Below are positions 1 to 64,000 of a stretch of 64,000 nt of DNA, one piece after another. Source of the DNA: a bacterium (GTDB lineage: Bacteria; Patescibacteriota; Patescibacteriia; JACPHY01). Under the pieces are notes generated by a model. The model had not been told where the DNA came from, searched no databases, and saw only the letters and a list, made by a program, of their open reading frames with translations. Numbering within the stretch: position 1 is the first letter of the stretch; each line of letters begins with the position of its first letter. The position numbers and the translations under genes are program-made. The stretch lies in contig JAUSKG010000022.1 of NCBI GenBank assembly GCA_030647005.1, positions 18,196 to 82,195 on the forward strand. The letters run 5' to 3'.

Positions 1-1367
1 TGCTCCCGCGTCGTGATCCACACAGAGCTGCGCGAGGAGCGGCCGAAGTGCCGTCCATGATTCCACCACGTGAACGTGCGGGAGGAAGCCGTACATATTG
101 TGCAATCCGAATGAGATGACCGGCACACCGAGCACTGCGGATTCAAGGCCGAGCGTCCCAGTAATCACCGCAACCGCACGCGCGCCACGCGCGACGTCGA
201 GCGCATACGCGTACGGCGAGAGCATGATGACATTCGGAATATCGAAAAGCGTCGCGTAGAAATCCCGCGGACGCCGCCCGATTGCAGGGAGGTGCTCTTT
301 CACGACGAGTCGCACACCCGCGGGAAGATTCTTCGCAAGGAATTCAATGCATGCGAGCTGCTCGTTCATTTCGGGACTCATGAGTCCCACGGACGATTCT
401 GGCTCCACATGGAGCGGAAAAAAAACATACGCCATACCCGCAAGTGCCGAAGCATCCGCGAGGGGCATCCGCATGAGACGATGGAAATCCGCGCGGACGC
501 GCGCAAGCGCACGCAACTGCTCTCCAAGGTGGTAATTGCCCATCGTCACCACCCCGCGAACACGCCGATACACTGCATGCCGAATCTGTATCCATGCCTT
601 TTTCACCAGTGCCCGCAATGACGCTTGCCGCGCGAATGACCGATAGTACGCGTCGGTGAACGGAATGCGTCGCATCGCAGCGAGCGCATCATCCGTCACC
701 ACCGCAGCCGCCTCCGCATCGCTCATCACCGTGTACCGACTCGCAATCGCCGGCACCGCAAGATACTCATCCACGCCCCACCCGTGATATGACTGGTAGT
801 ACATCAGAAAAAGCGTTCGCGTAGGAATGCGGCGGTGCCGCGCAATGGCCACACACAACTTGCCGAGCACACTCGACGTGGTACCAATAATCAACGAGGG
901 CGCGACGCGATCGAAGTACTCTTCCCAGAACTTCGCCGCACGATTAAAAAAATTGATGGATCTTTCGTACGTTGCCTGATCGCTCAACCGCGAGCGCGCA
1001 TGACCTGGCCCCGCCGCAGCAAATCCCCGCCCAAGGTGGCGATCCGCCTGGAGCGCATCGGTCGCGAGCAGGCCATAGGTGGTCTCATGCTGACGTGCAC
1101 GCTCGTAGGCGACCGTCTCGGATTCATCCACGCTGCCGTACGCAAGAAAAAAATGATGTACGGTGGTGTATGAATCGATCACTCCATCAACGTCCTGTCG
1201 CTTCCAAAATGCAACACTCGCATCATTCGTCGTCACGAGGTGAATGGCTGCACCATGGCGGCGCTTGAGCTCCCGCGCAAGCGGCACCCAGAGCCACTGC
1301 TGGTTTGTGTAGCCCCAGATGACAATACTACGAAGATGTACGGGGTGCCGCTCCTCATGATACTGCA
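1..1367 (-). CDS. KpsC/KpsS-like (Capsule_synth family) polysaccharide biosynthesis protein, 3'-truncated at the window edge
   Basis: Open minus-strand frame from ATG ~1367 to position 1, with no stop in the window (absent from the ORF track for that reason). Translation begins MQYHEERHPVHLRSIVIWGY... and contains LVVKEHLPAIGRRPRDFY, resembling the K-x-H-P motif region of KpsS/KpsC beta-Kdo transferases. Confidence 0.5.
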
Positions 1368-1377
1368 TAGATGCGCA

Positions 1378-1623
1378 TCACTCGCTCGCCGATGTCGCCG
1401 CACGCTGCGCAAGCGTCGCCCATACTATCGGGTACGACACCATCGCGATGATCTCGGCATCCGTGAATACGACTCCATACCGCTGCTCAATAGTGGTGAC
1501 GAGCGATAAGTGACGCAACGAATCCCATACCGCAACCGTTTCCATCGCGGTCGCCGTACCGATATCCGCCACGTCAACCCCGAGCACCGATGCGAAAAGC
1601 TGTTTAAGTTCTTGTTCCTGCAT
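1378..1623 (-). CDS. acyl carrier protein (ACP-like, ~81 aa)
   Basis: MQEQELKQLFASVLGVDVADIGTATAMETVAVWDSLRHLSLV... is a phosphopantetheine attachment site (D-S-L). The true start is the internal M of ORF 1378..1836 and overlaps the end of the upstream FkbH-like gene. Confidence 0.7.
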   Translation of the reverse strand: MQEQELKQLFASVLGVDVADIGTATAMETVAVWDSLRHLSLVTTIEQRYGVVFTDAEIIAMVSYPIVWATLAQRAATSASE

Positions 1624-3448
1624 AGTGTACGGTGACGTACGGGACCGAATTGATGGTATCTGACGTGCAATCCAATGCGTACCGACGGGCACCGTCGTAC
1701 ACATCCACCCGCATGAACCCGAGACGGTCGTAAAAATCGGCGGCAGGCGCGTTCTTCGCGGAGGAGACGTATGAAGATCGCACCAGTCGCACCCCTTCCG
1801 CGCGAAGCACATCAACGATACACCGCGCGAACGCATATTCCAATGAGCGACCGATCACGCGACAGCTCATGAGGAATGTGTCGAAGTCGGCAACGTCACG
1901 GTCAATCCGTACAATACAGCATCCCGTCACTCCATACTCGCCGAACCGATCTGCCGCGTCGAACGTAAAGCACCGATACGCGGGATTGGCAACAAACGAC
2001 GTTATCTCGCCTTCCGTGTAGCGCTTCGTCGTGCAATTGAATTGGTTCGTTTTCTGAGTAAGCTGCACCATGCGTGGAATCAGCCGCGCGTCATCTACAC
2101 GCACAACGATGCGGAGATCAAGCGATTGCAGAAATTGCTCCGTGCTGACAAAGGACTGCTGTGCGACATTGCGCTGCTCCTCTACACGATACTGCTCCGT
2201 TTTCTGCGTATCCTCTATCGTCACCAAGCGACGATCGAACAACCGCGCAACTGCACGCATGCGTTGTGGATACTCGTGCAGCGCAAGAGGCACCTGCACC
2301 GCCGTCACTTCCGGGCACACCGCACGCACATGTGCAATCTCCACACTCGAATCGTCAATAAATACAACGCTCTCTAACCCCACATGGAGCGTCGAGGCAA
2401 TCGCGCGAAGGTTCGTCACTTTATCCTCCCAGTTCACCAGCTTCGCGGCAATATGTTCATCCCGCAGCACCATGTGCGGGTGTGCCCGAAGCACCGCATC
2501 GACATCTTCAGGATTGTTCTTGCTCGCAAGTGCGATGAGTACTCCACGGCGCTCAAGTGCGCGTGCGAGGTACTGTACCTCTGTATACATCGCACCGTGT
2601 GCAGTCGCAGGATCAAGCGTAATACCATCCACACCGTCCTCCCCCACCGCACCACCCCATAACGTACCGTCACAATCAAAAACGATGACCTTCTTCACAT
2701 CGCCACGCATGGCCCGAATCATTGGCACGAGACGCGCTGCATACGCATGAGCGAATGTCGGTGTATACGGTGCCAATGCGGAAGCGTAGAATCGTCGGTC
2801 GAGGGCGGTCGCGGTCCCAATCTCGGAAAAAATATTATCCACGGACACCGTGACGACATTGGGCAACGCTACGGCAGCAAGGTGCCGATTGAGACGCGCA
2901 GCAAGTTCCTCCAGGCGCCGATCACCTACTACCGCGAGCGAAAAAGCTGTTGCGGTAAACTCATGTACGATCACGAGCGGCACGCGGGCAAGTGACGAAA
3001 GCACCGTATGAAGCGTCTGCTCCGTATGCACTGCCAACGCCTCAACCGCGTCATCGGACATCATTGCAATACGATAGTGAAAACCGCTCGTGAGCCGAGC
3101 GAGCTCCCACCAAAGGATGACGCACGGCACATCACCAATGTGCGCACTCTCCTGCACGAACGCATCGAGACCGCCAGCCCGACATCGCGCAGGCACGCCA
3201 ACAGAGCGTAAATGATACTCGATAATATCAAAAAGCGGAGCAGTGATAATATTGCTCAAAACAGTAATGTCATACGCGCTTGCATCCGTAATCAAACGCC
3301 CGAGCGATCGGTTACGATCCATGAGCGCATCCAACGGAACGAGGGCATCAAATGGCGTGTCTTCATGCATACGAACGCACCGCACGCTGTGCAGTGGTTG
3401 CCTGACGAGCACTGCGAACCCTGTACGCGATCGCGTATGCAATCGCAT
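1604..3448 (-). CDS. FkbH-like HAD-superfamily IIIC phosphatase/acyltransferase (614 aa)
   Basis: KVIVFDCDGTLWGG HAD motif I; size and architecture are typical of the FkbH family. It sits immediately upstream of the ACP. Confidence 0.7.
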   Translation of the reverse strand: MRLHTRSRTGFAVLVRQPLHSVRCVRMHEDTPFDALVPLDALMDRNRSLGRLITDASAYDITVLSNIITAPLFDIIEYHLRSVGVPARCRAGGLDAFVQESAHIGDVPCVILWWELARLTSGFHYRIAMMSDDAVEALAVHTEQTLHTVLSSLARVPLVIVHEFTATAFSLAVVGDRRLEELAARLNRHLAAVALPNVVTVSVDNIFSEIGTATALDRRFYASALAPYTPTFAHAYAARLVPMIRAMRGDVKKVIVFDCDGTLWGGAVGEDGVDGITLDPATAHGAMYTEVQYLARALERRGVLIALASKNNPEDVDAVLRAHPHMVLRDEHIAAKLVNWEDKVTNLRAIASTLHVGLESVVFIDDSSVEIAHVRAVCPEVTAVQVPLALHEYPQRMRAVARLFDRRLVTIEDTQKTEQYRVEEQRNVAQQSFVSTEQFLQSLDLRIVVRVDDARLIPRMVQLTQKTNQFNCTTKRYTEGEITSFVANPAYRCFTFDAADRFGEYGVTGCCIVRIDRDVADFDTFLMSCRVIGRSLEYAFARCIVDVLRAEGVRLVRSSYVSSAKNAPAADFYDRLGFMRVDVYDGARRYALDCTSDTINSVPYVTVHYAGTRT

Positions 3449-3782
3449 GCTGGTCGCAATGAGCCATGCTCACACTCACCGTTATACCCACTGCCGCTGG
3501 ATGGTTGATACGCACCGTCGGCGCTCCACTCGCTCCACGAACAATCTCAATACGTGCAAGAGGTATCGGCTGACACCCAAGAGCACCAAGGGCCTTCACC
3601 ACCGCCTCCTTTGCACTAAACCGCGCAGCAAGACGCTGCGCGGCAGGTTGCTGCGCGTACGCATCCGCAAGCTCCCCCACCGTGAAGATGCGCGCGAGCA
3701 TTCGACCATCACGCGCGCGATCAAGCTCGTAAAACCGCGCAATGGCGACGATATCAACGCCGGCACCAACCTGCGATCGCAC
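3363..3782 (-). CDS. 4'-phosphopantetheinyl transferase (AcpS-type)
   Basis: GAGVDIVAIARF ... FSAKEAVVKALG AcpS motifs. The start is probably the GTG/V about 13 nt after the GNAT stop; the ORF-track N-terminus is likely spurious. Confidence 0.6.
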   Translation of the reverse strand: MRSQVGAGVDIVAIARFYELDRARDGRMLARIFTVGELADAYAQQPAAQRLAARFSAKEAVVKALGALGCQPIPLARIEIVRGASGAPTVRINHPAAVGITVSVSMAHCDQHAIAYAIAYRVRSARQATTAQRAVRSYA

Positions 3783-3792
3783 GGACGTCCGC

Positions 3793-4440
3793 TCAACGTG
3801 TGAGCGGGTCCACTCCTGAAGCGTGCGGAGGGTCCACTCCCGCTTGGTTCGTGGCTTGATGGGCATAATATTCACGATCAAGTAATCCGAAGAGATGGAC
3901 ATCGTGGTAGCTCCCATCTTTAAACACCTCACTGCGCCGCACGCCTTCATGCTGAAACCCAAGTGTGCGGCAGTACAATTGTGCGACTGCCTCTGATAGG
4001 GAACCGCCACCCACTCTGTGCATGTGTAATCCATTGAATGCATGCGCAAGTATGAGTTGGTGGGATTCTACAAAATTGCCAAGGTTACGATGCGTACGCT
4101 CACCAATCACGACCGCAATGGCGCACGTTTGATGGAACCAATCAATCGTATCGAGGGAAATAATCCCGATCAACACCGCGCTCGCTCGGTGCACGATGCC
4201 AAGCTGCAACTTCGTGCGGTTCCCAGCGATCGCCTCACGAAAGTATACACGCTGCGCCTCTCGAGTATTGGGAACATAGCGCTGCTGCATCGCAGCAGTC
4301 GTATCTGGATCGTTGAACCAACGATACCAATTGGTACGATCGATGAGGTCCTCGTCCATCGCGACAAGGTCGATGCTCTTGCCTGTAAGAAACACGTCGT
4401 ATTGTAGAGTATCCATACCAGCAATAGCATTCCTCACCAC
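3793..4440 (-). CDS. GNAT family N-acetyltransferase
   Basis: RimL-like GNAT fold signatures (…AIAVVIGERTHRNLGNFVESHQLILAHAF…). Confidence 0.6.
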   Translation of the reverse strand: MVRNAIAGMDTLQYDVFLTGKSIDLVAMDEDLIDRTNWYRWFNDPDTTAAMQQRYVPNTREAQRVYFREAIAGNRTKLQLGIVHRASAVLIGIISLDTIDWFHQTCAIAVVIGERTHRNLGNFVESHQLILAHAFNGLHMHRVGGGSLSEAVAQLYCRTLGFQHEGVRRSEVFKDGSYHDVHLFGLLDREYYAHQATNQAGVDPPHASGVDPLTR

Positions 4441-5783
4441 GCACGATGCCCAGATTGCTCCCCCGTCAACGCACGCTCCCCCGTGATCGCCCGCCGATGC
4501 AGGAAGACCTTTTCAAACGCCGCGACGATGTCATCGAGGTCCTGCCGCGAGAGTCCGGGGTGCATGAGTTCACTGATAAAAAGATCCGATGCGTGCATAC
4601 GCTCGGCAACGGGACAGCTCCCCGCTGCGTACGTCGCGAGCGCGCTCGGATGTGCGAGCGTGAACGGGTATCCACTGCGGCCGAATGCGATGCGCCGCTG
4701 AAAGAGGGGCAATTGATAGAGTGGTGTGCAGTACCCTCCCCATATTCGCACGCCGAGGTCCTCGTGGTTTTTGGTTGGAGCCAGCTCAGCGCGCACCGCG
4801 TCGAGGAATGCATCACGCGAGCACCCGGCAACGTCGCTCCGAAATAGGAACGGCTGCTCATAATACACGTGGACCGCATCGGGCCGAGCGACCGCCGGCA
4901 TCAGTGCAGGAATCGTACGCAGGCGCTCGGTGAGGTATGCGCAATTGTCGAGCCGCTCCCGCACGAACGCATCGAGCTTCCGGAGCTGACATCGGCTGAT
5001 CGCCGCCTCTACTTCCGTCATGCGAATGTTGCACCCAACCATGTTCACGAGATCTGTCTCGCCTTTGTCACCCACCACCGCCTCCGCGTGATTGCGGATG
5101 AGTCGCACGCGGTTTGCGAGCGCATCATCATCGGTCACGACGACCCCTCCCTCCCCGGCCTGGATGTGTTTATGGCAGTTGAGCGAGAAGACGCCAACGT
5201 CGCCGAGTGTACCCGCATGGCGTCCACGATAGCGCGCGCCGGGTGCCTGCGCCGCGTCCTCAATGACGATGAGGTGATGCTCACGCGCAATCGCGGCGAT
5301 GACATCCGCATCGTATGGCTGCCCGAAAAGGTCTACCACGATGATCGCTTTCGTTCGCGGCGTGATCCGTGCGCGCACGGATGCAGGATCGAGACAAAAA
5401 TACTCTGGCTCGATGTCCGCAAACACGGGGATACCGCCGTACCAGAGTGGCACCGTCGCAGACGCGCTCATGGTGTACGGGGAGACAATCACCTCATCGC
5501 CCGGGCTGATCCCCGCTGCCCCCACCGCAGCCATGAGTCCCGAGGTGGCAGAGTTCACCGCGATCGCGTGGCGCACGCCGAATCGCTGCGCCCACTCTTC
5601 CTCGAGCGCACGCACTTCCGGGCCGCCAAAAAACCGCGCATCCCACGAGCCGAGGAACCCGGAGAGCGTACCGCTCTCGAGCACACGCGCGACTGCCGCC
5701 TGTTCCTCCGCGCCGATGGTGCGATAATCGGGAAACGGGTGTCGCCGGACCGGAGTGCCGCCATGGAGTGCGAGTATTGACAT
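4434..5783 (-). CDS. DegT/DnrJ/EryC1/StrS-family PLP-dependent sugar aminotransferase
   Basis: AIAVNSATSGLMAA...GDEVIVSPYTMSASA...FSLNCHKHI (Lys in HK) are typical of DegT. Confidence 0.8.
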   Translation of the reverse strand: MSILALHGGTPVRRHPFPDYRTIGAEEQAAVARVLESGTLSGFLGSWDARFFGGPEVRALEEEWAQRFGVRHAIAVNSATSGLMAAVGAAGISPGDEVIVSPYTMSASATVPLWYGGIPVFADIEPEYFCLDPASVRARITPRTKAIIVVDLFGQPYDADVIAAIAREHHLIVIEDAAQAPGARYRGRHAGTLGDVGVFSLNCHKHIQAGEGGVVVTDDDALANRVRLIRNHAEAVVGDKGETDLVNMVGCNIRMTEVEAAISRCQLRKLDAFVRERLDNCAYLTERLRTIPALMPAVARPDAVHVYYEQPFLFRSDVAGCSRDAFLDAVRAELAPTKNHEDLGVRIWGGYCTPLYQLPLFQRRIAFGRSGYPFTLAHPSALATYAAGSCPVAERMHASDLFISELMHPGLSRQDLDDIVAAFEKVFLHRRAITGERALTGEQSGHRAW

Positions 5784-5795
5784 ACCTACGGAGCA

Positions 5796-6818
5796 CTATC
5801 CGTTCCTCAACACGACTCGTTTCCCATCCTTTTGCGCGCTCTGCTCAAGTGCACGAATCACCATGAGGACGCGGAGTGCATCCTCGCCTGTGCTCACCGG
5901 CACATCCCGCCCCTCAAGGCAATCCACGATGTGCGGGAGGACAGGCGTAAGGAAGCTCCGTGGCGGGCCGACGCGCTTCACGCGCTCGTCGTTGAGCTCT
6001 CGGTAGCTCGAATACTCATCGCTCGCACGGGTGCCGATGATCTCGATGGTCAGCCCCGACTCATGCTTGAGATTCATGCGCCCCTTCTCACCAAAAAAAC
6101 TCATCTCGGAGAGCGAATACTGTGCCGAATCAAAATACTGCAACGCCGCAGTGGCCCCGTCAAATCCGAGCAGCGCATCCACGCGCACATCGTGCGGATC
6201 GCGCGGATACACGGTGCTAGGAACCGCACTCACCCACCGCACGTTCCCAAGAAAATACCGCAGGAGATCAATGAAATGCGTACCCCCATGGTACAGTCCC
6301 TTATCGTACGACGCAACCGCCATGCGCACGGGCCCGAGGAACGTATCACGCACGTATCCGCCGCGGAGATTCTCGCGGAACTTCCGAATCCACGGATCAA
6401 ACCGGCGGCTGTGATTGACAAAAAGCGGAACTCGGTACGTCCGGCAGGCGCGAATGGCCTCGCGCGCCTCCTGCACATCGTGCGCAATCGGTTTCTCGCA
6501 GAGGATCGCCTGTACGCGGTGCTTTGCGGCGAGCCGCACCAGTGCGCAGTGCGATTCCGGGGACGTCGCGATGATGACAATGTCGGGTTGAACGGTCACG
6601 AGCATCCGCGCGATGTCCGAGAAGCGCGGCACATCGGGATAGAGCTGCTTCGCGCGCGCGAGCGATCGCCGATCCGTATCCGCGAGTGCCGCGAGTGACG
6701 TGCGCCGATACATCGTCGCGGCCTGCGCGTGGCTCGCCGGCGCAATACGCAACGGATCGAGCTGCGCACCGAGCCCAATCCATCCGCATCCAATAACCGC
6801 GACCGTATATTTTTTCAT
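5796..6818 (-). CDS. Gfo/Idh/MocA-family NAD(P)-dependent oxidoreductase
   Basis: N-terminal Rossmann MKKYTVAVIGCGWIG; conserved EKP motif (ILCEKPIA). Confidence 0.75.
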   Translation of the reverse strand: MKKYTVAVIGCGWIGLGAQLDPLRIAPASHAQAATMYRRTSLAALADTDRRSLARAKQLYPDVPRFSDIARMLVTVQPDIVIIATSPESHCALVRLAAKHRVQAILCEKPIAHDVQEAREAIRACRTYRVPLFVNHSRRFDPWIRKFRENLRGGYVRDTFLGPVRMAVASYDKGLYHGGTHFIDLLRYFLGNVRWVSAVPSTVYPRDPHDVRVDALLGFDGATAALQYFDSAQYSLSEMSFFGEKGRMNLKHESGLTIEIIGTRASDEYSSYRELNDERVKRVGPPRSFLTPVLPHIVDCLEGRDVPVSTGEDALRVLMVIRALEQSAQKDGKRVVLRNG

Positions 6819-7594
6819 ACCGTGTACCCCACGCGATTGATGTCCGGCTGCTGTGCCGATGTAAAAATCTCGGGGTGCGCATCCGCGAGCGCAAGGACGT
6901 CATCAATGTCAAAACTCGAATCTGTGGAATGGAACCGTTCGTAGATCGCCCGCATCATGCCGAGATCTGCTGGAGTATCAAGGAGGAGCGTAAGTGCGGG
7001 GCGATGGTATTGCGGCGGTGCAGTGTAGCGATAGATGGAAAACGCGTCCGAGTGATTCCGAATGAAGTAGTTCACGTGCTCGAAGTTATCCAGATTGTTC
7101 CGGTGTGGCTCCTCCTGTGCCATCGCATGCGCGCGTTGGAGCGCAGGGAAGCGCACCACCTGCACATCAATACCCTGTGGGAAGGTATCCTCAAGACAAT
7201 TGGAGAGGAAGTCGCACCTCCGTGCAAAGAATGCTGCAACCCCGCGATCAAGCACCATCGGCGAGATACACGGGCAATCCCCCGTCACGAGGACGAGCAC
7301 ATCCGCGCCCGCCGATGCGCCAGCACCAACGACGCGCCCGAGGACATCGGTCTCGCTCCCGCGGAACGTGCGCGCGCCAAACCGCTCCGCGATAGCGATA
7401 ATGGCATCATCGCGTTGCTCGGTGCTCGTCGCCACCACCACTTCATCAATCCGCTGTGCGCGCTGGACGCGCTCGATCACCGCGCCGAGTGCTGGCAACC
7501 CTGGGAGAAGCTCCAGGGCCATCTTCCCGGGAAGTCGCGTCGCGCCCATCCGCGCTTCGATCGTGGCAACAACCTTCGACATACTCACGCGCAC
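6815..7594 (-). CDS. CMP-sugar cytidylyltransferase (NeuA/SpsF-like) 1
   Basis: VVATIEARMGATRLPGKMA N-terminal cytidylyltransferase motif. Confidence 0.7.
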   Translation of the reverse strand: MRVSMSKVVATIEARMGATRLPGKMALELLPGLPALGAVIERVQRAQRIDEVVVATSTEQRDDAIIAIAERFGARTFRGSETDVLGRVVGAGASAGADVLVLVTGDCPCISPMVLDRGVAAFFARRCDFLSNCLEDTFPQGIDVQVVRFPALQRAHAMAQEEPHRNNLDNFEHVNYFIRNHSDAFSIYRYTAPPQYHRPALTLLLDTPADLGMMRAIYERFHSTDSSFDIDDVLALADAHPEIFTSAQQPDINRVGYTV

Positions 7595-9405
7595 GCAGCA
7601 AGAAACAACTGCGCATTGATGACGTTGAACAAAAACTTGCTGGTACTGTTGGGCAGCGGGTTCGCATCCATGAGTTCCGCGACGGCGCGACGATCCACGA
7701 GGTCAAAAATCCGGCCCGGCGCGAGGATCCGCTCGCGAACCGCACCGTCGCGCAGATCAATGAGCGATGCAAGAGAAACGTTGAATCCCTTCTTCTGGCG
7801 ATCAAGCCGCACGCGGTCGTGCAGCGTACCGCGCATGGCCTCGCGGAGCACGTACTTGCCGTACCCGTCACGAATGAGGTGCTCTGCGGGAATGCGGAAC
7901 GCGAACTCGCAGAGACGCGTGTCGAGGTATGGACTGCGGTTCTCCACCGAGTAGTACATCGAATTCAAATCGTCCTCGCGCAGAATCACCGGCACCACTT
8001 CATGAAACAACTCATTGAGCATCCGGTTACGCAGGAGCGAATCGCAAAAGATGTGTTCGCGAAATTCCTCACGGAAGTCCACGGTCACGTACTGCAGGAA
8101 CCGGTCACGTTCATCGTACACATGGCCGCGGAACTGTCTATCGGCACTGTAGAGATCGGGATCCCGCAACAGCGGATTGCGCACCATGGGTGCCACATGC
8201 GTGATGAAATCACTCCGCGCGCGTGCATACGCCGGATGATTTCGCATCTCATAGAGGTGGAGCGGAAAATGATCGTAGTAGCCCGTTACCAGCTCGTCTG
8301 CCGCAGTGCCAGAGATCGCAACGCGGTAGCCGGCATGCGCGATTGCCTCGGACAGGTAGGAATGCACGAAGTATGAAATGGTCGCAATCGGCGCATCGTG
8401 GTACGCAATGAGCTGCTCGAGGCGCTCAAAAAAACCCGGCTGCGGAAACGGGATGGCGGTGTGCACGCTCCCAATATCCGCAACGATTTCCTGAATGTTC
8501 GGCTCCTCATTATAGCGTGGATCGTGATCAATGACGGAGAATGTGGCGACGCGATATCCAAACTCCTTCGCCGCGATGGAGGCAAGTGATGCCGAGTCCA
8601 CACCGCCGCTCAAACAGAACGCGAGCGGAACATCCGCACGGAGACGGATGCGCATACTCTCGAGCAGTCGCGCACGGAATCCCTCCACTGCGTCTGCAAG
8701 CGTCATGTCTTGGAGTGTGCAGTGCGGCTGCCAGTAGCGATACGAACGCACGGCACCATCCGACTGAACAATGACGTTCGTCGCGTAAGGCACCTCGCGC
8801 ACACCCTGAAAAAACGTCTCCGACCCCTTCATGAGCGACTTGTACCCGTTCACCAGATACCGAAGCACCTGCGGCGTATTCACGACGAGACGCTGTCCAG
8901 ACAGTGCTGCAAGGAATTTGATCTCGGAGCCGAACAACACGCCTCCTGTCGTCTCGAGAAGATACAGCGGCTTCTCGCCAAACCGATCACGCGAAAGAAA
9001 CACCGTCTGCGAGCGCGCGTCGTGAATCGCAAACGCCCACATCCCCTCAAAATCATCCACGCAGCGTTCACCGAAGGTGAGGTACGATTGAAGGAGCACC
9101 TCGGAATCGGAAGTCGTACGGAACACGATACCACGCGCTTCGAGGCACTTCCGGAGCTCAAGGTAGTTGTAAATTTCACCGTTGAAAATGAGCGTGCAAC
9201 CCCCGATGGTCATGGGGAGGTGCGCGCGGGGATCGAGATCAATGATACTCAAACGCGTATGGAGGAACACGCACATGCGATCGCGCATAGGCAAGCGCAC
9301 GAAACGCTGCGCGTCCGGACCGCGACGGTGCATGGTTGCCAATGTGGCAACCGCGCGCGTGTCGTCCGGGGGTTGTGTTCCGATGTAGCCGGCGATGCCG
9401 CACAT
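7585..9405 (-). CDS. asparagine synthase (glutamine-hydrolysing)-like amidotransferase
   Basis: MCGIAGYIG N-terminal Ntn Cys; the SGGVDSA PP-loop lies in the central region. Confidence 0.85.
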   Translation of the reverse strand: MCGIAGYIGTQPPDDTRAVATLATMHRRGPDAQRFVRLPMRDRMCVFLHTRLSIIDLDPRAHLPMTIGGCTLIFNGEIYNYLELRKCLEARGIVFRTTSDSEVLLQSYLTFGERCVDDFEGMWAFAIHDARSQTVFLSRDRFGEKPLYLLETTGGVLFGSEIKFLAALSGQRLVVNTPQVLRYLVNGYKSLMKGSETFFQGVREVPYATNVIVQSDGAVRSYRYWQPHCTLQDMTLADAVEGFRARLLESMRIRLRADVPLAFCLSGGVDSASLASIAAKEFGYRVATFSVIDHDPRYNEEPNIQEIVADIGSVHTAIPFPQPGFFERLEQLIAYHDAPIATISYFVHSYLSEAIAHAGYRVAISGTAADELVTGYYDHFPLHLYEMRNHPAYARARSDFITHVAPMVRNPLLRDPDLYSADRQFRGHVYDERDRFLQYVTVDFREEFREHIFCDSLLRNRMLNELFHEVVPVILREDDLNSMYYSVENRSPYLDTRLCEFAFRIPAEHLIRDGYGKYVLREAMRGTLHDRVRLDRQKKGFNVSLASLIDLRDGAVRERILAPGRIFDLVDRRAVAELMDANPLPNSTSKFLFNVINAQLFLAACA

Positions 9406-9409
9406 AATG

Positions 9410-10453
9410 CTACACGGGCAACGAACGCTCCGGCATGCACTCTTCTATACACTGTGGATCCAAAACCGTTCCCGCCACTACGGCACGTCGAAGACGCTTC
9501 CCGATAATCCCAAGCTCCTGCCCTGGCGCAAAAGGTCCCGCGGGGCGCACCCACGTCAGGTGTGCGGCTGACAGCACGATTCCTTCCGGGAGATCTTCTG
9601 CAGCGACTACCGCCCGACGGAATGCGCTCCTACCCACTTCCTCACATGGCTGTGGCACCTTCACGCCGCTTCCCATCATCAACTCTACCGCACGGATGCG
9701 TTCGACGAGTACTCGGATCTCATCCGGAGTTGCGGAGAGCTGATGGTCGCGAAAATCTGAGTAGTCGTGCGCAAGCGTGAAATGCTTCTCGACGATCCGC
9801 GCGCCGATCGCGACCGCTGCAACCGCCGCATCATTCCCCATGGTGTGATCCGAGTATCCGATGGTGGAATGTGGAAATTGCTCCCGTAGCGTCGAGATCG
9901 CCCCAAGATTCGCCTGTCCCGGCGGTACCGGATACGATGCGACGCAATGGAGGAGCGCATGATCTCCAGATACGCCACGCGCCGCCCACGCTCCCTGTAC
10001 GTGAGCGACTGCCACACGGATCTCGTCTACCGTCGCAGCACCAGTCGAAAAAATAACTGGCTTTCCCGTATGTGCGATGACCTCGATCATCGGCAGGAAT
10101 GTCAGATCACCCGAGGCGACTTTGTATGCAGGGACGAGCGCATCAAGAAATGCCGCACTCTCACAATCGAATGGGGTTGAAAGAAAGAGCACGCCCGCCC
10201 GTTGCGCAACAGTAGCGAGATGCCGAAAGTCATCATACGAAAGCTGAAAACGGCGTAGCTGCGCAAGACGCCGCTCATCCGTGCGCGCAACAAGTCGCTC
10301 CGGAACAATGGTCTGAAACTTCACCGCGTCCACTCCTGCGAGAGCGGCGCGACCAATGAGGTCTTCTGCAAGCGCACGCGAACCCTCGTGATTATTGCCA
10401 ATCTCTGCAATCACGAATACACGCGATGCAGTATTGTGATGACCAATCATCAT
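9410..10453 (-). CDS. NeuB/PseI/LegI-family nonulosonic acid synthase 1 (with SAF domain)
   Basis: VFVIAEIGNNHEGS...AGVDAVKFQT motifs. The start was trimmed to the MMIGHH methionine, which overlaps the upstream stop by ATGA. Confidence 0.85.
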   Translation of the reverse strand: MMIGHHNTASRVFVIAEIGNNHEGSRALAEDLIGRAALAGVDAVKFQTIVPERLVARTDERRLAQLRRFQLSYDDFRHLATVAQRAGVLFLSTPFDCESAAFLDALVPAYKVASGDLTFLPMIEVIAHTGKPVIFSTGAATVDEIRVAVAHVQGAWAARGVSGDHALLHCVASYPVPPGQANLGAISTLREQFPHSTIGYSDHTMGNDAAVAAVAIGARIVEKHFTLAHDYSDFRDHQLSATPDEIRVLVERIRAVELMMGSGVKVPQPCEEVGRSAFRRAVVAAEDLPEGIVLSAAHLTWVRPAGPFAPGQELGIIGKRLRRAVVAGTVLDPQCIEECMPERSLPV

Positions 10454-10908
10454 ACCGGTAGAGAGACATCTACGTCCTGGAATGCGACCCGTACCATGTG
10501 CATATGCGCCGCGCCCTGCTCCGGTGTCAGCTCGTGCACCGCATCGAGCACCGGCGCGCGCGGCCAGCCCGGATCCGTGAACGTCATCCCACCAAACTCC
10601 CTTGCCTCGCAATACCGTGGAAGAATCGCCGCGTGCGCCTCGGGCGTTGCCATCATGAGGAACAGGAGGTTTATGCGGTCGGGTGCAAACACCCGCGCGA
10701 GCGCATGCTCGACATCGCGCATGACCTGCGCGAATTCCGTCCATGCTTCCGACGTGATTCCACCAAGCGTCGTCGCGTCATCACGATACACCACAAGGAG
10801 CGCGCCGAGGGTGAGCGGCTTCCGTTGCACAAGAACGATCCAATGCATGTACTCGCGGACGAGTGTGTCCGGGTAACCAAATTTTTCCAGAACTGCAGAT
10901 GGGACCAT
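10450..10908 (-). CDS. HIT-like domain protein (degenerate histidine triad)
   Basis: The hydrophobic pattern matches the HIT fold, but the triad position reads EAHAAILPRY in place of HxHxH. Confidence 0.4.
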   Translation of the reverse strand: MVPSAVLEKFGYPDTLVREYMHWIVLVQRKPLTLGALLVVYRDDATTLGGITSEAWTEFAQVMRDVEHALARVFAPDRINLLFLMMATPEAHAAILPRYCEAREFGGMTFTDPGWPRAPVLDAVHELTPEQGAAHMHMVRVAFQDVDVSLPV

Positions 10909-10914
10909 AACGTT

Positions 10915-11898
10915 TTAGGGCGATGTACCGCGCATCAGTGGAGGAGCAGCCACCGTCGCACGCGACTGATACCACGCGTGTACTGCTTCTCGTACGGTCG
11001 CAAGCCGATCATACCGCTGCACCGCATCACGCAACGGCGTGCCGTCGTCCGCGAATGTCGCCTGGACAATCCAAAGCGCGCGATCCGCAGCGCATATGAG
11101 CATGCCGCGCTCGGTGATACGGTAGATGCGGCCTGGCTCGCCGTACATCGGAAGCGTTGCGAGTTCCGATCGGAGCAGTTGCACCTTCCGCCCGTCCGCG
11201 TAGGTAAACGCACATGGGTATGGCGCAGTGAGCGCGCGGATGCGGTTATGCGCCTCCTGTGCGGTGAGCTGATCCCAGAGGATAAGGCCGTCATCGGGAA
11301 ACCGAAGCGGGAGATACGCAGCGCGTGCCACATCCTGTACACGCAATGCAGCAGTCCCGTGTGCGAGCTGCTCCACCGCCGCCATGAGCATGACGGGAAA
11401 CTCACGTTCTGCAATCGTATGCAGGTCCACAATCGTATCATGCGCACCAATAGGAAACGTACGATCGAGAATGACATCGCCAGCATCCACGCCGCTCGCC
11501 ACTTTGATCACCGATAGCGTGAACGATGTTTCGCCGCGAATGAGCGCCCAGTTCATGGGGGAAGAGCCGCGATACTCGGGCAGCTTCCCGCCGTGCAGAT
11601 TGATCGTCATCACGAACGGAATATCAATGATGCGCTGCGCAATAATCTTCCCGTACCCGCCAAGCACGAAGAGATCTGCCCGGTACGCGCGGAGCTGCAA
11701 TGCCACAGCATCCGCGTTCGGATTCTCCGGAGCAATCACGGGAATACCGAATGCTGCTGCGACCGACCGAACGGACGTTGGGGAGTGTCCGGCATCATCC
11801 GGATGCACAACGACGCATGCAATTTCGTCTCCATGCTGTTGGAGCGCCCGCAGACACGCGACCCCGCGCGCGCCCTTCCCCCAAAAAACGATTCGCAT
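10915..11898 (-). CDS. formyltransferase (Fmt/PurN fold) 1, putative sugar N-formyltransferase
   Basis: MRIVFWGKG...; NLHGGKLPEYRGSSPMNWAL = N-x-H-x-x-LP-x-x-RG formyltransferase motif. Confidence 0.75.
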   Translation of the reverse strand: MRIVFWGKGARGVACLRALQQHGDEIACVVVHPDDAGHSPTSVRSVAAAFGIPVIAPENPNADAVALQLRAYRADLFVLGGYGKIIAQRIIDIPFVMTINLHGGKLPEYRGSSPMNWALIRGETSFTLSVIKVASGVDAGDVILDRTFPIGAHDTIVDLHTIAEREFPVMLMAAVEQLAHGTAALRVQDVARAAYLPLRFPDDGLILWDQLTAQEAHNRIRALTAPYPCAFTYADGRKVQLLRSELATLPMYGEPGRIYRITERGMLICAADRALWIVQATFADDGTPLRDAVQRYDRLATVREAVHAWYQSRATVAAPPLMRGTSP

Positions 11899-11911
11899 AC
11901 GCGCGTCCTCG

Positions 11912-12973
11912 TCACGCGGGCACCGCCGTCCTTGTGCGGGGCATCGCCACCGCCGCTGGCACGGCGAACGCAGGATGAAATCCCTTGTACCAACCAATGT
12001 ACCGCTCGTATCCACGCTCAAGCGGATGCTGCGGTGTGTACCCAATCATGCGACGCGCCTTCGCGACATCGAGCGTTCCGCGGTCTGGCATCAATGCGTC
12101 TTTCGGCTCGTAACGGACGGTAATACCGGGGAATTCCTTACGCACGACATCCGCAAGCTCTGCGATGGAACGGCCGGTGCCGTAGGTGAGATTGAACGTC
12201 TCGTTCTTTGCCTCTGGACGCGCAAGGACACACATGATGCCGTGCACGAGATCGTGTACACAGGTGAAATCGAGCCGATCCGTCCCGTCCCCTTGCACCA
12301 CAATGTCCTGCCCTGCGATCGCATTCTCGATGAAAATCTGCCCCACGCGGCGCGAGACGCACCGCTCGCCGTAGAGCGCAGACGGACGGACGATCGTATA
12401 CGGCAATCCAAACACCTGATGATAGGACTTCACGATAAGCTCTCCGGCGAGCTTCAGCGCGCCGTAAATACCCATGGGATGACACGGCGTATCTTCGGAC
12501 GCAAATCCATCCGGGAAATTTCCGTACACCATGGACGACGAGAAGTACACGAAGTGCTGCACATTCCCACGCGAGTAGTCGAGCGCATTCTCGAGCGTGC
12601 GGAGCGAGTGGTCAAACGTGCTATGCGGGTCCTTGTTCGAACGATTCGCGTGCGCGACCGCCGCGAGCTGGACAATGGCATCCGGTTGGATGCGCTTGAG
12701 CACTGCGGTGAGCGGATGATAATCGCGCGCATCCTGCACATAGAGCGGCACACCCGCGGCCTCGAGCAGCGCAAGTCGCTCGTGCAGGATACGCGTGTAC
12801 AACGCGCGGTGCTGCGTCACGCCTTCGCCGACAAATGCGAGGAGATTGTTGATTTGCAAACTATCCACGATCGCAACTTCCGCCCCCTCCGCGCGCAATC
12901 CGAGCGCGAGGTTATGGCCGATGAACCCTGCGCCGCCAATCAACGCAATGCGCCGTCCGCTCAAGAGTGCCAT
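11912..12973 (-). CDS. NAD-dependent sugar epimerase/dehydratase (extended SDR)
   Basis: IALIGGAGFIGHNL Rossmann; YGALK catalytic YxxxK. Confidence 0.8.
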   Translation of the reverse strand: MALLSGRRIALIGGAGFIGHNLALGLRAEGAEVAIVDSLQINNLLAFVGEGVTQHRALYTRILHERLALLEAAGVPLYVQDARDYHPLTAVLKRIQPDAIVQLAAVAHANRSNKDPHSTFDHSLRTLENALDYSRGNVQHFVYFSSSMVYGNFPDGFASEDTPCHPMGIYGALKLAGELIVKSYHQVFGLPYTIVRPSALYGERCVSRRVGQIFIENAIAGQDIVVQGDGTDRLDFTCVHDLVHGIMCVLARPEAKNETFNLTYGTGRSIAELADVVRKEFPGITVRYEPKDALMPDRGTLDVAKARRMIGYTPQHPLERGYERYIGWYKGFHPAFAVPAAVAMPRTRTAVPA

Positions 12974-12986
12974 ACGAACACAAGGT

Positions 12987-14177
12987 TTATGAAACAGCTA
13001 CCCGAAGAGGTTGCTGCACGACAACCGCCGCAATTGCTTCTGTCACCATCGCCGCAATGTACGCCATGTCATCTGTCGTGAGGTGCGGACCGACGGGGAG
13101 TGCGATGCCGTGATTGCTGATGCGCGCCGCGTGCGGGAATGTGTCGAGACCGTACCCGTACTTCGTGCGGAAGTAGGTGAGGTGCGGAACCGGGTGTGGA
13201 TAGTAGATGCTCGTGCCGACGCCGCGCGCCTTGAGCGCTGCCACAATCTCAAAGCGCCTCGGCGCGAGTGCATCCGAGAGCATCACGAGGCCGCAGTAGC
13301 GACTACTGACACCGTCGCCGTCACTCGTTGCGAGGAGCGCGATGCCGGGAATACGCGCGAGCGCGACGCGGAGCGCGTCGTCATTGCGCACACGCGCAGC
13401 AAGGAATCCGGGGACGCGCGTGAGCTGCACGGTGCCGATTGCCGCCTCGATCTCGTTCATCCGGTAATTGTACCCGAGCATCGTCACATCATAGATGCCG
13501 GGGATTGCCCGCTCGGTGACGGTCTTGTCCAGACCAAACGCACGCTGGCGACGCATATGCGCCGCGAGCGCGTCGTCGTTTGTCGTCACCATGCCGCCCT
13601 CGGCGGTCGTCATGTGCTTCACGGGATAGAACGAAAAGCAGCCAACGTCCCCAAACGTCCCCGCGTGCGCACCGCGGAACCACGTGCCGATCGCGAGCGC
13701 GCAATCCTCCACGACGAAAAGGCGGTGCCGATCCGCGATGGCGCGGACGCGATCCATGTCCACCGGCATGCCGAGGTAGTGGACGAGCGAGAGCGCGCGC
13801 GTTCGGGACGTAATCGCCACCTCCACCGCATCGAGATCTATGTTCCCCGTGCGCGGCTCTGCATCCACAAACACTGGTGTCGCGCCGACGTACTCCACGG
13901 CGAACGCGGTTGCCACATGCGTCTGTGCCGGCACGATCACCTCGTCGCCACGACCGATTCCAGCCGCAAGATACGCGAGGTGCAGACCTGTGGTGCAAGA
14001 GCTCACGGCGATCGCGTGCTTCACGCCGACAAATTCTGCAAAGCGATGCTCGAACTCCTCCACGCGCGGACCATGGACGAACGTCGAACCTGCGAGGACG
14101 TCCGCAACCGCCGCACGCTCTTCCGCACCGAGCAACGGTTTCCCAAAGGGAATAATCCGCGGAGCAGTGATTTGCAT
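12987..14177 (-). CDS. DegT/DnrJ/EryC1/StrS-family sugar aminotransferase
   Basis: HAIAVSSCTTGLHLA...GDEVIVPAQTHVATA...FSFYPVKHM. Start at MQITAPR. Confidence 0.8.
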   Translation of the reverse strand: MQITAPRIIPFGKPLLGAEERAAVADVLAGSTFVHGPRVEEFEHRFAEFVGVKHAIAVSSCTTGLHLAYLAAGIGRGDEVIVPAQTHVATAFAVEYVGATPVFVDAEPRTGNIDLDAVEVAITSRTRALSLVHYLGMPVDMDRVRAIADRHRLFVVEDCALAIGTWFRGAHAGTFGDVGCFSFYPVKHMTTAEGGMVTTNDDALAAHMRRQRAFGLDKTVTERAIPGIYDVTMLGYNYRMNEIEAAIGTVQLTRVPGFLAARVRNDDALRVALARIPGIALLATSDGDGVSSRYCGLVMLSDALAPRRFEIVAALKARGVGTSIYYPHPVPHLTYFRTKYGYGLDTFPHAARISNHGIALPVGPHLTTDDMAYIAAMVTEAIAAVVVQQPLRVAVS

Positions 14178-14263
14178 AGTGGCGTAGGTACTTGTCCGCA
14201 CCTGGCGCGGGAGCACCAGAGGATCAAAAGAGTGCGCATCATGCGCACTCTCATACAACGCAT

Positions 14264-15328
14264 CTATCGTACCGTAGTTGTGTGCGCGCGGGAAACGATC
14301 CCCATCTCCCGCTCTATCTCCACAACATCCACAGGTTCTCCACAGTCGGCGGACCGTTCGATTGCGAAGCAGGCCGCCATGGTCAGAAACGCATCATCTC
14401 CCGTAATGAGCGGATCACGTCCGTCGAGCACGGCGGTGATGAAGTCCGTCAAAAGATCGTACTTCGCGCACCCGGGATACGGCTGCTCCACCGCTGTCGG
14501 CGGCACCACGGGATCGCGGGAAGTGTAGTACCGCCCGTGCGGGAGATCGTTCACGAATGTCGCCCGTGTTCCATAGAGCGCAACCGGGTGGAAATGTGGC
14601 GCGACGCACCCAAAGTGCACGCCGACGGTCCCGATGATACCACTCGCAAACGTGAGTGTCGCGGTGATGGAGTCGCGGAAATGATACGGTGTGCCACGCG
14701 AGGCGATCTGGTTCCCGACCGCGAACACGCGCGTGATGTCATCACCCGTGAACCACCGCAAGAGATCAACCACATGGATCCCGCCACCATACACGACGGA
14801 GTAGAACGGGAGCCGCCCACGCCACCCATCGGTGATCTTCTGCAAGCGTCCGTACTGATAGCTCGCTTCCACCGCGAAAAGCTGACCGAACGCGCCCGCA
14901 TCGCACTGCTCCTTCACCCACCGGAACCGCTGCGAGGTGCGCAGGATGGTATTCGTGGAGAGCCGAAGGCCGGGATGTGCCGCGAGTGCGGCGCGAATAC
15001 GACATGCTTCCTCCACCGAATAGCACAGCGGCTTCTCCGCGAACACGTGCTTCCCGTGCGCAAGCGCAGTCAGGATCTGCGCCCCGTGCGCATCGTCGTA
15101 CGTTGCGATGACCACGCAGTCCACGTCTGGATCTGTGAGTACCGCATCGGCATCGCCGATGCGGCGTACGCCCGGAAATCGCGCGCCCACCTCCGCGAGC
15201 TTCGCTGGATCCCGATCGCAGAGCACCGCGAGTGTCGCACGCGGGTGCTGCAGGACGCCGATCGCGTGCTGCTCCCCGACGCCGAGTCCAATAACACCAA
15301 CACGAAACGATTCCATACACTCCTCCAT
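14264..15328 (-). CDS. Gfo/Idh/MocA-family oxidoreductase 2
   Basis: FRVGVIGLGVGEQH Rossmann; FAEKPL motif. Start at MEEC/MESF, preceded by GGAGGAG. Confidence 0.75.
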   Translation of the reverse strand: MEECMESFRVGVIGLGVGEQHAIGVLQHPRATLAVLCDRDPAKLAEVGARFPGVRRIGDADAVLTDPDVDCVVIATYDDAHGAQILTALAHGKHVFAEKPLCYSVEEACRIRAALAAHPGLRLSTNTILRTSQRFRWVKEQCDAGAFGQLFAVEASYQYGRLQKITDGWRGRLPFYSVVYGGGIHVVDLLRWFTGDDITRVFAVGNQIASRGTPYHFRDSITATLTFASGIIGTVGVHFGCVAPHFHPVALYGTRATFVNDLPHGRYYTSRDPVVPPTAVEQPYPGCAKYDLLTDFITAVLDGRDPLITGDDAFLTMAACFAIERSADCGEPVDVVEIEREMGIVSRAHTTTVR

Positions 15329-15330
15329 GT

Positions 15331-16038
15331 TCAATGAACGCTGTGGGTGCCCCCACGCTCGCCTTCGGGCACCATCGCAAGGATTTCCTCGTAATGGTAT
15401 GCGGTGTGCGAACGCTCCATCTGCTGCACGATCCGCACGAAGCGCTCCCAATCCTCCACCGTATCCACCGCGAGCTGCGCAGTACTGTTATCGTGCGACG
15501 CGCTGAAGTTCTTGATGCGGAACTCCTCTGGGTGCTGATAATAGTACCGCGTAACATGCTCGCGATCCAACGGATCCGTCATGCGCACATGCGCGCGTCG
15601 GAATGGCTCCGTGCGCACAACCTCCACGGAAACGCCCACGGGAAAACTCCGCGGAAACGTGTTCGTGACAAGATCATACTCGCTACCGCGAAACAATGCC
15701 ACCGCAGTCGAAATGACCGCAGGATCAGTGAGCGGGCTATCCCCGCACACGCGCACGAATGCGTCGAATTCGTGCGCGTCCGCAGCGGCAAAAAATCGCC
15801 CAGCGACGTCCACAAGTGAACCACGGAAGCACGGAATGCTCTTGTCCGCACAGAACGCAGCGATGGGATCATCGCTCGTTTCGTCCGACGTTGCCACGAT
15901 CACACCATCCACGCCGTGCGCAAGTGCAACACGCTCAAGTGTGTACAGAAGCATGGGCTTCCCCCCAAGGTCACGGAGCACCTTCCCCGGCAACCGTTGC
16001 GAGCTCATCCGTGCTTGAACGATGATGCCGATCGTCAT
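15331..16038 (-). CDS. CMP-sugar cytidylyltransferase (NeuA/PseF-like) 2
   Basis: MTIGIIVQARMSSQRLPGKVL motif. ATGA overlap with the upstream methyltransferase. Confidence 0.7.
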   Translation of the reverse strand: MTIGIIVQARMSSQRLPGKVLRDLGGKPMLLYTLERVALAHGVDGVIVATSDETSDDPIAAFCADKSIPCFRGSLVDVAGRFFAAADAHEFDAFVRVCGDSPLTDPAVISTAVALFRGSEYDLVTNTFPRSFPVGVSVEVVRTEPFRRAHVRMTDPLDREHVTRYYYQHPEEFRIKNFSASHDNSTAQLAVDTVEDWERFVRIVQQMERSHTAYHYEEILAMVPEGERGGTHSVH

Positions 16039-16943
16039 ACGTATGTTTGTGGTGCGGCTGGTACCGCAACCCCTTCGGGATAATATGCAACCGTTTCTGC
16101 ATGCCACCGCTCGAAAAAATTCTGCACCGCACGGTAATCGTCGCCAGTCCAAGGGATGGTTTCGTCGACATCGCGCCGCTCCGCGATCATACACAGAACG
16201 TCATGATCAATGTAGCGATTCGTCTGTCGCACCGCGAAGTGCGCAGTAGCGAGCTGTGCCGTGAGCGTCTGGGCGCTCCACCGGAACGCGTGACTATCCG
16301 CAGCACGACCCCCGAGGTAGTAGTGGAGCGGCTTCTTGAATGGGACGAAAATGCGACTGCCCGTTGCCACCACCACCTGCCCACCGGGCCGCAACATCCG
16401 GTGTGCTGCCGCGAGCATCGCGCGCGGCGACTGACAATTCTCCATGGTCCACGCGATGACCGCGATATCATACTGCCCTGCGGATGTTCCGCTTGCCGCA
16501 TACTCCTCAATGGTGCCACGGAAATTGGGAATACCAAGGGCTGTCATGCGCGCACAGTTCGCGCGCGACGGCTCAATACCAAACACGGCGGCTCCGTACT
16601 CCGACTGCCGGAGCATCTCGAGGAATACCCCCTCCCCTGCACCGATGTCGCACACACGCTTCCCCTGCAGCCCCCCGAGCTGCTCCGCCATGAACGCCGC
16701 GACGAACGTGAGCCGCGCCCGCACTGCCGGTAGGAGCGCGGTGTACCCGTTCCCATAAATCTGCTCTGACCACTCATCCGCAATCGCGCCCGCGGAGCGG
16801 CGTTGCTTCACATACACAAACCCGCACTGTATGCAGATATGAATCGGCTGCCCGCCCGTGTATTCGCGCGCATGCGGAACCTCCACGGCATCCGTGGTAC
16901 CACAAATGTCACAGGGAAAATCCATTGGGTCAGATTGGGACAT
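16035..16943 (-). CDS. class I SAM-dependent methyltransferase with N-terminal Zn-ribbon
   Basis: CDICG...CIQCG Cys pairs; VCDIGAGEG SAM motif I. Confidence 0.7.
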   Translation of the reverse strand: MSQSDPMDFPCDICGTTDAVEVPHAREYTGGQPIHICIQCGFVYVKQRRSAGAIADEWSEQIYGNGYTALLPAVRARLTFVAAFMAEQLGGLQGKRVCDIGAGEGVFLEMLRQSEYGAAVFGIEPSRANCARMTALGIPNFRGTIEEYAASGTSAGQYDIAVIAWTMENCQSPRAMLAAAHRMLRPGGQVVVATGSRIFVPFKKPLHYYLGGRAADSHAFRWSAQTLTAQLATAHFAVRQTNRYIDHDVLCMIAERRDVDETIPWTGDDYRAVQNFFERWHAETVAYYPEGVAVPAAPQTYV

Positions 16944-16951
16944 ACATTTGT

Positions 16952-16990
16952 GTCATTGCGAGGGAGTCCGCGACCAAAGCAATCCCGACC
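16952..16990. repeat. half-copy of GTCATTGCGAGG…GCAATCCCG palindromic repeat family (intergenic)
   Basis: gtcattgcgagggagtccgcgaccaaagcaatcccgacc. It shares about 30 of 35 nt with the copies inside leuS. Confidence 0.6.
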
Positions 16991-17082
16991 ACGACCAGAT
17001 GCAGGAGCTACGGCCGTTCCCCACCAATGATATCCAGCATTGCTTCGACGCGCGCAGCCGTGCTCCTCGCAATGACATCGAA

Positions 17083-18252
17083 TTACACTGGCGGAAACCG
17101 CAGCTGCCATTCCCCTCCCTCCTGCTTCCAAATCTCGGCATTTCGGTGCCGGTCAATGAGCGCGGTGAACTCCTGATCCGTGAGGTGGAGGTACGCGAGC
17201 ATGTCCTGGTAGTACCGCGCAGGAAACTCATGATCGTATGCGCGTGCGTGCGCGAGTCCCCGCTCCCGCGTGAGTTGCTTGTTCTGGATCATGCGACTCG
17301 CATCGCGTATCGCGCGGCCAAAACCAAACTTCACGTACTGCAGGTAGTAGTAGAGGTTGTCCGATTTGTCATCCAACGAATCAAAGTCCGTGAATGTTCC
17401 CTCCGTGCGCCCCTCGGCACACGTCTGAAAATCAATCTTATCCTTGATGTATTCGTAATTCTCAAAGCTGCTCCACTTGAAGAAATACGCGAAGTAGTAT
17501 GCGCGCACGCCGACGCGCTGGATGTCCTGGATGGCAGGATACCGATACGGGTTGAGGTCACGCTCCGTCACCACGTCATCCACCCAGTTGCGCGGATCGT
17601 CACCAATTTGATGCTCGATAACCTCGGTAAAATCCCGCACTTTCGCAGAATCCTCACGAAGCACCTTGCCGCCGTACTCGCTCTCGCCGTGCTCGGCGTA
17701 CAAAACGAGCGGGATGCCGTACCGCACCGCGGCCTGTACTGGCGTTGCGTTGATACCCGCATCCCACGCAATCTTATGATTGCCGCGCTCCAGAAAGAAT
17801 CGCCGCGCGAGATGCCGGTGGATACGCTGATCTGGACGAAGGAGATGATGATCAAACCCCGCCTGAATCATCGCCTCGTAGTTGTGCAGACCGACAGCCG
17901 TCGGAAGTTGTGGCGAGAACGTGACGAGGAGCGGATTCATCCCAAACTCATGCTTGAGCTTGTACGCGATGGCACTGCTGTCCTTCCCACCGCTCCACGG
18001 CACGATGCAATCCCACGATCCATCGTCCGCACGGTACTGATCGAGCAACGCGAGAAACTCCGCACGCCGCGCCGCCCAATCAATGCCATCCCACTTCCGC
18101 TCCGCATACCGACATGCATTGCACACGCCCTCTGCATCAAAAACGATGCGCGGACGCGAGTTGGGCATGACGCAACGCGTACAGTACTGAATCGTGCGGC
18201 CCCCATGTGCTGCGATGTCTTGCCGCGTGTGCGATGTGATCGTCATGTCCAT
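17083..18252 (-). CDS. N-acetyl sugar amidotransferase (WbuX/PseA-like PP-loop ATPase)
   Basis: YCTRCVMPNSRP...CNAC Zn-ribbon followed by SGGKDS PP-loop. Start trimmed to MDMTITSH. Confidence 0.8.
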   Translation of the reverse strand: MDMTITSHTRQDIAAHGGRTIQYCTRCVMPNSRPRIVFDAEGVCNACRYAERKWDGIDWAARRAEFLALLDQYRADDGSWDCIVPWSGGKDSSAIAYKLKHEFGMNPLLVTFSPQLPTAVGLHNYEAMIQAGFDHHLLRPDQRIHRHLARRFFLERGNHKIAWDAGINATPVQAAVRYGIPLVLYAEHGESEYGGKVLREDSAKVRDFTEVIEHQIGDDPRNWVDDVVTERDLNPYRYPAIQDIQRVGVRAYYFAYFFKWSSFENYEYIKDKIDFQTCAEGRTEGTFTDFDSLDDKSDNLYYYLQYVKFGFGRAIRDASRMIQNKQLTRERGLAHARAYDHEFPARYYQDMLAYLHLTDQEFTALIDRHRNAEIWKQEGGEWQLRFPPV

Positions 18253-18256
18253 ACAG

Positions 18257-19003
18257 TTACACGCGCACCGAAATCCCCGCCTTCGCAAGGTACGCCTTCG
18301 CGCTATGGATACTCGGCTCCGTGAAGTGATAAATATTCGCAGTGCACACCGCGGACGCATGGCCGTCGCGAAATCCGTCCACAAAATCCTGCCACTTGCC
18401 CGCGCCACCGCACACGAGTACCGGAACGTCCACGGCATCGGCGACGAGCTGGTTCAACGTATTGTCGTAGCCCTCCAATGACCCGTCCTTCTCCATGGAG
18501 GTGATCATGACCTCCCCCGCTCCGCGCGCTTGCGCTTCTCGCGCCCACGCCGCTGGATTGAGCCCTGTCGGTTGCGTCCCACACTCGGTATACACCTCGT
18601 AGGTCCCCTGCGCATTCCGCCTCGCATCCAAAGAAACAACGACGCACTGCGCTCCGTATGCCTGTGCGATCTCCGTGATAAACCCAGGCCGTTGCACTGC
18701 CACCGAATTCACCACCACCTTGTCGGCACCGCTCCGCAGGAGCTGCTGCACATCCTCCATCGTACGCACTCCGCCGCCCGCTGCCAATGGCACGAAACAG
18801 CGCTCCGAGAATTGCTCCACCACTGCAAGAAAATGCTCACGCACACCCAACCCGGGACGGGTGATATCGAGGAGCACCACTTCATCTACAGACCATGCGT
18901 CCACAAAACTCGCCGTGTAGCGGTAGTCCGGTTGAAACTCCTTCGTCCGAAACAGCACGCCGTCATTGAACGTAAGGACGGTGACAACACGATTACGCAA
19001 CAT
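18257..19003 (-). CDS. imidazole glycerol phosphate synthase cyclase-subunit homolog (HisF/WbuZ-like)
   Basis: Full-length HisF-like (beta/alpha)8 signature (…VPLAAGGGVRT…VVNS…). Confidence 0.85.
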   Translation of the reverse strand: MLRNRVVTVLTFNDGVLFRTKEFQPDYRYTASFVDAWSVDEVVLLDITRPGLGVREHFLAVVEQFSERCFVPLAAGGGVRTMEDVQQLLRSGADKVVVNSVAVQRPGFITEIAQAYGAQCVVVSLDARRNAQGTYEVYTECGTQPTGLNPAAWAREAQARGAGEVMITSMEKDGSLEGYDNTLNQLVADAVDVPVLVCGGAGKWQDFVDGFRDGHASAVCTANIYHFTEPSIHSAKAYLAKAGISVRV

Positions 19004-19625
19004 ACGAGCGCGCAGGCATTTGCAACAAAAAATTCTTCAGGAACTGCAATCCATGCTGCTGACTCTTCTCCGGATGAAACTGTGTTGCGACAATGTTTTT
19101 TTGCTGGAACGCGGCCGTGAAACGCGACCCGTACTCGCATTCCCCCACAACGATTGTGGAATCATCGCATCGAATGTGAAAACTATGGACATAATAAAAC
19201 AGCGCGTCGGTAGGAATGCCATCAAACAGCGGGGACTGTTGCGTGCGGATGCAATCGTTCCATCCGACATGCGGCACGCGCAGCCCATCCGGCGGCGCAA
19301 GGCGTACTACATCCGCAGCGATCCATCCCAGTCCTTCATGGTGACCAAATTCCTCACTCGATCGCGCGAAAAGCTGCGCGCCGAGGCAGACGCCAAGGAT
19401 GGGTTTCTGCTGGTGCAAGATGAGATCGGTGAGCGGCTCCACGAGATTACGCGTGCGGAGATTCGCCATGCCATCGCCAAACGCGCCCACGCCCGGCAGG
19501 ATGAGCGCCTCGGCGCGCTGCAGCTCTGCGGGGTCCGCCGTAACGATTGGCACGAACCCTACCCGCGCAACCGCCGCCGCGACCGAACGGATATTCCCGA
19601 GACCGTAGTCAATGATGGCAACCAT
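18993..19625 (-). CDS. glutamine amidotransferase HisH/WbuY-like
   Basis: MVAIIDYGLGNIRSV...GVCLGAQL (catalytic Cys)...FHPEKS. Confidence 0.85.
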   Translation of the reverse strand: MVAIIDYGLGNIRSVAAAVARVGFVPIVTADPAELQRAEALILPGVGAFGDGMANLRTRNLVEPLTDLILHQQKPILGVCLGAQLFARSSEEFGHHEGLGWIAADVVRLAPPDGLRVPHVGWNDCIRTQQSPLFDGIPTDALFYYVHSFHIRCDDSTIVVGECEYGSRFTAAFQQKNIVATQFHPEKSQQHGLQFLKNFLLQMPARSYVA

Positions 19626-19728
19626 ACGCGCACGACGGACGACACCGTATCTTGGACCAGCGTACCGCACGAGCGCGCGCCCGCAAGAGAAACGGACGGC
19701 CCATGAGGAGCCGTCCGTTCAGACACCG

Positions 19729-20637
19729 TCAGAACACAATGAAGATAATTGCGCAGCCCGCGATGCCGATGGCGAACCGTGCGTACACCCCGCGCCCGAG
19801 GCCCTGCGCCTCCTTGAACACGATGAGGCCGACCATGGTCGGAATCACCATTTCCGCGACCTGCTTGATCGGCTGGACGACGGTGATTGGTGCCAGCGAT
19901 TGCGACCACGTCCACATGAATAGTGCAATGGCAATCGTGGAAGCGAGGAGCAGCATACCGCGGATACCGCGCGCATCGAGCGGCGCTCCTGCTTCCGCAC
20001 GTCCGAGGAGGAACCGAATGCTCAACGCGCCGACGTATGACCCAAGGTACCACGCGGCGACGAAGCTCGGCACGGACACTCCCTCGAGCGCAAACACGCG
20101 CATGGCGAAGTGCCCGAATCCCCAGATGACGCTGTACCCCGCGATCCACAGCGCGAGCTGCTTCCATGGGAATGTCGCTGCAGGTACCGCTACACCATCT
20201 GCACCGCGATACCGCGCCACGGAGATTGCCGTGCCGCCAGCGATGGCAACCGCGACGCCGGTCGCAAGCAGTGCAGAGTCGGCGAGGTGCGCATACTCGT
20301 GGAGCACGAAGTACCCGAGTGCCATCGCGATGAAGTCGTCCGCCTGCGTGAAGAGGTATGTCCGACTCACGCTGATGTCCACGGCACGCCATTGACAGTA
20401 CGCGCCCAAGCTGTTCACGAATCCGATGGCACCGATTGCAAGGGTCCATGTCCCGACGATCGGCGCACCCACGATCCACGCGAACAGCACGGCGTAGCAC
20501 GCCGCAAACCCGAACATCCACACCATGCGCCGCGTCCGCGATGGAAGCCCTGTCGCACGCTTGATGAGGATTGGATTCACGACCATCGTGAAGAGTCCCA
20601 ACGATATCGGCAATTGCCAAGGAACCACTTCCATCAC
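19729..20637 (-). CDS. EamA/DMT-family 10-TM membrane transporter
   Basis: About ten hydrophobic helices across two halves. The overlapping 436-aa Arg-rich ORF on the same strand is spurious. Confidence 0.6.
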   Translation of the reverse strand: MMEVVPWQLPISLGLFTMVVNPILIKRATGLPSRTRRMVWMFGFAACYAVLFAWIVGAPIVGTWTLAIGAIGFVNSLGAYCQWRAVDISVSRTYLFTQADDFIAMALGYFVLHEYAHLADSALLATGVAVAIAGGTAISVARYRGADGVAVPAATFPWKQLALWIAGYSVIWGFGHFAMRVFALEGVSVPSFVAAWYLGSYVGALSIRFLLGRAEAGAPLDARGIRGMLLLASTIAIALFMWTWSQSLAPITVVQPIKQVAEMVIPTMVGLIVFKEAQGLGRGVYARFAIGIAGCAIIFIVF

Positions 20638-20702
20638 GCTTCCTCCTTTTCATGCGTTGCACCGCAACACACCAACCAACTATGATACTGCTGGATGCGC
20701 TG

Positions 20703-22295
20703 TCAATCGGACGACGGGAGGAGGTACCGATCGAGAAATGCCGTGTCGGTGGGATCGGCGGGCTGTGCGACCGCATCGCACAGCGCACGCGCATCGAATA
20801 CCACTCGCGCACGATCGTCGCAGGCCGCACGGACGATACGCACGCGCCGCGCAAGGAGCGCGAGCGCATCGGGGAATGGTGGTGCGGGGTCGCCGTCCAC
20901 CAACAGTGCCACTATCGGTTTGGTCGTGCAGAGTGCGATGGGAAACGCGGTGGTGCGCATGCTCCCGAATACGAACGCATCCGCGTGGGTATGCGCGGTG
21001 TGAAAGTCCTCCGCGAGCACCTCGGCGCGCCCATCAAACATCCCTCGCACTTCCGCGAGACGATCTGGGTGCGCCTTGTAGACAACACCGTACCCGGCAT
21101 CGCGGAGTGCTTCGATGATGCGGAGTTCGAGGTCCAACTGCTGGAGCCCAAGCGACGCGGCGGCAGTGTACTTACGTTGTGCGTTCTGCGGAAATCCGAT
21201 GACCATGACGCGACGGATGCGCGCCGCTGCAGGGACCGGGCGCATGCGCTGCCGGATTGCGCGATAGATACCGCTCACGCCCGATACAATTGTGAGCGGG
21301 TTTGGCACGATGGGAAGCCGCGCGCGATGGATGCGACGGCAGAGATCGGCACTCCCATCGGTGTAGGTGACGTAGGTATCCGAGAGCGCGAACTCGGACC
21401 ATGTTGGCATCGCGGTGTTGAAGAGCCCTACGAATCCCCCGTGCGCAGCCGTCATCACGCGCCCGCCACGCTCCCGCACGGCGAGCGCGAGTGCGCGTTG
21501 GCGATGCTGCGTCGCCGATCCAAGCGCAACGTGCGCGACGGCATGGGCTGCAACGAATGCGCGCATCTGCAGCAGCATGCGGACTGCATCCACGAGCATT
21601 GCGTCCGTCCGCGTACGGAGTACATCACGGAACGCATCATCGGTAGGAATCGCGTACTGCTGAGCGATACCGGTACACGCATCCACCAACGACGCGGCAG
21701 CGATGCGCAGGGCCGCGCGTACACCAACAGGACAATCGGGCATCGGGGGAAGCGCGTCGTTGTACAGCGTCCGAACCCACTCCGGGGTGTGCGCGAGGTA
21801 CTCCGCGAGAAGCGCATGCGGTGCTCCTGCAACCCATATCCGACGTTCGGAGCGGACGCGCGCCGCCATCTTCACCGCAGTTGCATTCGCGGCAATTCCG
21901 CGCCCCCATCGCACCAGCCGAACCGCAGGCACCATCCACACGGCGCGCGCGGCACCGACGGATGCCGTAAATGATGCGGCGTGCCCGAGTGCCTCCGCAA
22001 ACCACGCGGCGGCTGGCTGGCACACGGGCTCATGCCCCGCCGCACGCACGCGCACCACCACCGCGCGCGCGTGGAGCATGTGCACGAGCGTGACCGGAAG
22101 CTCGCGCGCGATGAGCAGCGCGGCACCGACATCCCCCGGCGTGGCGGCAATGGCGGATCGCACGGATCCTTCCACTGCATCGGCTAACGCAATAAATTCG
22201 TGGTCCGGGACGGGCCACGAGCATGTCTCGCGCCAGCGATCAACGCCGAATGCTTTCACGGAGCCGATGTCGAGGGGGAACTCGCGGGTTGCCAT
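20703..22295 (-). CDS. KpsC/KpsS-like (Capsule_synth-like) putative glycosyltransferase 2
   Basis: C-terminal VVYKAHPDRLAEV...ADAFVFGSMRTTAFPIALCTTKPIVAL resembles the K-x-HP retaining keto-sugar-acid transferase core. Assignment is weak. Confidence 0.4.
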   Translation of the reverse strand: MATREFPLDIGSVKAFGVDRWRETCSWPVPDHEFIALADAVEGSVRSAIAATPGDVGAALLIARELPVTLVHMLHARAVVVRVRAAGHEPVCQPAAAWFAEALGHAASFTASVGAARAVWMVPAVRLVRWGRGIAANATAVKMAARVRSERRIWVAGAPHALLAEYLAHTPEWVRTLYNDALPPMPDCPVGVRAALRIAAASLVDACTGIAQQYAIPTDDAFRDVLRTRTDAMLVDAVRMLLQMRAFVAAHAVAHVALGSATQHRQRALALAVRERGGRVMTAAHGGFVGLFNTAMPTWSEFALSDTYVTYTDGSADLCRRIHRARLPIVPNPLTIVSGVSGIYRAIRQRMRPVPAAARIRRVMVIGFPQNAQRKYTAAASLGLQQLDLELRIIEALRDAGYGVVYKAHPDRLAEVRGMFDGRAEVLAEDFHTAHTHADAFVFGSMRTTAFPIALCTTKPIVALLVDGDPAPPFPDALALLARRVRIVRAACDDRARVVFDARALCDAVAQPADPTDTAFLDRYLLPSSD

Positions 22296-23329
22296 ACCGA
22301 TGGAGCTACTGACGATATGCGCGACGCATCCGTGCGAAGCCCGTGCGCGTCATACACCGCCTCAAATGCACGGGCGGCATCGAGCACCGATTGCGGGGTT
22401 GCGCAACGAACACCAGGACGCATGACCGGCGGCTTCTCGCCAACGATCGGACGGACGGCGCGGACGACCAGCGTACGGTCGTGCGCCGCAATCGCGATAC
22501 CGTCATCATGCACACGAATAATCAGCCCACTCATGAACGGATGGAATGCCCCATCACGATCATGCGTGGTTGCCCCATGCAACGTCACACGCGCACCACG
22601 GAGGAACGTCATCGCACCGGAGTACGGATCGTCAAACGCCGCGATGAACTGCGCAATCTCCTCGCCACTCCACCGCCAATCAACGAAACCGTGCTCTGCG
22701 GTCGCGAGCCGCGGGAAGTACGTTGCACGTGCCTCGTCTTGCGAGATGTGCGGAAAATCATCGTCCACACGAAGCCGGTCGAGAAATCGCGCAAAAAAAT
22801 CCGGCTCGTGTGCAACGTGATATGCCCGATACTCCGCAGGGGTCCGACAGGTCTCTGGGAACATGTACGACTCCATGGCGATGATGGGACCGCTATCGAC
22901 ACCTGCATCCACCTCGTGGAAGAGGAACGCGCCACGGCGATCGTCGCGCATCACCTGCCACGAAAACGTCGCCGCGCCACGATTCTCCGGCAAGCACGTC
23001 CCGTGCGCGTTGAGGAGCCGACCCGCAAACAACACGAGGTGCTCATTGCGGAAAATCCACGGCGCACCAAACGATATACCAATCGTGCGCTCGTCGACGA
23101 GCGTCTCGAGGGGGAAGGCGCGGAGATCGGTAATGGAATGGAATGGGATGCCCATATCCCGCAGGTGCTGCTCGACCGTCACCGTCGTGCCGTCGAGTAC
23201 CGCCGTGAGGAGTCGCGGCGCGGAACACACGATCACGCCGTACCCGCGCGCGATCGCGTGCTGCGCGAATGCGGCGAGACGCGTCCCACCGCCGAAGAGC
23301 ACAAATCGGTTGATGGGGCCAAATCGCAT
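22256..23329 (-). CDS. formyltransferase 2 (Fmt-like, with C-terminal domain)
   Basis: LLNAHGTCLPENRGAA = N-x-H-x-x-LP-x-x-RG motif. The real start is MRFGPINRFVLFGGG. The 220-aa Arg-rich N-terminal part of ORF 22256..23995 is spurious and overlaps the PIG-L gene in another frame. Confidence 0.7.
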   Translation of the reverse strand: MRFGPINRFVLFGGGTRLAAFAQHAIARGYGVIVCSAPRLLTAVLDGTTVTVEQHLRDMGIPFHSITDLRAFPLETLVDERTIGISFGAPWIFRNEHLVLFAGRLLNAHGTCLPENRGAATFSWQVMRDDRRGAFLFHEVDAGVDSGPIIAMESYMFPETCRTPAEYRAYHVAHEPDFFARFLDRLRVDDDFPHISQDEARATYFPRLATAEHGFVDWRWSGEEIAQFIAAFDDPYSGAMTFLRGARVTLHGATTHDRDGAFHPFMSGLIIRVHDDGIAIAAHDRTLVVRAVRPIVGEKPPVMRPGVRCATPQSVLDAARAFEAVYDAHGLRTDASRISSVAPSVWQPASSPSTSAP

Positions 23330-23330
23330 A

Positions 23331-24029
23331 CTATGACGCAATGATGCGCACCACCTCAAACGCCTCGGCCGCACGCAAGCCAGCCGTCGCGCCGCGCCAG
23401 CATGCGAGCGCATCAATCGCCTCATGCGACCGCGGATGCGGAAAGGGGCGCATCTCCCGCTCGTAGTGCCGGAGCGCTTCATGTTTCGTTGCGAGTGTGT
23501 CGGTGATGTCCACAAAGAGCGTCGGCGCAAAGGCAGCGGGGCTGTTCCACTCGGTTGCGGACGGCGTCTCAAATGAGAGAATCGTCCGCACGCACATGCC
23601 AGGGAGCGGCCGACACGCGGTGAGCACTGCTGCGAACGTTGCGCGATGGTCCACATTGAGGTCGCCGCGGTGATGCGTGAGAATCGTGTCGGGACGATGC
23701 TCCGCAACCGCCGCCTCCACGGCCTTCGCAATGTCGAGGAGCGGAACGGTATCAAAACGGTTATCCGGAAAATCGAGGACACGTACGGAAGCAACCGCCA
23801 ATGCTGCTGCCGCACCCTGTGCCGCCGCTTGAAGCCCATCAACCACTGCGTGTTGCGCAAGCCCCACAGCGCGCGTCGCATGCCGCGCGGTCTCACCTTC
23901 TCCGAGAACGAGCACATGCGCGGTCGCGCCCGCACGCACCCACTTTGCAACCGTCCCCGCACAACCGAGTACTTCGTCATCGGGATGCGCGGCAACGATG
24001 AGTACGCTCCGCGGTATTGAAAATGCCAT
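23331..24029 (-). CDS. PIG-L/LmbE-family N-deacetylase
   Basis: LIVAAHPDDEVLGCAG motif. Confidence 0.7.
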   Translation of the reverse strand: MAFSIPRSVLIVAAHPDDEVLGCAGTVAKWVRAGATAHVLVLGEGETARHATRAVGLAQHAVVDGLQAAAQGAAAALAVASVRVLDFPDNRFDTVPLLDIAKAVEAAVAEHRPDTILTHHRGDLNVDHRATFAAVLTACRPLPGMCVRTILSFETPSATEWNSPAAFAPTLFVDITDTLATKHEALRHYEREMRPFPHPRSHEAIDALACWRGATAGLRAAEAFEVVRIIAS

Positions 24030-24035
24030 ATATGG

Positions 24036-24758
24036 TTACCGACGCCCTCCGCTCACGAGCACGGTCTCACCGGAAATGTACCGCGCTGCGTCGGATGCGA
24101 GGAACGCGACGACGCTCGCGACATCATCCGGCGTACCAACGCGCCCGAGCGGGGTTTGTGCGATGATCCGATCCGTACGATCGGCAGTGGAATGACGCGC
24201 TTGAAAATCCGTCGCAATCACGCTTGGCGCGACGCCAACAACACGCACGCCACGTGGCCCGAGCTCCTTCGCGAGGCCGATCGTAAATGCGTCTACCCCG
24301 GCCTTCGCCACTGCATAGTGGAGCGAATCACCGGACCCGCCGGTGCGTGCAGCAATGGACGATACATTCACAATGACCGCGTGTGTTGATGCAGTGAGCA
24401 ACGAGAGGAGTGCGTGCGTTGTGCGTACCGTCGAAAGGAGATTGGTATCGAGCGCCGCGCGCCAGAGCGTATCATCCGATGCGGTAAACGATGACCGCCG
24501 CACCGCATCGCCAACATTGTTCACCAGGATGTCCAATGATGCACACTCGCCACCGAGATGATCGGCGAGTGCGGCGATGGCGGCGGGATCAACCGCGTCG
24601 CACACGATCACCGCACTCGTAGACACCGCAGGCATCGTGCGCGCGGTGACCCACACGCGCGCACCCGCGCTCGTGAGCGCATCGGCGATCGCGCGACCGA
24701 TGCCTTTGGTGCCACCGGTCACGAGTGCCGTACGGCCGTGAAGCGTGCTCGTGGTCAT
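24036..24758 (-). CDS. SDR-family short-chain dehydrogenase/reductase
   Basis: ALVTGGTKGIGRAIA; NVSS...YAVAKAG (YxxxK). Confidence 0.75.
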   Translation of the reverse strand: MTTSTLHGRTALVTGGTKGIGRAIADALTSAGARVWVTARTMPAVSTSAVIVCDAVDPAAIAALADHLGGECASLDILVNNVGDAVRRSSFTASDDTLWRAALDTNLLSTVRTTHALLSLLTASTHAVIVNVSSIAARTGGSGDSLHYAVAKAGVDAFTIGLAKELGPRGVRVVGVAPSVIATDFQARHSTADRTDRIIAQTPLGRVGTPDDVASVVAFLASDAARYISGETVLVSGGRR

Positions 24759-25888
24759 ACGGATGCAGTGCGTATGGACGCCGGCTCGCGCCGCGCTTCC
24801 GACTGCGACGCGACGATTGCGGCGGTGTGCGCAGCGAACCGGAGCGCATGAAGAAAGAGCAGCGTGCTCGCGTGACGGAACGCAGTTGCCTCGCCATCCA
24901 CGAACTCCACCGCCCGCTCGTAGTTTGCGGACACGCCACGGAGGAGGCACTGCAGGTACGAGAGTCGAAACCGAAGGCGCATGCGTCCATCGGCAAACCG
25001 CGGATCGAGCGCGACGAGCGCATCGTCCGTCGGAGCAACGAATGGCGCAAATTGTTCGACGTAGTGGCGGTATGCAACTTCGGGCCAGAGGAACGTGATG
25101 CGGAAATCGGGCGCACCGGACGTGTAGAGCGACGAGCGGATGAGGTACTGCTGGTAATCCGCGGTGTCATGGGGGAACGTGTATGCGAACCGTGCGACGC
25201 CGTAGAGCGGATCCGCCGTCGCCATACGCACGTCCGGATCAATCACCCGAAACGCGGCGGCACGCGCGAGGTCTTCGAGCACAAGATTGTCGCCGTGGAA
25301 ATTCCAGTGGCCAAGGGATGCGATATCCGACGGCCCGGTGTCGAGTGCGCCCACCGCATTGGAGGTGAGGATGCGATCCACGAGCACGGCGAGCGGCGCG
25401 TACCGGACGCCGTCCAAGGTCACTCCGTCCGCAGCGAGGAGGTACGGAAACGGCTCCAATGCGCGGACGGCATCAAGCTCGCCGCGGAGCGCCGTGCGAA
25501 AATAGCGACCCGTTCCGCCGTCGTACGCGGGATCCGGACAATGCTCTGCGGCGATGTCGAGGAGCGCCGCGAGCACGGTGCGAAATGCAGCGGCAAGCTC
25601 GTCGGATGCCGTGAGCACGCTCTGCGTGTGCTCCGAAAACGTACGTCCGGCGAGCCGGGGCATGACGTAGGATTCTTTTCCGCGGAAGACCCCCGCAGTG
25701 CACACCCCCGCCGCGAGGATGGGCGGGAGCCGGTAACGGAGCGACGTATACGCACCGAGAGCGCGGATGCGTGCCACCTCCGCGCGGAGCTGCGCACCAT
25801 CGCCGAGCGCAATCTTCACGACGCGCTCACCGCCTGGCACACCAACCACCGCAATGCAGTACTTGTCAGACGATTTGAGAATGCGCAT
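24755..25888 (-). CDS. phosphotransferase (APH/choline-kinase-like) family protein
   Basis: HWNFHGDNLVL and VIDPD match the H-x-D catalytic loop and DxD motif. Confidence 0.5.
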   Translation of the reverse strand: MRILKSSDKYCIAVVGVPGGERVVKIALGDGAQLRAEVARIRALGAYTSLRYRLPPILAAGVCTAGVFRGKESYVMPRLAGRTFSEHTQSVLTASDELAAAFRTVLAALLDIAAEHCPDPAYDGGTGRYFRTALRGELDAVRALEPFPYLLAADGVTLDGVRYAPLAVLVDRILTSNAVGALDTGPSDIASLGHWNFHGDNLVLEDLARAAAFRVIDPDVRMATADPLYGVARFAYTFPHDTADYQQYLIRSSLYTSGAPDFRITFLWPEVAYRHYVEQFAPFVAPTDDALVALDPRFADGRMRLRFRLSYLQCLLRGVSANYERAVEFVDGEATAFRHASTLLFLHALRFAAHTAAIVASQSEARREPASIRTASV

Positions 25889-27080
25889 GCATGGGGGCAA
25901 CAGACGGCATCGTACGCGCGGCGCGCGACAGCGTCGTGAAACACTCGGGACGAGTAGCGGTGGTGAGGTACCGAACGGCGTCGAGCACACTCCGGCAGTA
26001 CCCGCGAACATTGTGCACATACGCTTGCACGAGCAGCTCGCTCACCGGGTTTCCACCGATCCCGAACGCATCATCGCTCCACTGGAGGAACCGCTCACTC
26101 GCAAGGACCACTGCGGATGCACGACATCGCTCAAACCCGCGGCTCCCGAGCGGCACATCCGCCATGCGCAGCGTGTGCGGGAGACGCACCGCAGTGTCCG
26201 CAAACGCCGCTGCGACATCGCGGTGCGTGATACGAACGCCGCTCGCGGTCCGGTAGCGGAGGAAAAATCGCGAGAGCTGGTACCCTGGCGGCATGATGAG
26301 CGTCCGAAGGGCGACGGTGTTCACGCCGGGCACTTCGGGAAAGAGTGTCGCCATCGCCATCTCGAGCTGCGAAAAACTCGGCCGGAGATTGTTCCGAGCA
26401 TCTTGGCTCCGCGCCTCAAATGATTTGGTCCCGAGGCGTCCGGTCGGTGTATCCGGGTGCACGATATCTACCTCGAGCCGACGGATATCCCACTGGGAGA
26501 CATCCATGCGCTCCGCGAGTTCGAGTAGTCCGCGGAGTTGCGCCGCCCACCCGTTGCTCTGACAAGACCCCAGTGCGAAGACGCGATCCGCACCAATCGA
26601 CCGCAACGGGTTCGGGAGGAACCGCGACGGCGCGCCGATGAGGTTGATGTACAGCGACGGGAGCTGTGCTGCCTCGGCAACGCCCACAACGAATCGCGCC
26701 ACGTCCGTGAACCGGCGGATGACGGCGTCGTCCCCGATCTCCTTCTTTGAAGTCGCCAGGATCGCAACGGCGTACCGCTCGCCCAGTGCAGTGAGGTCCG
26801 CCGTCTGGCTATCGCCCCACACAACACGAATGAGATGACCGCGGACGACGAGCGCCTGCTGCACGCGATCGACGCGGACGACATCAAGAAGCTCCGGCTC
26901 CGCGAGCACAATGCGCGCGTAGAGGGCATCGAGCGCATCGAGGTGCGGGTGCTTTGTATCGCCCTCAATGGGATGCGTCAGGATCGTCGTGATGCGGAAG
27001 CCGTCTGCCGCGGGATCGTTCATCGCAACGAGCGACGCGCCGATTTCGGCACCGCAGCCAATGAGGAGGACACGGTTCAT
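25866..27080 (-). CDS. GAPDH/semialdehyde-dehydrogenase-like NAD(P)-binding dehydrogenase
   Basis: N-terminal VLLIGCGAEIG Rossmann; GSCQSNGWAAQL resembles the catalytic Cys loop (SCTTNCLAP) of GAPDH/ASADH. Confidence 0.45.
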   Translation of the reverse strand: MNRVLLIGCGAEIGASLVAMNDPAADGFRITTILTHPIEGDTKHPHLDALDALYARIVLAEPELLDVVRVDRVQQALVVRGHLIRVVWGDSQTADLTALGERYAVAILATSKKEIGDDAVIRRFTDVARFVVGVAEAAQLPSLYINLIGAPSRFLPNPLRSIGADRVFALGSCQSNGWAAQLRGLLELAERMDVSQWDIRRLEVDIVHPDTPTGRLGTKSFEARSQDARNNLRPSFSQLEMAMATLFPEVPGVNTVALRTLIMPPGYQLSRFFLRYRTASGVRITHRDVAAAFADTAVRLPHTLRMADVPLGSRGFERCRASAVVLASERFLQWSDDAFGIGGNPVSELLVQAYVHNVRGYCRSVLDAVRYLTTATRPECFTTLSRAARTMPSVAPMHAHSQIV

Positions 27081-28159
27081 AGCACGGGAACCCGCGCGGG
27101 CACTGATGCCGCGATGACGGGCGCAAAGTGCGCAACGGGGTACATTACAAGACCATCATGCACCGCCTCCGGACGTGCCGGATACCCAAGCAGCACACGA
27201 ACAACCGCGGCTGGCACATTGGCGCCGGCGACCACCGCGGCGCCAACTGCGCCACTCATGCGCACGCTGGCATCGAGGAGGCGCGGGGCACCATCCGCAT
27301 CGCGCGCAATGTCAAAATCGCACGCACCGTGGATGCCGAACGCGCGCACGATCGCGCCGACGTATTCCATGATATCGGGTTCGCACGCGACGCGACACCC
27401 AGCGTTCACCGGGAGCAATGGATCGTACAACCGCAGCCGCGGAATCACCTGCTCCGGGATACCGCCACGCGCCACCACGTCCACATCGTAGACCGCGCCG
27501 CCGTAGTAGGGCATCGCGAGATATCCTGCGAGCGCGATGCCCTGCGCCACGGCCGCGTCGAGCGATCCGGTCCCGCACGCGCGCTCCGGGAGGTCGGGAA
27601 GGAGCGAACGGAACGTGCGCACACGAGCATCGAGGATAATAACCCCGCGCGATCCCGTGCTCCGTCCGGGTTTGAGCACGACACGCCGATCCGGATACCC
27701 GAGACGCGCCGCCGCTTCGCGCGCCACACACCAATCGTCCACCACGGCAAATGCACCCACTGCGATGCCGCGCGCCGCGAGAAACGCGAGCGTCGCACGC
27801 TTATCCGTGAGACAGGACACGATGTCGTGCGCCGGAACCGCGGGGATTATTCCCGCCGCGAGGAGCGCATCACGGTGTGCAGCAAGCACACGACACTCGG
27901 CCTCCGATCCCGGCAGAATGACATCGAGGCGCTCGCGTGCGTGGAGTGCGAAAAGCGCCGCAATGTAGCGCTCGGGATCCTCCTCGGCCATCGGGAGCAC
28001 CGCGAACACATCAACAAATCGCCTGCCAGCCGCATCGGCATTTGCATCAATACCCACGATGAACGCATCGAGATCATCCGCGGTGCGCAGCGCGGTGCAG
28101 AGATCGTACGTGTAGCGACCGCCGATGCAGGTGACGGCGATGTGGGTGCGCCGCATCAT
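27077..28159 (-). CDS. ATP-grasp domain ligase
   Basis: VVLKPGRSTGSRGV and downstream acidic residues match a PylC/CarB-like ATP-grasp architecture. Confidence 0.6.
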   Translation of the reverse strand: MMRRTHIAVTCIGGRYTYDLCTALRTADDLDAFIVGIDANADAAGRRFVDVFAVLPMAEEDPERYIAALFALHARERLDVILPGSEAECRVLAAHRDALLAAGIIPAVPAHDIVSCLTDKRATLAFLAARGIAVGAFAVVDDWCVAREAAARLGYPDRRVVLKPGRSTGSRGVIILDARVRTFRSLLPDLPERACGTGSLDAAVAQGIALAGYLAMPYYGGAVYDVDVVARGGIPEQVIPRLRLYDPLLPVNAGCRVACEPDIMEYVGAIVRAFGIHGACDFDIARDADGAPRLLDASVRMSGAVGAAVVAGANVPAAVVRVLLGYPARPEAVHDGLVMYPVAHFAPVIAASVPARVPVL

Positions 28160-29184
28160 ACGACAGCAATCGCATCTGCGGTAACCGGCGCATCTTTCGC
28201 GACTGCGCGGACGAGACGGCGGCCGAGGAGCGTGTCATACTCCCGCGCGTCAATGCCCGGCGTTGCGGCGCGCTTCGCGGTCACGACATCCGGCGTCAGC
28301 GTGGTCCCCGCAGGGAGATCGCGCGCCGCAACAATGGTTCGCCGATACTGCGCACGGAGCGGCACCTCGGCCGTCACCGGCACCTTCACGCCAGACCCGA
28401 GGGCTGCCTCGGTGGCCCGCACGGCGCGGATGAGGTCTGCGAATTCCTCCATTGTCGCGGAGAAATGGTGATCAGGGCCCGAGAGCGCCCGGTCAAGCGT
28501 CACATGCTTCTCGATAATCTGTGCGCCAAGCGCAACTGCCGCAATCGCACAGGTTGCACCAATGCTGTGATCGGAGTATCCCACCGGATATGGAAACACG
28601 TCACGAAGCGTCGTGATCACACGGAGGTTGGCATCCTCAGGGGGTAATGGGTAGCGCGCGGTGCAGTGGAGGATTGCAAGCTGGCGACACCCCGCCTCCT
28701 CCACCGTCCGTACGGTCCATGCAACCTCTTCCTGGGTGCTCATCGCGGTCGAAATGATGAGCGGCAATCCAGACGTCGCGGCCGCACGGAGGAGCGGAAG
28801 GTTGGTGAGATTCCCGGAGGAAATCTTTATCGCAGGAAAGCCGAGCGCGCGAATCGTGGCGATGTCTTCTGGCATCGCAAAGGACGCAAACACCGAAATG
28901 TGGACGTCTGCGGCTGCACGGGCAATGCGCTCCCACGCCCCGGGCGGCAACGCAATGTGCCGAAACAACTCGTACGATGGCGTCCCCGGCGCATAGTCGC
29001 GCGCCGCGTCCACGAGCTGAAACTTCACCGCGTCCGCACCCGCCGCGGCCGACCGTCGCACCATCTCCATTGCGAGGTCGAGATTCCCGTTGTGGTTGAT
29101 GCCAATCTCGGCGATGACGTACACCGGGCACGCATCGCCAATACGAGACGTCGCAATCGTGAGCGAACGATAATCCATGGTCAT
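28156..29184 (-). CDS. NeuB/PseI/LegI-family nonulosonic acid synthase 2
   Basis: VYVIAEIGINHNGN...AGADAVKFQL; C-terminal SAF domain. ATGA overlap with the upstream gene. Confidence 0.85.
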   Translation of the reverse strand: MTMDYRSLTIATSRIGDACPVYVIAEIGINHNGNLDLAMEMVRRSAAAGADAVKFQLVDAARDYAPGTPSYELFRHIALPPGAWERIARAAADVHISVFASFAMPEDIATIRALGFPAIKISSGNLTNLPLLRAAATSGLPLIISTAMSTQEEVAWTVRTVEEAGCRQLAILHCTARYPLPPEDANLRVITTLRDVFPYPVGYSDHSIGATCAIAAVALGAQIIEKHVTLDRALSGPDHHFSATMEEFADLIRAVRATEAALGSGVKVPVTAEVPLRAQYRRTIVAARDLPAGTTLTPDVVTAKRAATPGIDAREYDTLLGRRLVRAVAKDAPVTADAIAVV

Positions 29185-29963
29185 ACAATACCCGTTGCTC
29201 CGGGAGCAGTAGTATTCATATACCACGCCCTGCCGACGCCAGCATCAATCCAATTATTCACCCGATTGATCTCCGGATGCGCGTCAAGGAAGGATATGAT
29301 GCGCGGGAAGTCCAGCGGTACCGCTGGCGACAACCCAATCCCCGCATAGATGGCCCGCATCACCACCAAATCCTCCGGCCAATCCACGGTGAGCCGATAC
29401 CGCTGCGGATCAATGGACAGCGGTGCGGGATGGTTCATGACGTGAAATTCCTCCGGATGTTCACGGATGTAAAGCCCGCAGAGCTCGCTCCGATGCCGCT
29501 CGTCCCCCTTTTCCCACGATGCGCGCAGGGCATCGGTACGAATAATCTGAAATGATGCCCCATCCGGCAACCCGAACACCCCAGAATAATCCAAGGCGTG
29601 CTCCTGATGGTACTGCCACACGCTCGGTAAACACCCGAGATATGGAAATGGACTCTCCGTCGTCACACGGAACACATGATCCGCACCCACGCGCTCGGCC
29701 CCCAGGATGAGCCGACGCAATACATCACGCTCATCGCCAACCACAAATGGGATCCCATACGCTGCGCTCTTCTGCCGATACACCGCGTTCTCTTCGCGCT
29801 CGGAAATACAGAGCACGATGTCGTCAATCTCGAGCCGCTGCTGCAGCTGCGCAACGAGATAATCGAGAATCGAAACGCCGCGCTCCACGTCGAGGTTCTG
29901 GAGTGGCTTCGCATACAATCGCGACGACTGGTTGCGACACGCGAGGATGGCGGCAAGTTTCAT
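29181..29963 (-). CDS. cytidylyltransferase-like (SpsF/NeuA family) 3
   Basis: MKLAAILACRNQSSRLYAKPL cytidylyltransferase N-terminal motif. Confidence 0.65.
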   Translation of the reverse strand: MKLAAILACRNQSSRLYAKPLQNLDVERGVSILDYLVAQLQQRLEIDDIVLCISEREENAVYRQKSAAYGIPFVVGDERDVLRRLILGAERVGADHVFRVTTESPFPYLGCLPSVWQYHQEHALDYSGVFGLPDGASFQIIRTDALRASWEKGDERHRSELCGLYIREHPEEFHVMNHPAPLSIDPQRYRLTVDWPEDLVVMRAIYAGIGLSPAVPLDFPRIISFLDAHPEINRVNNWIDAGVGRAWYMNTTAPGATGIV

Positions 29964-30964
29964 ACAAGATCACCAGCTGCAATGATCGTGTCCGATGCGA
30001 TTGCACGACGCGCACGCTTTCCTATAACATCCGCAACTGCGGTGATGGTATTAATCTTGCTCGTGCGCTTCAGGATAAGATCCTCGGCACACATCACCTC
30101 GCCCGGCGCGATGTCTCGGTACGCGCACACCGTCCGCTGCAGCTTCTTGCGGTACGCCCACTCCCGATCGGTGAGTGCCCACTCCTGCGAACCGAGCGCA
30201 GCGTATGCGGTTTTTACTTTCTGGGAAAAATCGAGAAACTCTTCCGGGGTGAGCGCAGACACCCAATCTTCCATACCCGCCCTGCGGGAGAGCGTCAGGT
30301 GCTTCTCAATCACGGTCGCCCCCAATCCGATCGCCATGAACGCCGTGAACGGCGCGAGATCGGAATCACCAGCGGTGTGATCCTGAAACCCGATGGACGC
30401 ACGATACCGCTCTGCCAGCGTCGTGATTCTTCGAAGATTGTTATCTGCAATATCGGTTGGTTCTGCCTGAAACCCATGCATGATCGTGATCGGATGCCCG
30501 GCGAAAAGTGCAACGGCGGCATCCACTTCATCGGGGAGACACCCGCCCGTTGAAATGAGCATGTGCCGCTCGCGACTGCTCTGTGCGGCGACCACATGGA
30601 GGAGCGGGGTGTTCGCAATGTTGCTCGTATGCACTTTGTAGCCATCAACGCCGATCCGCTCTAACATCGCAAAGGACGCGCGACCGATAGCATCGGCGTA
30701 AAACGCCATACCTCGCGCGTGCGCATCGGCAACTGCCCGCTCCCACACCGCAGGCGGAAGCTCGAGCTGCTTGTACAGCGCGTAGTGCGTGTAATCGGGG
30801 AATGCCGACTCGTCCGCGTAGAAAATCTGAAACTTCACCGCGTCCGCTCCCGCGGCGGCAGCGGCCTGCACGAACAATGCAACAAGTTTTTCGCTCCCTT
30901 CGTATCCTTGCGCAACCTCCGCAATGAGGAATGGCGGCGCAGCGGTCACAAATGTGGTGCTCAT
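29960..30964 (-). CDS. NeuB/PseI-family nonulosonic acid synthase 3 (divergent)
   Basis: FLIAEVAQGYEGS...AGADAVKFQI, a NeuB TIM-barrel plus SAF domain. Start trimmed to MSTTF. Confidence 0.75.
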   Translation of the reverse strand: MSTTFVTAAPPFLIAEVAQGYEGSEKLVALFVQAAAAAGADAVKFQIFYADESAFPDYTHYALYKQLELPPAVWERAVADAHARGMAFYADAIGRASFAMLERIGVDGYKVHTSNIANTPLLHVVAAQSSRERHMLISTGGCLPDEVDAAVALFAGHPITIMHGFQAEPTDIADNNLRRITTLAERYRASIGFQDHTAGDSDLAPFTAFMAIGLGATVIEKHLTLSRRAGMEDWVSALTPEEFLDFSQKVKTAYAALGSQEWALTDREWAYRKKLQRTVCAYRDIAPGEVMCAEDLILKRTSKINTITAVADVIGKRARRAIASDTIIAAGDLV

Positions 30965-32085
30965 AGGGATTGCGTGGTGCGCGTGAGCATCACAAATTGC
31001 CCACGACGACCGACCGCACGAAACCCAGCTGACGCGAAGAGTGCGAGCGACGCCGCATTCTCTTCGGCAATCTCCGCGGTGATGGAACGCACGTCGGGGA
31101 ATGCGGTCCGGCACGCCGCACCCGCCTCACGCAACGCGGCCGCGCCCAATCCCTTGCCGCGATGCTCGGCGGCGATCGCAAGCGTGATCTCCGCGGTATC
31201 CGCGTGCTGATCAAAGCGCACCTGCCCTACCGGCATCCCATCGGTGCTGACGATGTACAGCGCACGCGTAGGATCCGCGAGTACGGATGCCACCCATGCG
31301 ACGTGCGCATCCCATGGGACCGCATGCGGTGTACGGTAAAACTGGTACGCAGAAGGATCATTTCGCCACGCGAAGAGCGTCGCCGCATCCGCGAGCGTCG
31401 CGGGCCGGAGCGTCACCACACGCGACATGCGCGCGGCAAGATGCCGTTCGGCATCGGCGGGCGCTGCGACGTGCGCGGCATACGCACGGATCTTCGCGTA
31501 CTCCAGTATGACGGCTGCGGCAGCGGTATCCCGGCGTTCGCTCGGCACCGCACCCCACGGCAACTCCGCGGGCTGGTTCACGATACGCCCAAACCACCCG
31601 ACCTCCTGCGCGCGCTTCAGGAACGTGAGAAACGCGCGGAGCTGGTGGTGTGGGGAGGCGACGAGGAGAAGTGTACGCCATTGATACTCCTGCGCGAGCG
31701 CGAGCACATGAACGGCCTGATCGCGCGTATGCATCGCATTGGCATCGAGTACGATGGCCGATACGGGCACCGCGCGTTCGCAGAGCCACCCCGCGAGATG
31801 GTCCACGGTCACCGGAGAGCGAACACGATTGCCCGTAATCGCGACCTGCGCAGCAAAACCGCCGCGAAACAACGCAAGAACCTTCGCTCCCCTATCGTAT
31901 CCGTTGCCCTGGAGCCACACAATCGCATCCGCACGCTCCGGTGCCTGCGTCAGGATACGCGCGTGGATCGCGTCGAGCGCGGGATTACCCGACAGCGGCA
32001 TGCCATCGCGTGGGGTCCACGAGGCCGCTGGTTCCTGGAGGGACATACTGTTCAAGGATAGCAGCACATGCACCGCACGGCGCAT
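30961..32085 (-). CDS. DUF218(YdcF/SanA-like)–GNAT acetyltransferase fusion
   Basis: The N-terminal half reads ADAIVWLQGNGYDRGAKVLALF (DUF218-like). The C-terminal half reads RFDQHADTAEITLAIAAEHRGKGLGAAAL (GNAT motif A). Start is uncertain (32046–32247). Confidence 0.5.
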   Translation of the reverse strand: MRRAVHVLLSLNSMSLQEPAASWTPRDGMPLSGNPALDAIHARILTQAPERADAIVWLQGNGYDRGAKVLALFRGGFAAQVAITGNRVRSPVTVDHLAGWLCERAVPVSAIVLDANAMHTRDQAVHVLALAQEYQWRTLLLVASPHHQLRAFLTFLKRAQEVGWFGRIVNQPAELPWGAVPSERRDTAAAAVILEYAKIRAYAAHVAAPADAERHLAARMSRVVTLRPATLADAATLFAWRNDPSAYQFYRTPHAVPWDAHVAWVASVLADPTRALYIVSTDGMPVGQVRFDQHADTAEITLAIAAEHRGKGLGAAALREAGAACRTAFPDVRSITAEIAEENAASLALFASAGFRAVGRRGQFVMLTRTTQSL

Positions 32086-32869
32086 TCCACGCTGCTGCGA
32101 GTTCCGCAACCTGCAATGCCGTCTCTGCGCCAACGAGCACGTCCGCAGCAGGGCATCGTTCACGCACGTACGCAAGTGCCAGCGCGATCGGCGAAACCGC
32201 ACGGTCATCACACACACGCCGAATACCCGCGAGTGCCTCGCGTGCACCCGGAATCGGCGGCGCGTCGTCCGGCGCCATCGTCAGGAGCCCTTGGAGCAGC
32301 ACGCTCCGCACGACGATACGCTTTCCCAACGCGGCAGCGCGATCGAATATCTCGGCTGTGAGAAACCGACGATCCACGATGCTCGTGGGTACCTGCACGA
32401 ATGTGACATCCGTGAGCGCCAACGCAGCCAACGCCTCCTCCGGAGTGTAGACCGATATCCCGATATGCTCAACGACGCCGCCACCGATCATCTGCACGAG
32501 TGCAGGACGAACCGTGCCCCACCGCGCGAGGAGCGTCCGCCGCACCAGGAGACCATCGAGTCGCGCAACGCCAAGGCGCTCCCGCGATGCACCCACGCTC
32601 TGCACGATCGCCGCCGCATCCGCGCCGTCACCTTCCGCCCCCAGTTTCGTCGTGACCCGCGCGGCATCAGCGATGTCGAGCGTACGGAATGCCGCTCCCA
32701 TTCGCTCCTCGGCATCCCCGTAGTCCGGCGCCGTATCGAACGCACGAACTCCCGCCCCCCACGCTGCCGCGATAATCGCATGCGCGCCAACCATATCTGG
32801 CTGCCCGACACGATTGGCAATGCCGTACCGCTGCCCAAGTTGAGCCGTACCGAGCATGAGATTACCCAT
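31985..32869 (-). CDS. aldo/keto reductase
   Basis: LGTAQLGQRYG...FDTAPDYGDAEE AKR signature. Confidence 0.75.
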   Translation of the reverse strand: MGNLMLGTAQLGQRYGIANRVGQPDMVGAHAIIAAAWGAGVRAFDTAPDYGDAEERMGAAFRTLDIADAARVTTKLGAEGDGADAAAIVQSVGASRERLGVARLDGLLVRRTLLARWGTVRPALVQMIGGGVVEHIGISVYTPEEALAALALTDVTFVQVPTSIVDRRFLTAEIFDRAAALGKRIVVRSVLLQGLLTMAPDDAPPIPGAREALAGIRRVCDDRAVSPIALALAYVRERCPAADVLVGAETALQVAELAAAWNAPCGACAAILEQYVPPGTSGLVDPTRWHAAVG

Positions 32870-32944
32870 ACATAGCCATTGCAGTCCGTATCCCCTGCGC
32901 TGTCAAACGAAACGCCGCCCGGGATATCGGGCGGCGCACTGGTA

Positions 32945-33991
32945 TCATACGGGGCCGCGTGCGTCGAGGTACCGCGCCCGGAAGTCCGCAATGATGCGCT
33001 CAGCGGACCACTGACGGAACGGAATTTCGAGGCAAACAATTTCCATGGTCTTGAGCGCGTCGCGGATCGGCGCTGGAGCCGGCGCGTCCATGTAGTCGCT
33101 CACATCAATAAGTGTCGGCGGGATGCCAGAGAAGTGACAGATGGGCCAGTGCGGCAGCGCGAGGTACGCCGCAATGGAGCGATCAAACCAATCGAGCACC
33201 GAGCACGTCGGGGATTCCTTTGCCAGCACGGTGTACTGATTTACAGCAACCGCAACGTGTGTGAAATCAATGAGGCAGCGCCACCCGGACCCGAGGGCGA
33301 CGAGGAGCATCTCCATGTCCTCCGGCGTACCACCGAACCCCCAAAACATATCCCGACTCCAGGACGTGCGCGCACCAATCACGGCCTCGTACCACTCCCG
33401 CTTGACGACAGGGGGCACGTTCTCCACCGCGAGACACGACCCATCATCGAGACCACCGAGTGCGTCCATCATCCGCCGCCGCGCCTCGCCGTCATCGTGG
33501 TACTGCCCGTACCCGGGATGCACCACGCCCATGGGGATGCCATGCGGGCGCACTGCTGCGCGTGCGACGCATTTCCCCCACACGATGGTTTCCGCGCACC
33601 ATTCCGCCCAGCTGCGATCGAGCGGTCTCCCGCGTATCGCGTAGGAACCGGTCTCGTCGAATCGCTCCGCAAAATCCACCCCGCAGTTCTCGGCACCGAA
33701 GTGCACAAACACTGGCATTCCGGTGGGCAGTCGAGCCACGATGCCCGGCAGATCATCCGTGGTGACCCCAGGTGTGTAGCTCGAATGTGCGACGCGCATC
33801 TGAATACCCTGTATGATGCCACGCTCGAAGAGCACGCACTGGAGTACGAAGTGCTGATCCTGTGCGACGAGATTCTCAAACCACAATCCACCGTAGACAT
33901 CTACCATCACTATTCTCCATGGAAAAGAACCACGCCGCAACAGTATCCTGCTGCGGCGAAAGACGCAAGTATCTGCGGTACCACACGTCAA
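32945..33991 (-). CDS. hypothetical protein (348 aa)
   Basis: Long ORF in the operon frame pattern. Its start overlaps the upstream stop by ATGA. No family recognised. Confidence 0.4.
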   Translation of the reverse strand: MTCGTADTCVFRRSRILLRRGSFPWRIVMVDVYGGLWFENLVAQDQHFVLQCVLFERGIIQGIQMRVAHSSYTPGVTTDDLPGIVARLPTGMPVFVHFGAENCGVDFAERFDETGSYAIRGRPLDRSWAEWCAETIVWGKCVARAAVRPHGIPMGVVHPGYGQYHDDGEARRRMMDALGGLDDGSCLAVENVPPVVKREWYEAVIGARTSWSRDMFWGFGGTPEDMEMLLVALGSGWRCLIDFTHVAVAVNQYTVLAKESPTCSVLDWFDRSIAAYLALPHWPICHFSGIPPTLIDVSDYMDAPAPAPIRDALKTMEIVCLEIPFRQWSAERIIADFRARYLDARGPV

Positions 33992-36513
33992 TTGTACCTC
34001 CGGAACACCGGCTTCACTGCGGGTCCCACGAGATACCGATCACGGTGCGCGGTATCATTGAGCGCGCGCGAATACGCGGGGAGCACGCGCTCCACTGCGG
34101 CGAGCGTCTCGGCAATCTCCGCGTCGCCGTGTGAGAAGGAAAGCACAAACGCACCTTGGAAGAGCATCCGCTCCTTGATCATCTCCTGCAGGAGTATCGT
34201 CTTCAGTACGAGCGAAACCGTCCCATCGCGCTCGGTGCACTGTACCATCGTGTTGCATGGGAAACCGATGACGCGGATGGAATCGGTAAGCCCTGCGGCG
34301 GCAAGGCGGCTACGAAGACCGTTCTGGAGCTGCACCCCGCGCTCCCAGAGGTGCCGTGCAACATCCTCGCGCTCGACCGTGATGATCGCTGCATACGCTG
34401 CCGCAAGCGCAATCGTTTCTGCGCCGTGGGTCGTCGAAATAAGAAACACGCGCGGCTTATCGTGATGGAGACCGCCGAGCTCCATGACATCGCGCCGTCC
34501 GGCGAGCACTGCGCACGAGTATCCGTTGGCAATGCCCTTGCCGTACGTCGAAAGATCCGGATGGATCTTGTACCGCGCCTGCGCGCCACCGATACCAAAC
34601 CGGAAGCCCGTAATCATCTCGTCCATGATGAGCAACGCGCCCTCGCGTGCAGTAATCGCGCGCACGCCCTCCAAAAACCCAGGCGCCGGATCTTCCGTGG
34701 TCATCGCCTCCATAATGACGCACGCAATCTCTCCGGGATGCTCCGCGAAAAGCTGCTCGACACTCGCGAGATCGTTATAGGCGAACTTTAATGTCAATCC
34801 CTTAATCTCCTCGGGGACGCCTGCGTCGCATGCAGTGGTGCCAATGAACCAATCGTCGTAACTGAAGAACGGCTGATTGCACGCGGCGATGTACTTCCGT
34901 CCGGTAAACGCCCGCGCGAGCTTCGTTGCCGCCGTCGTCACTGTGGAACCATTCTTTGCAAACTTGACCATGTCCGCGTGCGGAAGTTTCGCGGTGAGGA
35001 GATCTGCAAGCTCAAACTCGACAACGTGCGGGCGTCCAAAATTGGTGCCCATGTCCATCTGCGCGCGCACGGCCTCCTGCACCGCCGGGTAGCAGTGCCC
35101 AAGGAGCACGGAGCGCAACCCCATGCACCAGTCCACATACTCCACGCCGTCGCTACCGATCACGCGCGCACCATTCCCGCGCACGATGGCCGCGGGCGCA
35201 TTGGCGGAGAACTGATCATCGCCTTTCGAATTCGTATGCGCACCACCGGGGATAAGATCATGGCGGCGAGCGAGGAGCGCATCGAGTGACGCGCTGGTGC
35301 GCGGAGAGACATCACGACGTGCAGGGAGTGCGGAATAGTGTTGGATGCATTGCGTGACGGTGGCGATGACACGCTGCACGTCGTCATCACTCATGGCAGG
35401 GAAGAGCGGAATCGTGAGGCAGTGGTCGTAGTACGCCTCGGCGCTCGGACACCGCACGGCAGCGTACGCGGACTGCGCACGGTAGTACGGGTGACGGTAC
35501 ACGGGGAGATAGTGTACTTGCGTCCCAACCCCGCGAGCAGCGAGGTCCGCAACGACTGCCGCGCGCGTCGTCCCGAGCGCGGCAAAATCACACTGGAGGA
35601 CATACAGGTGCGCGTTCGTCACGCGATCGGGCAGCCATGTCGGCGGCGTGAGGTGTGGGATACCGGAAAACGCCGCATCGTACGCCGCGACGATCGCGCG
35701 ACGGCGCGCCATGAACTGCGGGAGCTTCTGGAGCTGCGAAATGCCGAGTGCCGCCTGGAGATCCGTGAGGAAGTAGTTGTACCCCAATGCAATCTCCTCG
35801 TGATACCACGGCCCGTCAGCCGGTGATCGAAACTGAAGCGGGTCTTTCGTGATGCCGTGACCGCGGAGCAGCGCGATGCGATCGCGGAGCGCCGCATCGC
35901 GCGCGGTGACTGCGCCGCCTTCCCCAGTCGTAATGTGCTTCACGGGATGAAAGCTGAACACCGCGAAATCGCTCTGCGTGCACGCACCGATGATCTGCCC
36001 GCGATAGACGGACCCGAGCGTATGGCACGCGTCCTCAATAATCCAAACCTTCTTGCCAAATCGCCGCTCCGCATCGCGCGCGATCATGGCGATTGCGTCC
36101 ATGTCCGCGCTCTGTCCGGCAAAGTGCACGGGAATGATCGCGCGCGTCCGTGCAGTCACCTTCCGTGCAACATCCGCGACATCCACGCATGTCGTCGCGG
36201 GGTCAACGTCCGCGAACACCGTCACCGCACCGCAGTATGCAACGCAGTTTGCACTTGCTGCGAAGGTGATCGCAGGAACAATAACCTCATCGCCCGTACC
36301 AATTCCTGCCGCGAGACAAGCGAGGTGCAGTCCCGCAGTTCCGGAAGAGCATGCGACGACGTGCGGCGTACCAACGACCGGGACGAGCGCGCGCTCAAAT
36401 GCGGCAATCGTCGGCCCGCGGGCGATCGTCGCAGACCGGAGGACCGCAGCTACCGCCGCGATGTCGTCCGCATCCACCATCTGGCGTCCGTACGGAATGA
36501 TCTGCTCGTTCAT
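33988..36513 (-). CDS. bifunctional DegT-type aminotransferase / glutamate-1-semialdehyde-2,1-aminomutase-like (class III aminotransferase) fusion (841 aa)
   Basis: The N-terminal half reads VVACSSGTAGLHLA...GDEVIVPAITFAASA...FSFHPVKHI (DegT). The C-terminal half reads GGAHTNSKG...DEMITGFRFG...TYGKGIANG (HemL-like PLP fold). Confidence 0.75.
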   Translation of the reverse strand: MNEQIIPYGRQMVDADDIAAVAAVLRSATIARGPTIAAFERALVPVVGTPHVVACSSGTAGLHLACLAAGIGTGDEVIVPAITFAASANCVAYCGAVTVFADVDPATTCVDVADVARKVTARTRAIIPVHFAGQSADMDAIAMIARDAERRFGKKVWIIEDACHTLGSVYRGQIIGACTQSDFAVFSFHPVKHITTGEGGAVTARDAALRDRIALLRGHGITKDPLQFRSPADGPWYHEEIALGYNYFLTDLQAALGISQLQKLPQFMARRRAIVAAYDAAFSGIPHLTPPTWLPDRVTNAHLYVLQCDFAALGTTRAAVVADLAARGVGTQVHYLPVYRHPYYRAQSAYAAVRCPSAEAYYDHCLTIPLFPAMSDDDVQRVIATVTQCIQHYSALPARRDVSPRTSASLDALLARRHDLIPGGAHTNSKGDDQFSANAPAAIVRGNGARVIGSDGVEYVDWCMGLRSVLLGHCYPAVQEAVRAQMDMGTNFGRPHVVEFELADLLTAKLPHADMVKFAKNGSTVTTAATKLARAFTGRKYIAACNQPFFSYDDWFIGTTACDAGVPEEIKGLTLKFAYNDLASVEQLFAEHPGEIACVIMEAMTTEDPAPGFLEGVRAITAREGALLIMDEMITGFRFGIGGAQARYKIHPDLSTYGKGIANGYSCAVLAGRRDVMELGGLHHDKPRVFLISTTHGAETIALAAAYAAIITVEREDVARHLWERGVQLQNGLRSRLAAAGLTDSIRVIGFPCNTMVQCTERDGTVSLVLKTILLQEMIKERMLFQGAFVLSFSHGDAEIAETLAAVERVLPAYSRALNDTAHRDRYLVGPAVKPVFRRYN

Positions 36514-37565
36514 ACTGGTGCGCCGGACGGCGTTGCAATCGGTATGTGCAGGTGCTCGGCATGCTGTGCGCCATCGAGTACCGCAATGGCCTGCCGAAGA
36601 TGCGACACATCAAAGAACCAGGAGTTACTGTCTGAACTGTACTCAAACCCATCGCGACAACGCGCTGCGTCCCGGTACGCTGCAGCGCGCTGTGCAAAAC
36701 GATCCTGCGGGAGGAGCATGTAGTACCCACGGAATTCCAGCGTGTTCCGGGAGTCATCACGACCAATGAGCACTTCGTGGATCTTTTCTCCCGGACGAAT
36801 ACCGACATGCTCCTGTCGAACGCCTGGCGCAATCGCTTCCGCGAGATCAGAAATTTTCATCGAGGGAATCTTCGGCACGAAAATCTCATACCCCTTTGCG
36901 GCCATGAGCACGCCGAGCACAAACCGCGCCGCCTGATCGAGCGTAATCCAGAACCGCGTCATGCGGGGGTCTGTAACCGGAATAACACCCTGTACCGCGC
37001 ACTGCCGGAAGTACGGAATGACTGACCCACGGGAACCTATGACATTTCCATACCGTACAACCGTAAAAACCTTCTCATGTCCACTGCCGTACGCGTTCGC
37101 GGCAATGAAAAGCTTGTCCGAGCAGAGCTTCGTTGCGCCGTAAAGATTGATCGGGTTACACGCCTTGTCTGTCGAGAGCGCAATAACACGCTTCACGCCA
37201 TTCTCCAACGCAGCATCAATGACATGCATAGCACCCATGACGTTCGTGCGAATGCACTCCGCGGGATTGTACTCCGCGGCCGGAACCTGCTTCAATGCCG
37301 CTGCGTGCACGACGTAGTCCACTCCATGGAATGCACGGATGAGCCGCTCGCGATCACGCACGTCACCGATGAAGTACCGGAGACAGGGGTACCGCTCGGT
37401 GCTCAACTGTTGCTGCATCTCATATTGCTTGAGCTCATCGCGGCTGAAGATGATGAGTTTCTTCGGTTTCCAATTCGCGAGGATGTACTGGGTGAGTTGC
37501 TTACCCAGTGAACCGGTGCCGCCGGTAATGAGAATGGTGCTGCCGTCGAACTCCGCGTATGGCAT
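36510..37565 (-). CDS. pseB: UDP-N-acetylglucosamine 4,6-dehydratase (inverting), PseB/FlaA1/CapD-like
   Basis: ILITGGTGSLGK, YFIGDVRDRERL, IHAAALKQVPAAEYNP, NPINLYGATKLCSDKLF and VRYGNVIGSRGSVIP are near-identical in pattern to H. pylori FlaA1/PseB. Confidence 0.85.
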   Translation of the reverse strand: MPYAEFDGSTILITGGTGSLGKQLTQYILANWKPKKLIIFSRDELKQYEMQQQLSTERYPCLRYFIGDVRDRERLIRAFHGVDYVVHAAALKQVPAAEYNPAECIRTNVMGAMHVIDAALENGVKRVIALSTDKACNPINLYGATKLCSDKLFIAANAYGSGHEKVFTVVRYGNVIGSRGSVIPYFRQCAVQGVIPVTDPRMTRFWITLDQAARFVLGVLMAAKGYEIFVPKIPSMKISDLAEAIAPGVRQEHVGIRPGEKIHEVLIGRDDSRNTLEFRGYYMLLPQDRFAQRAAAYRDAARCRDGFEYSSDSNSWFFDVSHLRQAIAVLDGAQHAEHLHIPIATPSGAPV

Positions 37566-37574
37566 AGATGATCG

Positions 37575-38276
37575 TTACCGATTTTCCGATGATGCCGGTG
37601 CGCGCATGTAGGAGGTCATGGTACTCCCAGCGAGAGCGTGCGCAGCGAGTCCGGGAAGACGACTCACGAGAAACAACGCGTTACCAGCTGCGGAGGGAAA
37701 GCCGAGCGCGAGCGCGAGCGCCGCAAGGCATCCGTCCACATTCAGAGGGATACGACGACCCTTCGCCGTCGCGAGTGCCTCCGAGAGCGCACGAGCACGC
37801 TCCAAAGGAGGCCCTGCGATCCCGAGCGTCGAGGCGCGAATAAAAAGTGCGGTGGTCCGCGGGTCCTCCTCCGTATACACCTTATGCCCAAAACCGGGGA
37901 GACGTTCGTCTGCGGCGATGGCTGCATGCACAACCGCGACCGGATCGCCCGCGCGCGCTAACAACTCCATCGCCGCACTCACCGCGCACCCGTGCCGCGG
38001 CCCCATGGTGAGAATGCCGGCGGCGATCGCGGTGTGGAGCGCGTTCCCCGTCGAAGCCGAGACCCGCGCCGCCACGGTGGATGGTGGCTCCTCTCCGTGA
38101 TCGCACGCAGCGACGAGCATCGCATCGAGCATGGCGCGCTCGCGCTCAAGCGGCCGCGATCCGCGAAGGAGGAGAAACACCACATCCACGAACGATGCCT
38201 CGGCGATGAGGGACGCGAGCGGAACGCCGACAACGTCGGGTGCATGCTCATGATGCGTGGAATTCATAGTATGCAT
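37575..38276 (-). CDS. citrate synthase-family small protein (citryl-CoA lyase-like)
   Basis: GFGHKVYTEEDPR, the canonical citrate-synthase catalytic His motif. Only the ~230-aa small-domain form is present. First gene of the long minus-strand array. Confidence 0.55.
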   Translation of the reverse strand: MHTMNSTHHEHAPDVVGVPLASLIAEASFVDVVFLLLRGSRPLERERAMLDAMLVAACDHGEEPPSTVAARVSASTGNALHTAIAAGILTMGPRHGCAVSAAMELLARAGDPVAVVHAAIAADERLPGFGHKVYTEEDPRTTALFIRASTLGIAGPPLERARALSEALATAKGRRIPLNVDGCLAALALALGFPSAAGNALFLVSRLPGLAAHALAGSTMTSYMRAPASSENR

Positions 38277-38425
38277 ACCACTGCTCCGCGACGAACAGCG
38301 TGCATCTCTCCAAGCTCCTGAAGAGTGCCGCAACATCCGTATCCCCATCATTGCGAAACAACGAGAGCGTGTCCAATGAACGAAATGCAGCCCCCAGAAG
38401 AGGGGCTGCACGTACTCCACCAACG

Positions 38426-42400
<3,975 letters not shown>

Positions 42401-42442
42401 CACGTCCTCCGTCGTTCCGTTGTTCTGTTGTGAAGGAGCTCC

Positions 42443-42490
42443 TCTTCCCCGCTCAACCCCATGTTGCCATGGGGTTGAGCGGGGAAGAGG
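42443..42490 (-). terminator. perfect ~20-bp-stem hairpin between two minus-strand genes (candidate terminator/attenuator; no U-tract)
   Basis: TCTTCCCCGCTCAACCCCAT-gttgcc-ATGGGGTTGAGCGGGGAAGA, located between the stop of gene 42507..43475 and the start of the giant repeat protein. Confidence 0.35.
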
Positions 42491-42506
42491 CGCGTCGCAA
42501 CGCGCC

Positions 42507-43475
42507 TCATGGAGCAGCTCCACCGGTGTCCTCATCTTCCATGATGAGGAGGACGATCGCGGTGATCGCAACGCTCGCACCAACTCCCAAGAGGATGTTC
42601 GCTCGCACGCCGGCAGCTTCGCCCTGCTCCTTCGCCGCGACCGCCTCGAGCTGTGTCGCGGCAATCGAGAATCCCTCCTGCGCAGACACCGTCTCCCATC
42701 CCTGCCACGCGCCGAGTCCGATTCCCGCGAGTCCGAGCGCGACACCGGACCACTCGGCGATCACGAGGCCGTAGGATGGTTTCTCCGGCACGTCAAAGTC
42801 ACGGAATGGAGGTGTCAACGGTGCGCGCGAAGGGTCGGAATGATCCACGTCCGTTGCGGGTGGCGGATCGTCCTGACGAGATGGCGGGACAGTCATCACC
42901 GCATTGTTCGGCGGAGATGGGAGGTCCTCGACAGCAGGAACGATGTGCTCGTCCGACGCATCTGCTCCCTGCGTGCGCATCGTGCGAAAGAATTGCTCCG
43001 CCTGTCGCTTGAATTCCCGCGTGAGCACTCCCGCACCACCGGAAACCTCGAAGGTTGCTCGGTCGCTCACCGTCGAGCTCGCGACACGCACGCGGAACAG
43101 CGTCGCCTGGAACACCGTCACCTCCAGCCGATCAATGGAGACCATGACGATGGACTGCACGCGCAGCGTGCTGCCGATCTGCGCGAGGCACAGGATATCC
43201 ATTGCGCATCCTTGGACGGCAACGACTGGCGAGAAGCCGAGCAGGCGTTCCGCATCGGTGATGGAAACGATATCGCCAAGCTGTCCCTCAAGGTGCGCGG
43301 TTACGAGGAGGATAGACGAGAGCTCCTCCGCCGTCGCTCCGGCAATCGCACCGTTCGCTATGACTGGCACCACGAAGGTGCGCTCGCGGGGTTCTTTCGC
43401 CTCAGCACTGCCGATCACGCTCGTCATGAAGACGAGGGCGATTGTACGCGCACACCACGTTCGCAGAAACTGCAT
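42507..43475 (-). CDS. hypothetical secreted/membrane-anchored protein
   Basis: Start MQFLRTWCARTIALVFMTSVIGSAEA (signal peptide; GGAGGA SD). The C-terminus is hydrophobic (GVALGLAGIGLGAW…ITAIVLLIM). The upstream 65 aa in the ORF track are spurious. Confidence 0.45.
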   Translation of the reverse strand: MQFLRTWCARTIALVFMTSVIGSAEAKEPRERTFVVPVIANGAIAGATAEELSSILLVTAHLEGQLGDIVSITDAERLLGFSPVVAVQGCAMDILCLAQIGSTLRVQSIVMVSIDRLEVTVFQATLFRVRVASSTVSDRATFEVSGGAGVLTREFKRQAEQFFRTMRTQGADASDEHIVPAVEDLPSPPNNAVMTVPPSRQDDPPPATDVDHSDPSRAPLTPPFRDFDVPEKPSYGLVIAEWSGVALGLAGIGLGAWQGWETVSAQEGFSIAATQLEAVAAKEQGEAAGVRANILLGVGASVAITAIVLLIMEDEDTGGAAP

Positions 43476-43545
43476 GGAAATCCTCCTCTCCGTACTCTCT
43501 CCTCCAAAGGACTTGCGCTGAGGATACCCTGCGTGCGGCGCATCG

Positions 43546-44373
43546 TCAAACGCGCGCCTGCGCGGCGCGGACGGTCTGCGCGAGGAGCATGGCGACGGTG
43601 ACGGGTCCCACGCCACCCGGGACCGGCGTGAGTGCGCCTGCGACCTCCGCGACATCCAGCGCGACGTCACCGACGACCTTCCCGTTCACGCGCGCCCACC
43701 CGACATCAATGACCGTTGCGCCTGCGGCAACCATCTCGCGTGTCACCATCCCGGGCTTGCCAGAGGCCACGATGAGGAGCTCGGCGTTGCGGCATGCATC
43801 GGCGAGCGCGGCCGTCTTCGTGTGTGCAATCGTCACCGTCGCATCGCGGGCTAAGAGCATCCCTGCGAGCGGGAGACCGACAAGACGCGACCTCCCAACG
43901 ATCGTGGTGCGTACTCCGACAATCGGTATGTGGTAAAAATCGAGGATGCTGAGTACCGCCGCAGCGGTTGCTGCGCGAAATCCCGGCTCGTTGAGGTACG
44001 CTGCAGCGATATTCGCGGAGGTAAGTCCATCCACATCCTTTGATGGATCAATAGCATCGAGAACGGCGTGCATGGCGATGGCACGAACGAGCGGGAGCTG
44101 TACGATGATGCCGTCCACCGAATCGTCATCGCTCCAACGCCGCACCCGTGCGACGAGTGCATCGGTCGTGCGCGATTGCTCTGGTACTGCGTCCACCGTG
44201 CAGCGCATGCCGACCTGCTCGACCATGCTCATTTTCTTTGCCACGTACGTCCGTGACTCCTCCCGATCTGTGGCGAGTACGACCACGAGATGTGGCGGTC
44301 GCACACACACCGATACGTCCGCGCGCACGCGCGCGAGTATCGCATCTGCAACGGGTTGACCACGAAGTACGGT
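43546..44373 (-). CDS. folD: bifunctional methylenetetrahydrofolate dehydrogenase/cyclohydrolase
   Basis: The body reads MTVLRGQPVADAILARVRADV...GIIVQLPL...IVGRSRLVGLPLAGML...VASGKPGMV. The N-terminal 145 aa of the ORF are spurious. Confidence 0.85.
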   Translation of the reverse strand, partial: TVLRGQPVADAILARVRADVSVCVRPPHLVVVLATDREESRTYVAKKMSMVEQVGMRCTVDAVPEQSRTTDALVARVRRWSDDDSVDGIIVQLPLVRAIAMHAVLDAIDPSKDVDGLTSANIAAAYLNEPGFRAATAAAVLSILDFYHIPIVGVRTTIVGRSRLVGLPLAGMLLARDATVTIAHTKTAALADACRNAELLIVASGKPGMVTREMVAAGATVIDVGWARVNGKVVGDVALDVAEVAGALTPVPGGVGPVTVAMLLAQTVRAAQARV

Positions 44374-44452
44374 CATAGAGCGATCGCTGCACCGATCTCG
44401 CAAATAGTGCGCAGATACATGCACGTATACGGCGACAAACAACTTAGGACAC

Positions 44453-44896
44453 CTACGAATGATCTGTGCGAATCTGCGCAGTGATCTCCTTAAACGCCCA
44501 CACACGGTACATGGTGAAATTCCAAAGCACGACGAGCGGTGCCGCGAGTAGCTTTGCGAGAAGGTCGAGGATCCCGAGCGTGGCAACACCAAGCGCGAGC
44601 ATCCCCTGCTCGATCCCAAGACCCACGACGGTGACGAGTATGAATTTCGCATACTGCACTCCGTAGCGCCGCTCGCGGTTCCCAAAACTCCATCGTTTGT
44701 TCCAGAAGAAACTCCACGTGACAGCCACAACGAACGCGAGCGCGTTCGCGGCGAGGTAATGCGCACGCCAGAACGTGGTTCCCCGCGTGAGCGCAGCGTA
44801 CATACCAAAATTCAGCGCCGTATTGCTGACGCCGATCGTCGCGTAGCGAATAAATGATCTGCGCAGTTCAGCGTTTACCAAGTCGGCGATACGCAT
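44453..44896 (-). CDS. GtrA-family membrane protein (polysaccharide-synthesis associated)
   Basis: RYATIGVSNTALNFGMYAAL...FFWNKRWSF... four TM segments, GtrA-like. Confidence 0.6.
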   Translation of the reverse strand: MRIADLVNAELRRSFIRYATIGVSNTALNFGMYAALTRGTTFWRAHYLAANALAFVVAVTWSFFWNKRWSFGNRERRYGVQYAKFILVTVVGLGIEQGMLALGVATLGILDLLAKLLAAPLVVLWNFTMYRVWAFKEITAQIRTDHS

Positions 44897-45212
44897 AGTG
44901 GACGATGAGTGCAATACATGCCAGTGTGACCGTCACGAGTGCGAGGAGCACAAAGAGCTGCTGCGTTGCGTGCGGACCGGCAGTCCGTGCGATCCGTGGT
45001 GCCGCAACCGCCACCACTCCCGACGTCACCAGTATTGATCCGAGCACGGTGAGTGTTGCGCGTTCAATCCAATCCATACCGCGATGGCTCGACTCGCTGA
45101 ACCGATCGTGGAAAGGAAACGCAATGTACGAAAGTGCAACACCCGGCAGCACGAACGTGAGGAGGACACCAACGACCACTTTGCCGACACGGAGCAGCAC
45201 GGGAATATCCAT
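44868..45212 (-). CDS. small hypothetical membrane protein
   Basis: Three hydrophobic helices; no recognisable family. Confidence 0.35.
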   Translation of the reverse strand: MDIPVLLRVGKVVVGVLLTFVLPGVALSYIAFPFHDRFSESSHRGMDWIERATLTVLGSILVTSGVVAVAAPRIARTAGPHATQQLFVLLALVTVTLACIALIVHYAYRRLGKR

Positions 45213-45251
45213 AGGTTCTCTCACACGAGACGCAACAACCGCCGCACACCG

Positions 45252-46205
45252 TCAGGCATGCACGATCAACCCATCAGCGTGCACGCGCAAGCTGGGGGCA
45301 AGATGACGTGCATACGTGAGCTGATGCAGGAGGATGGGAATTTCTTCCAACCGATCAGCAATGCGTACACCGGCATCGGCGAACGCAGCGACTTTTGACC
45401 GATAACTCCCACAACCAGCCGCAACGATCGCTCCCGCGTGGCCGAGGGTCGTCCCGATCGGCAGGGTCTCCGTAAAACGTCCCGCAACGACGGCCACGAC
45501 CGGCTTCGTCCATACACCGGAAGCGAGATACGCTGCTGCAAGCTCCTCGTAGGCACCGCCGATCTCACCAAAGAGCACGACAGCATCCGTATCTTCATCA
45601 TCCCGAAATGCACGGAGCATGTCCACGAAATCCGATCCAATGAGCACGTCGCCACCGATACCGACGGCCGTCGAGATACCGAGGCCCGCTCGCCGAAGCG
45701 TGACGGCAATCTCTGCGGTCATGCCACCACTCTTGGAGAGCACCCCCGTACGCCCAGGCGTAAACACCTCCGCAATCTCCGATGAACCGATGGCACCCAC
45801 CTTGCCCTTCCCCGGTGAAATGATCCCGACCGAACTTGGACCAACGACGCGTACCTGTGCGATCCGCGATGCCGCGATGATGCGCGCGCTATCCGCAACT
45901 GGTACGTGCTCGGTCATAATGACGATGAGCGGAATGCCCGCCGCAATCGCCTCGATCGCGGCGGCGTAGACGTGCGATGCCGGAACCACAATGAGCGATG
46001 TCGTGATCGCAGGATGCACACGAAGTGCATCGATCACCGTGTCAAAAACCGGTACGCCGTGGACGCGCTCGCCCGCCTTGCCAGGCCGTACGCCTGCGAG
46101 CACCACGGTTCCGTACGCGAGCATCTCTTTCGTCGCTCGACTCCCCTCACTCCCCGTGATGCCTTGAACGAGCACGCGTGTGTGTTCATGCACGAGAATA
46201 GCCAT
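45252..46205 (-). CDS. sucD: succinyl-CoA synthetase alpha subunit (CoA-binding/ligase-CoA domains)
   Basis: VLVQGITGSEG, SKSGGMT and GHAGAI (phospho-His loop) motifs. Confidence 0.8.
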   Translation of the reverse strand: MAILVHEHTRVLVQGITGSEGSRATKEMLAYGTVVLAGVRPGKAGERVHGVPVFDTVIDALRVHPAITTSLIVVPASHVYAAAIEAIAAGIPLIVIMTEHVPVADSARIIAASRIAQVRVVGPSSVGIISPGKGKVGAIGSSEIAEVFTPGRTGVLSKSGGMTAEIAVTLRRAGLGISTAVGIGGDVLIGSDFVDMLRAFRDDEDTDAVVLFGEIGGAYEELAAAYLASGVWTKPVVAVVAGRFTETLPIGTTLGHAGAIVAAGCGSYRSKVAAFADAGVRIADRLEEIPILLHQLTYARHLAPSLRVHADGLIVHA

Positions 46206-46214
46206 ATCCTGCTC

Positions 46215-47282
46215 CTATTGGTACGCGAGCTTACACATGATACGCGCGCTCTCCTCCATGGGCGTGGCGGAATCAAACGTATACATCTGATACCCTTCAT
46301 GCGCCGCGGCATCCTGAAGCATGGCGAACGCCTCCGTCTTTCGCGGGCCATCGCGACGCACGACGATGGGATACGTCGGCCGTGGCAGTATCCTGCGTAA
46401 CCCATCGAGGAACCCCTGCATCGTTCCGAGGATATCGGTGAAATTCGCCGTCCCACCAATAACCCAGCACCCGCGCAGTCCTTCTTGTGCAAGGACACGT
46501 ATCGTGAGATCACGCACGACATCGGCGGATGGATTCCCGGAGTACTCAGCGTAATTCGCGGGGCGACCGCCGTGTGCCATGAGTGCATCAACGTTGAGGA
46601 GTGAAGCACCGCCGCCGGACGCGATGATGGCGATATCGCCACCCAGCGAAAGGAAGCGTCGCTCCTGCGGCCGCAGGATATCATCGTCAACGATCACCTT
46701 CGCATCGCCCGCGATACACCGTCCATCTGGTGTCATGAAGAGCGGATTGATCTCTGCGAGGAGCAGTCGCTCCTCGGTGAAACACGTCCAGAGCCGTGCG
46801 ATACACTCCGCGAGCACCGCACGGTGCGCCGTTGGCACACCCGCACGATCCATGACATCCGCGATCGCCGTCGGCGCAATGGGTGCATCTGCCGTAATCG
46901 GCACGATGGTCGCGGCCTCGATCGCAACGCCACCGCTGACGCTCATCGCGAGCACGGGACCACGGGTCCGCGTATCATAGCTCGCGCTCACGTAGTACTC
47001 ACGTTCCGCAGACACGAAGTCCTCAATGAGCACCCGCTCAGCGCGCATACCGGCAATGTCCGCTTCAACGCACCGCGCAAACGCAGGCAGGAACGATGCT
47101 ACATCCTGCGCTACCTGGACCCCACCGGCCCTGCCGCGGCCACCGCTGCGCACCTGTGCCTTCATCACCGCCGGATACCGCCGCGCGGCCGGCACTACGC
47201 CACGATCCACGAGCACCCCATCGGGCACCGCGATACCGTAGCGCTGCAGAAGCAGCTTTCCTTCATATTCCATGAGGTCCAT
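46215..47282 (-). CDS. sucC: succinyl-CoA synthetase beta subunit-like (ATP-grasp)
   Basis: MDLMEYEGKLLLQRYGIAVP...VMKAQVRSGGRGRAGGV ATP-grasp N-terminus; C-terminal ligase-CoA domain. Confidence 0.75.
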   Translation of the reverse strand: MDLMEYEGKLLLQRYGIAVPDGVLVDRGVVPAARRYPAVMKAQVRSGGRGRAGGVQVAQDVASFLPAFARCVEADIAGMRAERVLIEDFVSAEREYYVSASYDTRTRGPVLAMSVSGGVAIEAATIVPITADAPIAPTAIADVMDRAGVPTAHRAVLAECIARLWTCFTEERLLLAEINPLFMTPDGRCIAGDAKVIVDDDILRPQERRFLSLGGDIAIIASGGGASLLNVDALMAHGGRPANYAEYSGNPSADVVRDLTIRVLAQEGLRGCWVIGGTANFTDILGTMQGFLDGLRRILPRPTYPIVVRRDGPRKTEAFAMLQDAAAHEGYQMYTFDSATPMEESARIMCKLAYQ

Positions 47283-47342
47283 AGATGAGTATCACGATAC
47301 CATGCACTCCACCGCGGAGCAATCATCGCGTGGACGAACGGA

Positions 47343-47876
47343 TCATCCGGCCTGGATGTCCCAGAACATCGGTCCGAAAATATCTGGAGGAAGTCGGTAC
47401 TCATCACCAGTATCCGACTCTGGATCGAACTGTTCGGTGACGAAGTAGATGAGCGACATCGGTCGCTCATACGGATTGGCCACCCCGTGCGCAACACCGG
47501 GCGGAATGCGGACCATGCGCGGACGCGCGGCGCCAAGCACAAACCGCATCTGCATACCCTGCGTGGGGGATCCCGTCCGGAGGTCCTTGAGACCCACGAG
47601 GAGCCGATCAGCAGATGGCACAAACCAAAAATCCGTCTGCTTCCGATGGAGATGCGTCGCTTTCACTGCGCCCGGAACGATCGTTGAGTAATTCACCTGT
47701 CGGATCTCCGCGTTTGCAGCACACTGGAGCATGCCAGCATCCAGACGACCAAGCTCAAGGAACGACCCCCCGTCATCTGCAAATTCCTTGAGCTCCAGCA
47801 TCTCCACACCGACGATCCTCTCACTGGGACCGTAGTGCTGTTTGGTGAGTTGTGCTTCTATGTGTGGATCGAACAT
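47343..47876 (-). CDS. dTDP-4-dehydrorhamnose 3,5-epimerase-like cupin (RmlC family)
   Basis: GVEMLELKEFADDGGSF...ATHLHRKQTDFWFVPSADRLLVGLKDLR matches the RmlC core. Confidence 0.6.
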   Translation of the reverse strand: MFDPHIEAQLTKQHYGPSERIVGVEMLELKEFADDGGSFLELGRLDAGMLQCAANAEIRQVNYSTIVPGAVKATHLHRKQTDFWFVPSADRLLVGLKDLRTGSPTQGMQMRFVLGAARPRMVRIPPGVAHGVANPYERPMSLIYFVTEQFDPESDTGDEYRLPPDIFGPMFWDIQAG

Positions 47877-47929
47877 ACGTGTTTCGCGGATAAACATGGT
47901 CGCACACCACATCTCCCGTCCCCGCCACA

Positions 47930-50497
47930 TTACTCCCTAATGAAATTCACGATCTTGTCCGGCACAAAAACAACGCGCACAGGATCGCGCTCCCCGAGGT
48001 GCTTGCGGACATTCGCCTCCCCGAGCGCACGCGCCCGCGCATCCTCCTCGCTCGTACCCGCAGGGACACGGATCGTCGCGCGGTGCTTGCCGTTCACCTG
48101 CACGACGAGGTTCACCTCCTCATCCACGATCAACGTGGGGTCATAGTGCGGCCAAGGGTGAGCAAGAACACTTTTTTTGTTCCCGAGCTTCTCCCACAGT
48201 TCCTCGGCGAGATGCGGCGCGAACGGCGCGAGGAGACGCAGAAAATCCGAGCGTATCGGTGAACCATCCGCAGCAAACTCTCGCGGATCGCGCGCAACCA
48301 AGTTCATGAATTCCATCATCGCGGCAATCGCCGTATTGAACCGCATTGCCTCAATATCCTCACTCACCTTCTTCATCGTCTTATGGAGTGCACGCTTCAA
48401 TGTTTTTTCTGACACTTCCTCAACGACGTGTTGAATTGGTCCGGTTGCATACGTCCAAACCTTTTCCAAAAACCGCCGACACCCCTTCAGCCCATCCGTG
48501 GACCACGGGACGGCCTGATCGAAAGGTCCAATGAACATCTCGTACAGACGCACGGCATCCGCGCCGTACTGCGCGATAATGTCGTCCGGATTCACAACGT
48601 TCCCACGCGACTTGGACATCTTCTCACCGTTTGCCGCCAAGATCATGCCGTGTGATGTGCGCTTCTGATACGGCTCCGCTACCGGCACAACGCCGATGTC
48701 GTGCAAAAACAGGTTCCAAAATCGCGAGTAGAGCAGGTGGAGCGTCGTGTGCTCCATGCCGCCGTTGTACCAGTCCACGGGGAGCCAGTGTTGCAGGAGC
48801 TCTTGGGACCATCGTCCCTGCCTGTCATTGCGAGGAGTCCGCGACGCGGCAATCCCGGTCAATGGAGTACGCGGAAACAACTCCCCATGCATCGCATACG
48901 CTAGGAAGTACCACGACGATCCCGCCCAGTTCGGCATGACATCGGTCTCACGTTTCGCCGGTCCACCGCACCGGGGACAATTGGTGTTCACGAACGAAGC
49001 AATATTCGCAAGCGGCGACTCCCCCGTATCCGTCGGCTCATACCGTTCCACCTCGGGCAACAAGATGGGGAGCTGATCCTCCGGTACAGGCACCGTCCCG
49101 CACGCCGCACAGAACACCACCGGAATGGGCTCACCCCAGTACCGCTGCCGCGAGAACACCCAATCGCGAAGCTTGTATGTCACGGTCATCGTGCCGCCGA
49201 CGGCTTCCGTAATCGCTGCGCGGGCCTCATCGCTGCGCATGCCGTCAAACGCTCCGCTGTTCGTGAGCAGGCCATCGCCGGTATAGACCTCTTCATTGGC
49301 CGGGATTGCCACGTCGCTCGCGGATTCACTCCTCGCAATGACCGTCGTGATATGCAACCCATACTTCTGTGCAAAACCAAAATCCCGCTCATCATGCGCG
49401 GGTACCGCCATAATGGCACCAGTGCCATAGGAACCGAGGACGTAGTCGGCGACCCAGACGGAAATCTCCTCGCCGTTCGCGGGGTTCACGGCGGTGATGC
49501 CGGCGGCAACACCGGTCTTCTCGCGCGCATCTGCGGCGCGGTCCATGTCGGTCACCTTTCGCGCGGCCGCGACGTACGCGCGCACGTCATCGGACGCTTG
49601 CCAACCGGCATCCATCCACCGCTGCGCGAGCTCGGGTGACACGACGAGGAACGTCGCACCAAAGAGCGTGTCCGGACGCGTCGTGAAGACGGAAATCACC
49701 ATGTCATTGCGAGGAGTCTGCGACGTGGCAATCCCGGCGTTTACTGTTGATGGCCAGGATTGCTTCGCCCCGACCAGAGCGCCGGGGCTCGCAATGACAG
49801 AAAACGTGATGTTCGCTCCCTCGGAACGCCCGATCCAGTTGCGCTGCTGCGCCTTCGCGGCTTCGATGTAGTCCACGTGGTGAAGACCATCCAAGAGCTG
49901 CTCGGCGTACGCGGTGATCTTGAGCATCCACTGTTCCTTCTCGCGCTTGTCCACGACGCCACCGCACCGCTCGCACCGTCCGCCGACGACCTCCTCGTTC
50001 GCCAAGCCAATCTTGCACGAGGGACACCAGTTGATCGGCACCCGCGCCTTGTACGCCAAGCCGCGCTCAAGGAGCTTGAGAAAAATCCACTGCGTCCACC
50101 GGTAGTACGCGGGGTCGGTCGTGTTCACCTCGCGCGACCAGTCAAAGGAAAAGCCGGCGGCCATGAGCTGCCGCTTGAAGTTCGCGATGTTCCGCTCGGT
50201 CGTCACGCGCGGGTGCTCACCGGTCTTGATCGCGTAGTTCTCCGCCGGAAGACCGAACGCATCCCACCCCATGGGGTAGAGGACGTTCTTCCCCTCCATC
50301 CGGTGCTTGCGCGCGATAACATCCATCGCCGTGTACGAGCGCAGATGCCCCACGTGGAGCCCGTCGCCGGACGGGTACGGAAACTCGACGAGGAGGTACT
50401 CCTCCTCGCCTCGTGCATCGTCGGCCGCGTGCGCGCGCTGCTCGTTCCACACGCGCTGCCACCGTTCCTCCATGGCTCCGTGATCGTATTTCGCCAT
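47930..50497 (-). CDS. leuS: leucine--tRNA ligase
   Basis: PYPSGDGLHVGHLRSYT (HIGH), KMSKSRGNVV (KMSKS) and the editing domain are present. Repeat-element insertions lie in-frame (see repeats). Confidence 0.95.
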   Translation of the reverse strand: MAKYDHGAMEERWQRVWNEQRAHAADDARGEEEYLLVEFPYPSGDGLHVGHLRSYTAMDVIARKHRMEGKNVLYPMGWDAFGLPAENYAIKTGEHPRVTTERNIANFKRQLMAAGFSFDWSREVNTTDPAYYRWTQWIFLKLLERGLAYKARVPINWCPSCKIGLANEEVVGGRCERCGGVVDKREKEQWMLKITAYAEQLLDGLHHVDYIEAAKAQQRNWIGRSEGANITFSVIASPGALVGAKQSWPSTVNAGIATSQTPRNDMVISVFTTRPDTLFGATFLVVSPELAQRWMDAGWQASDDVRAYVAAARKVTDMDRAADAREKTGVAAGITAVNPANGEEISVWVADYVLGSYGTGAIMAVPAHDERDFGFAQKYGLHITTVIARSESASDVAIPANEEVYTGDGLLTNSGAFDGMRSDEARAAITEAVGGTMTVTYKLRDWVFSRQRYWGEPIPVVFCAACGTVPVPEDQLPILLPEVERYEPTDTGESPLANIASFVNTNCPRCGGPAKRETDVMPNWAGSSWYFLAYAMHGELFPRTPLTGIAASRTPRNDRQGRWSQELLQHWLPVDWYNGGMEHTTLHLLYSRFWNLFLHDIGVVPVAEPYQKRTSHGMILAANGEKMSKSRGNVVNPDDIIAQYGADAVRLYEMFIGPFDQAVPWSTDGLKGCRRFLEKVWTYATGPIQHVVEEVSEKTLKRALHKTMKKVSEDIEAMRFNTAIAAMMEFMNLVARDPREFAADGSPIRSDFLRLLAPFAPHLAEELWEKLGNKKSVLAHPWPHYDPTLIVDEEVNLVVQVNGKHRATIRVPAGTSEEDARARALGEANVRKHLGERDPVRVVFVPDKIVNFIRE
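48824..48858. repeat. half-copy of GTCATTGCGAGG…GCAATCCCGG repeat, in-frame inside leuS
   Basis: gtcattgcgaggagtccgcgacgcggcaatcccgg. It is translated in LeuS as GIAASRTPRND. Confidence 0.6.
49703..49798. mobile_element. complete 96-bp palindromic miniature element with 11-bp terminal inverted repeats GTCATTGCGAG/CTCGCAATGAC, inserted in-frame in leuS
   Basis: gtcattgcgaggagtctgcgacgtggcaatcccggcg…ccaggattgcttcgcc…ggggctcgcaatgac. Length is 96 nt (32 codons) and encodes VIASPGALVGAKQSWPSTVNAGIATSQTPRND, absent from E. coli LeuS at this position. A nested GGCAATCC/GGATTGCC pairing lies inside. Confidence 0.7.
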
Positions 50498-50583
50498 ACC
50501 CCTGCATCGTAGCACGGGTGTGCGCGCATGGCAGTACCGCTCCGATGTCCATCGGAGCGGTACTGCGCGGTTCCTGTTTTTTC

Positions 50584-51222
50584 TTACTCTCCTGCGGATG
50601 CATCGGCGGCGGACGGCGCAGCATCGGGTGCTCCCGTGCCTTCCGGTGCCTGCTCCAACGGGTTCGGCTCCTCCGCGACGCGCTGTTCTGCCGACGCGGC
50701 GAGGATGCCCTGAACGACGGTGCTGTTGTCGCGGAGGGACTCCGTGAAGAGCACATGCTCACGATTGATCTGCATCTCGTCCGTGGGACCATGGAGCTCG
50801 CTGCCGAGCTTCACGAGTGCGACATTCGGTGGCGGCTCCGGTTGCCCGGCGTCGCGCTGCTGGAGTGACGGCGAGACCTGGAGGTAGTACACGTCACGGA
50901 GCACGAGCGATTCGCGCGTCCGTTCCGTCAGGTGCCCAAAGTACACCTGCCCGTTCGTGAGAAACACCGCGCTCCAGGCACTCGGCGGCGTCGCTCCGGG
51001 CACGGACACCACGCCGAAGACCACGAGCGCAAGCACGACGACCGCTGCCACCGCAACCGCCCACGGCGTGAGCGCATGGACCGACGCAGGCGCTGCGGAC
51101 GGTTTCATAACCGACGCAGTGCCAAACGCCCCCACCCGCTTCGCTGGCACGCGCCGGCGCGGGGCCTTCTGTGACGACTGCATCCCATACTCCTGTTGTT
51201 CTTCCATAGCATCAAGCATCAT
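50584..51222 (-). CDS. hypothetical single-pass membrane protein
   Basis: One TM (WAVAVAAVVVLALVVFGVVSV) plus an extracytoplasmic domain; acidic, Pro-rich C-terminus. Confidence 0.35.
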   Translation of the reverse strand: MMLDAMEEQQEYGMQSSQKAPRRRVPAKRVGAFGTASVMKPSAAPASVHALTPWAVAVAAVVVLALVVFGVVSVPGATPPSAWSAVFLTNGQVYFGHLTERTRESLVLRDVYYLQVSPSLQQRDAGQPEPPPNVALVKLGSELHGPTDEMQINREHVLFTESLRDNSTVVQGILAASAEQRVAEEPNPLEQAPEGTGAPDAAPSAADASAGE

Positions 51223-51306
51223 GACGACGAATCAGCAGCACGTCGCTGCGCGACTCGACATGATGGTTACGGTTACCCACATCGCTTCCATTGTACCACA
51301 GCACGA

Positions 51307-52605
51307 TCATCCGTGTGCACGGTACGCACGATCAATCCGCTCGAGCGCGAGCGCATACGCGGCAATGCGGAGCGTGCGTGCGCCACGCGCGCGTGCAAAA
51401 ACCTCGCGCGTCTCGCGGCACAGCTTCGCGCTGAGCTTGCGGAGCACGTCGCGCTCGCTCCAGTGCTCGCCGTCCATGTTCTGCTTCCACTCGAAATACG
51501 ACGTCGCCACACCACCCGCGTTCGCGAGGACGTCTGGGATGACGGGAATGCCACGCTCCGTCAAAATCGCTTCCGCCTCCGGTGTGACGGGTCCGTTCGC
51601 GAGTTCGAGCACGACCTTCGCCTTGATCCGCCGCGCGTTCGCCGCGGTGATCGCGCCCTCGAGCGCAGCGGGGATGAGCACGTCGCACTCCTGCTCCAGG
51701 ATACTCGCATTCGTGACGACCTTCCCACCGCTCACCGCCGCGCAGTCCACCACGCTCCCACGTTCTCGCTTGCACGCCATGACGACCGCAGCACTCATCT
51801 CCTGGGCTTGCAGCTGTCGGCTTGCAGCTGTCGGCTTCCTCACAATGCCTCCCCGCGAATCCGAGAGTCCGACGACACGCATCCCCGCATCTTCCGCGCT
51901 CCGTGCAGCCCAGTACCCCACGTTGCCAAAACCCTGGACGACCACGGACGGGGACGCACCAACCCCCCACCGTCGCCCGCGCTGCCGAAGCGCCTCGCGC
52001 AGCACGACAATGCCACCGTACCCCGTCGCCTGTTCCCGCCCCGCGCTGCCGCCCATCGCTATCGGCTTGCCCGTGAACGTCGCGCGCCATTCCTTCGCGC
52101 TTGCGGCTTGCAGCTGTCGGCTTGTGACTCTTCGCCATTCATCCACCATCCACCCCATGATCGTCGCGTTCGTGTGCACGTCCGGCGCCGGAACATCCGT
52201 GCGCGGGCCGATGACCGGACCGAGCGCGCGCACGAACCCGCGGCTCAGCCGCTCGAGCTCGCCGCTCGACAGCAACGTGGAATCCACCGTCACGCCGCCC
52301 TTCCCACCGCCGAACGGGATGTTCACGACCGCGCACTTCATCGTCATCCAGAACGCGAGCGCGCGCACCTCGTCCATGTCCACGTTCGGGTGAAACCGTA
52401 TCCCACCCTTGTACGGCCCACGGAGCGACGAGTGCTGGACGCGGTACCCACGGAATAGACGCGTCGTCCCGTCATCCATCCGCACCGAAAACTGTACGTC
52501 AATCGTGCGCTCCGGCTCACGCAACCTTCCGAGGACATCCTCGCGCACCCGCACAACTGCGGCGGCCTGATCCAACTGCGCGAGTGCTGCGTGCCAGGGA
52601 GACAT
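51307..52605 (-). CDS. gdhA: NAD(P)-specific glutamate dehydrogenase
   Basis: GPYKGGIRFHP, FGGGKGGV, QGFGNVG and the Glu/Leu/Phe/Val DH fold are present. It contains two short in-frame repeat insertions. Confidence 0.9.
   Translation of the reverse strand: MSPWHAALAQLDQAAAVVRVREDVLGRLREPERTIDVQFSVRMDDGTTRLFRGYRVQHSSLRGPYKGGIRFHPNVDMDEVRALAFWMTMKCAVVNIPFGGGKGGVTVDSTLLSSGELERLSRGFVRALGPVIGPRTDVPAPDVHTNATIMGWMVDEWRRVTSRQLQAASAKEWRATFTGKPIAMGGSAGREQATGYGGIVVLREALRQRGRRWGVGASPSVVVQGFGNVGYWAARSAEDAGMRVVGLSDSRGGIVRKPTAASRQLQAQEMSAAVVMACKRERGSVVDCAAVSGGKVVTNASILEQECDVLIPAALEGAITAANARRIKAKVVLELANGPVTPEAEAILTERGIPVIPDVLANAGGVATSYFEWKQNMDGEHWSERDVLRKLSAKLCRETREVFARARGARTLRIAAYALALERIDRAYRAHG
51806..51837. 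repeat. GCTTGCAGCTGTCGG tandem repeat (x2) in-frame in gdhA
   Basis: gcttgcagctgtcggcttgcagctgtcggctt. It encodes …KPTAASRQLQA… on the gdhA strand. Confidence 0.55.
52098..52128. repeat. GCTTGC(G/A)GCTTGCAGCTGTCGGCTTG repeat in-frame in gdhA
   Basis: gcgcttgcggcttgcagctgtcggcttgtgac. It encodes …TSRQLQAASAKE…, about 9 aa more than E. coli GDH has between the conserved flanks. Confidence 0.55.
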
Positions 52606-52647
52606 AGAATGCTATTCTACCACGCATCCACATGCGCACTATGCACA

Positions 52648-52676
52648 TTGACCGTCGCTACGCCCGCACCTATACT
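52648..52676 (+). promoter_or_regulatory. sigma70-like promoter TTGACC-N17-TATACT for a leaderless small gene
   Basis: cattgaccgtcgctacgcccgcacctatactccagagacATG. The -10 hexamer ends 8 nt before the ATG at 52685, which implies a leaderless or near-leaderless mRNA. Confidence 0.55.
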
Positions 52677-52684
52677 CCAGAGAC

Positions 52685-53080
52685 ATGGAGGAACCCATCA
52701 CCAAATCATACTTCGACGAAAAGTTCGACGGCTTCACCCGAGCGGTGGACGAAAAGATCGGCGGCCTCGCTCGAACGATGGACGAAAAGATCGGCGGTCT
52801 TGCTCGAGCGATGGACGAACAGATCGGCGGCCTCGCCCGAGCGGTGAAGGAGGGATTTGATCGTGTTGATGAGCGATTTGATGCAGTGGATGAGCGATTC
52901 AACACGATAGAGGGTGACATCGCCGACCTCAAATACCGCATGCGTCTCATGGAGGGCGAAATCCAAGCACTGAGCGCGAACATGGTGACGAAGCAGTACC
53001 TCGATGCAAAAACGGCGCGTTGGCGCCGTCCTGAGGACGTCTTCGGCCGAAGGATCTCGTACGCGTCGTGTTCCCGTTGA
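52685..53080 (+). CDS. small coiled-coil protein with three tandem 11-aa repeats (A/T)(V/M)DEKIGGLAR
   Basis: MEEPITKSYFDEKFDGFTRAVDEKIGGLARTMDEKIGGLARAMDEQIGGLARAVKEGFDRVDERFDAVDERF…. The 33-nt DNA tandem repeats lie at ~52729–52838. It is the only plus-strand gene before 61.6 kb. Confidence 0.5.
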   Translation: MEEPITKSYFDEKFDGFTRAVDEKIGGLARTMDEKIGGLARAMDEQIGGLARAVKEGFDRVDERFDAVDERFNTIEGDIADLKYRMRLMEGEIQALSANMVTKQYLDAKTARWRRPEDVFGRRISYASCSR

Positions 53081-53225
53081 TGCGAACATCCTCTCACCGG
53101 AGACCCGGGCGAAACTCGAACAGCTCATCCCCGCAATCACCCTCAACGGGTGACCCGTCAACGCTCCGCACAAAGGAAAAGGCCCTGGACGCATATCGCG
53201 TCCAGGGCCTCGTGGTGCCACGCAC

Positions 53226-55898
53226 TCAGTTCTTCTGTCCCTCCGTTGCATCAACGATCGCTGCGATCTCCTGGAGCTCGCGCAGATTAACGACAGATGG
53301 GAGTGTCTCCGGTTGGAGCACTGCCCGTGCATCGGCGATGATCCGCTCGATGTCATCCGGCAGCGACCGACGGGAGTTCGCGGCGGCGACGGCGGCGAGC
53401 GTCATCTTGGCATCCTGCAGGCGATCCGCGGATGGCACCGCATCGGCAATCGCGTCGGCGAGCGACTGCGTGGTGATGGTCCCGCCACCAAACTGGTAGG
53501 CGCGACGGCAGCAGTTGAGGATGCCCGCACCGGAGAACCCGCGTGCGCGGACCTGCGCCACGAACGGCGTGAAGTCCGCAACCGTGCACGGGAACTGCTC
53601 GCGCGCAACGTACACCGGGAACAACCCCGAGTACTCCGCGTCGCCCGTGATGACGACGATACGCTCGTCCGCGCGACCGTCGCGCTTCATCGCGGGGTCC
53701 ATGAGGTCTGGCCGATTCGTCGCCTTGACGAACAGCACGCAACCGCGAATGCGCTCGTCCGCCTCGAACTCCATGAGCCGCTGACGGATGCGATTGGAGA
53801 CACCGGTGTCGCCCTGTGGCATATCGCGGCCGCTGTCCTCCTGGTCCGTCTCATCGCGGAAGACGATGCACGGTGCGAGGTCGAGGAGTGCCTGGCAGAC
53901 CTCCTCGACGCGCTGCTCGGAGTTCCCCACGAACATGCTCCGCAGGTTTCGGAACTTCACGAGGAGCATGTCGCACTCCCGCGCGAACGCCTCCGCGATC
54001 GCGGTCTTGCCCGTTCCCGGCGGGCCCATGAGGAGCACGCCCTGGGGTACGGCCTTCACGTCTCCGCTGCGCATCGCGTCTCGCGCAGCAATGAGCACGC
54101 GCTTGACGTGACCGAGGCCGGCGAGGCCGGCAAAGCCGTAGCGGGGCTCCACGATGGTGAGGAGATGCCCGTACGCACGGTGGAGAAGCGCGACGCGCCG
54201 TTCGGCAATCGTTGCCGCGTCGAGCGTTGGATCGCGGAGCAACGCGGCGATGTCGCGGTAGCTCATGCCCTGGGTGTGTCGCACGAAGGCGGAGATGCCC
54301 ATCTTCGGCGTGGAGAGCTGACCGCCGCTCTCTGCCGCCGCGAGCGCGGCATTCGCCTGCTCGTGTGTTGCGCGAGCAGCACGGATCTCCGGAGTATCCG
54401 GATGCTCCGCGCGCGCGGCGAGCGGCGCGATCTGCTGTGCGATGCGGTCGCGCTCACGCTCCCAACGGACGAGTGCATGGCCGTGCGCATGCTGCACGGC
54501 ATCCGTTGCCTTTCGGTACGCCTCCTGTGCCTTGCGCACTGCGCGGGGAACAACGTCTGCCTCGTCTGTGCACGCGCTGCGCTGCTCGGTGAGCGACCGC
54601 AGCTCATCCTCAAGCGCAAAACGTCGCTTCGGCACGCGGAGCACTGCGCGAAGTCCGTCCGGGAGCGGAAGCGGACTCGCATCGTAGAGGTCCGTGCTGA
54701 CGATGAAACCGTTCTGGTGCGTGTACAGCATCGCCGACAGCTCCGATGCCCCGCCGGGGAGCGTGAAACGATACACGCCACTGCGCTCGCGCTGCGCCAC
54801 GACGAACGTGTACACATGGAAGACCCCGCTCGCCTCTACGAACTCCACACGCACGCCATCACCCACACCGAGCTGCTTCCAAACCGTCGCGCTCATCGGT
54901 ACGCACGCGATGTCCGGAGCGGTGAGCGTGCGCTCGATCGTTGCGATTGCTGCGTCGAGTGTATGACGTCGCTGGTGCGCAACCGCGTTTTGCTTCCGCT
55001 CCGCCTCGTCGCGCTCCAATGTGGCGCGCTCACGCGCAGTCACGGCTTTCCGGTACGTCCGATCGTCGGCGAGGGTCCTCTCGCGCACTGCGTCGTGCGC
55101 GCGCCGCGCATCGTACAGCGGATCGAGCGTGACAAACACACGCTCGCGCTCCGCCTCCTCAAGCGCTGCGAGCGCCTCCGCAGCGGTATGCACCGCCGTG
55201 CGGAGATCAACCACACCTCCGCAGCACCGCCGAACGAACGCACAACGCTCCTCTTCCGTGGGTCTGCCGATGGCGATGGTCGTCAGCGGCCCATCCGGCC
55301 TGCGGAGAAGCTCATCCACGGATGCGGCAGTTGGCGCAGCGCACGCGATGAGGTGCCCGGCGCGCCGAAACCGATCCATGGACAACAGCTGGAGGAGCGC
55401 GAGTGCGGCGGCGCGACGCTCCGGCAGCGCGGCAGCGCCGGACTCGGCCGGCAGCACCACGTCAAGCGCGGGGAGGAGCGCGATGCACCGCTTTGGCGCG
55501 TCACTGCGTGCGGCGGATACGAAGACATCGCGCATGGCTAAGGTCGCGGAGAGCGGGCTGCGCGGGAGCGCGGCCGCATCGGCCGCGACGCGCTCCGCCG
55601 CTGCAGTCGCATCATTGGCTGGCGACGCACCGCCACCGCTCGCATCGAGCAGTGCCCGAAAACGCTCCTCATGGACATCGTGCGGGAATGTGAACCCGCG
55701 CGCCGCATCGTACACCCAGCAGAGCACGCTATCGTCATCCGCAGTGAGATGCGCGAAGAGCACTTCCTCGAACGCCGCGAGCGCGTCCACCGGCTGGTCT
55801 CCTGCATGGATGGGAAATCCATCCCCAATCCCGCCCGTGAACAGAAACGCGTGCACGCCACGCTGACGCGCTTCGTCCAACGCCTGAAGCCAGTGCAT
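53226..55898 (-). CDS. AAA+ ATPase with large N-terminal domain of unknown function
   Basis: GVLLMGPPGTGKTA (Walker A), CIVFRDETD (Walker B) and a classic AAA second region of homology. The ~550-aa N-terminal region is unassigned. Confidence 0.7.
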   Translation of the reverse strand: MHWLQALDEARQRGVHAFLFTGGIGDGFPIHAGDQPVDALAAFEEVLFAHLTADDDSVLCWVYDAARGFTFPHDVHEERFRALLDASGGGASPANDATAAAERVAADAAALPRSPLSATLAMRDVFVSAARSDAPKRCIALLPALDVVLPAESGAAALPERRAAALALLQLLSMDRFRRAGHLIACAAPTAASVDELLRRPDGPLTTIAIGRPTEEERCAFVRRCCGGVVDLRTAVHTAAEALAALEEAERERVFVTLDPLYDARRAHDAVRERTLADDRTYRKAVTARERATLERDEAERKQNAVAHQRRHTLDAAIATIERTLTAPDIACVPMSATVWKQLGVGDGVRVEFVEASGVFHVYTFVVAQRERSGVYRFTLPGGASELSAMLYTHQNGFIVSTDLYDASPLPLPDGLRAVLRVPKRRFALEDELRSLTEQRSACTDEADVVPRAVRKAQEAYRKATDAVQHAHGHALVRWERERDRIAQQIAPLAARAEHPDTPEIRAARATHEQANAALAAAESGGQLSTPKMGISAFVRHTQGMSYRDIAALLRDPTLDAATIAERRVALLHRAYGHLLTIVEPRYGFAGLAGLGHVKRVLIAARDAMRSGDVKAVPQGVLLMGPPGTGKTAIAEAFARECDMLLVKFRNLRSMFVGNSEQRVEEVCQALLDLAPCIVFRDETDQEDSGRDMPQGDTGVSNRIRQRLMEFEADERIRGCVLFVKATNRPDLMDPAMKRDGRADERIVVITGDAEYSGLFPVYVAREQFPCTVADFTPFVAQVRARGFSGAGILNCCRRAYQFGGGTITTQSLADAIADAVPSADRLQDAKMTLAAVAAANSRRSLPDDIERIIADARAVLQPETLPSVVNLRELQEIAAIVDATEGQKN

Positions 55899-56047
55899 GG
55901 CTCCTCCTCTCGTGAGTTGTCCAAAGAATCGTCGGGACATCCCGACGCTGCACCATAGCACTGGAGCGCGTAGCTGTCAAACAAACACACAAGAGAATCC
56001 CCCACCCTTCTGAAAGGATGGGGGATCAAAGTATCAAAGTACAAATC

Positions 56048-56812
56048 TCATGGTTTGACTGGGTCCGAGGCGCGCGAACCCCAGCCAACGGAGGAGGAAC
56101 CGAGATCGGCAGCATCCCACCCGCGCACGCACACGCGACCGGCGGCCCCGTCCGCGCGGAGAGCACCAGAGGCACGAGGGCCGAAGCGGGTGCGGAGCAA
56201 ACACCAGGTGGGAACATCGAACATGCGGTTGTGCTCGTGGCGGGTCGCGTGCCAGGAGAGGGTGTACTCCTCGAGGGAGGGCATACGGAATCCGGGCAGG
56301 GCGGTGAGGTCGTTCCAGGAGGTGCCGGTGCGTGGGCATGCGTCAGGGGTTTCCACCCATGACCAGCGGGGGAAGGCGACATCCTCCCATACGATCTGCG
56401 CGCGGTTGGGGTCTCCATCTTTTGCCGTCCAGTGATCGCGCTGCCCCACGGCTGCCATGAAGCGGTCGTAGGCGAGGGAGGGACTCGCCTTGCTCGTGTA
56501 CAGGGAGCTCGGTGTCTGGAGGATGAGCGTTTGCGGGGCGCGGTGCCTCGCGGGGTGCTCATCCGTGCAGAACGTGCCTGCGGTGCGTTGCTCGTACTCC
56601 TCGTCCGTGATGTTCGGGGGGAGAAGGTCTGCGAGCGCGCTCGCTGGCAGGAGGGCGAGGACTGGCGTTAGGTACTGCACCCACCAGTCCCTGCGGGCTT
56701 GTGCCATGGGACCGGCGCGGAGGCCGCGCATGTGCGCGACGGCGCGCGCGATCTCGCGGGCGATGGCCGGGTGCTTCGGATCGGTGTTGATCACCTGCTT
56801 CTGCGGGGGCAT
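56048..56812 (-). CDS. hypothetical protein
   Basis: Starts MPPQKQVINTDPKHPAIAREIARA and is preceded by AGGAGC. No family recognised. Confidence 0.4.
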   Translation of the reverse strand: MPPQKQVINTDPKHPAIAREIARAVAHMRGLRAGPMAQARRDWWVQYLTPVLALLPASALADLLPPNITDEEYEQRTAGTFCTDEHPARHRAPQTLILQTPSSLYTSKASPSLAYDRFMAAVGQRDHWTAKDGDPNRAQIVWEDVAFPRWSWVETPDACPRTGTSWNDLTALPGFRMPSLEEYTLSWHATRHEHNRMFDVPTWCLLRTRFGPRASGALRADGAAGRVCVRGWDAADLGSSSVGWGSRASDPVKP

Positions 56813-56922
56813 GGGGGAGCTCCTTTCGTGGGGGGTTGGTTGGTGAAGGAACAATGAGGCATCGGCCTCCCCGCCGCCTCGGAGCCGAAAGATGGCGCGC
56901 GGGAAGAGCGCGCCGCGGGGAA

Positions 56923-57540
56923 CTACAGCGTTGCGTCTGCAAGATCGAGCACCACACGAACGAGCTCGTAGTCCGTCACACCAGTAACGAGAGTACCGTC
57001 GGGTGCCACTACCACTTCGACTTCCGTGTGCAGGAACTCGTCCAGTGTGTGGCGGCCGGTGAGCAGATGCATGCGCTGGTTGCTCGAGCCACGGAGCGGA
57101 TCGCCTGCTGCGAGACGTTGGACGAACCGTCCGTCAATGAGCACGTCGAGTTGCTCCAGAAGTGCTTGGGCGCCAACTGGTGCATGCTCGCTGCGAAGCT
57201 CACGGAGTGTATAGCCCGACCACGCGAGCGTGGAGAGACCTCGCACTCGCGCATGGCGCGCGATCTCGACGAGTGCTGGTGCCTGCGCGAACGGATCACC
57301 ACCGGAGAAGGACACGCCGTCAATGCCGTGCTCTGCCTTCGCACGATCAATCCACGCACTGACCTGCGCGACGGTGTGCTGTTCCGACCCACGCCCGTCA
57401 CGCGCGAACGCTTGGAGCTCCGGCGTGGCGCACCCGCGACATCGAAACGGACAACCGCGCATCCAGAGGCACGCGCGCAACCCGGGCCCCATGGCGCGGG
57501 TTGCCTCTTGGAAGCGACCGACGGAGCAGAACGCACTCAT
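56923..57540 (-). CDS. small radical-SAM activating-enzyme-like protein (NrdG/QueE-like 4Fe-4S, CxxxCxxC)
   Basis: GLRACLWMRGCPFRCRGCATPE cluster motif; SFSGGDPF glycine-rich SAM-binding motif. About 205 aa. Confidence 0.6.
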   Translation of the reverse strand: MSAFCSVGRFQEATRAMGPGLRACLWMRGCPFRCRGCATPELQAFARDGRGSEQHTVAQVSAWIDRAKAEHGIDGVSFSGGDPFAQAPALVEIARHARVRGLSTLAWSGYTLRELRSEHAPVGAQALLEQLDVLIDGRFVQRLAAGDPLRGSSNQRMHLLTGRHTLDEFLHTEVEVVVAPDGTLVTGVTDYELVRVVLDLADATL

Positions 57541-57755
57541 GTGCCACCTCCGATCTTCACGCCGTGTCGCACACCGTTCGGCACCGCCGGCGGGTCCTCC
57601 ACGCGCTCGTCCGTGAGGCGAACGCCGCCGATCTCGAGTATCGCGCGGAGCAACGCTGCGGCATCATCGCACTCGGTGCTCCCATCCGGCATGTTGATGT
57701 CCACGCGCGTCGTTCCGTCGGGAAGCAATGTGACACGGATGACTTCGTCGCTCAT
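57537..57755 (-). CDS. small hypothetical protein (72 aa) ending VKIGGGT
   Basis: Start MSDEV, preceded by GGGAGGTGG. ATGA overlaps at both ends. Confidence 0.4.
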   Translation of the reverse strand: MSDEVIRVTLLPDGTTRVDINMPDGSTECDDAAALLRAILEIGGVRLTDERVEDPPAVPNGVRHGVKIGGGT

Positions 57756-58279
57756 ACGCCACCTCCCACCTTGACGGTGAAGCGCACCGAGCCGTCCGAT
57801 GCCTGCTCCTCCGTACTCGTTCCACGGAGGTATGCGCCGAGGATGCGCATCGCGCGCCGCACGAACGCGACGCGGTACGCCTCGCGCAGGCGATCTTCCA
57901 TCTCCGTGAGATCGCCCGCATGGTCTTTCGGAGCAACACCGTGGAGTTGCATCGTGCCGTTCTCCCGCTGCACGATGCCGAGCTGACGATCGCCGGAGAG
58001 CGTGAGGACACCGATGACATCGCCGACCGGCGGATGCCACTCCCCGCTCCAAAAGTCATGCGGACGCGAGAAGGTGGCGGCAGTCGCGCACCTGAGCTCC
58101 TCGGCGAGCTGATGCACGGCTTCTGCGGCTGCCTCACGCACAATATCGTTCCATGCAACGCGGTGCAGCAAACGGCCGACTGCCGGACGCTGTGCCGCGT
58201 ACTTCGCGATGATCTCCTGCAGTGAAGCCGACACACCGTCGAGCACGCGCTGGCGTGCAATGAAATGCAACGACATGCT
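57752..58279 (-). CDS. hypothetical protein (175 aa) ending VKVGGGV
   Basis: Start MSLHFIARQ, preceded by GGGAGGT. Confidence 0.4.
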   Translation of the reverse strand, partial: SMSLHFIARQRVLDGVSASLQEIIAKYAAQRPAVGRLLHRVAWNDIVREAAAEAVHQLAEELRCATAATFSRPHDFWSGEWHPPVGDVIGVLTLSGDRQLGIVQRENGTMQLHGVAPKDHAGDLTEMEDRLREAYRVAFVRRAMRILGAYLRGTSTEEQASDGSVRFTVKVGGGV

Positions 58280-58396
58280 ACCTCCCTTTCCGCTCAGTTC
58301 TCCAATGAACAACCGGGGGGACCCCCAGCCCTGCACCATACACAAAAAAAACGGGTGTGTCAAATAGCACTCGCCACCATCATACCGTGATGCTGC

Positions 58397-59404
58397 CTAC
58401 CGTTTCTCCGACGTGTCCCAGTCAATCATCACGGCCGGTTTGCCCGCGTGCGTCTGGAGGTACTTGAACACCTGGAACGCGGCTTTCACGCCCTCACCCA
58501 CCGATACCGCGGCTTGCTTGTACGCAATGTCGCAGAGGTCGCCGGCTGCGAACACACCGGGCGTGCTCGTCTCGCAATCGCGCGTGATGACTACCTCGCG
58601 CTTCGTGTTCAAGGTGACGATGTCCGAGAGCCACGTCGTGTGCGCGCGGAAACCGATCTGCACGAAGACGGAGTCCACGTCGAGCACGCGGAGGTCGCCC
58701 GCAACCGGCTCGCCGGTCTTTGGATCGGTCGGAGCGAGCATGACTTGCGCGACACGCCCATCGCCGCGCACCTCGACCACCTTCCGCGCGGTGAGCTGCT
58801 CAACGCCCGTCATCTCAGCGAGCCGATCGAGGAGCGGCCGCTCCGCGCTGAACGCCGCGCGACGATGGATGAGGTACACCTTCGCCGCACGCGGTGCGAG
58901 CGCGAGCGCGGCGGTGACCGCCGAGCTCCCGCCACCGACCACCGCAACGACCTTGCCGTCCTGCGTGGGCGCGTCATCAACCGCCGAGTAGTACACGCCC
59001 TTGCCGACGAATTCCTGCTCACCGTCTGCACCGAGGTCATTCGGCGTGAGCCCGAACGCGAGAATGATGGCTTTCGTCTCGAGCGGTGCACCTTGGCGGA
59101 GCGACACGACGAACCCCGCGGTACTCCGCTGGATCCCTGTCACCTCGCCGAGGAGCACCCGTGCGCCGTCGCGCTTCGCCTGCATGAGCATCCGATCGAC
59201 AAGCGCACGACCGCCAATGCGATCAACACCCGGGTAGTTCTCAATCCACTCGGTGAGTGCGAGCTGTCCGCCGATGTCCTTCGAGATGATCTGCGTCGTG
59301 AGACCGCGCCGCGCCGCGAACATCGCCGCCGCGAGGCCGGCCGGACCAGCACCGACGACCACGACATCGAGATGCTCCTGCATTTTGCGTTTTACGTTCG
59401 TCAT
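58397..59404 (-). CDS. thioredoxin-reductase-like FAD/NAD(P) flavoprotein lacking the CxxC redox motif (YumC/FNR-like)
   Basis: VVVVGAGPAGLAAA and VAVVGGGSSA dinucleotide motifs. YYSAVDDA stands at the position of the TrxB CAVC active site. Confidence 0.7.
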   Translation of the reverse strand: MTNVKRKMQEHLDVVVVGAGPAGLAAAMFAARRGLTTQIISKDIGGQLALTEWIENYPGVDRIGGRALVDRMLMQAKRDGARVLLGEVTGIQRSTAGFVVSLRQGAPLETKAIILAFGLTPNDLGADGEQEFVGKGVYYSAVDDAPTQDGKVVAVVGGGSSAVTAALALAPRAAKVYLIHRRAAFSAERPLLDRLAEMTGVEQLTARKVVEVRGDGRVAQVMLAPTDPKTGEPVAGDLRVLDVDSVFVQIGFRAHTTWLSDIVTLNTKREVVITRDCETSTPGVFAAGDLCDIAYKQAAVSVGEGVKAAFQVFKYLQTHAGKPAVMIDWDTSEKR

Positions 59405-59411
59405 TCTGCGT

Positions 59412-61418
59412 TTATCCCAGTTTCTTCTTCTTCACCGTCACGCGGATGAACTTCAGCACGTCGCCCACTTCCGTGTCCACGATCCCCTTCACCTTCACGC
59501 CGCACTCCTGACTCTCCACGACCTCGCGGACATCCTCCCTGCCGGATTGGAGCGCCTGGAGCGTGCCCTCGGCACCATCGCGGTCGCGGATGATCTGCAC
59601 GGTAGGGTCCATGATGATCGCACCGCGCTCGACCCGCCCGCCGAGAATCTGCCAGTGCTCGGACGCACGGAAGAGCGCGAGGACCTTGAGCTGCCCGAGT
59701 TCCTCGACGATACGCTCTTCCGGGAGCCGCGCCTCAAGCGCACGGCGCACCTCCTTGAGGAGCTCGTAGATGACCTTGTGCGTGACGACTGAGACCTTCT
59801 CCTCGCGCGCGAGTGTTTCGATGTGGTCGGGCGCGCGCACGCCGAACCCAAAGATCACCGCCGAGACCGCCGCGGCCTGCTTCACGTCATTCTCCGTAAT
59901 CGTCCCCAGTCCCTTCGCGATCACGCGCACGCGCGCGATGGGAGTGCTGATCTTCTCAATCTCCGACGCGAAGGCCTCGAGCGACCCAAGCACGTCTGCG
60001 CGGATCATCACCGGTAGGATCGTCGCGGGCTCCTCACCCTCGTCCTCCGCACGTGCGGGCATCGTCACCGGTGAAGGCGCAGCGTCGCGCTTCGTCGCTT
60101 TCTGCCGCTTCGTTCTCGTGAGGAGCTTGGCGTCGGCCGCCACCGACACGACGTCGCCTACCTCCGGAAGCACCTTGAACCCCAAGATGCGCGCTGGCAT
60201 GGACGGTGTCGCTGCGAGGATCGCATCGCCGTTGTAGTTCGTCATCGCGCGCACCTTTCCGACGAACGCACCGGCATCCGCGAGAACATCGCCCACGCGA
60301 AGCGTCCCGCGCTGGACGAGGAGCGTCGCAACTGGCCCCTCCTGCTTGTCTACATGCGACTCCACGGTGACGGTCGTTGCATACCCTCCCGCCTCGACGC
60401 GACGCCGCGCCTCATCAATATCCGCAACGAGGAGGATGACCTCGAGGAGCGTCTCGATGCCGGTCCCCTCCTTGGCGGACACGGGCACGAACGGCGTCTT
60501 CCCACCCCAGTCCTCCGGCGTCACGCCGAGTGCGCCGAGCTCGGACCTCACCGTGTCGAGGTTCGCGTCCGGCTTGTCCATCTTGTTCACGGCGACAACG
60601 AACGGCACCTTCGCCGCCTGGATAATCTTGAGTGCTTCTCGCGTCTGCGGTTGCACGCCGTCATCCGCCGCCACCACGAGAATGGCGACGTCCGCGATAC
60701 GCGCACCACGCGAGCGCATGGTCGTGAAGGCCTCATGCCCGGGCGTATCAATGAACGTGACGAGTCGGTCACCGTACTGTGTTTGATACGCGCCAATGTG
60801 CTGCGTGATCCCACCGGCTTCACCTGCTGCGACGTGTGTAGAGCGGATGCGGTCAAGAATCGCCGTCTTCCCGTGGTCCACGTGCCCCATGACCACGACG
60901 ACTGGTGGTCGCGTCATCCCATCTGCCGTACTCACCACCGGAACGTCTGTTTCATCGGCAACTGCCTCTGCAATCGCATCTTCCATGCGCGTGTCCACCT
61001 TCGGATGGGGCTTGAACCCCAGGTCTTCCGCGATGATCGCCGCGGTTGCGTAGTCAATCGGCTCGTTGAGGTTCGCGAGGATGCCGTTGCGCAGGAGCTC
61101 CTGGAGGACCTCGGAGACCGTCATGCCGAGGAGCGACGCAAAATCGCGCACGGTGATGATCGCGGGAATGGCAACGGTCTTCGCGGTGCCCTCCGCCACG
61201 GCAGTGCGGCGCTTCTCGCGCAGCTCTTCCTCATGCTCTTTCTCGCGCTGCCGTTGAATCTCTCGACGGATGCGTGGCCACTGCTTGAGGAACCGTTGCG
61301 CGAGCCGGTCGTCAATCTTGATCGCACGCCGACCGATATCAAAACCATACCGCGGGAGCAGCTCGTACAGCTCCTGCGGCGGGACGTTACATCGTCGTGC
61401 GAGTTCGGTGACGTTCAT
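59412..61418 (-). CDS. infB: translation initiation factor IF-2 (short form, 668 aa)
   Basis: VVVVMGHVDHGKTAILD (G1), DTPGHEAF, NKMD and C-terminal beta-barrel domains. Confidence 0.95.
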   Translation of the reverse strand: MNVTELARRCNVPPQELYELLPRYGFDIGRRAIKIDDRLAQRFLKQWPRIRREIQRQREKEHEEELREKRRTAVAEGTAKTVAIPAIITVRDFASLLGMTVSEVLQELLRNGILANLNEPIDYATAAIIAEDLGFKPHPKVDTRMEDAIAEAVADETDVPVVSTADGMTRPPVVVVMGHVDHGKTAILDRIRSTHVAAGEAGGITQHIGAYQTQYGDRLVTFIDTPGHEAFTTMRSRGARIADVAILVVAADDGVQPQTREALKIIQAAKVPFVVAVNKMDKPDANLDTVRSELGALGVTPEDWGGKTPFVPVSAKEGTGIETLLEVILLVADIDEARRRVEAGGYATTVTVESHVDKQEGPVATLLVQRGTLRVGDVLADAGAFVGKVRAMTNYNGDAILAATPSMPARILGFKVLPEVGDVVSVAADAKLLTRTKRQKATKRDAAPSPVTMPARAEDEGEEPATILPVMIRADVLGSLEAFASEIEKISTPIARVRVIAKGLGTITENDVKQAAAVSAVIFGFGVRAPDHIETLAREEKVSVVTHKVIYELLKEVRRALEARLPEERIVEELGQLKVLALFRASEHWQILGGRVERGAIIMDPTVQIIRDRDGAEGTLQALQSGREDVREVVESQECGVKVKGIVDTEVGDVLKFIRVTVKKKKLG

Positions 61419-61549
61419 AGGTTGACCATGTAGAAAAAGATGTAGTGGAGGCCTTCAGGCCTCCATCCCTCCTCCTATGGGATATTTTCTACGGTCTCAG
61501 GTTGACCATCTCCTCTCAACATAGCGGAAAGGTGGAAAACGTCAAGGAC

Positions 61550-61578
61550 TTGCTCGCGCGTGTGTCTCCTGCTATGCT
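61550..61578 (+). promoter_or_regulatory. candidate sigma70-like promoter TTGCTC-N17-TATGCT upstream of rny
   Basis: acttgctcgcgcgtgtgtctcctgctatgctcc, in the 420-nt divergent infB/rny intergenic region. It would give a ~260-nt 5'UTR. Confidence 0.3.
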
Positions 61579-61841
61579 CCAAGCATGGAGGCCCGAGCAT
61601 CGGGACCCTCCGCATAACGGAACACGAGACGTACTCCAGCGGTGAGCTTTTCGGCACATGACCTGCACCATTGCTGTCTCTTCCTCGACATCGGTACACG
61701 CTCCCCGACCATCAATGGACGGGAGCGTTCGCGTGGTTGCATCCGCTCCCCCGATGGCCTGAACGACCGCAAACGCCGCTCACGCTCACTCCCCTGGATG
61801 ACCCGCTCTCCCGAGCGGTTGTACGCCTCGTGCACAATTCT

Positions 61842-63374
61842 ATGAACGAGGCATTATTTATTCCTCTCATCGGCGGCATCGTACTCGTCGGTGTCGGCGC
61901 AGCCGGCGGCTATGCGTACCGGCACCTCGCCGCAACGCACCGCGCGCACGGCGCCGAGCAGAAAGCCGAGGCGATCATGGCGGAGGCAAAGCGCCGCGAG
62001 CGCGAGTTCCTCCTCAAAGCGAAGGACAAGGGGTTGAAGATCATTGACGACGCGAAGCGCGAGGAGACGGAGCGCCGGAAAGAACTCCAGCAGCTCCAGC
62101 AGCGTCTCGAGCAGCGCGAGACGAAGTTCGACGGCAAGCTCCTTGAACTCGAAGAGAAGCAGACGAAGCTCGACCAGGCCCGCGAGAAGCTCGTCGTGGC
62201 GAAGGATCGCCTCGAGGTGCTGCACGGTGAGGAGGAGCGCAAACTCGCGGAGATCGCCCAGCTCTCGCGCGCGGACGCGGAGCTGCGCCTCCTCGCAAAC
62301 GTGGAGACACAGGTCCAGGATTCGCTCATGAGCCGCGTGCGGAAGCTCGAGGCGATGAGCACGGAAGAGATTGAACGCAGGGCGCACATCGAGCTCGCGA
62401 GCGCGATGCAGCGCGTCGCATCGTCGCACTCCGTTGAGACCACGACGACCTCGGTGAAGCTCCCGTCCGATGACATGAAGGGGCGCATCATCGGCAAGGA
62501 GGGACGCAACATCAAGGCGATCGAGCACCTCACGGGGTGTGAGATTGTCGTGGATGAGACGCCGATGACGATCACCATTTCCGGCTTCTCACCCGTCCGG
62601 AGGCAGGTGGCACGTCGCGCACTCGAGGACCTCATCAAGGACGGCCGCATCCACCCCGCACGCGTGGAGGAAGCGGTTGCGACCGCGAAGAAGGACCTCG
62701 CGTCTGACATCAAAAAGGCGGGCGAGGACGCGCTCTACGAGCTCGGCATCGCGGGCGTTGACCCCAAGCTCGCGCAGATCCTCGGTCGGCTCAAGTACCG
62801 GACGAGCTACGGCCAGAACGTCCTCCACCACTCCATCGAGGTGGCGAACCTCGCCGGGCTCATGGCCGCGGAGCTCAAGCAGAACGTCCGCGAGGCGAAA
62901 CTCGGCGGGCTCATGCACGACATCGGCAAGGCCGTGGACCACGACATCCAGGGCACGCACATCGAGATCGGCTACAACATCCTCAAGAAGTTCAACATGC
63001 CGGAGGAGGTATGCTACGCGCCGATCGCCCACCATGAGGATAAGCCCACGACGGTGCTTGGCTGCATCATCAAGTCGGCGGATGCCATGTCCGGCGCGCG
63101 CCCGGGCGCGCGGAAGGACAGCTACGAGAACTACCTCAAGCGCCTCACGGAGCTTGAGAGCGTCGCGACCTCCTTCGAGGGTATCGAGCGCGCATACGCG
63201 ATCCAGGCAGGCCGCGAGATCCGCATCTTCATCTCGCCAAAAATCGCCGACGACTACCGCATGTACCAGCTCGCGAAGGACGTCGCGCAGAAGATCGAGC
63301 AGGAGCTCACGTACCCGGGCGAGATCAAGGTGACCGCCATCCGCGAGTCACGCGCGGTGGAGTACGCACGATAA
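61842..63374 (+). CDS. rny: ribonuclease Y
   Basis: N-terminal TM (IPLIGGIVLVGVGAAGGYAY), coiled coil, KH domain (IGKEGRNIKAIE) and HD domain (HHSIEVANLAG…MHDIGK). Start trimmed from ORF 61671. Confidence 0.9.
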   Translation: MNEALFIPLIGGIVLVGVGAAGGYAYRHLAATHRAHGAEQKAEAIMAEAKRREREFLLKAKDKGLKIIDDAKREETERRKELQQLQQRLEQRETKFDGKLLELEEKQTKLDQAREKLVVAKDRLEVLHGEEERKLAEIAQLSRADAELRLLANVETQVQDSLMSRVRKLEAMSTEEIERRAHIELASAMQRVASSHSVETTTTSVKLPSDDMKGRIIGKEGRNIKAIEHLTGCEIVVDETPMTITISGFSPVRRQVARRALEDLIKDGRIHPARVEEAVATAKKDLASDIKKAGEDALYELGIAGVDPKLAQILGRLKYRTSYGQNVLHHSIEVANLAGLMAAELKQNVREAKLGGLMHDIGKAVDHDIQGTHIEIGYNILKKFNMPEEVCYAPIAHHEDKPTTVLGCIIKSADAMSGARPGARKDSYENYLKRLTELESVATSFEGIERAYAIQAGREIRIFISPKIADDYRMYQLAKDVAQKIEQELTYPGEIKVTAIRESRAVEYAR

Positions 63375-63382
63375 ATACGTAA

Positions 63383-63462
63383 GCCGCAAGCTGACAGCCA
63401 ACAGCTGCAAGCTGGAAAACAAAACGAATATTTCTCTCTCACGCTTGCAGCTTGCAGCTAAC
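63383..63462. repeat. intergenic imperfect inverted repeat built from the GCTTGCAGCTG motif (same family as the gdhA insertions)
   Basis: agccgcaagctgacagccaacagctgcaagctgg …40 nt… cgcttgcagcttgcagcta, between the rny stop and the next start. Confidence 0.5.
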
Positions 63463-63464
63463 GT

Positions 63465-64000
63465 ATGCGTTTCCTCATCTTCGGTGATGTCGTCGCAAAG
63501 ATCGGCCGGCGGGCGCTCGCAGAGACGCTCCCGGAGCTCCGCGCGACCTACGCACCCGACCTCATCCTCGCGAACGTCGAGAACCTCGCGCACGGGCTCG
63601 GCATCACCGCGAGCACGATCCGCGAAGTGTTCACCGCGGGCGTGGATATCGCGACCGGCGGCAACCACATCTGGCGCAAGCCGGAGGGCGTGGAGCTCAT
63701 TCGCGCGGGGGAACTCCCCATCGTGCGACCGGCAAACTACCCCGAGGGGGCACCGGGCAAGGGGTGGTACGTCCGCTCGGTTGCGGGCACGGATGTGCTC
63801 GTGGTAAACTTGCTGGGACGGGTGTTCATGAATAACCTCGTGGACGATCCCTTCCGTACGTTCGATACCATTCTTGCGGAGCACCCCGCACCCATCGTCC
63901 TCGTGGACTTCCATGGCGAGACCACGTCGGAGCGCGGTGCGTTTGGCTGGTACGTTGATGGACGCGCGAGCGTCGTGTACGGCACGCACACGCATGTCCC
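63465..64000 (+). CDS. YmdB-like TIGR00282-family metallophosphoesterase (2',3'-cyclic-nucleotide phosphodiesterase), 3'-truncated
   Basis: MRFLIFGDVVAKIGRRAL…LILANVENLAHGLGIT…GGNHIW… The rny–ymdB gene order is conserved in Firmicutes and other lineages. It runs off the window end. Confidence 0.75.
   Translation, partial: MRFLIFGDVVAKIGRRALAETLPELRATYAPDLILANVENLAHGLGITASTIREVFTAGVDIATGGNHIWRKPEGVELIRAGELPIVRPANYPEGAPGKGWYVRSVAGTDVLVVNLLGRVFMNNLVDDPFRTFDTILAEHPAPIVLVDFHGETTSERGAFGWYVDGRASVVYGTHTHV

Follow-up and report, generated by a model that had tools for sequence, protein, structure and literature searches.

STRR heptamers are found in heterocystous cyanobacteria. REP and BIME elements are hairpin-forming repeats that occupy short post-stop spacers within operons and have a species-specific sequence at orthologous spacers, and Borg repeats located within ORFs have units whose length is a multiple of three. 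Published heptameric repeats prefer four units, lie less than 50 bp from stop codons, and occupy intergenic loci that are shared by related species and vary in sequence and length (PMC4692102). GGGAATC/GGGGAYT repeats occur in Xanthomonas and Nostoc (PMC4692102) and TAACTGA repeats in the Beggiatoaceae, Cyanobacteria, and Bacteroidetes (PMC4679880); both papers summarise the long SSRs of Mrazek et al. (2007), and Calothrix heptanucleotides are cited in the former. Rickettsia palindromic elements (RPEs) are short repeats that are located in spacers and, in frame and at fold-compatible positions, in unrelated housekeeping genes (PMC10969869). Borg tandem repeats are described as perfect, fast-evolving, and creating disordered protein regions (PMC9879509).

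The repeat considered here lies in a 64-kb stretch of DNA (the window) from an uncultured groundwater-type bacterium, a Uhrbacteria-like member of the CPR. It resembles the heptameric SSRs in its 7-nt unit, in its head-to-tail arrangement of typically ~4–5 units, in its position near stop or start codons between co-oriented genes, in its recurrence at the same loci of related genomes with varying sequence and length, and in a patchy distribution across phyla with no known mobilising enzyme. It differs from them in its core, which is the palindrome AGCT plus three variable bases, with units that alternate inside an array, in the inverted pairs that form long hairpins, and in its host. RPEs share with it the occurrence of short repeats both in spacers and in frame in housekeeping genes; however, they are palindromes of ~100–150 bp in which both the family sequence and the encoded peptide are conserved, whereas the gdh inserts are tandem heptads of 28–32 nt that lack element ends and whose units differ between orthologous copies. 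Similarly, REP/BIME elements form hairpins in short spacers past stop codons, but the present repeat has no GTAG-type consensus, is built with heptad periodicity, and has copies inside ORFs. As with Borg repeats, fast-evolving tandem units add disordered protein segments, although here the unit is 7 nt long and three reading registers are used per array. Literature searches yielded no match to the exact heptad strings and nothing relevant on repeats in CPR coding sequences.

Structure and location of the arrays in the window

Within the window the motif is present at three places only, namely two sites in the glutamate dehydrogenase gene and the spacer between rny and ymdB, which together span 12 kb:

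51307–52605, minus strand: glutamate dehydrogenase gene (gdh), 432 aa, intact, 100% identity to P0001
51806–51837, plus strand, antisense to gdh: gdh site 1 array (exact matches, TRF, codon mapping)
52099–52126, plus strand, antisense to gdh: gdh site 2 array (motif matches, codon mapping)
63375–63466, plus strand: whole rny-ymdB spacer, imperfect stem of ~17 bp with an AT-rich interior
63382–63412, minus strand: left arm of the hairpin (motif matches), 8 nt past the rny stop codon (63372–63374)
63443–63463, plus strand: right arm of the hairpin (motif matches, TRF), ending 2 nt upstream of the ymdB ATG (63466)

All four arrays consist of 7-nt units of the form GCTKKYR (GCTTGCA, GCTGTCG, and variants) that are placed head-to-tail and in register, as in heptameric SSRs, and the three loci have the same two units in common. 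The initial annotation had described a 15-nt element inserted in frame in gdhA; the frame holds, both arrays being contained in the 432-aa ORF, but the element is in fact a tandem array of 7-nt units, and the “copies” counted separately at site 1 belong to one array. The 15-mer in question, GCTTGCAGCTGTCGG, is exact at 51806, 51820, and 52106 (plus strand), recurs with one mismatch at 63398–63412 (minus strand), and is partially present at 63443 and 63450 (plus strand). When up to three mismatches are allowed, it matches the window nine times against an expectation of 3.17, a count reached in none of 100 shuffles. A degenerate 14-mer, GCTKKYRGCTKKYR, gives ten matches in the window against 0.08 expected, all of them at these same three loci, and the repeat is accordingly real and non-random, as had been claimed. 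TRF reports a 14-nt unit repeated 2.4 times with 100% match at 51805–51837 and a period of 7 at 52099–52124 and 63443–63459. Because the two units alternate, the window contains no strict period-7 arrays; it contains one period-14 array (0.0 expected). An Rfam scan of the window gave no matches at the gathering threshold.

On the plus strand, site 1 reads GCTTGCA GCTGTCG GCTTGCA GCTGTCG GCTT and encodes K257–A267 (KPTAASRQLQA), and site 2 reads GCTTGCG GCTTGCA GCTGTCG GCTTGTG and encodes T161–S169 (TSRQLQAAS), the heptad unit bringing three reading registers into use within one array. In gdh the units run in one direction only, as arrays of 28 and 32 nt that differ in their first and last units, and in the mRNA sense neither has a significant fold (z = +0.31 and +1.75). 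The protein that contains them is identical to NCBI MDO8463236.1 (“MAG: bacterium”), carries the Pfam domains PF02812 and PF00208, and matches PDB 1euz over residues 2–430 (E = 1.8e-111). Compared with the GDH structures of Thermococcus/Pyrococcus, it is longer by 10 residues at site 1 and by 6 at site 2, and it exceeds CPR homologues without insert by 10 and 8 residues, respectively; both inserts are absent from distant GDHs, which bears out the earlier report of additional residues. In an AlphaFold model with a mean pLDDT of 92.3, the lowest 10-residue blocks coincide with the inserts (161–170, mean 70; 261–270, mean 61), and no other loop has low confidence, the rest of the model being predicted confidently.

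The spacer copy is the only one with inverted arms. Its left arm reads GCTTGCA GCTGTTG GCTGTCA GCTTGCG GCT on the minus strand, its right arm reads GCTTGCA GCTTGCA GCTAACG on the plus strand, and the stem extends at its 3′ end as far as base 1 of the ymdB ATG. The spacer folds with an MFE of −32.9 kcal/mol (z = −3.75; equalled by 2 of 200 shuffles), which confirms the third copy as an intergenic hairpin. A scan of 63000–64000 found no U-tract terminator, the stem being followed by the ymdB start codon, and no sigma-70 promoter was matched in the spacer. Most likely, this copy acts as a REP-like or terminator-like 3′-end structure without a U-tract in the rny-ymdB operon, in which the predicted hairpin may serve as a terminator of this kind or as a stabiliser. 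The claim that two repeat families are inserted in frame in one window also stands, since a second family, unrelated to the heptads, is present in frame in the LeuRS gene.

Orthologous gdh loops in related genomes

Relatives with 62–73% protein identity have inserts at the same two loops (at site 2 in nine of nine, at site 1 in most); the gdh copies are not fresh insertions. The DNA of seven gdh orthologues, all from related CPR genomes of Uhrbacteria-like type, was compared, with P0002 taken from GCA_030646955.1, P0006 from GCA_030698325.1, and P0007 from JGI 3300039234. The initial annotation would have been contradicted by a motif confined to three places together with non-repetitive orthologues; the former was observed in the window, the latter was not. 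The orthologues too are repetitive: most have a heptad array of four to five units at both loops, with lineage-specific units such as (TGGAATC)n, (GCKTGAG)n, and (CTGCTAT)n. At site 1, where the window has GCTTGCA/GCTGTCG, the units are GCTTGAA GCTTGCA GCTGTCG GCTTGCG in P0005, (TCTGGAA)x4 in P0006, (GCTTGAG GCGTGAG)x2 in P0007, and (GCTNTCG)x5 in P0009, and the insert has the same length in these four relatives. At site 2, they are (TTTTGCR)x4 in P0006, (CTGCTAT)x5 in P0007, AGCTCGT/AGCTTAC in P0009, and degenerate in P0003 and P0004; P0002 has an unrelated palindromic repeat of a different family. The arrays of P0005 and P0007 are ~69% identical in nucleotides, as counted from a codon alignment, and the whole genes 76%. 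Unit sequence and number vary between relatives at the same locus, as they do in heptameric SSRs; insert lengths across the orthologous loops range from +2 to +10 aa. The occupation of shared loops by different units is consistent with ancient arrays of microsatellite type, orthologous between the genomes, that undergo continual homogenisation or overwriting, and perfect duplications of 14 nt, seen in P0007 as well as in the window, point to recent homogenisation.

A mobile miniature element, similar to an RPE or a nano-MITE, would have entered gdh on two occasions and the rny-ymdB spacer on one, and would still be active, in line with the miniature-element system suggested by the initial annotation. 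The same units are indeed found at three loci within 12 kb, the site 1 array is missing from P0002, P0003, and P0010, which looks like empty sites, a 31-nt identical array occurs in a gammaproteobacterial MAG (L006/L056) and in the gdh of P0005, and RPEs provide a precedent for in-frame insertion into housekeeping genes (PMC10969869). Nevertheless, such an element is unlikely: neither gdh copy has terminal inverted repeats, no fixed ends are common to all copies, the flanks of the three loci show no target duplication, copies vary in length and in the units that they contain, and the insertion positions are common to proteins of 62–73% identity. Furthermore, P0002 retains a two-unit remnant at site 1, GGCTTGCG, which suggests contraction rather than an empty site. 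At site 2, an insert is present in every member of the clade. No transposase, RAYT, integrase, or reverse-transcriptase domain was detected in the 40 of 48 candidate window ORFs that were scanned. The repeat gave no matches in viral contigs, and its 19-mer is very rare in metagenomes, with ten matches, nine of which lie in unrelated genes and one of which (L056) repeats the L006 array. A 21-mer scan of genome contigs returned 43 loci; neither this nor the metagenome scan retrieved the source species. About 14 of the 43 loci represent one conserved Pseudomonas gene and were set aside as coincidence. Overall, the gdhA/spacer repeat behaves like a fast-evolving microsatellite and is not a proven jumping element.

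The peptide AASRQLQA at site 1 is common to the window and P0005, despite their different GDH subclades, as might be expected if SRQLQA-type peptides had been selected for a function in this GDH, with the repetitive DNA as a by-product. This explanation is most improbable, because a non-coding spacer contains the same DNA, the reading register changes from one gdh copy to the other (PTAAS+RQLQA versus TSRQLQAAS), the lineages sister to P0005 encode peptides that match in length but are unrelated (DSRFQIPDS, SSRLKPHAS), and model confidence is low in both inserts. Identity of the AASRQLQA codons was also considered as proof of DNA-level constraint and rejected (6 of 8 are the same, against a background of 55% at identical residues).

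Heptad arrays at other loci and in other phyla

Period-7 arrays number four in L049 and seven in L050, both of them related genomes, against 0.0 and 0.15 in shuffles, whereas any period from 8 to 15 yields at most one array; in both, no tandem period of 7 nt or longer other than 7 itself is enriched. Most of these arrays are located inside the housekeeping genes gdh, trxB, and LeuRS, the LeuRS insert of L050 amounting to 105 nt, a multiple of 21. A single unit is common to gdh site 1 and loop 2 of trxB in L049, and another to LeuRS and the gene at 16235–16270 in L050.

This pattern brings to mind a REP/RAYT-like or uptake-sequence-like process, in which a genome-specific trans-acting factor would recognise or copy the heptad and re-seed permissive sites. 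Such a factor would account for the presence of each genome's own family at orthologous positions, with the same unit at other loci of that genome. The intergenic copies are hairpins just past stop codons, as in REP/BIME, and the other repeat family at gdh site 2 of P0002 suggests that loops are re-colonised by whichever repeat is available. However, several unrelated units coexist per genome (at least six within 16 kb in L050), for which a single factor is insufficient, the 40 scanned ORFs of the 48 candidates in the window include no candidate enzyme and no Y1_Tnp match, and the AGCT arrays lack the conserved 5′ GTAG-type tetranucleotide of REPs, which are imperfect palindromes 20–40 nt long associated with a RAYT (Y1 transposase) gene; the process is consequently improbable.

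Unit length and perfect tandem copies also invite comparison with contingency loci, in which the gain or loss of one 7-nt unit would switch gdh off or on. The unit is not divisible by three, perfect copies are prone to slippage, and heptanucleotide phase-variable repeats are known in Haemophilus (PMC8262952). Yet phase variation has very little probability here, as the ten closest gdh sequences are all intact, the arrays comprise only 4–5 units, which are heterogeneous in the window, and arrays of the same kind are present in LeuRS and trxB, which are essential and non-switchable.

In other genomes, among them those of other phyla, AGCT-core heptad arrays are mostly intergenic, and about 14 of about 35 start 0–13 nt past a stop codon; the location of the gdh arrays in coding sequence is an exception to this usual spacer position. 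In other phyla these arrays often occur as inverted pairs that fold strongly (L010, with an acidobacterial pair at 2915–3053, −82.3 kcal/mol, z = −8.9; L034, z = −7.9; L036, z = −5.3; L007, z = −2.8). Rfam identified only a tRNA in 15 array-bearing loci, and when the array was translated in all six frames and used as an artificial protein query, a set of 5.8 billion proteins gave a single, unusable match (E = 8).

Proposed origin and implications

On balance, it is somewhat more probable than not that the repeat is a heptanucleotide microsatellite of the STRR/GGGAATC/TAACTGA class, which is tolerated in permissive loops and evolves in concert, and the intergenic copy of which is REP-like or terminator-like. 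The usual home of AGCT/GGCT-core arrays would be the short spacer just past a stop codon, in which a pair of oppositely oriented arrays would produce a hairpin in RNA or single-stranded DNA. The gdh copies would represent single arms in two permissive surface loops, to which they would add ~8–10 disordered residues. The ancestor of the Uhrbacteria-like clade would already have had arrays at both gdh loops, and each lineage would then have re-homogenised its own, giving genome-specific units at orthologous positions, with one unit able to recur at nearby loci of the same genome. We infer that homogenisation proceeds by slipped-strand mispairing within an array and, probably, by exchange among neighbouring arrays through template switching or gene conversion, with selection letting through only those states that are free of stop codons and have a total length that is a multiple of three.

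Two observations stand against this microsatellite reading. The gain of a single 7-nt unit inside an essential ORF is a frameshift, and the gdh inserts measure +21, 24, 27, and 30 nt, only some of which are multiples of 21, so that the in-frame dynamics are unexplained in detail. In addition, the units shared at three loci and the AASRQLQA common to the window and P0005 require inter-locus transfer or repeated re-seeding beyond in-situ drift. It is tempting to speculate, albeit with considerable doubt, that an undescribed system of heptad repeats, able to renew itself, exists in Uhrbacteria-like CPR genomes and possibly also in those of Acidobacteria and other phyla. AGCT-core arrays may normally build post-stop hairpins and, in small genomes, may also fill the permissive loops of essential enzymes, and the genome's own unit may overwrite orthologous arrays through local template switching or a putative heptad-specific enzyme. 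If this were true, a non-triplet repeat would be constantly rewriting protein loops while leaving the reading frame unbroken.

In practical terms, heptad arrays could be used as strain-level markers, and they produce misleading “lineage-specific insertions” in CPR protein alignments. If the phenomenon is genome-wide, a repeat whose unit is not a multiple of three would persist and turn over inside the essential genes for GDH, LeuRS, and thioredoxin reductase. These bacteria would then offer a natural system for the origin and spread of heptameric repeats, a question left open by work on the TAACTGA, GGGAATC, and STRR families, and the heptads would provide the CPR, with their very small proteomes, with additional disordered loops at protein surfaces.

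Tandem heptads in gdh and in the rny–ymdB spacer

The repeat that was first annotated as a 15-mer is real and non-random, but the element is a tandem array of heptads rather than a sequence of 15 nt. The exact 15-mer was found by a search of the window on the + strand at 51806, 51820 and 52106, and, with one mismatch, on the − strand at 63398–63412, and partial copies lie on the + strand at 63443 and 63450; reading of these sequences gives a true repeat unit of 7 nt, arranged as follows.

51806–51837, + strand: gdh site 1 array, GCTTGCA GCTGTCG GCTTGCA GCTGTCG GCTT
52099–52126, + strand: gdh site 2 array, GCTTGCG GCTTGCA GCTGTCG GCTTGTG
Spacer left arm, − strand, 3′ of rny: GCTTGCA GCTGTTG GCTGTCA GCTTGCG
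Spacer middle: 30 AT-rich bases between both arms
Spacer right arm, + strand: GCTTGCA GCTTGCA GCTAACG

The two-unit degenerate pattern GCTKKYRGCTKKYR has 10 matches in the window (0.08 expected), every one at the gdh sites or in the spacer, and TRF recovers the same arrays. Heptad arrays are scarce in this genome, being confined within the 64 kb to these places.

The gdh gene (51307–52605, − strand) encodes an intact Glu/Leu/Phe/Val dehydrogenase of 432 aa, which matches a protein of an unclassified MAG, NCBI MDO8463236.1, at 100% identity, has its nearest relatives in Candidatus Uhrbacteria and other Patescibacteria, and can be aligned over its full length to solved archaeal glutamate dehydrogenases (GDHs). 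As initially annotated, the repeat lies in-frame at two sites and adds residues: both arrays are antisense to gdh, site 1 encoding KPTAASRQLQA (residues 257–267) and site 2 TSRQLQAAS (residues 161–169), and the extra residues number 10 and 6, respectively, relative to PDB 1euz, and 10 and 8 relative to insert-free CPR homologues. AlphaFold modelling from 17 sequences gave high overall confidence (mean pLDDT 92.3); the two 10-residue blocks with the lowest values, 161–170 (mean 70) and 261–270 (mean 61), correspond exactly to the inserts. In the mRNA sense, the gdh arrays show no structure above that of shuffled sequence (z = +0.31 and +1.75). The arrays are best described as tolerated in two permissive loops of the enzyme.

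The inverted copy proposed to form a hairpin between rny and ymdB does fold: the 91-nt spacer yields an imperfect hairpin (−32.9 kcal/mol, z = −3.75), the stem of which starts just 3′ of the rny stop codon and extends to the ymdB start codon, and a scan of the spacer hairpin found neither a U-tract nor a sigma-70 match. In the syntenic relative L003, rny and ymdB are only a few bases apart; in L047, a locus in which no array was detected, the spacer is 64 nt; and in L050 (4520–4650, − strand) it contains another hairpin, far more stable (−66.7 kcal/mol, z = −6.7) and made of CGCGGAUC-type repeats. Hairpin repeats have thus entered this spacer independently in different lineages.

Lineage-specific units at orthologous positions

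For seven relatives whose proteins are 65–73% identical to the window GDH, gdh DNA was compared at both sites, read antisense (P0002–P0010 are the closest GDH proteins, P0001 the window protein itself).

Table. Units at the two gdh sites.
Window; site 1: (GCTTGCA GCTGTCG)x2; site 2: GCTTGCG GCTTGCA GCTGTCG GCTTGTG
P0005; site 1: GCTTGAA GCTTGCA GCTGTCG GCTTGCG GCTTCCA; site 2: GCTTGAT TCTTGGT GCTTGCT
P0006; site 1: (TCTGGAA)x4; site 2: (TTTTGCR)x4
P0007; site 1: (GCTTGAG GCGTGAG)x2; site 2: (CTGCTAT)x5
P0009; site 1: ACTATCG ACTATCG GCTGTCG GCTATCG GCTTTCG; site 2: AGCTCGT AGCTTAC AGCTCGT
P0003; site 1: without array; site 2: degenerate, length as in window
P0004; site 1: 7-residue insert, no clear heptad array; site 2: degenerate, length as in window
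P0002; site 1: without array, GGCTTGCG remnant only; site 2: other repeat family of the window (…GATTGCCGCGTCGAGGACTTCTCGCAATGAC…, encoding IAASRTSRND)

Insert length is equal in P0005, P0006, P0007 and P0009 at site 1, and in the window, P0003, P0004 and P0006 at site 2. The GDH tree contains the groups (P1,(P2,P3)), (P6,(P7,P5)), (P9,P10) and (P4,P8), with P1–P10 denoting P0001–P0010. Taken together, the tree and the site comparison place arrays at orthologous positions throughout the clade, with internally homogeneous units that are each lineage's own. This combination is what microsatellite turnover or concerted evolution would leave, and not what two recent transpositions into the window gdh would. 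The gdh inserts are not recent arrivals: relatives have inserts at the same loops, mostly heptad arrays with other units. For both the window and P0007, recent homogenisation is indicated by perfect 14-nt duplications. The octapeptide AASRQLQA is common to the window and P0005 with 6 of 8 codons identical, which alone does not prove DNA-level constraint, since, as a background, 55% of identical residues also share their codon.

A census of tandem periods in two loci syntenic to the window, L049 (P0006 genome) and L050 (P0007 genome), against triplet-block shuffles identified period 7 as the only enriched period of at least 7 nt, with 4 arrays in L049 and 7 in L050 (shuffles, 0.0 and 0.15) and at most one array each at periods 8 to 15. 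Most of these arrays lie inside housekeeping genes.

gdh, L049 and L050: two period-7 arrays in each
trxB, L049, 8434–8466 and 8891–8925: two in-frame heptad arrays
LeuRS, L050, including 13629–13709, 13932–13967 and 13080–13101: four in-frame heptad arrays

In the L050 LeuRS, (GGAGAGT)x5 and (TGTCAAC)x5 jointly form a 35-residue (105-nt) insert that is missing from the window and L003. Units differ from array to array; nearby recurrence is seen in L049, where the (GATTCCA)n unit of gdh site 1 is also that of trxB loop 2 (distance, 1.2 kb), and in L050, where the LeuRS (CCGAAAT)n unit recurs at 16235–16270 (2.3 kb), a pattern like that of the window, where three loci with the same units lie within 12 kb of sequence.

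A second repeat family and the question of mobility

The initial annotation of two unrelated short-repeat families in-frame in window genes was borne out, heptads occupying gdh and a palindrome-like 32-mer, GATTGCCRCGTCGCRGACTCCTCGCAATGACA, occupying LeuRS.

48823–48854 and 49702–49733, − strand: in-frame copies in LeuRS, encoding GIATSQTPRNDM and GIAASRTPRNDR
49332 and 49788: partial copies
16952/17066: inverted pair in a spacer

Gdh site 2 of P0002, the closest relative (L047), holds a copy that is almost identical, and the first LeuRS insertion is common to the L050 LeuRS (VIASEAKQS…IATS…APRND); thus, the same loops take two unrelated repeat types.

The suggestion of an active miniature-element system survives in part: “active” is justified only as ongoing homogenisation. 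Transposition is not shown: terminal inverted repeats, target duplication and constant ends are all lacking in the gdh copies. The associated transposase or reverse transcriptase that had been envisaged was not found either, since none of the 40 ORFs scanned, out of 48 candidates in the 64-kb window, has a domain of a transposase, RAYT, integrase or RT at E ≤ 1e-5; such an enzyme may be encoded elsewhere in the genome. The heptad pattern had no match in viral contigs, and matches to the specific 19-mer are very few in JGI metagenomes (10 in all, 9 in unrelated genes and one, L056, repeating an array of the gammaproteobacterial MAG locus L006).

Several other features of the window were observed. 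About 5.7 kb between gdh and trxB (52685–58363), missing in the syntenic L003 and L047, where trxB adjoins gdh, may be an inserted island. The first three entries below belong to it.

53226–55961: 911-aa AAA ATPase
56923–57540: radical-SAM/Fer4_12 protein
56048–56854 and 57752–58363: two ORFs, no Pfam match
52685–53080, + strand: small ORF encoding DEKIGGLARAM-type repeats, no Pfam match; contains a 33-nt tandem repeat x3.9 and a 21-nt repeat x2.4 (52715–52899)
37575–38423, 45252–46205 and 46215–47282: citrate-synthase C-terminal, CoA-ligase and ATP-citrate-lyase citrate-binding/ATP-grasp domains
38426–42745, − strand: 1439-aa protein with many putative metal-binding MopE-type motifs (PF11617, E = 3.5e-73), homologous gene in L003

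The three citrate-related genes resemble a set of the ATP-citrate-lyase or citryl-CoA type; in a CPR genome of small size this seems unusual.

Heptad arrays in other phyla

A scan with GCTTGCAGCTGTYRGCTKKYR, one genome per species, gave 43 loci. About 14 represent a single conserved Pseudomonas gene (L004, L005, L011, L017, L019, L029, L030, L032, L035, L039–L041, L043 and L044), which contains the 21-mer GCTTGCAGCTGTTGGCTTTCA without a heptad array; these matches are coincidental and a caution for comparable motif scans. A few further matches lie within unrelated genes. The other loci, about 20, are tandem arrays of AGCTNNN units in Acidobacteriota, Gemmatimonadota, Chloroflexota, Kiritimatiellia, Desulfobacterium, another Uhrbacterium (L007), other Patescibacteria and two gammaproteobacterial MAGs. 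The arrays are mainly intergenic: about 14 of about 35 start 0–13 nt 3′ of a stop codon, several others end 3–9 nt 5′ of a start codon, and they are frequently paired in inverted orientation, forming heptad-periodic hairpins. Starts only a few bases from a stop codon are seen in L014 (4612–4730) and in the five loci listed here.

L010, 2915–3053: hairpin, −82.3 kcal/mol, z −8.9
L034, 1723–1790: hairpin, z −7.9
L036, 3230–3366: hairpin, z −5.3
L028, 4028–4139: hairpin, z −3.7
L007, 5478–5565: hairpin, z −2.8

No Rfam family matches the arrays, and in the literature library searched no paper has their strings; post-stop-codon hairpin repeats across phyla may constitute an undescribed class. The spacer copy of the window is a small member of this inverted-array type; each gdh copy resembles one arm of such a pair. 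A 31-nt array in L006 (4444–4474), in or adjoining a tiny ORF and with a metagenome counterpart (L056, 1321–1339), is identical to the P0005 site 1 array (L001, 1659–1689; CTTGAAGCTTGCAGCTGTCGGCTTGCGGCTT), which could reflect chance heptad convergence, transfer or mis-binning.

As a class, heptameric repeats are recognised but little understood (PMC4679880; PMC4692102). According to Mrazek et al. (2007), as summarised in these two papers, many bacterial genomes have more heptanucleotides than any other long SSR, and slippage that is favoured by the footprint of the polymerase has been put forward. Xanthomonas GGGAATC repeats prefer four units, lie <50 bp from stop codons on the sense strand, and occupy the same intergenic loci across related species with varying length and sequence (PMC4692102). 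TAACTGA repeats are patchy across phyla, “with no mechanism evident,” and within ORFs are found at protein termini only (PMC4679880). The window arrays share with these repeats the 7-nt unit, the size of the arrays, the placement of the spacer copy and the turnover at fixed loci. They differ in their AGCT-core alternating units, hairpin pairs and CPR host, and chiefly in lying in-frame in loops of conserved enzymes. Rickettsia palindromic elements (PMC10969869) are alike in the outcome of in-frame residence but different in anatomy.

The finding is thus best described as heptanucleotide tandem arrays in two GDH loops with one hairpin-forming spacer copy, the arrays being old at their positions and evolving in concert. 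Its interest lies in the turnover of 7-nt repeats inside essential genes with the frame kept, and in the genome-specific units at orthologous loops.
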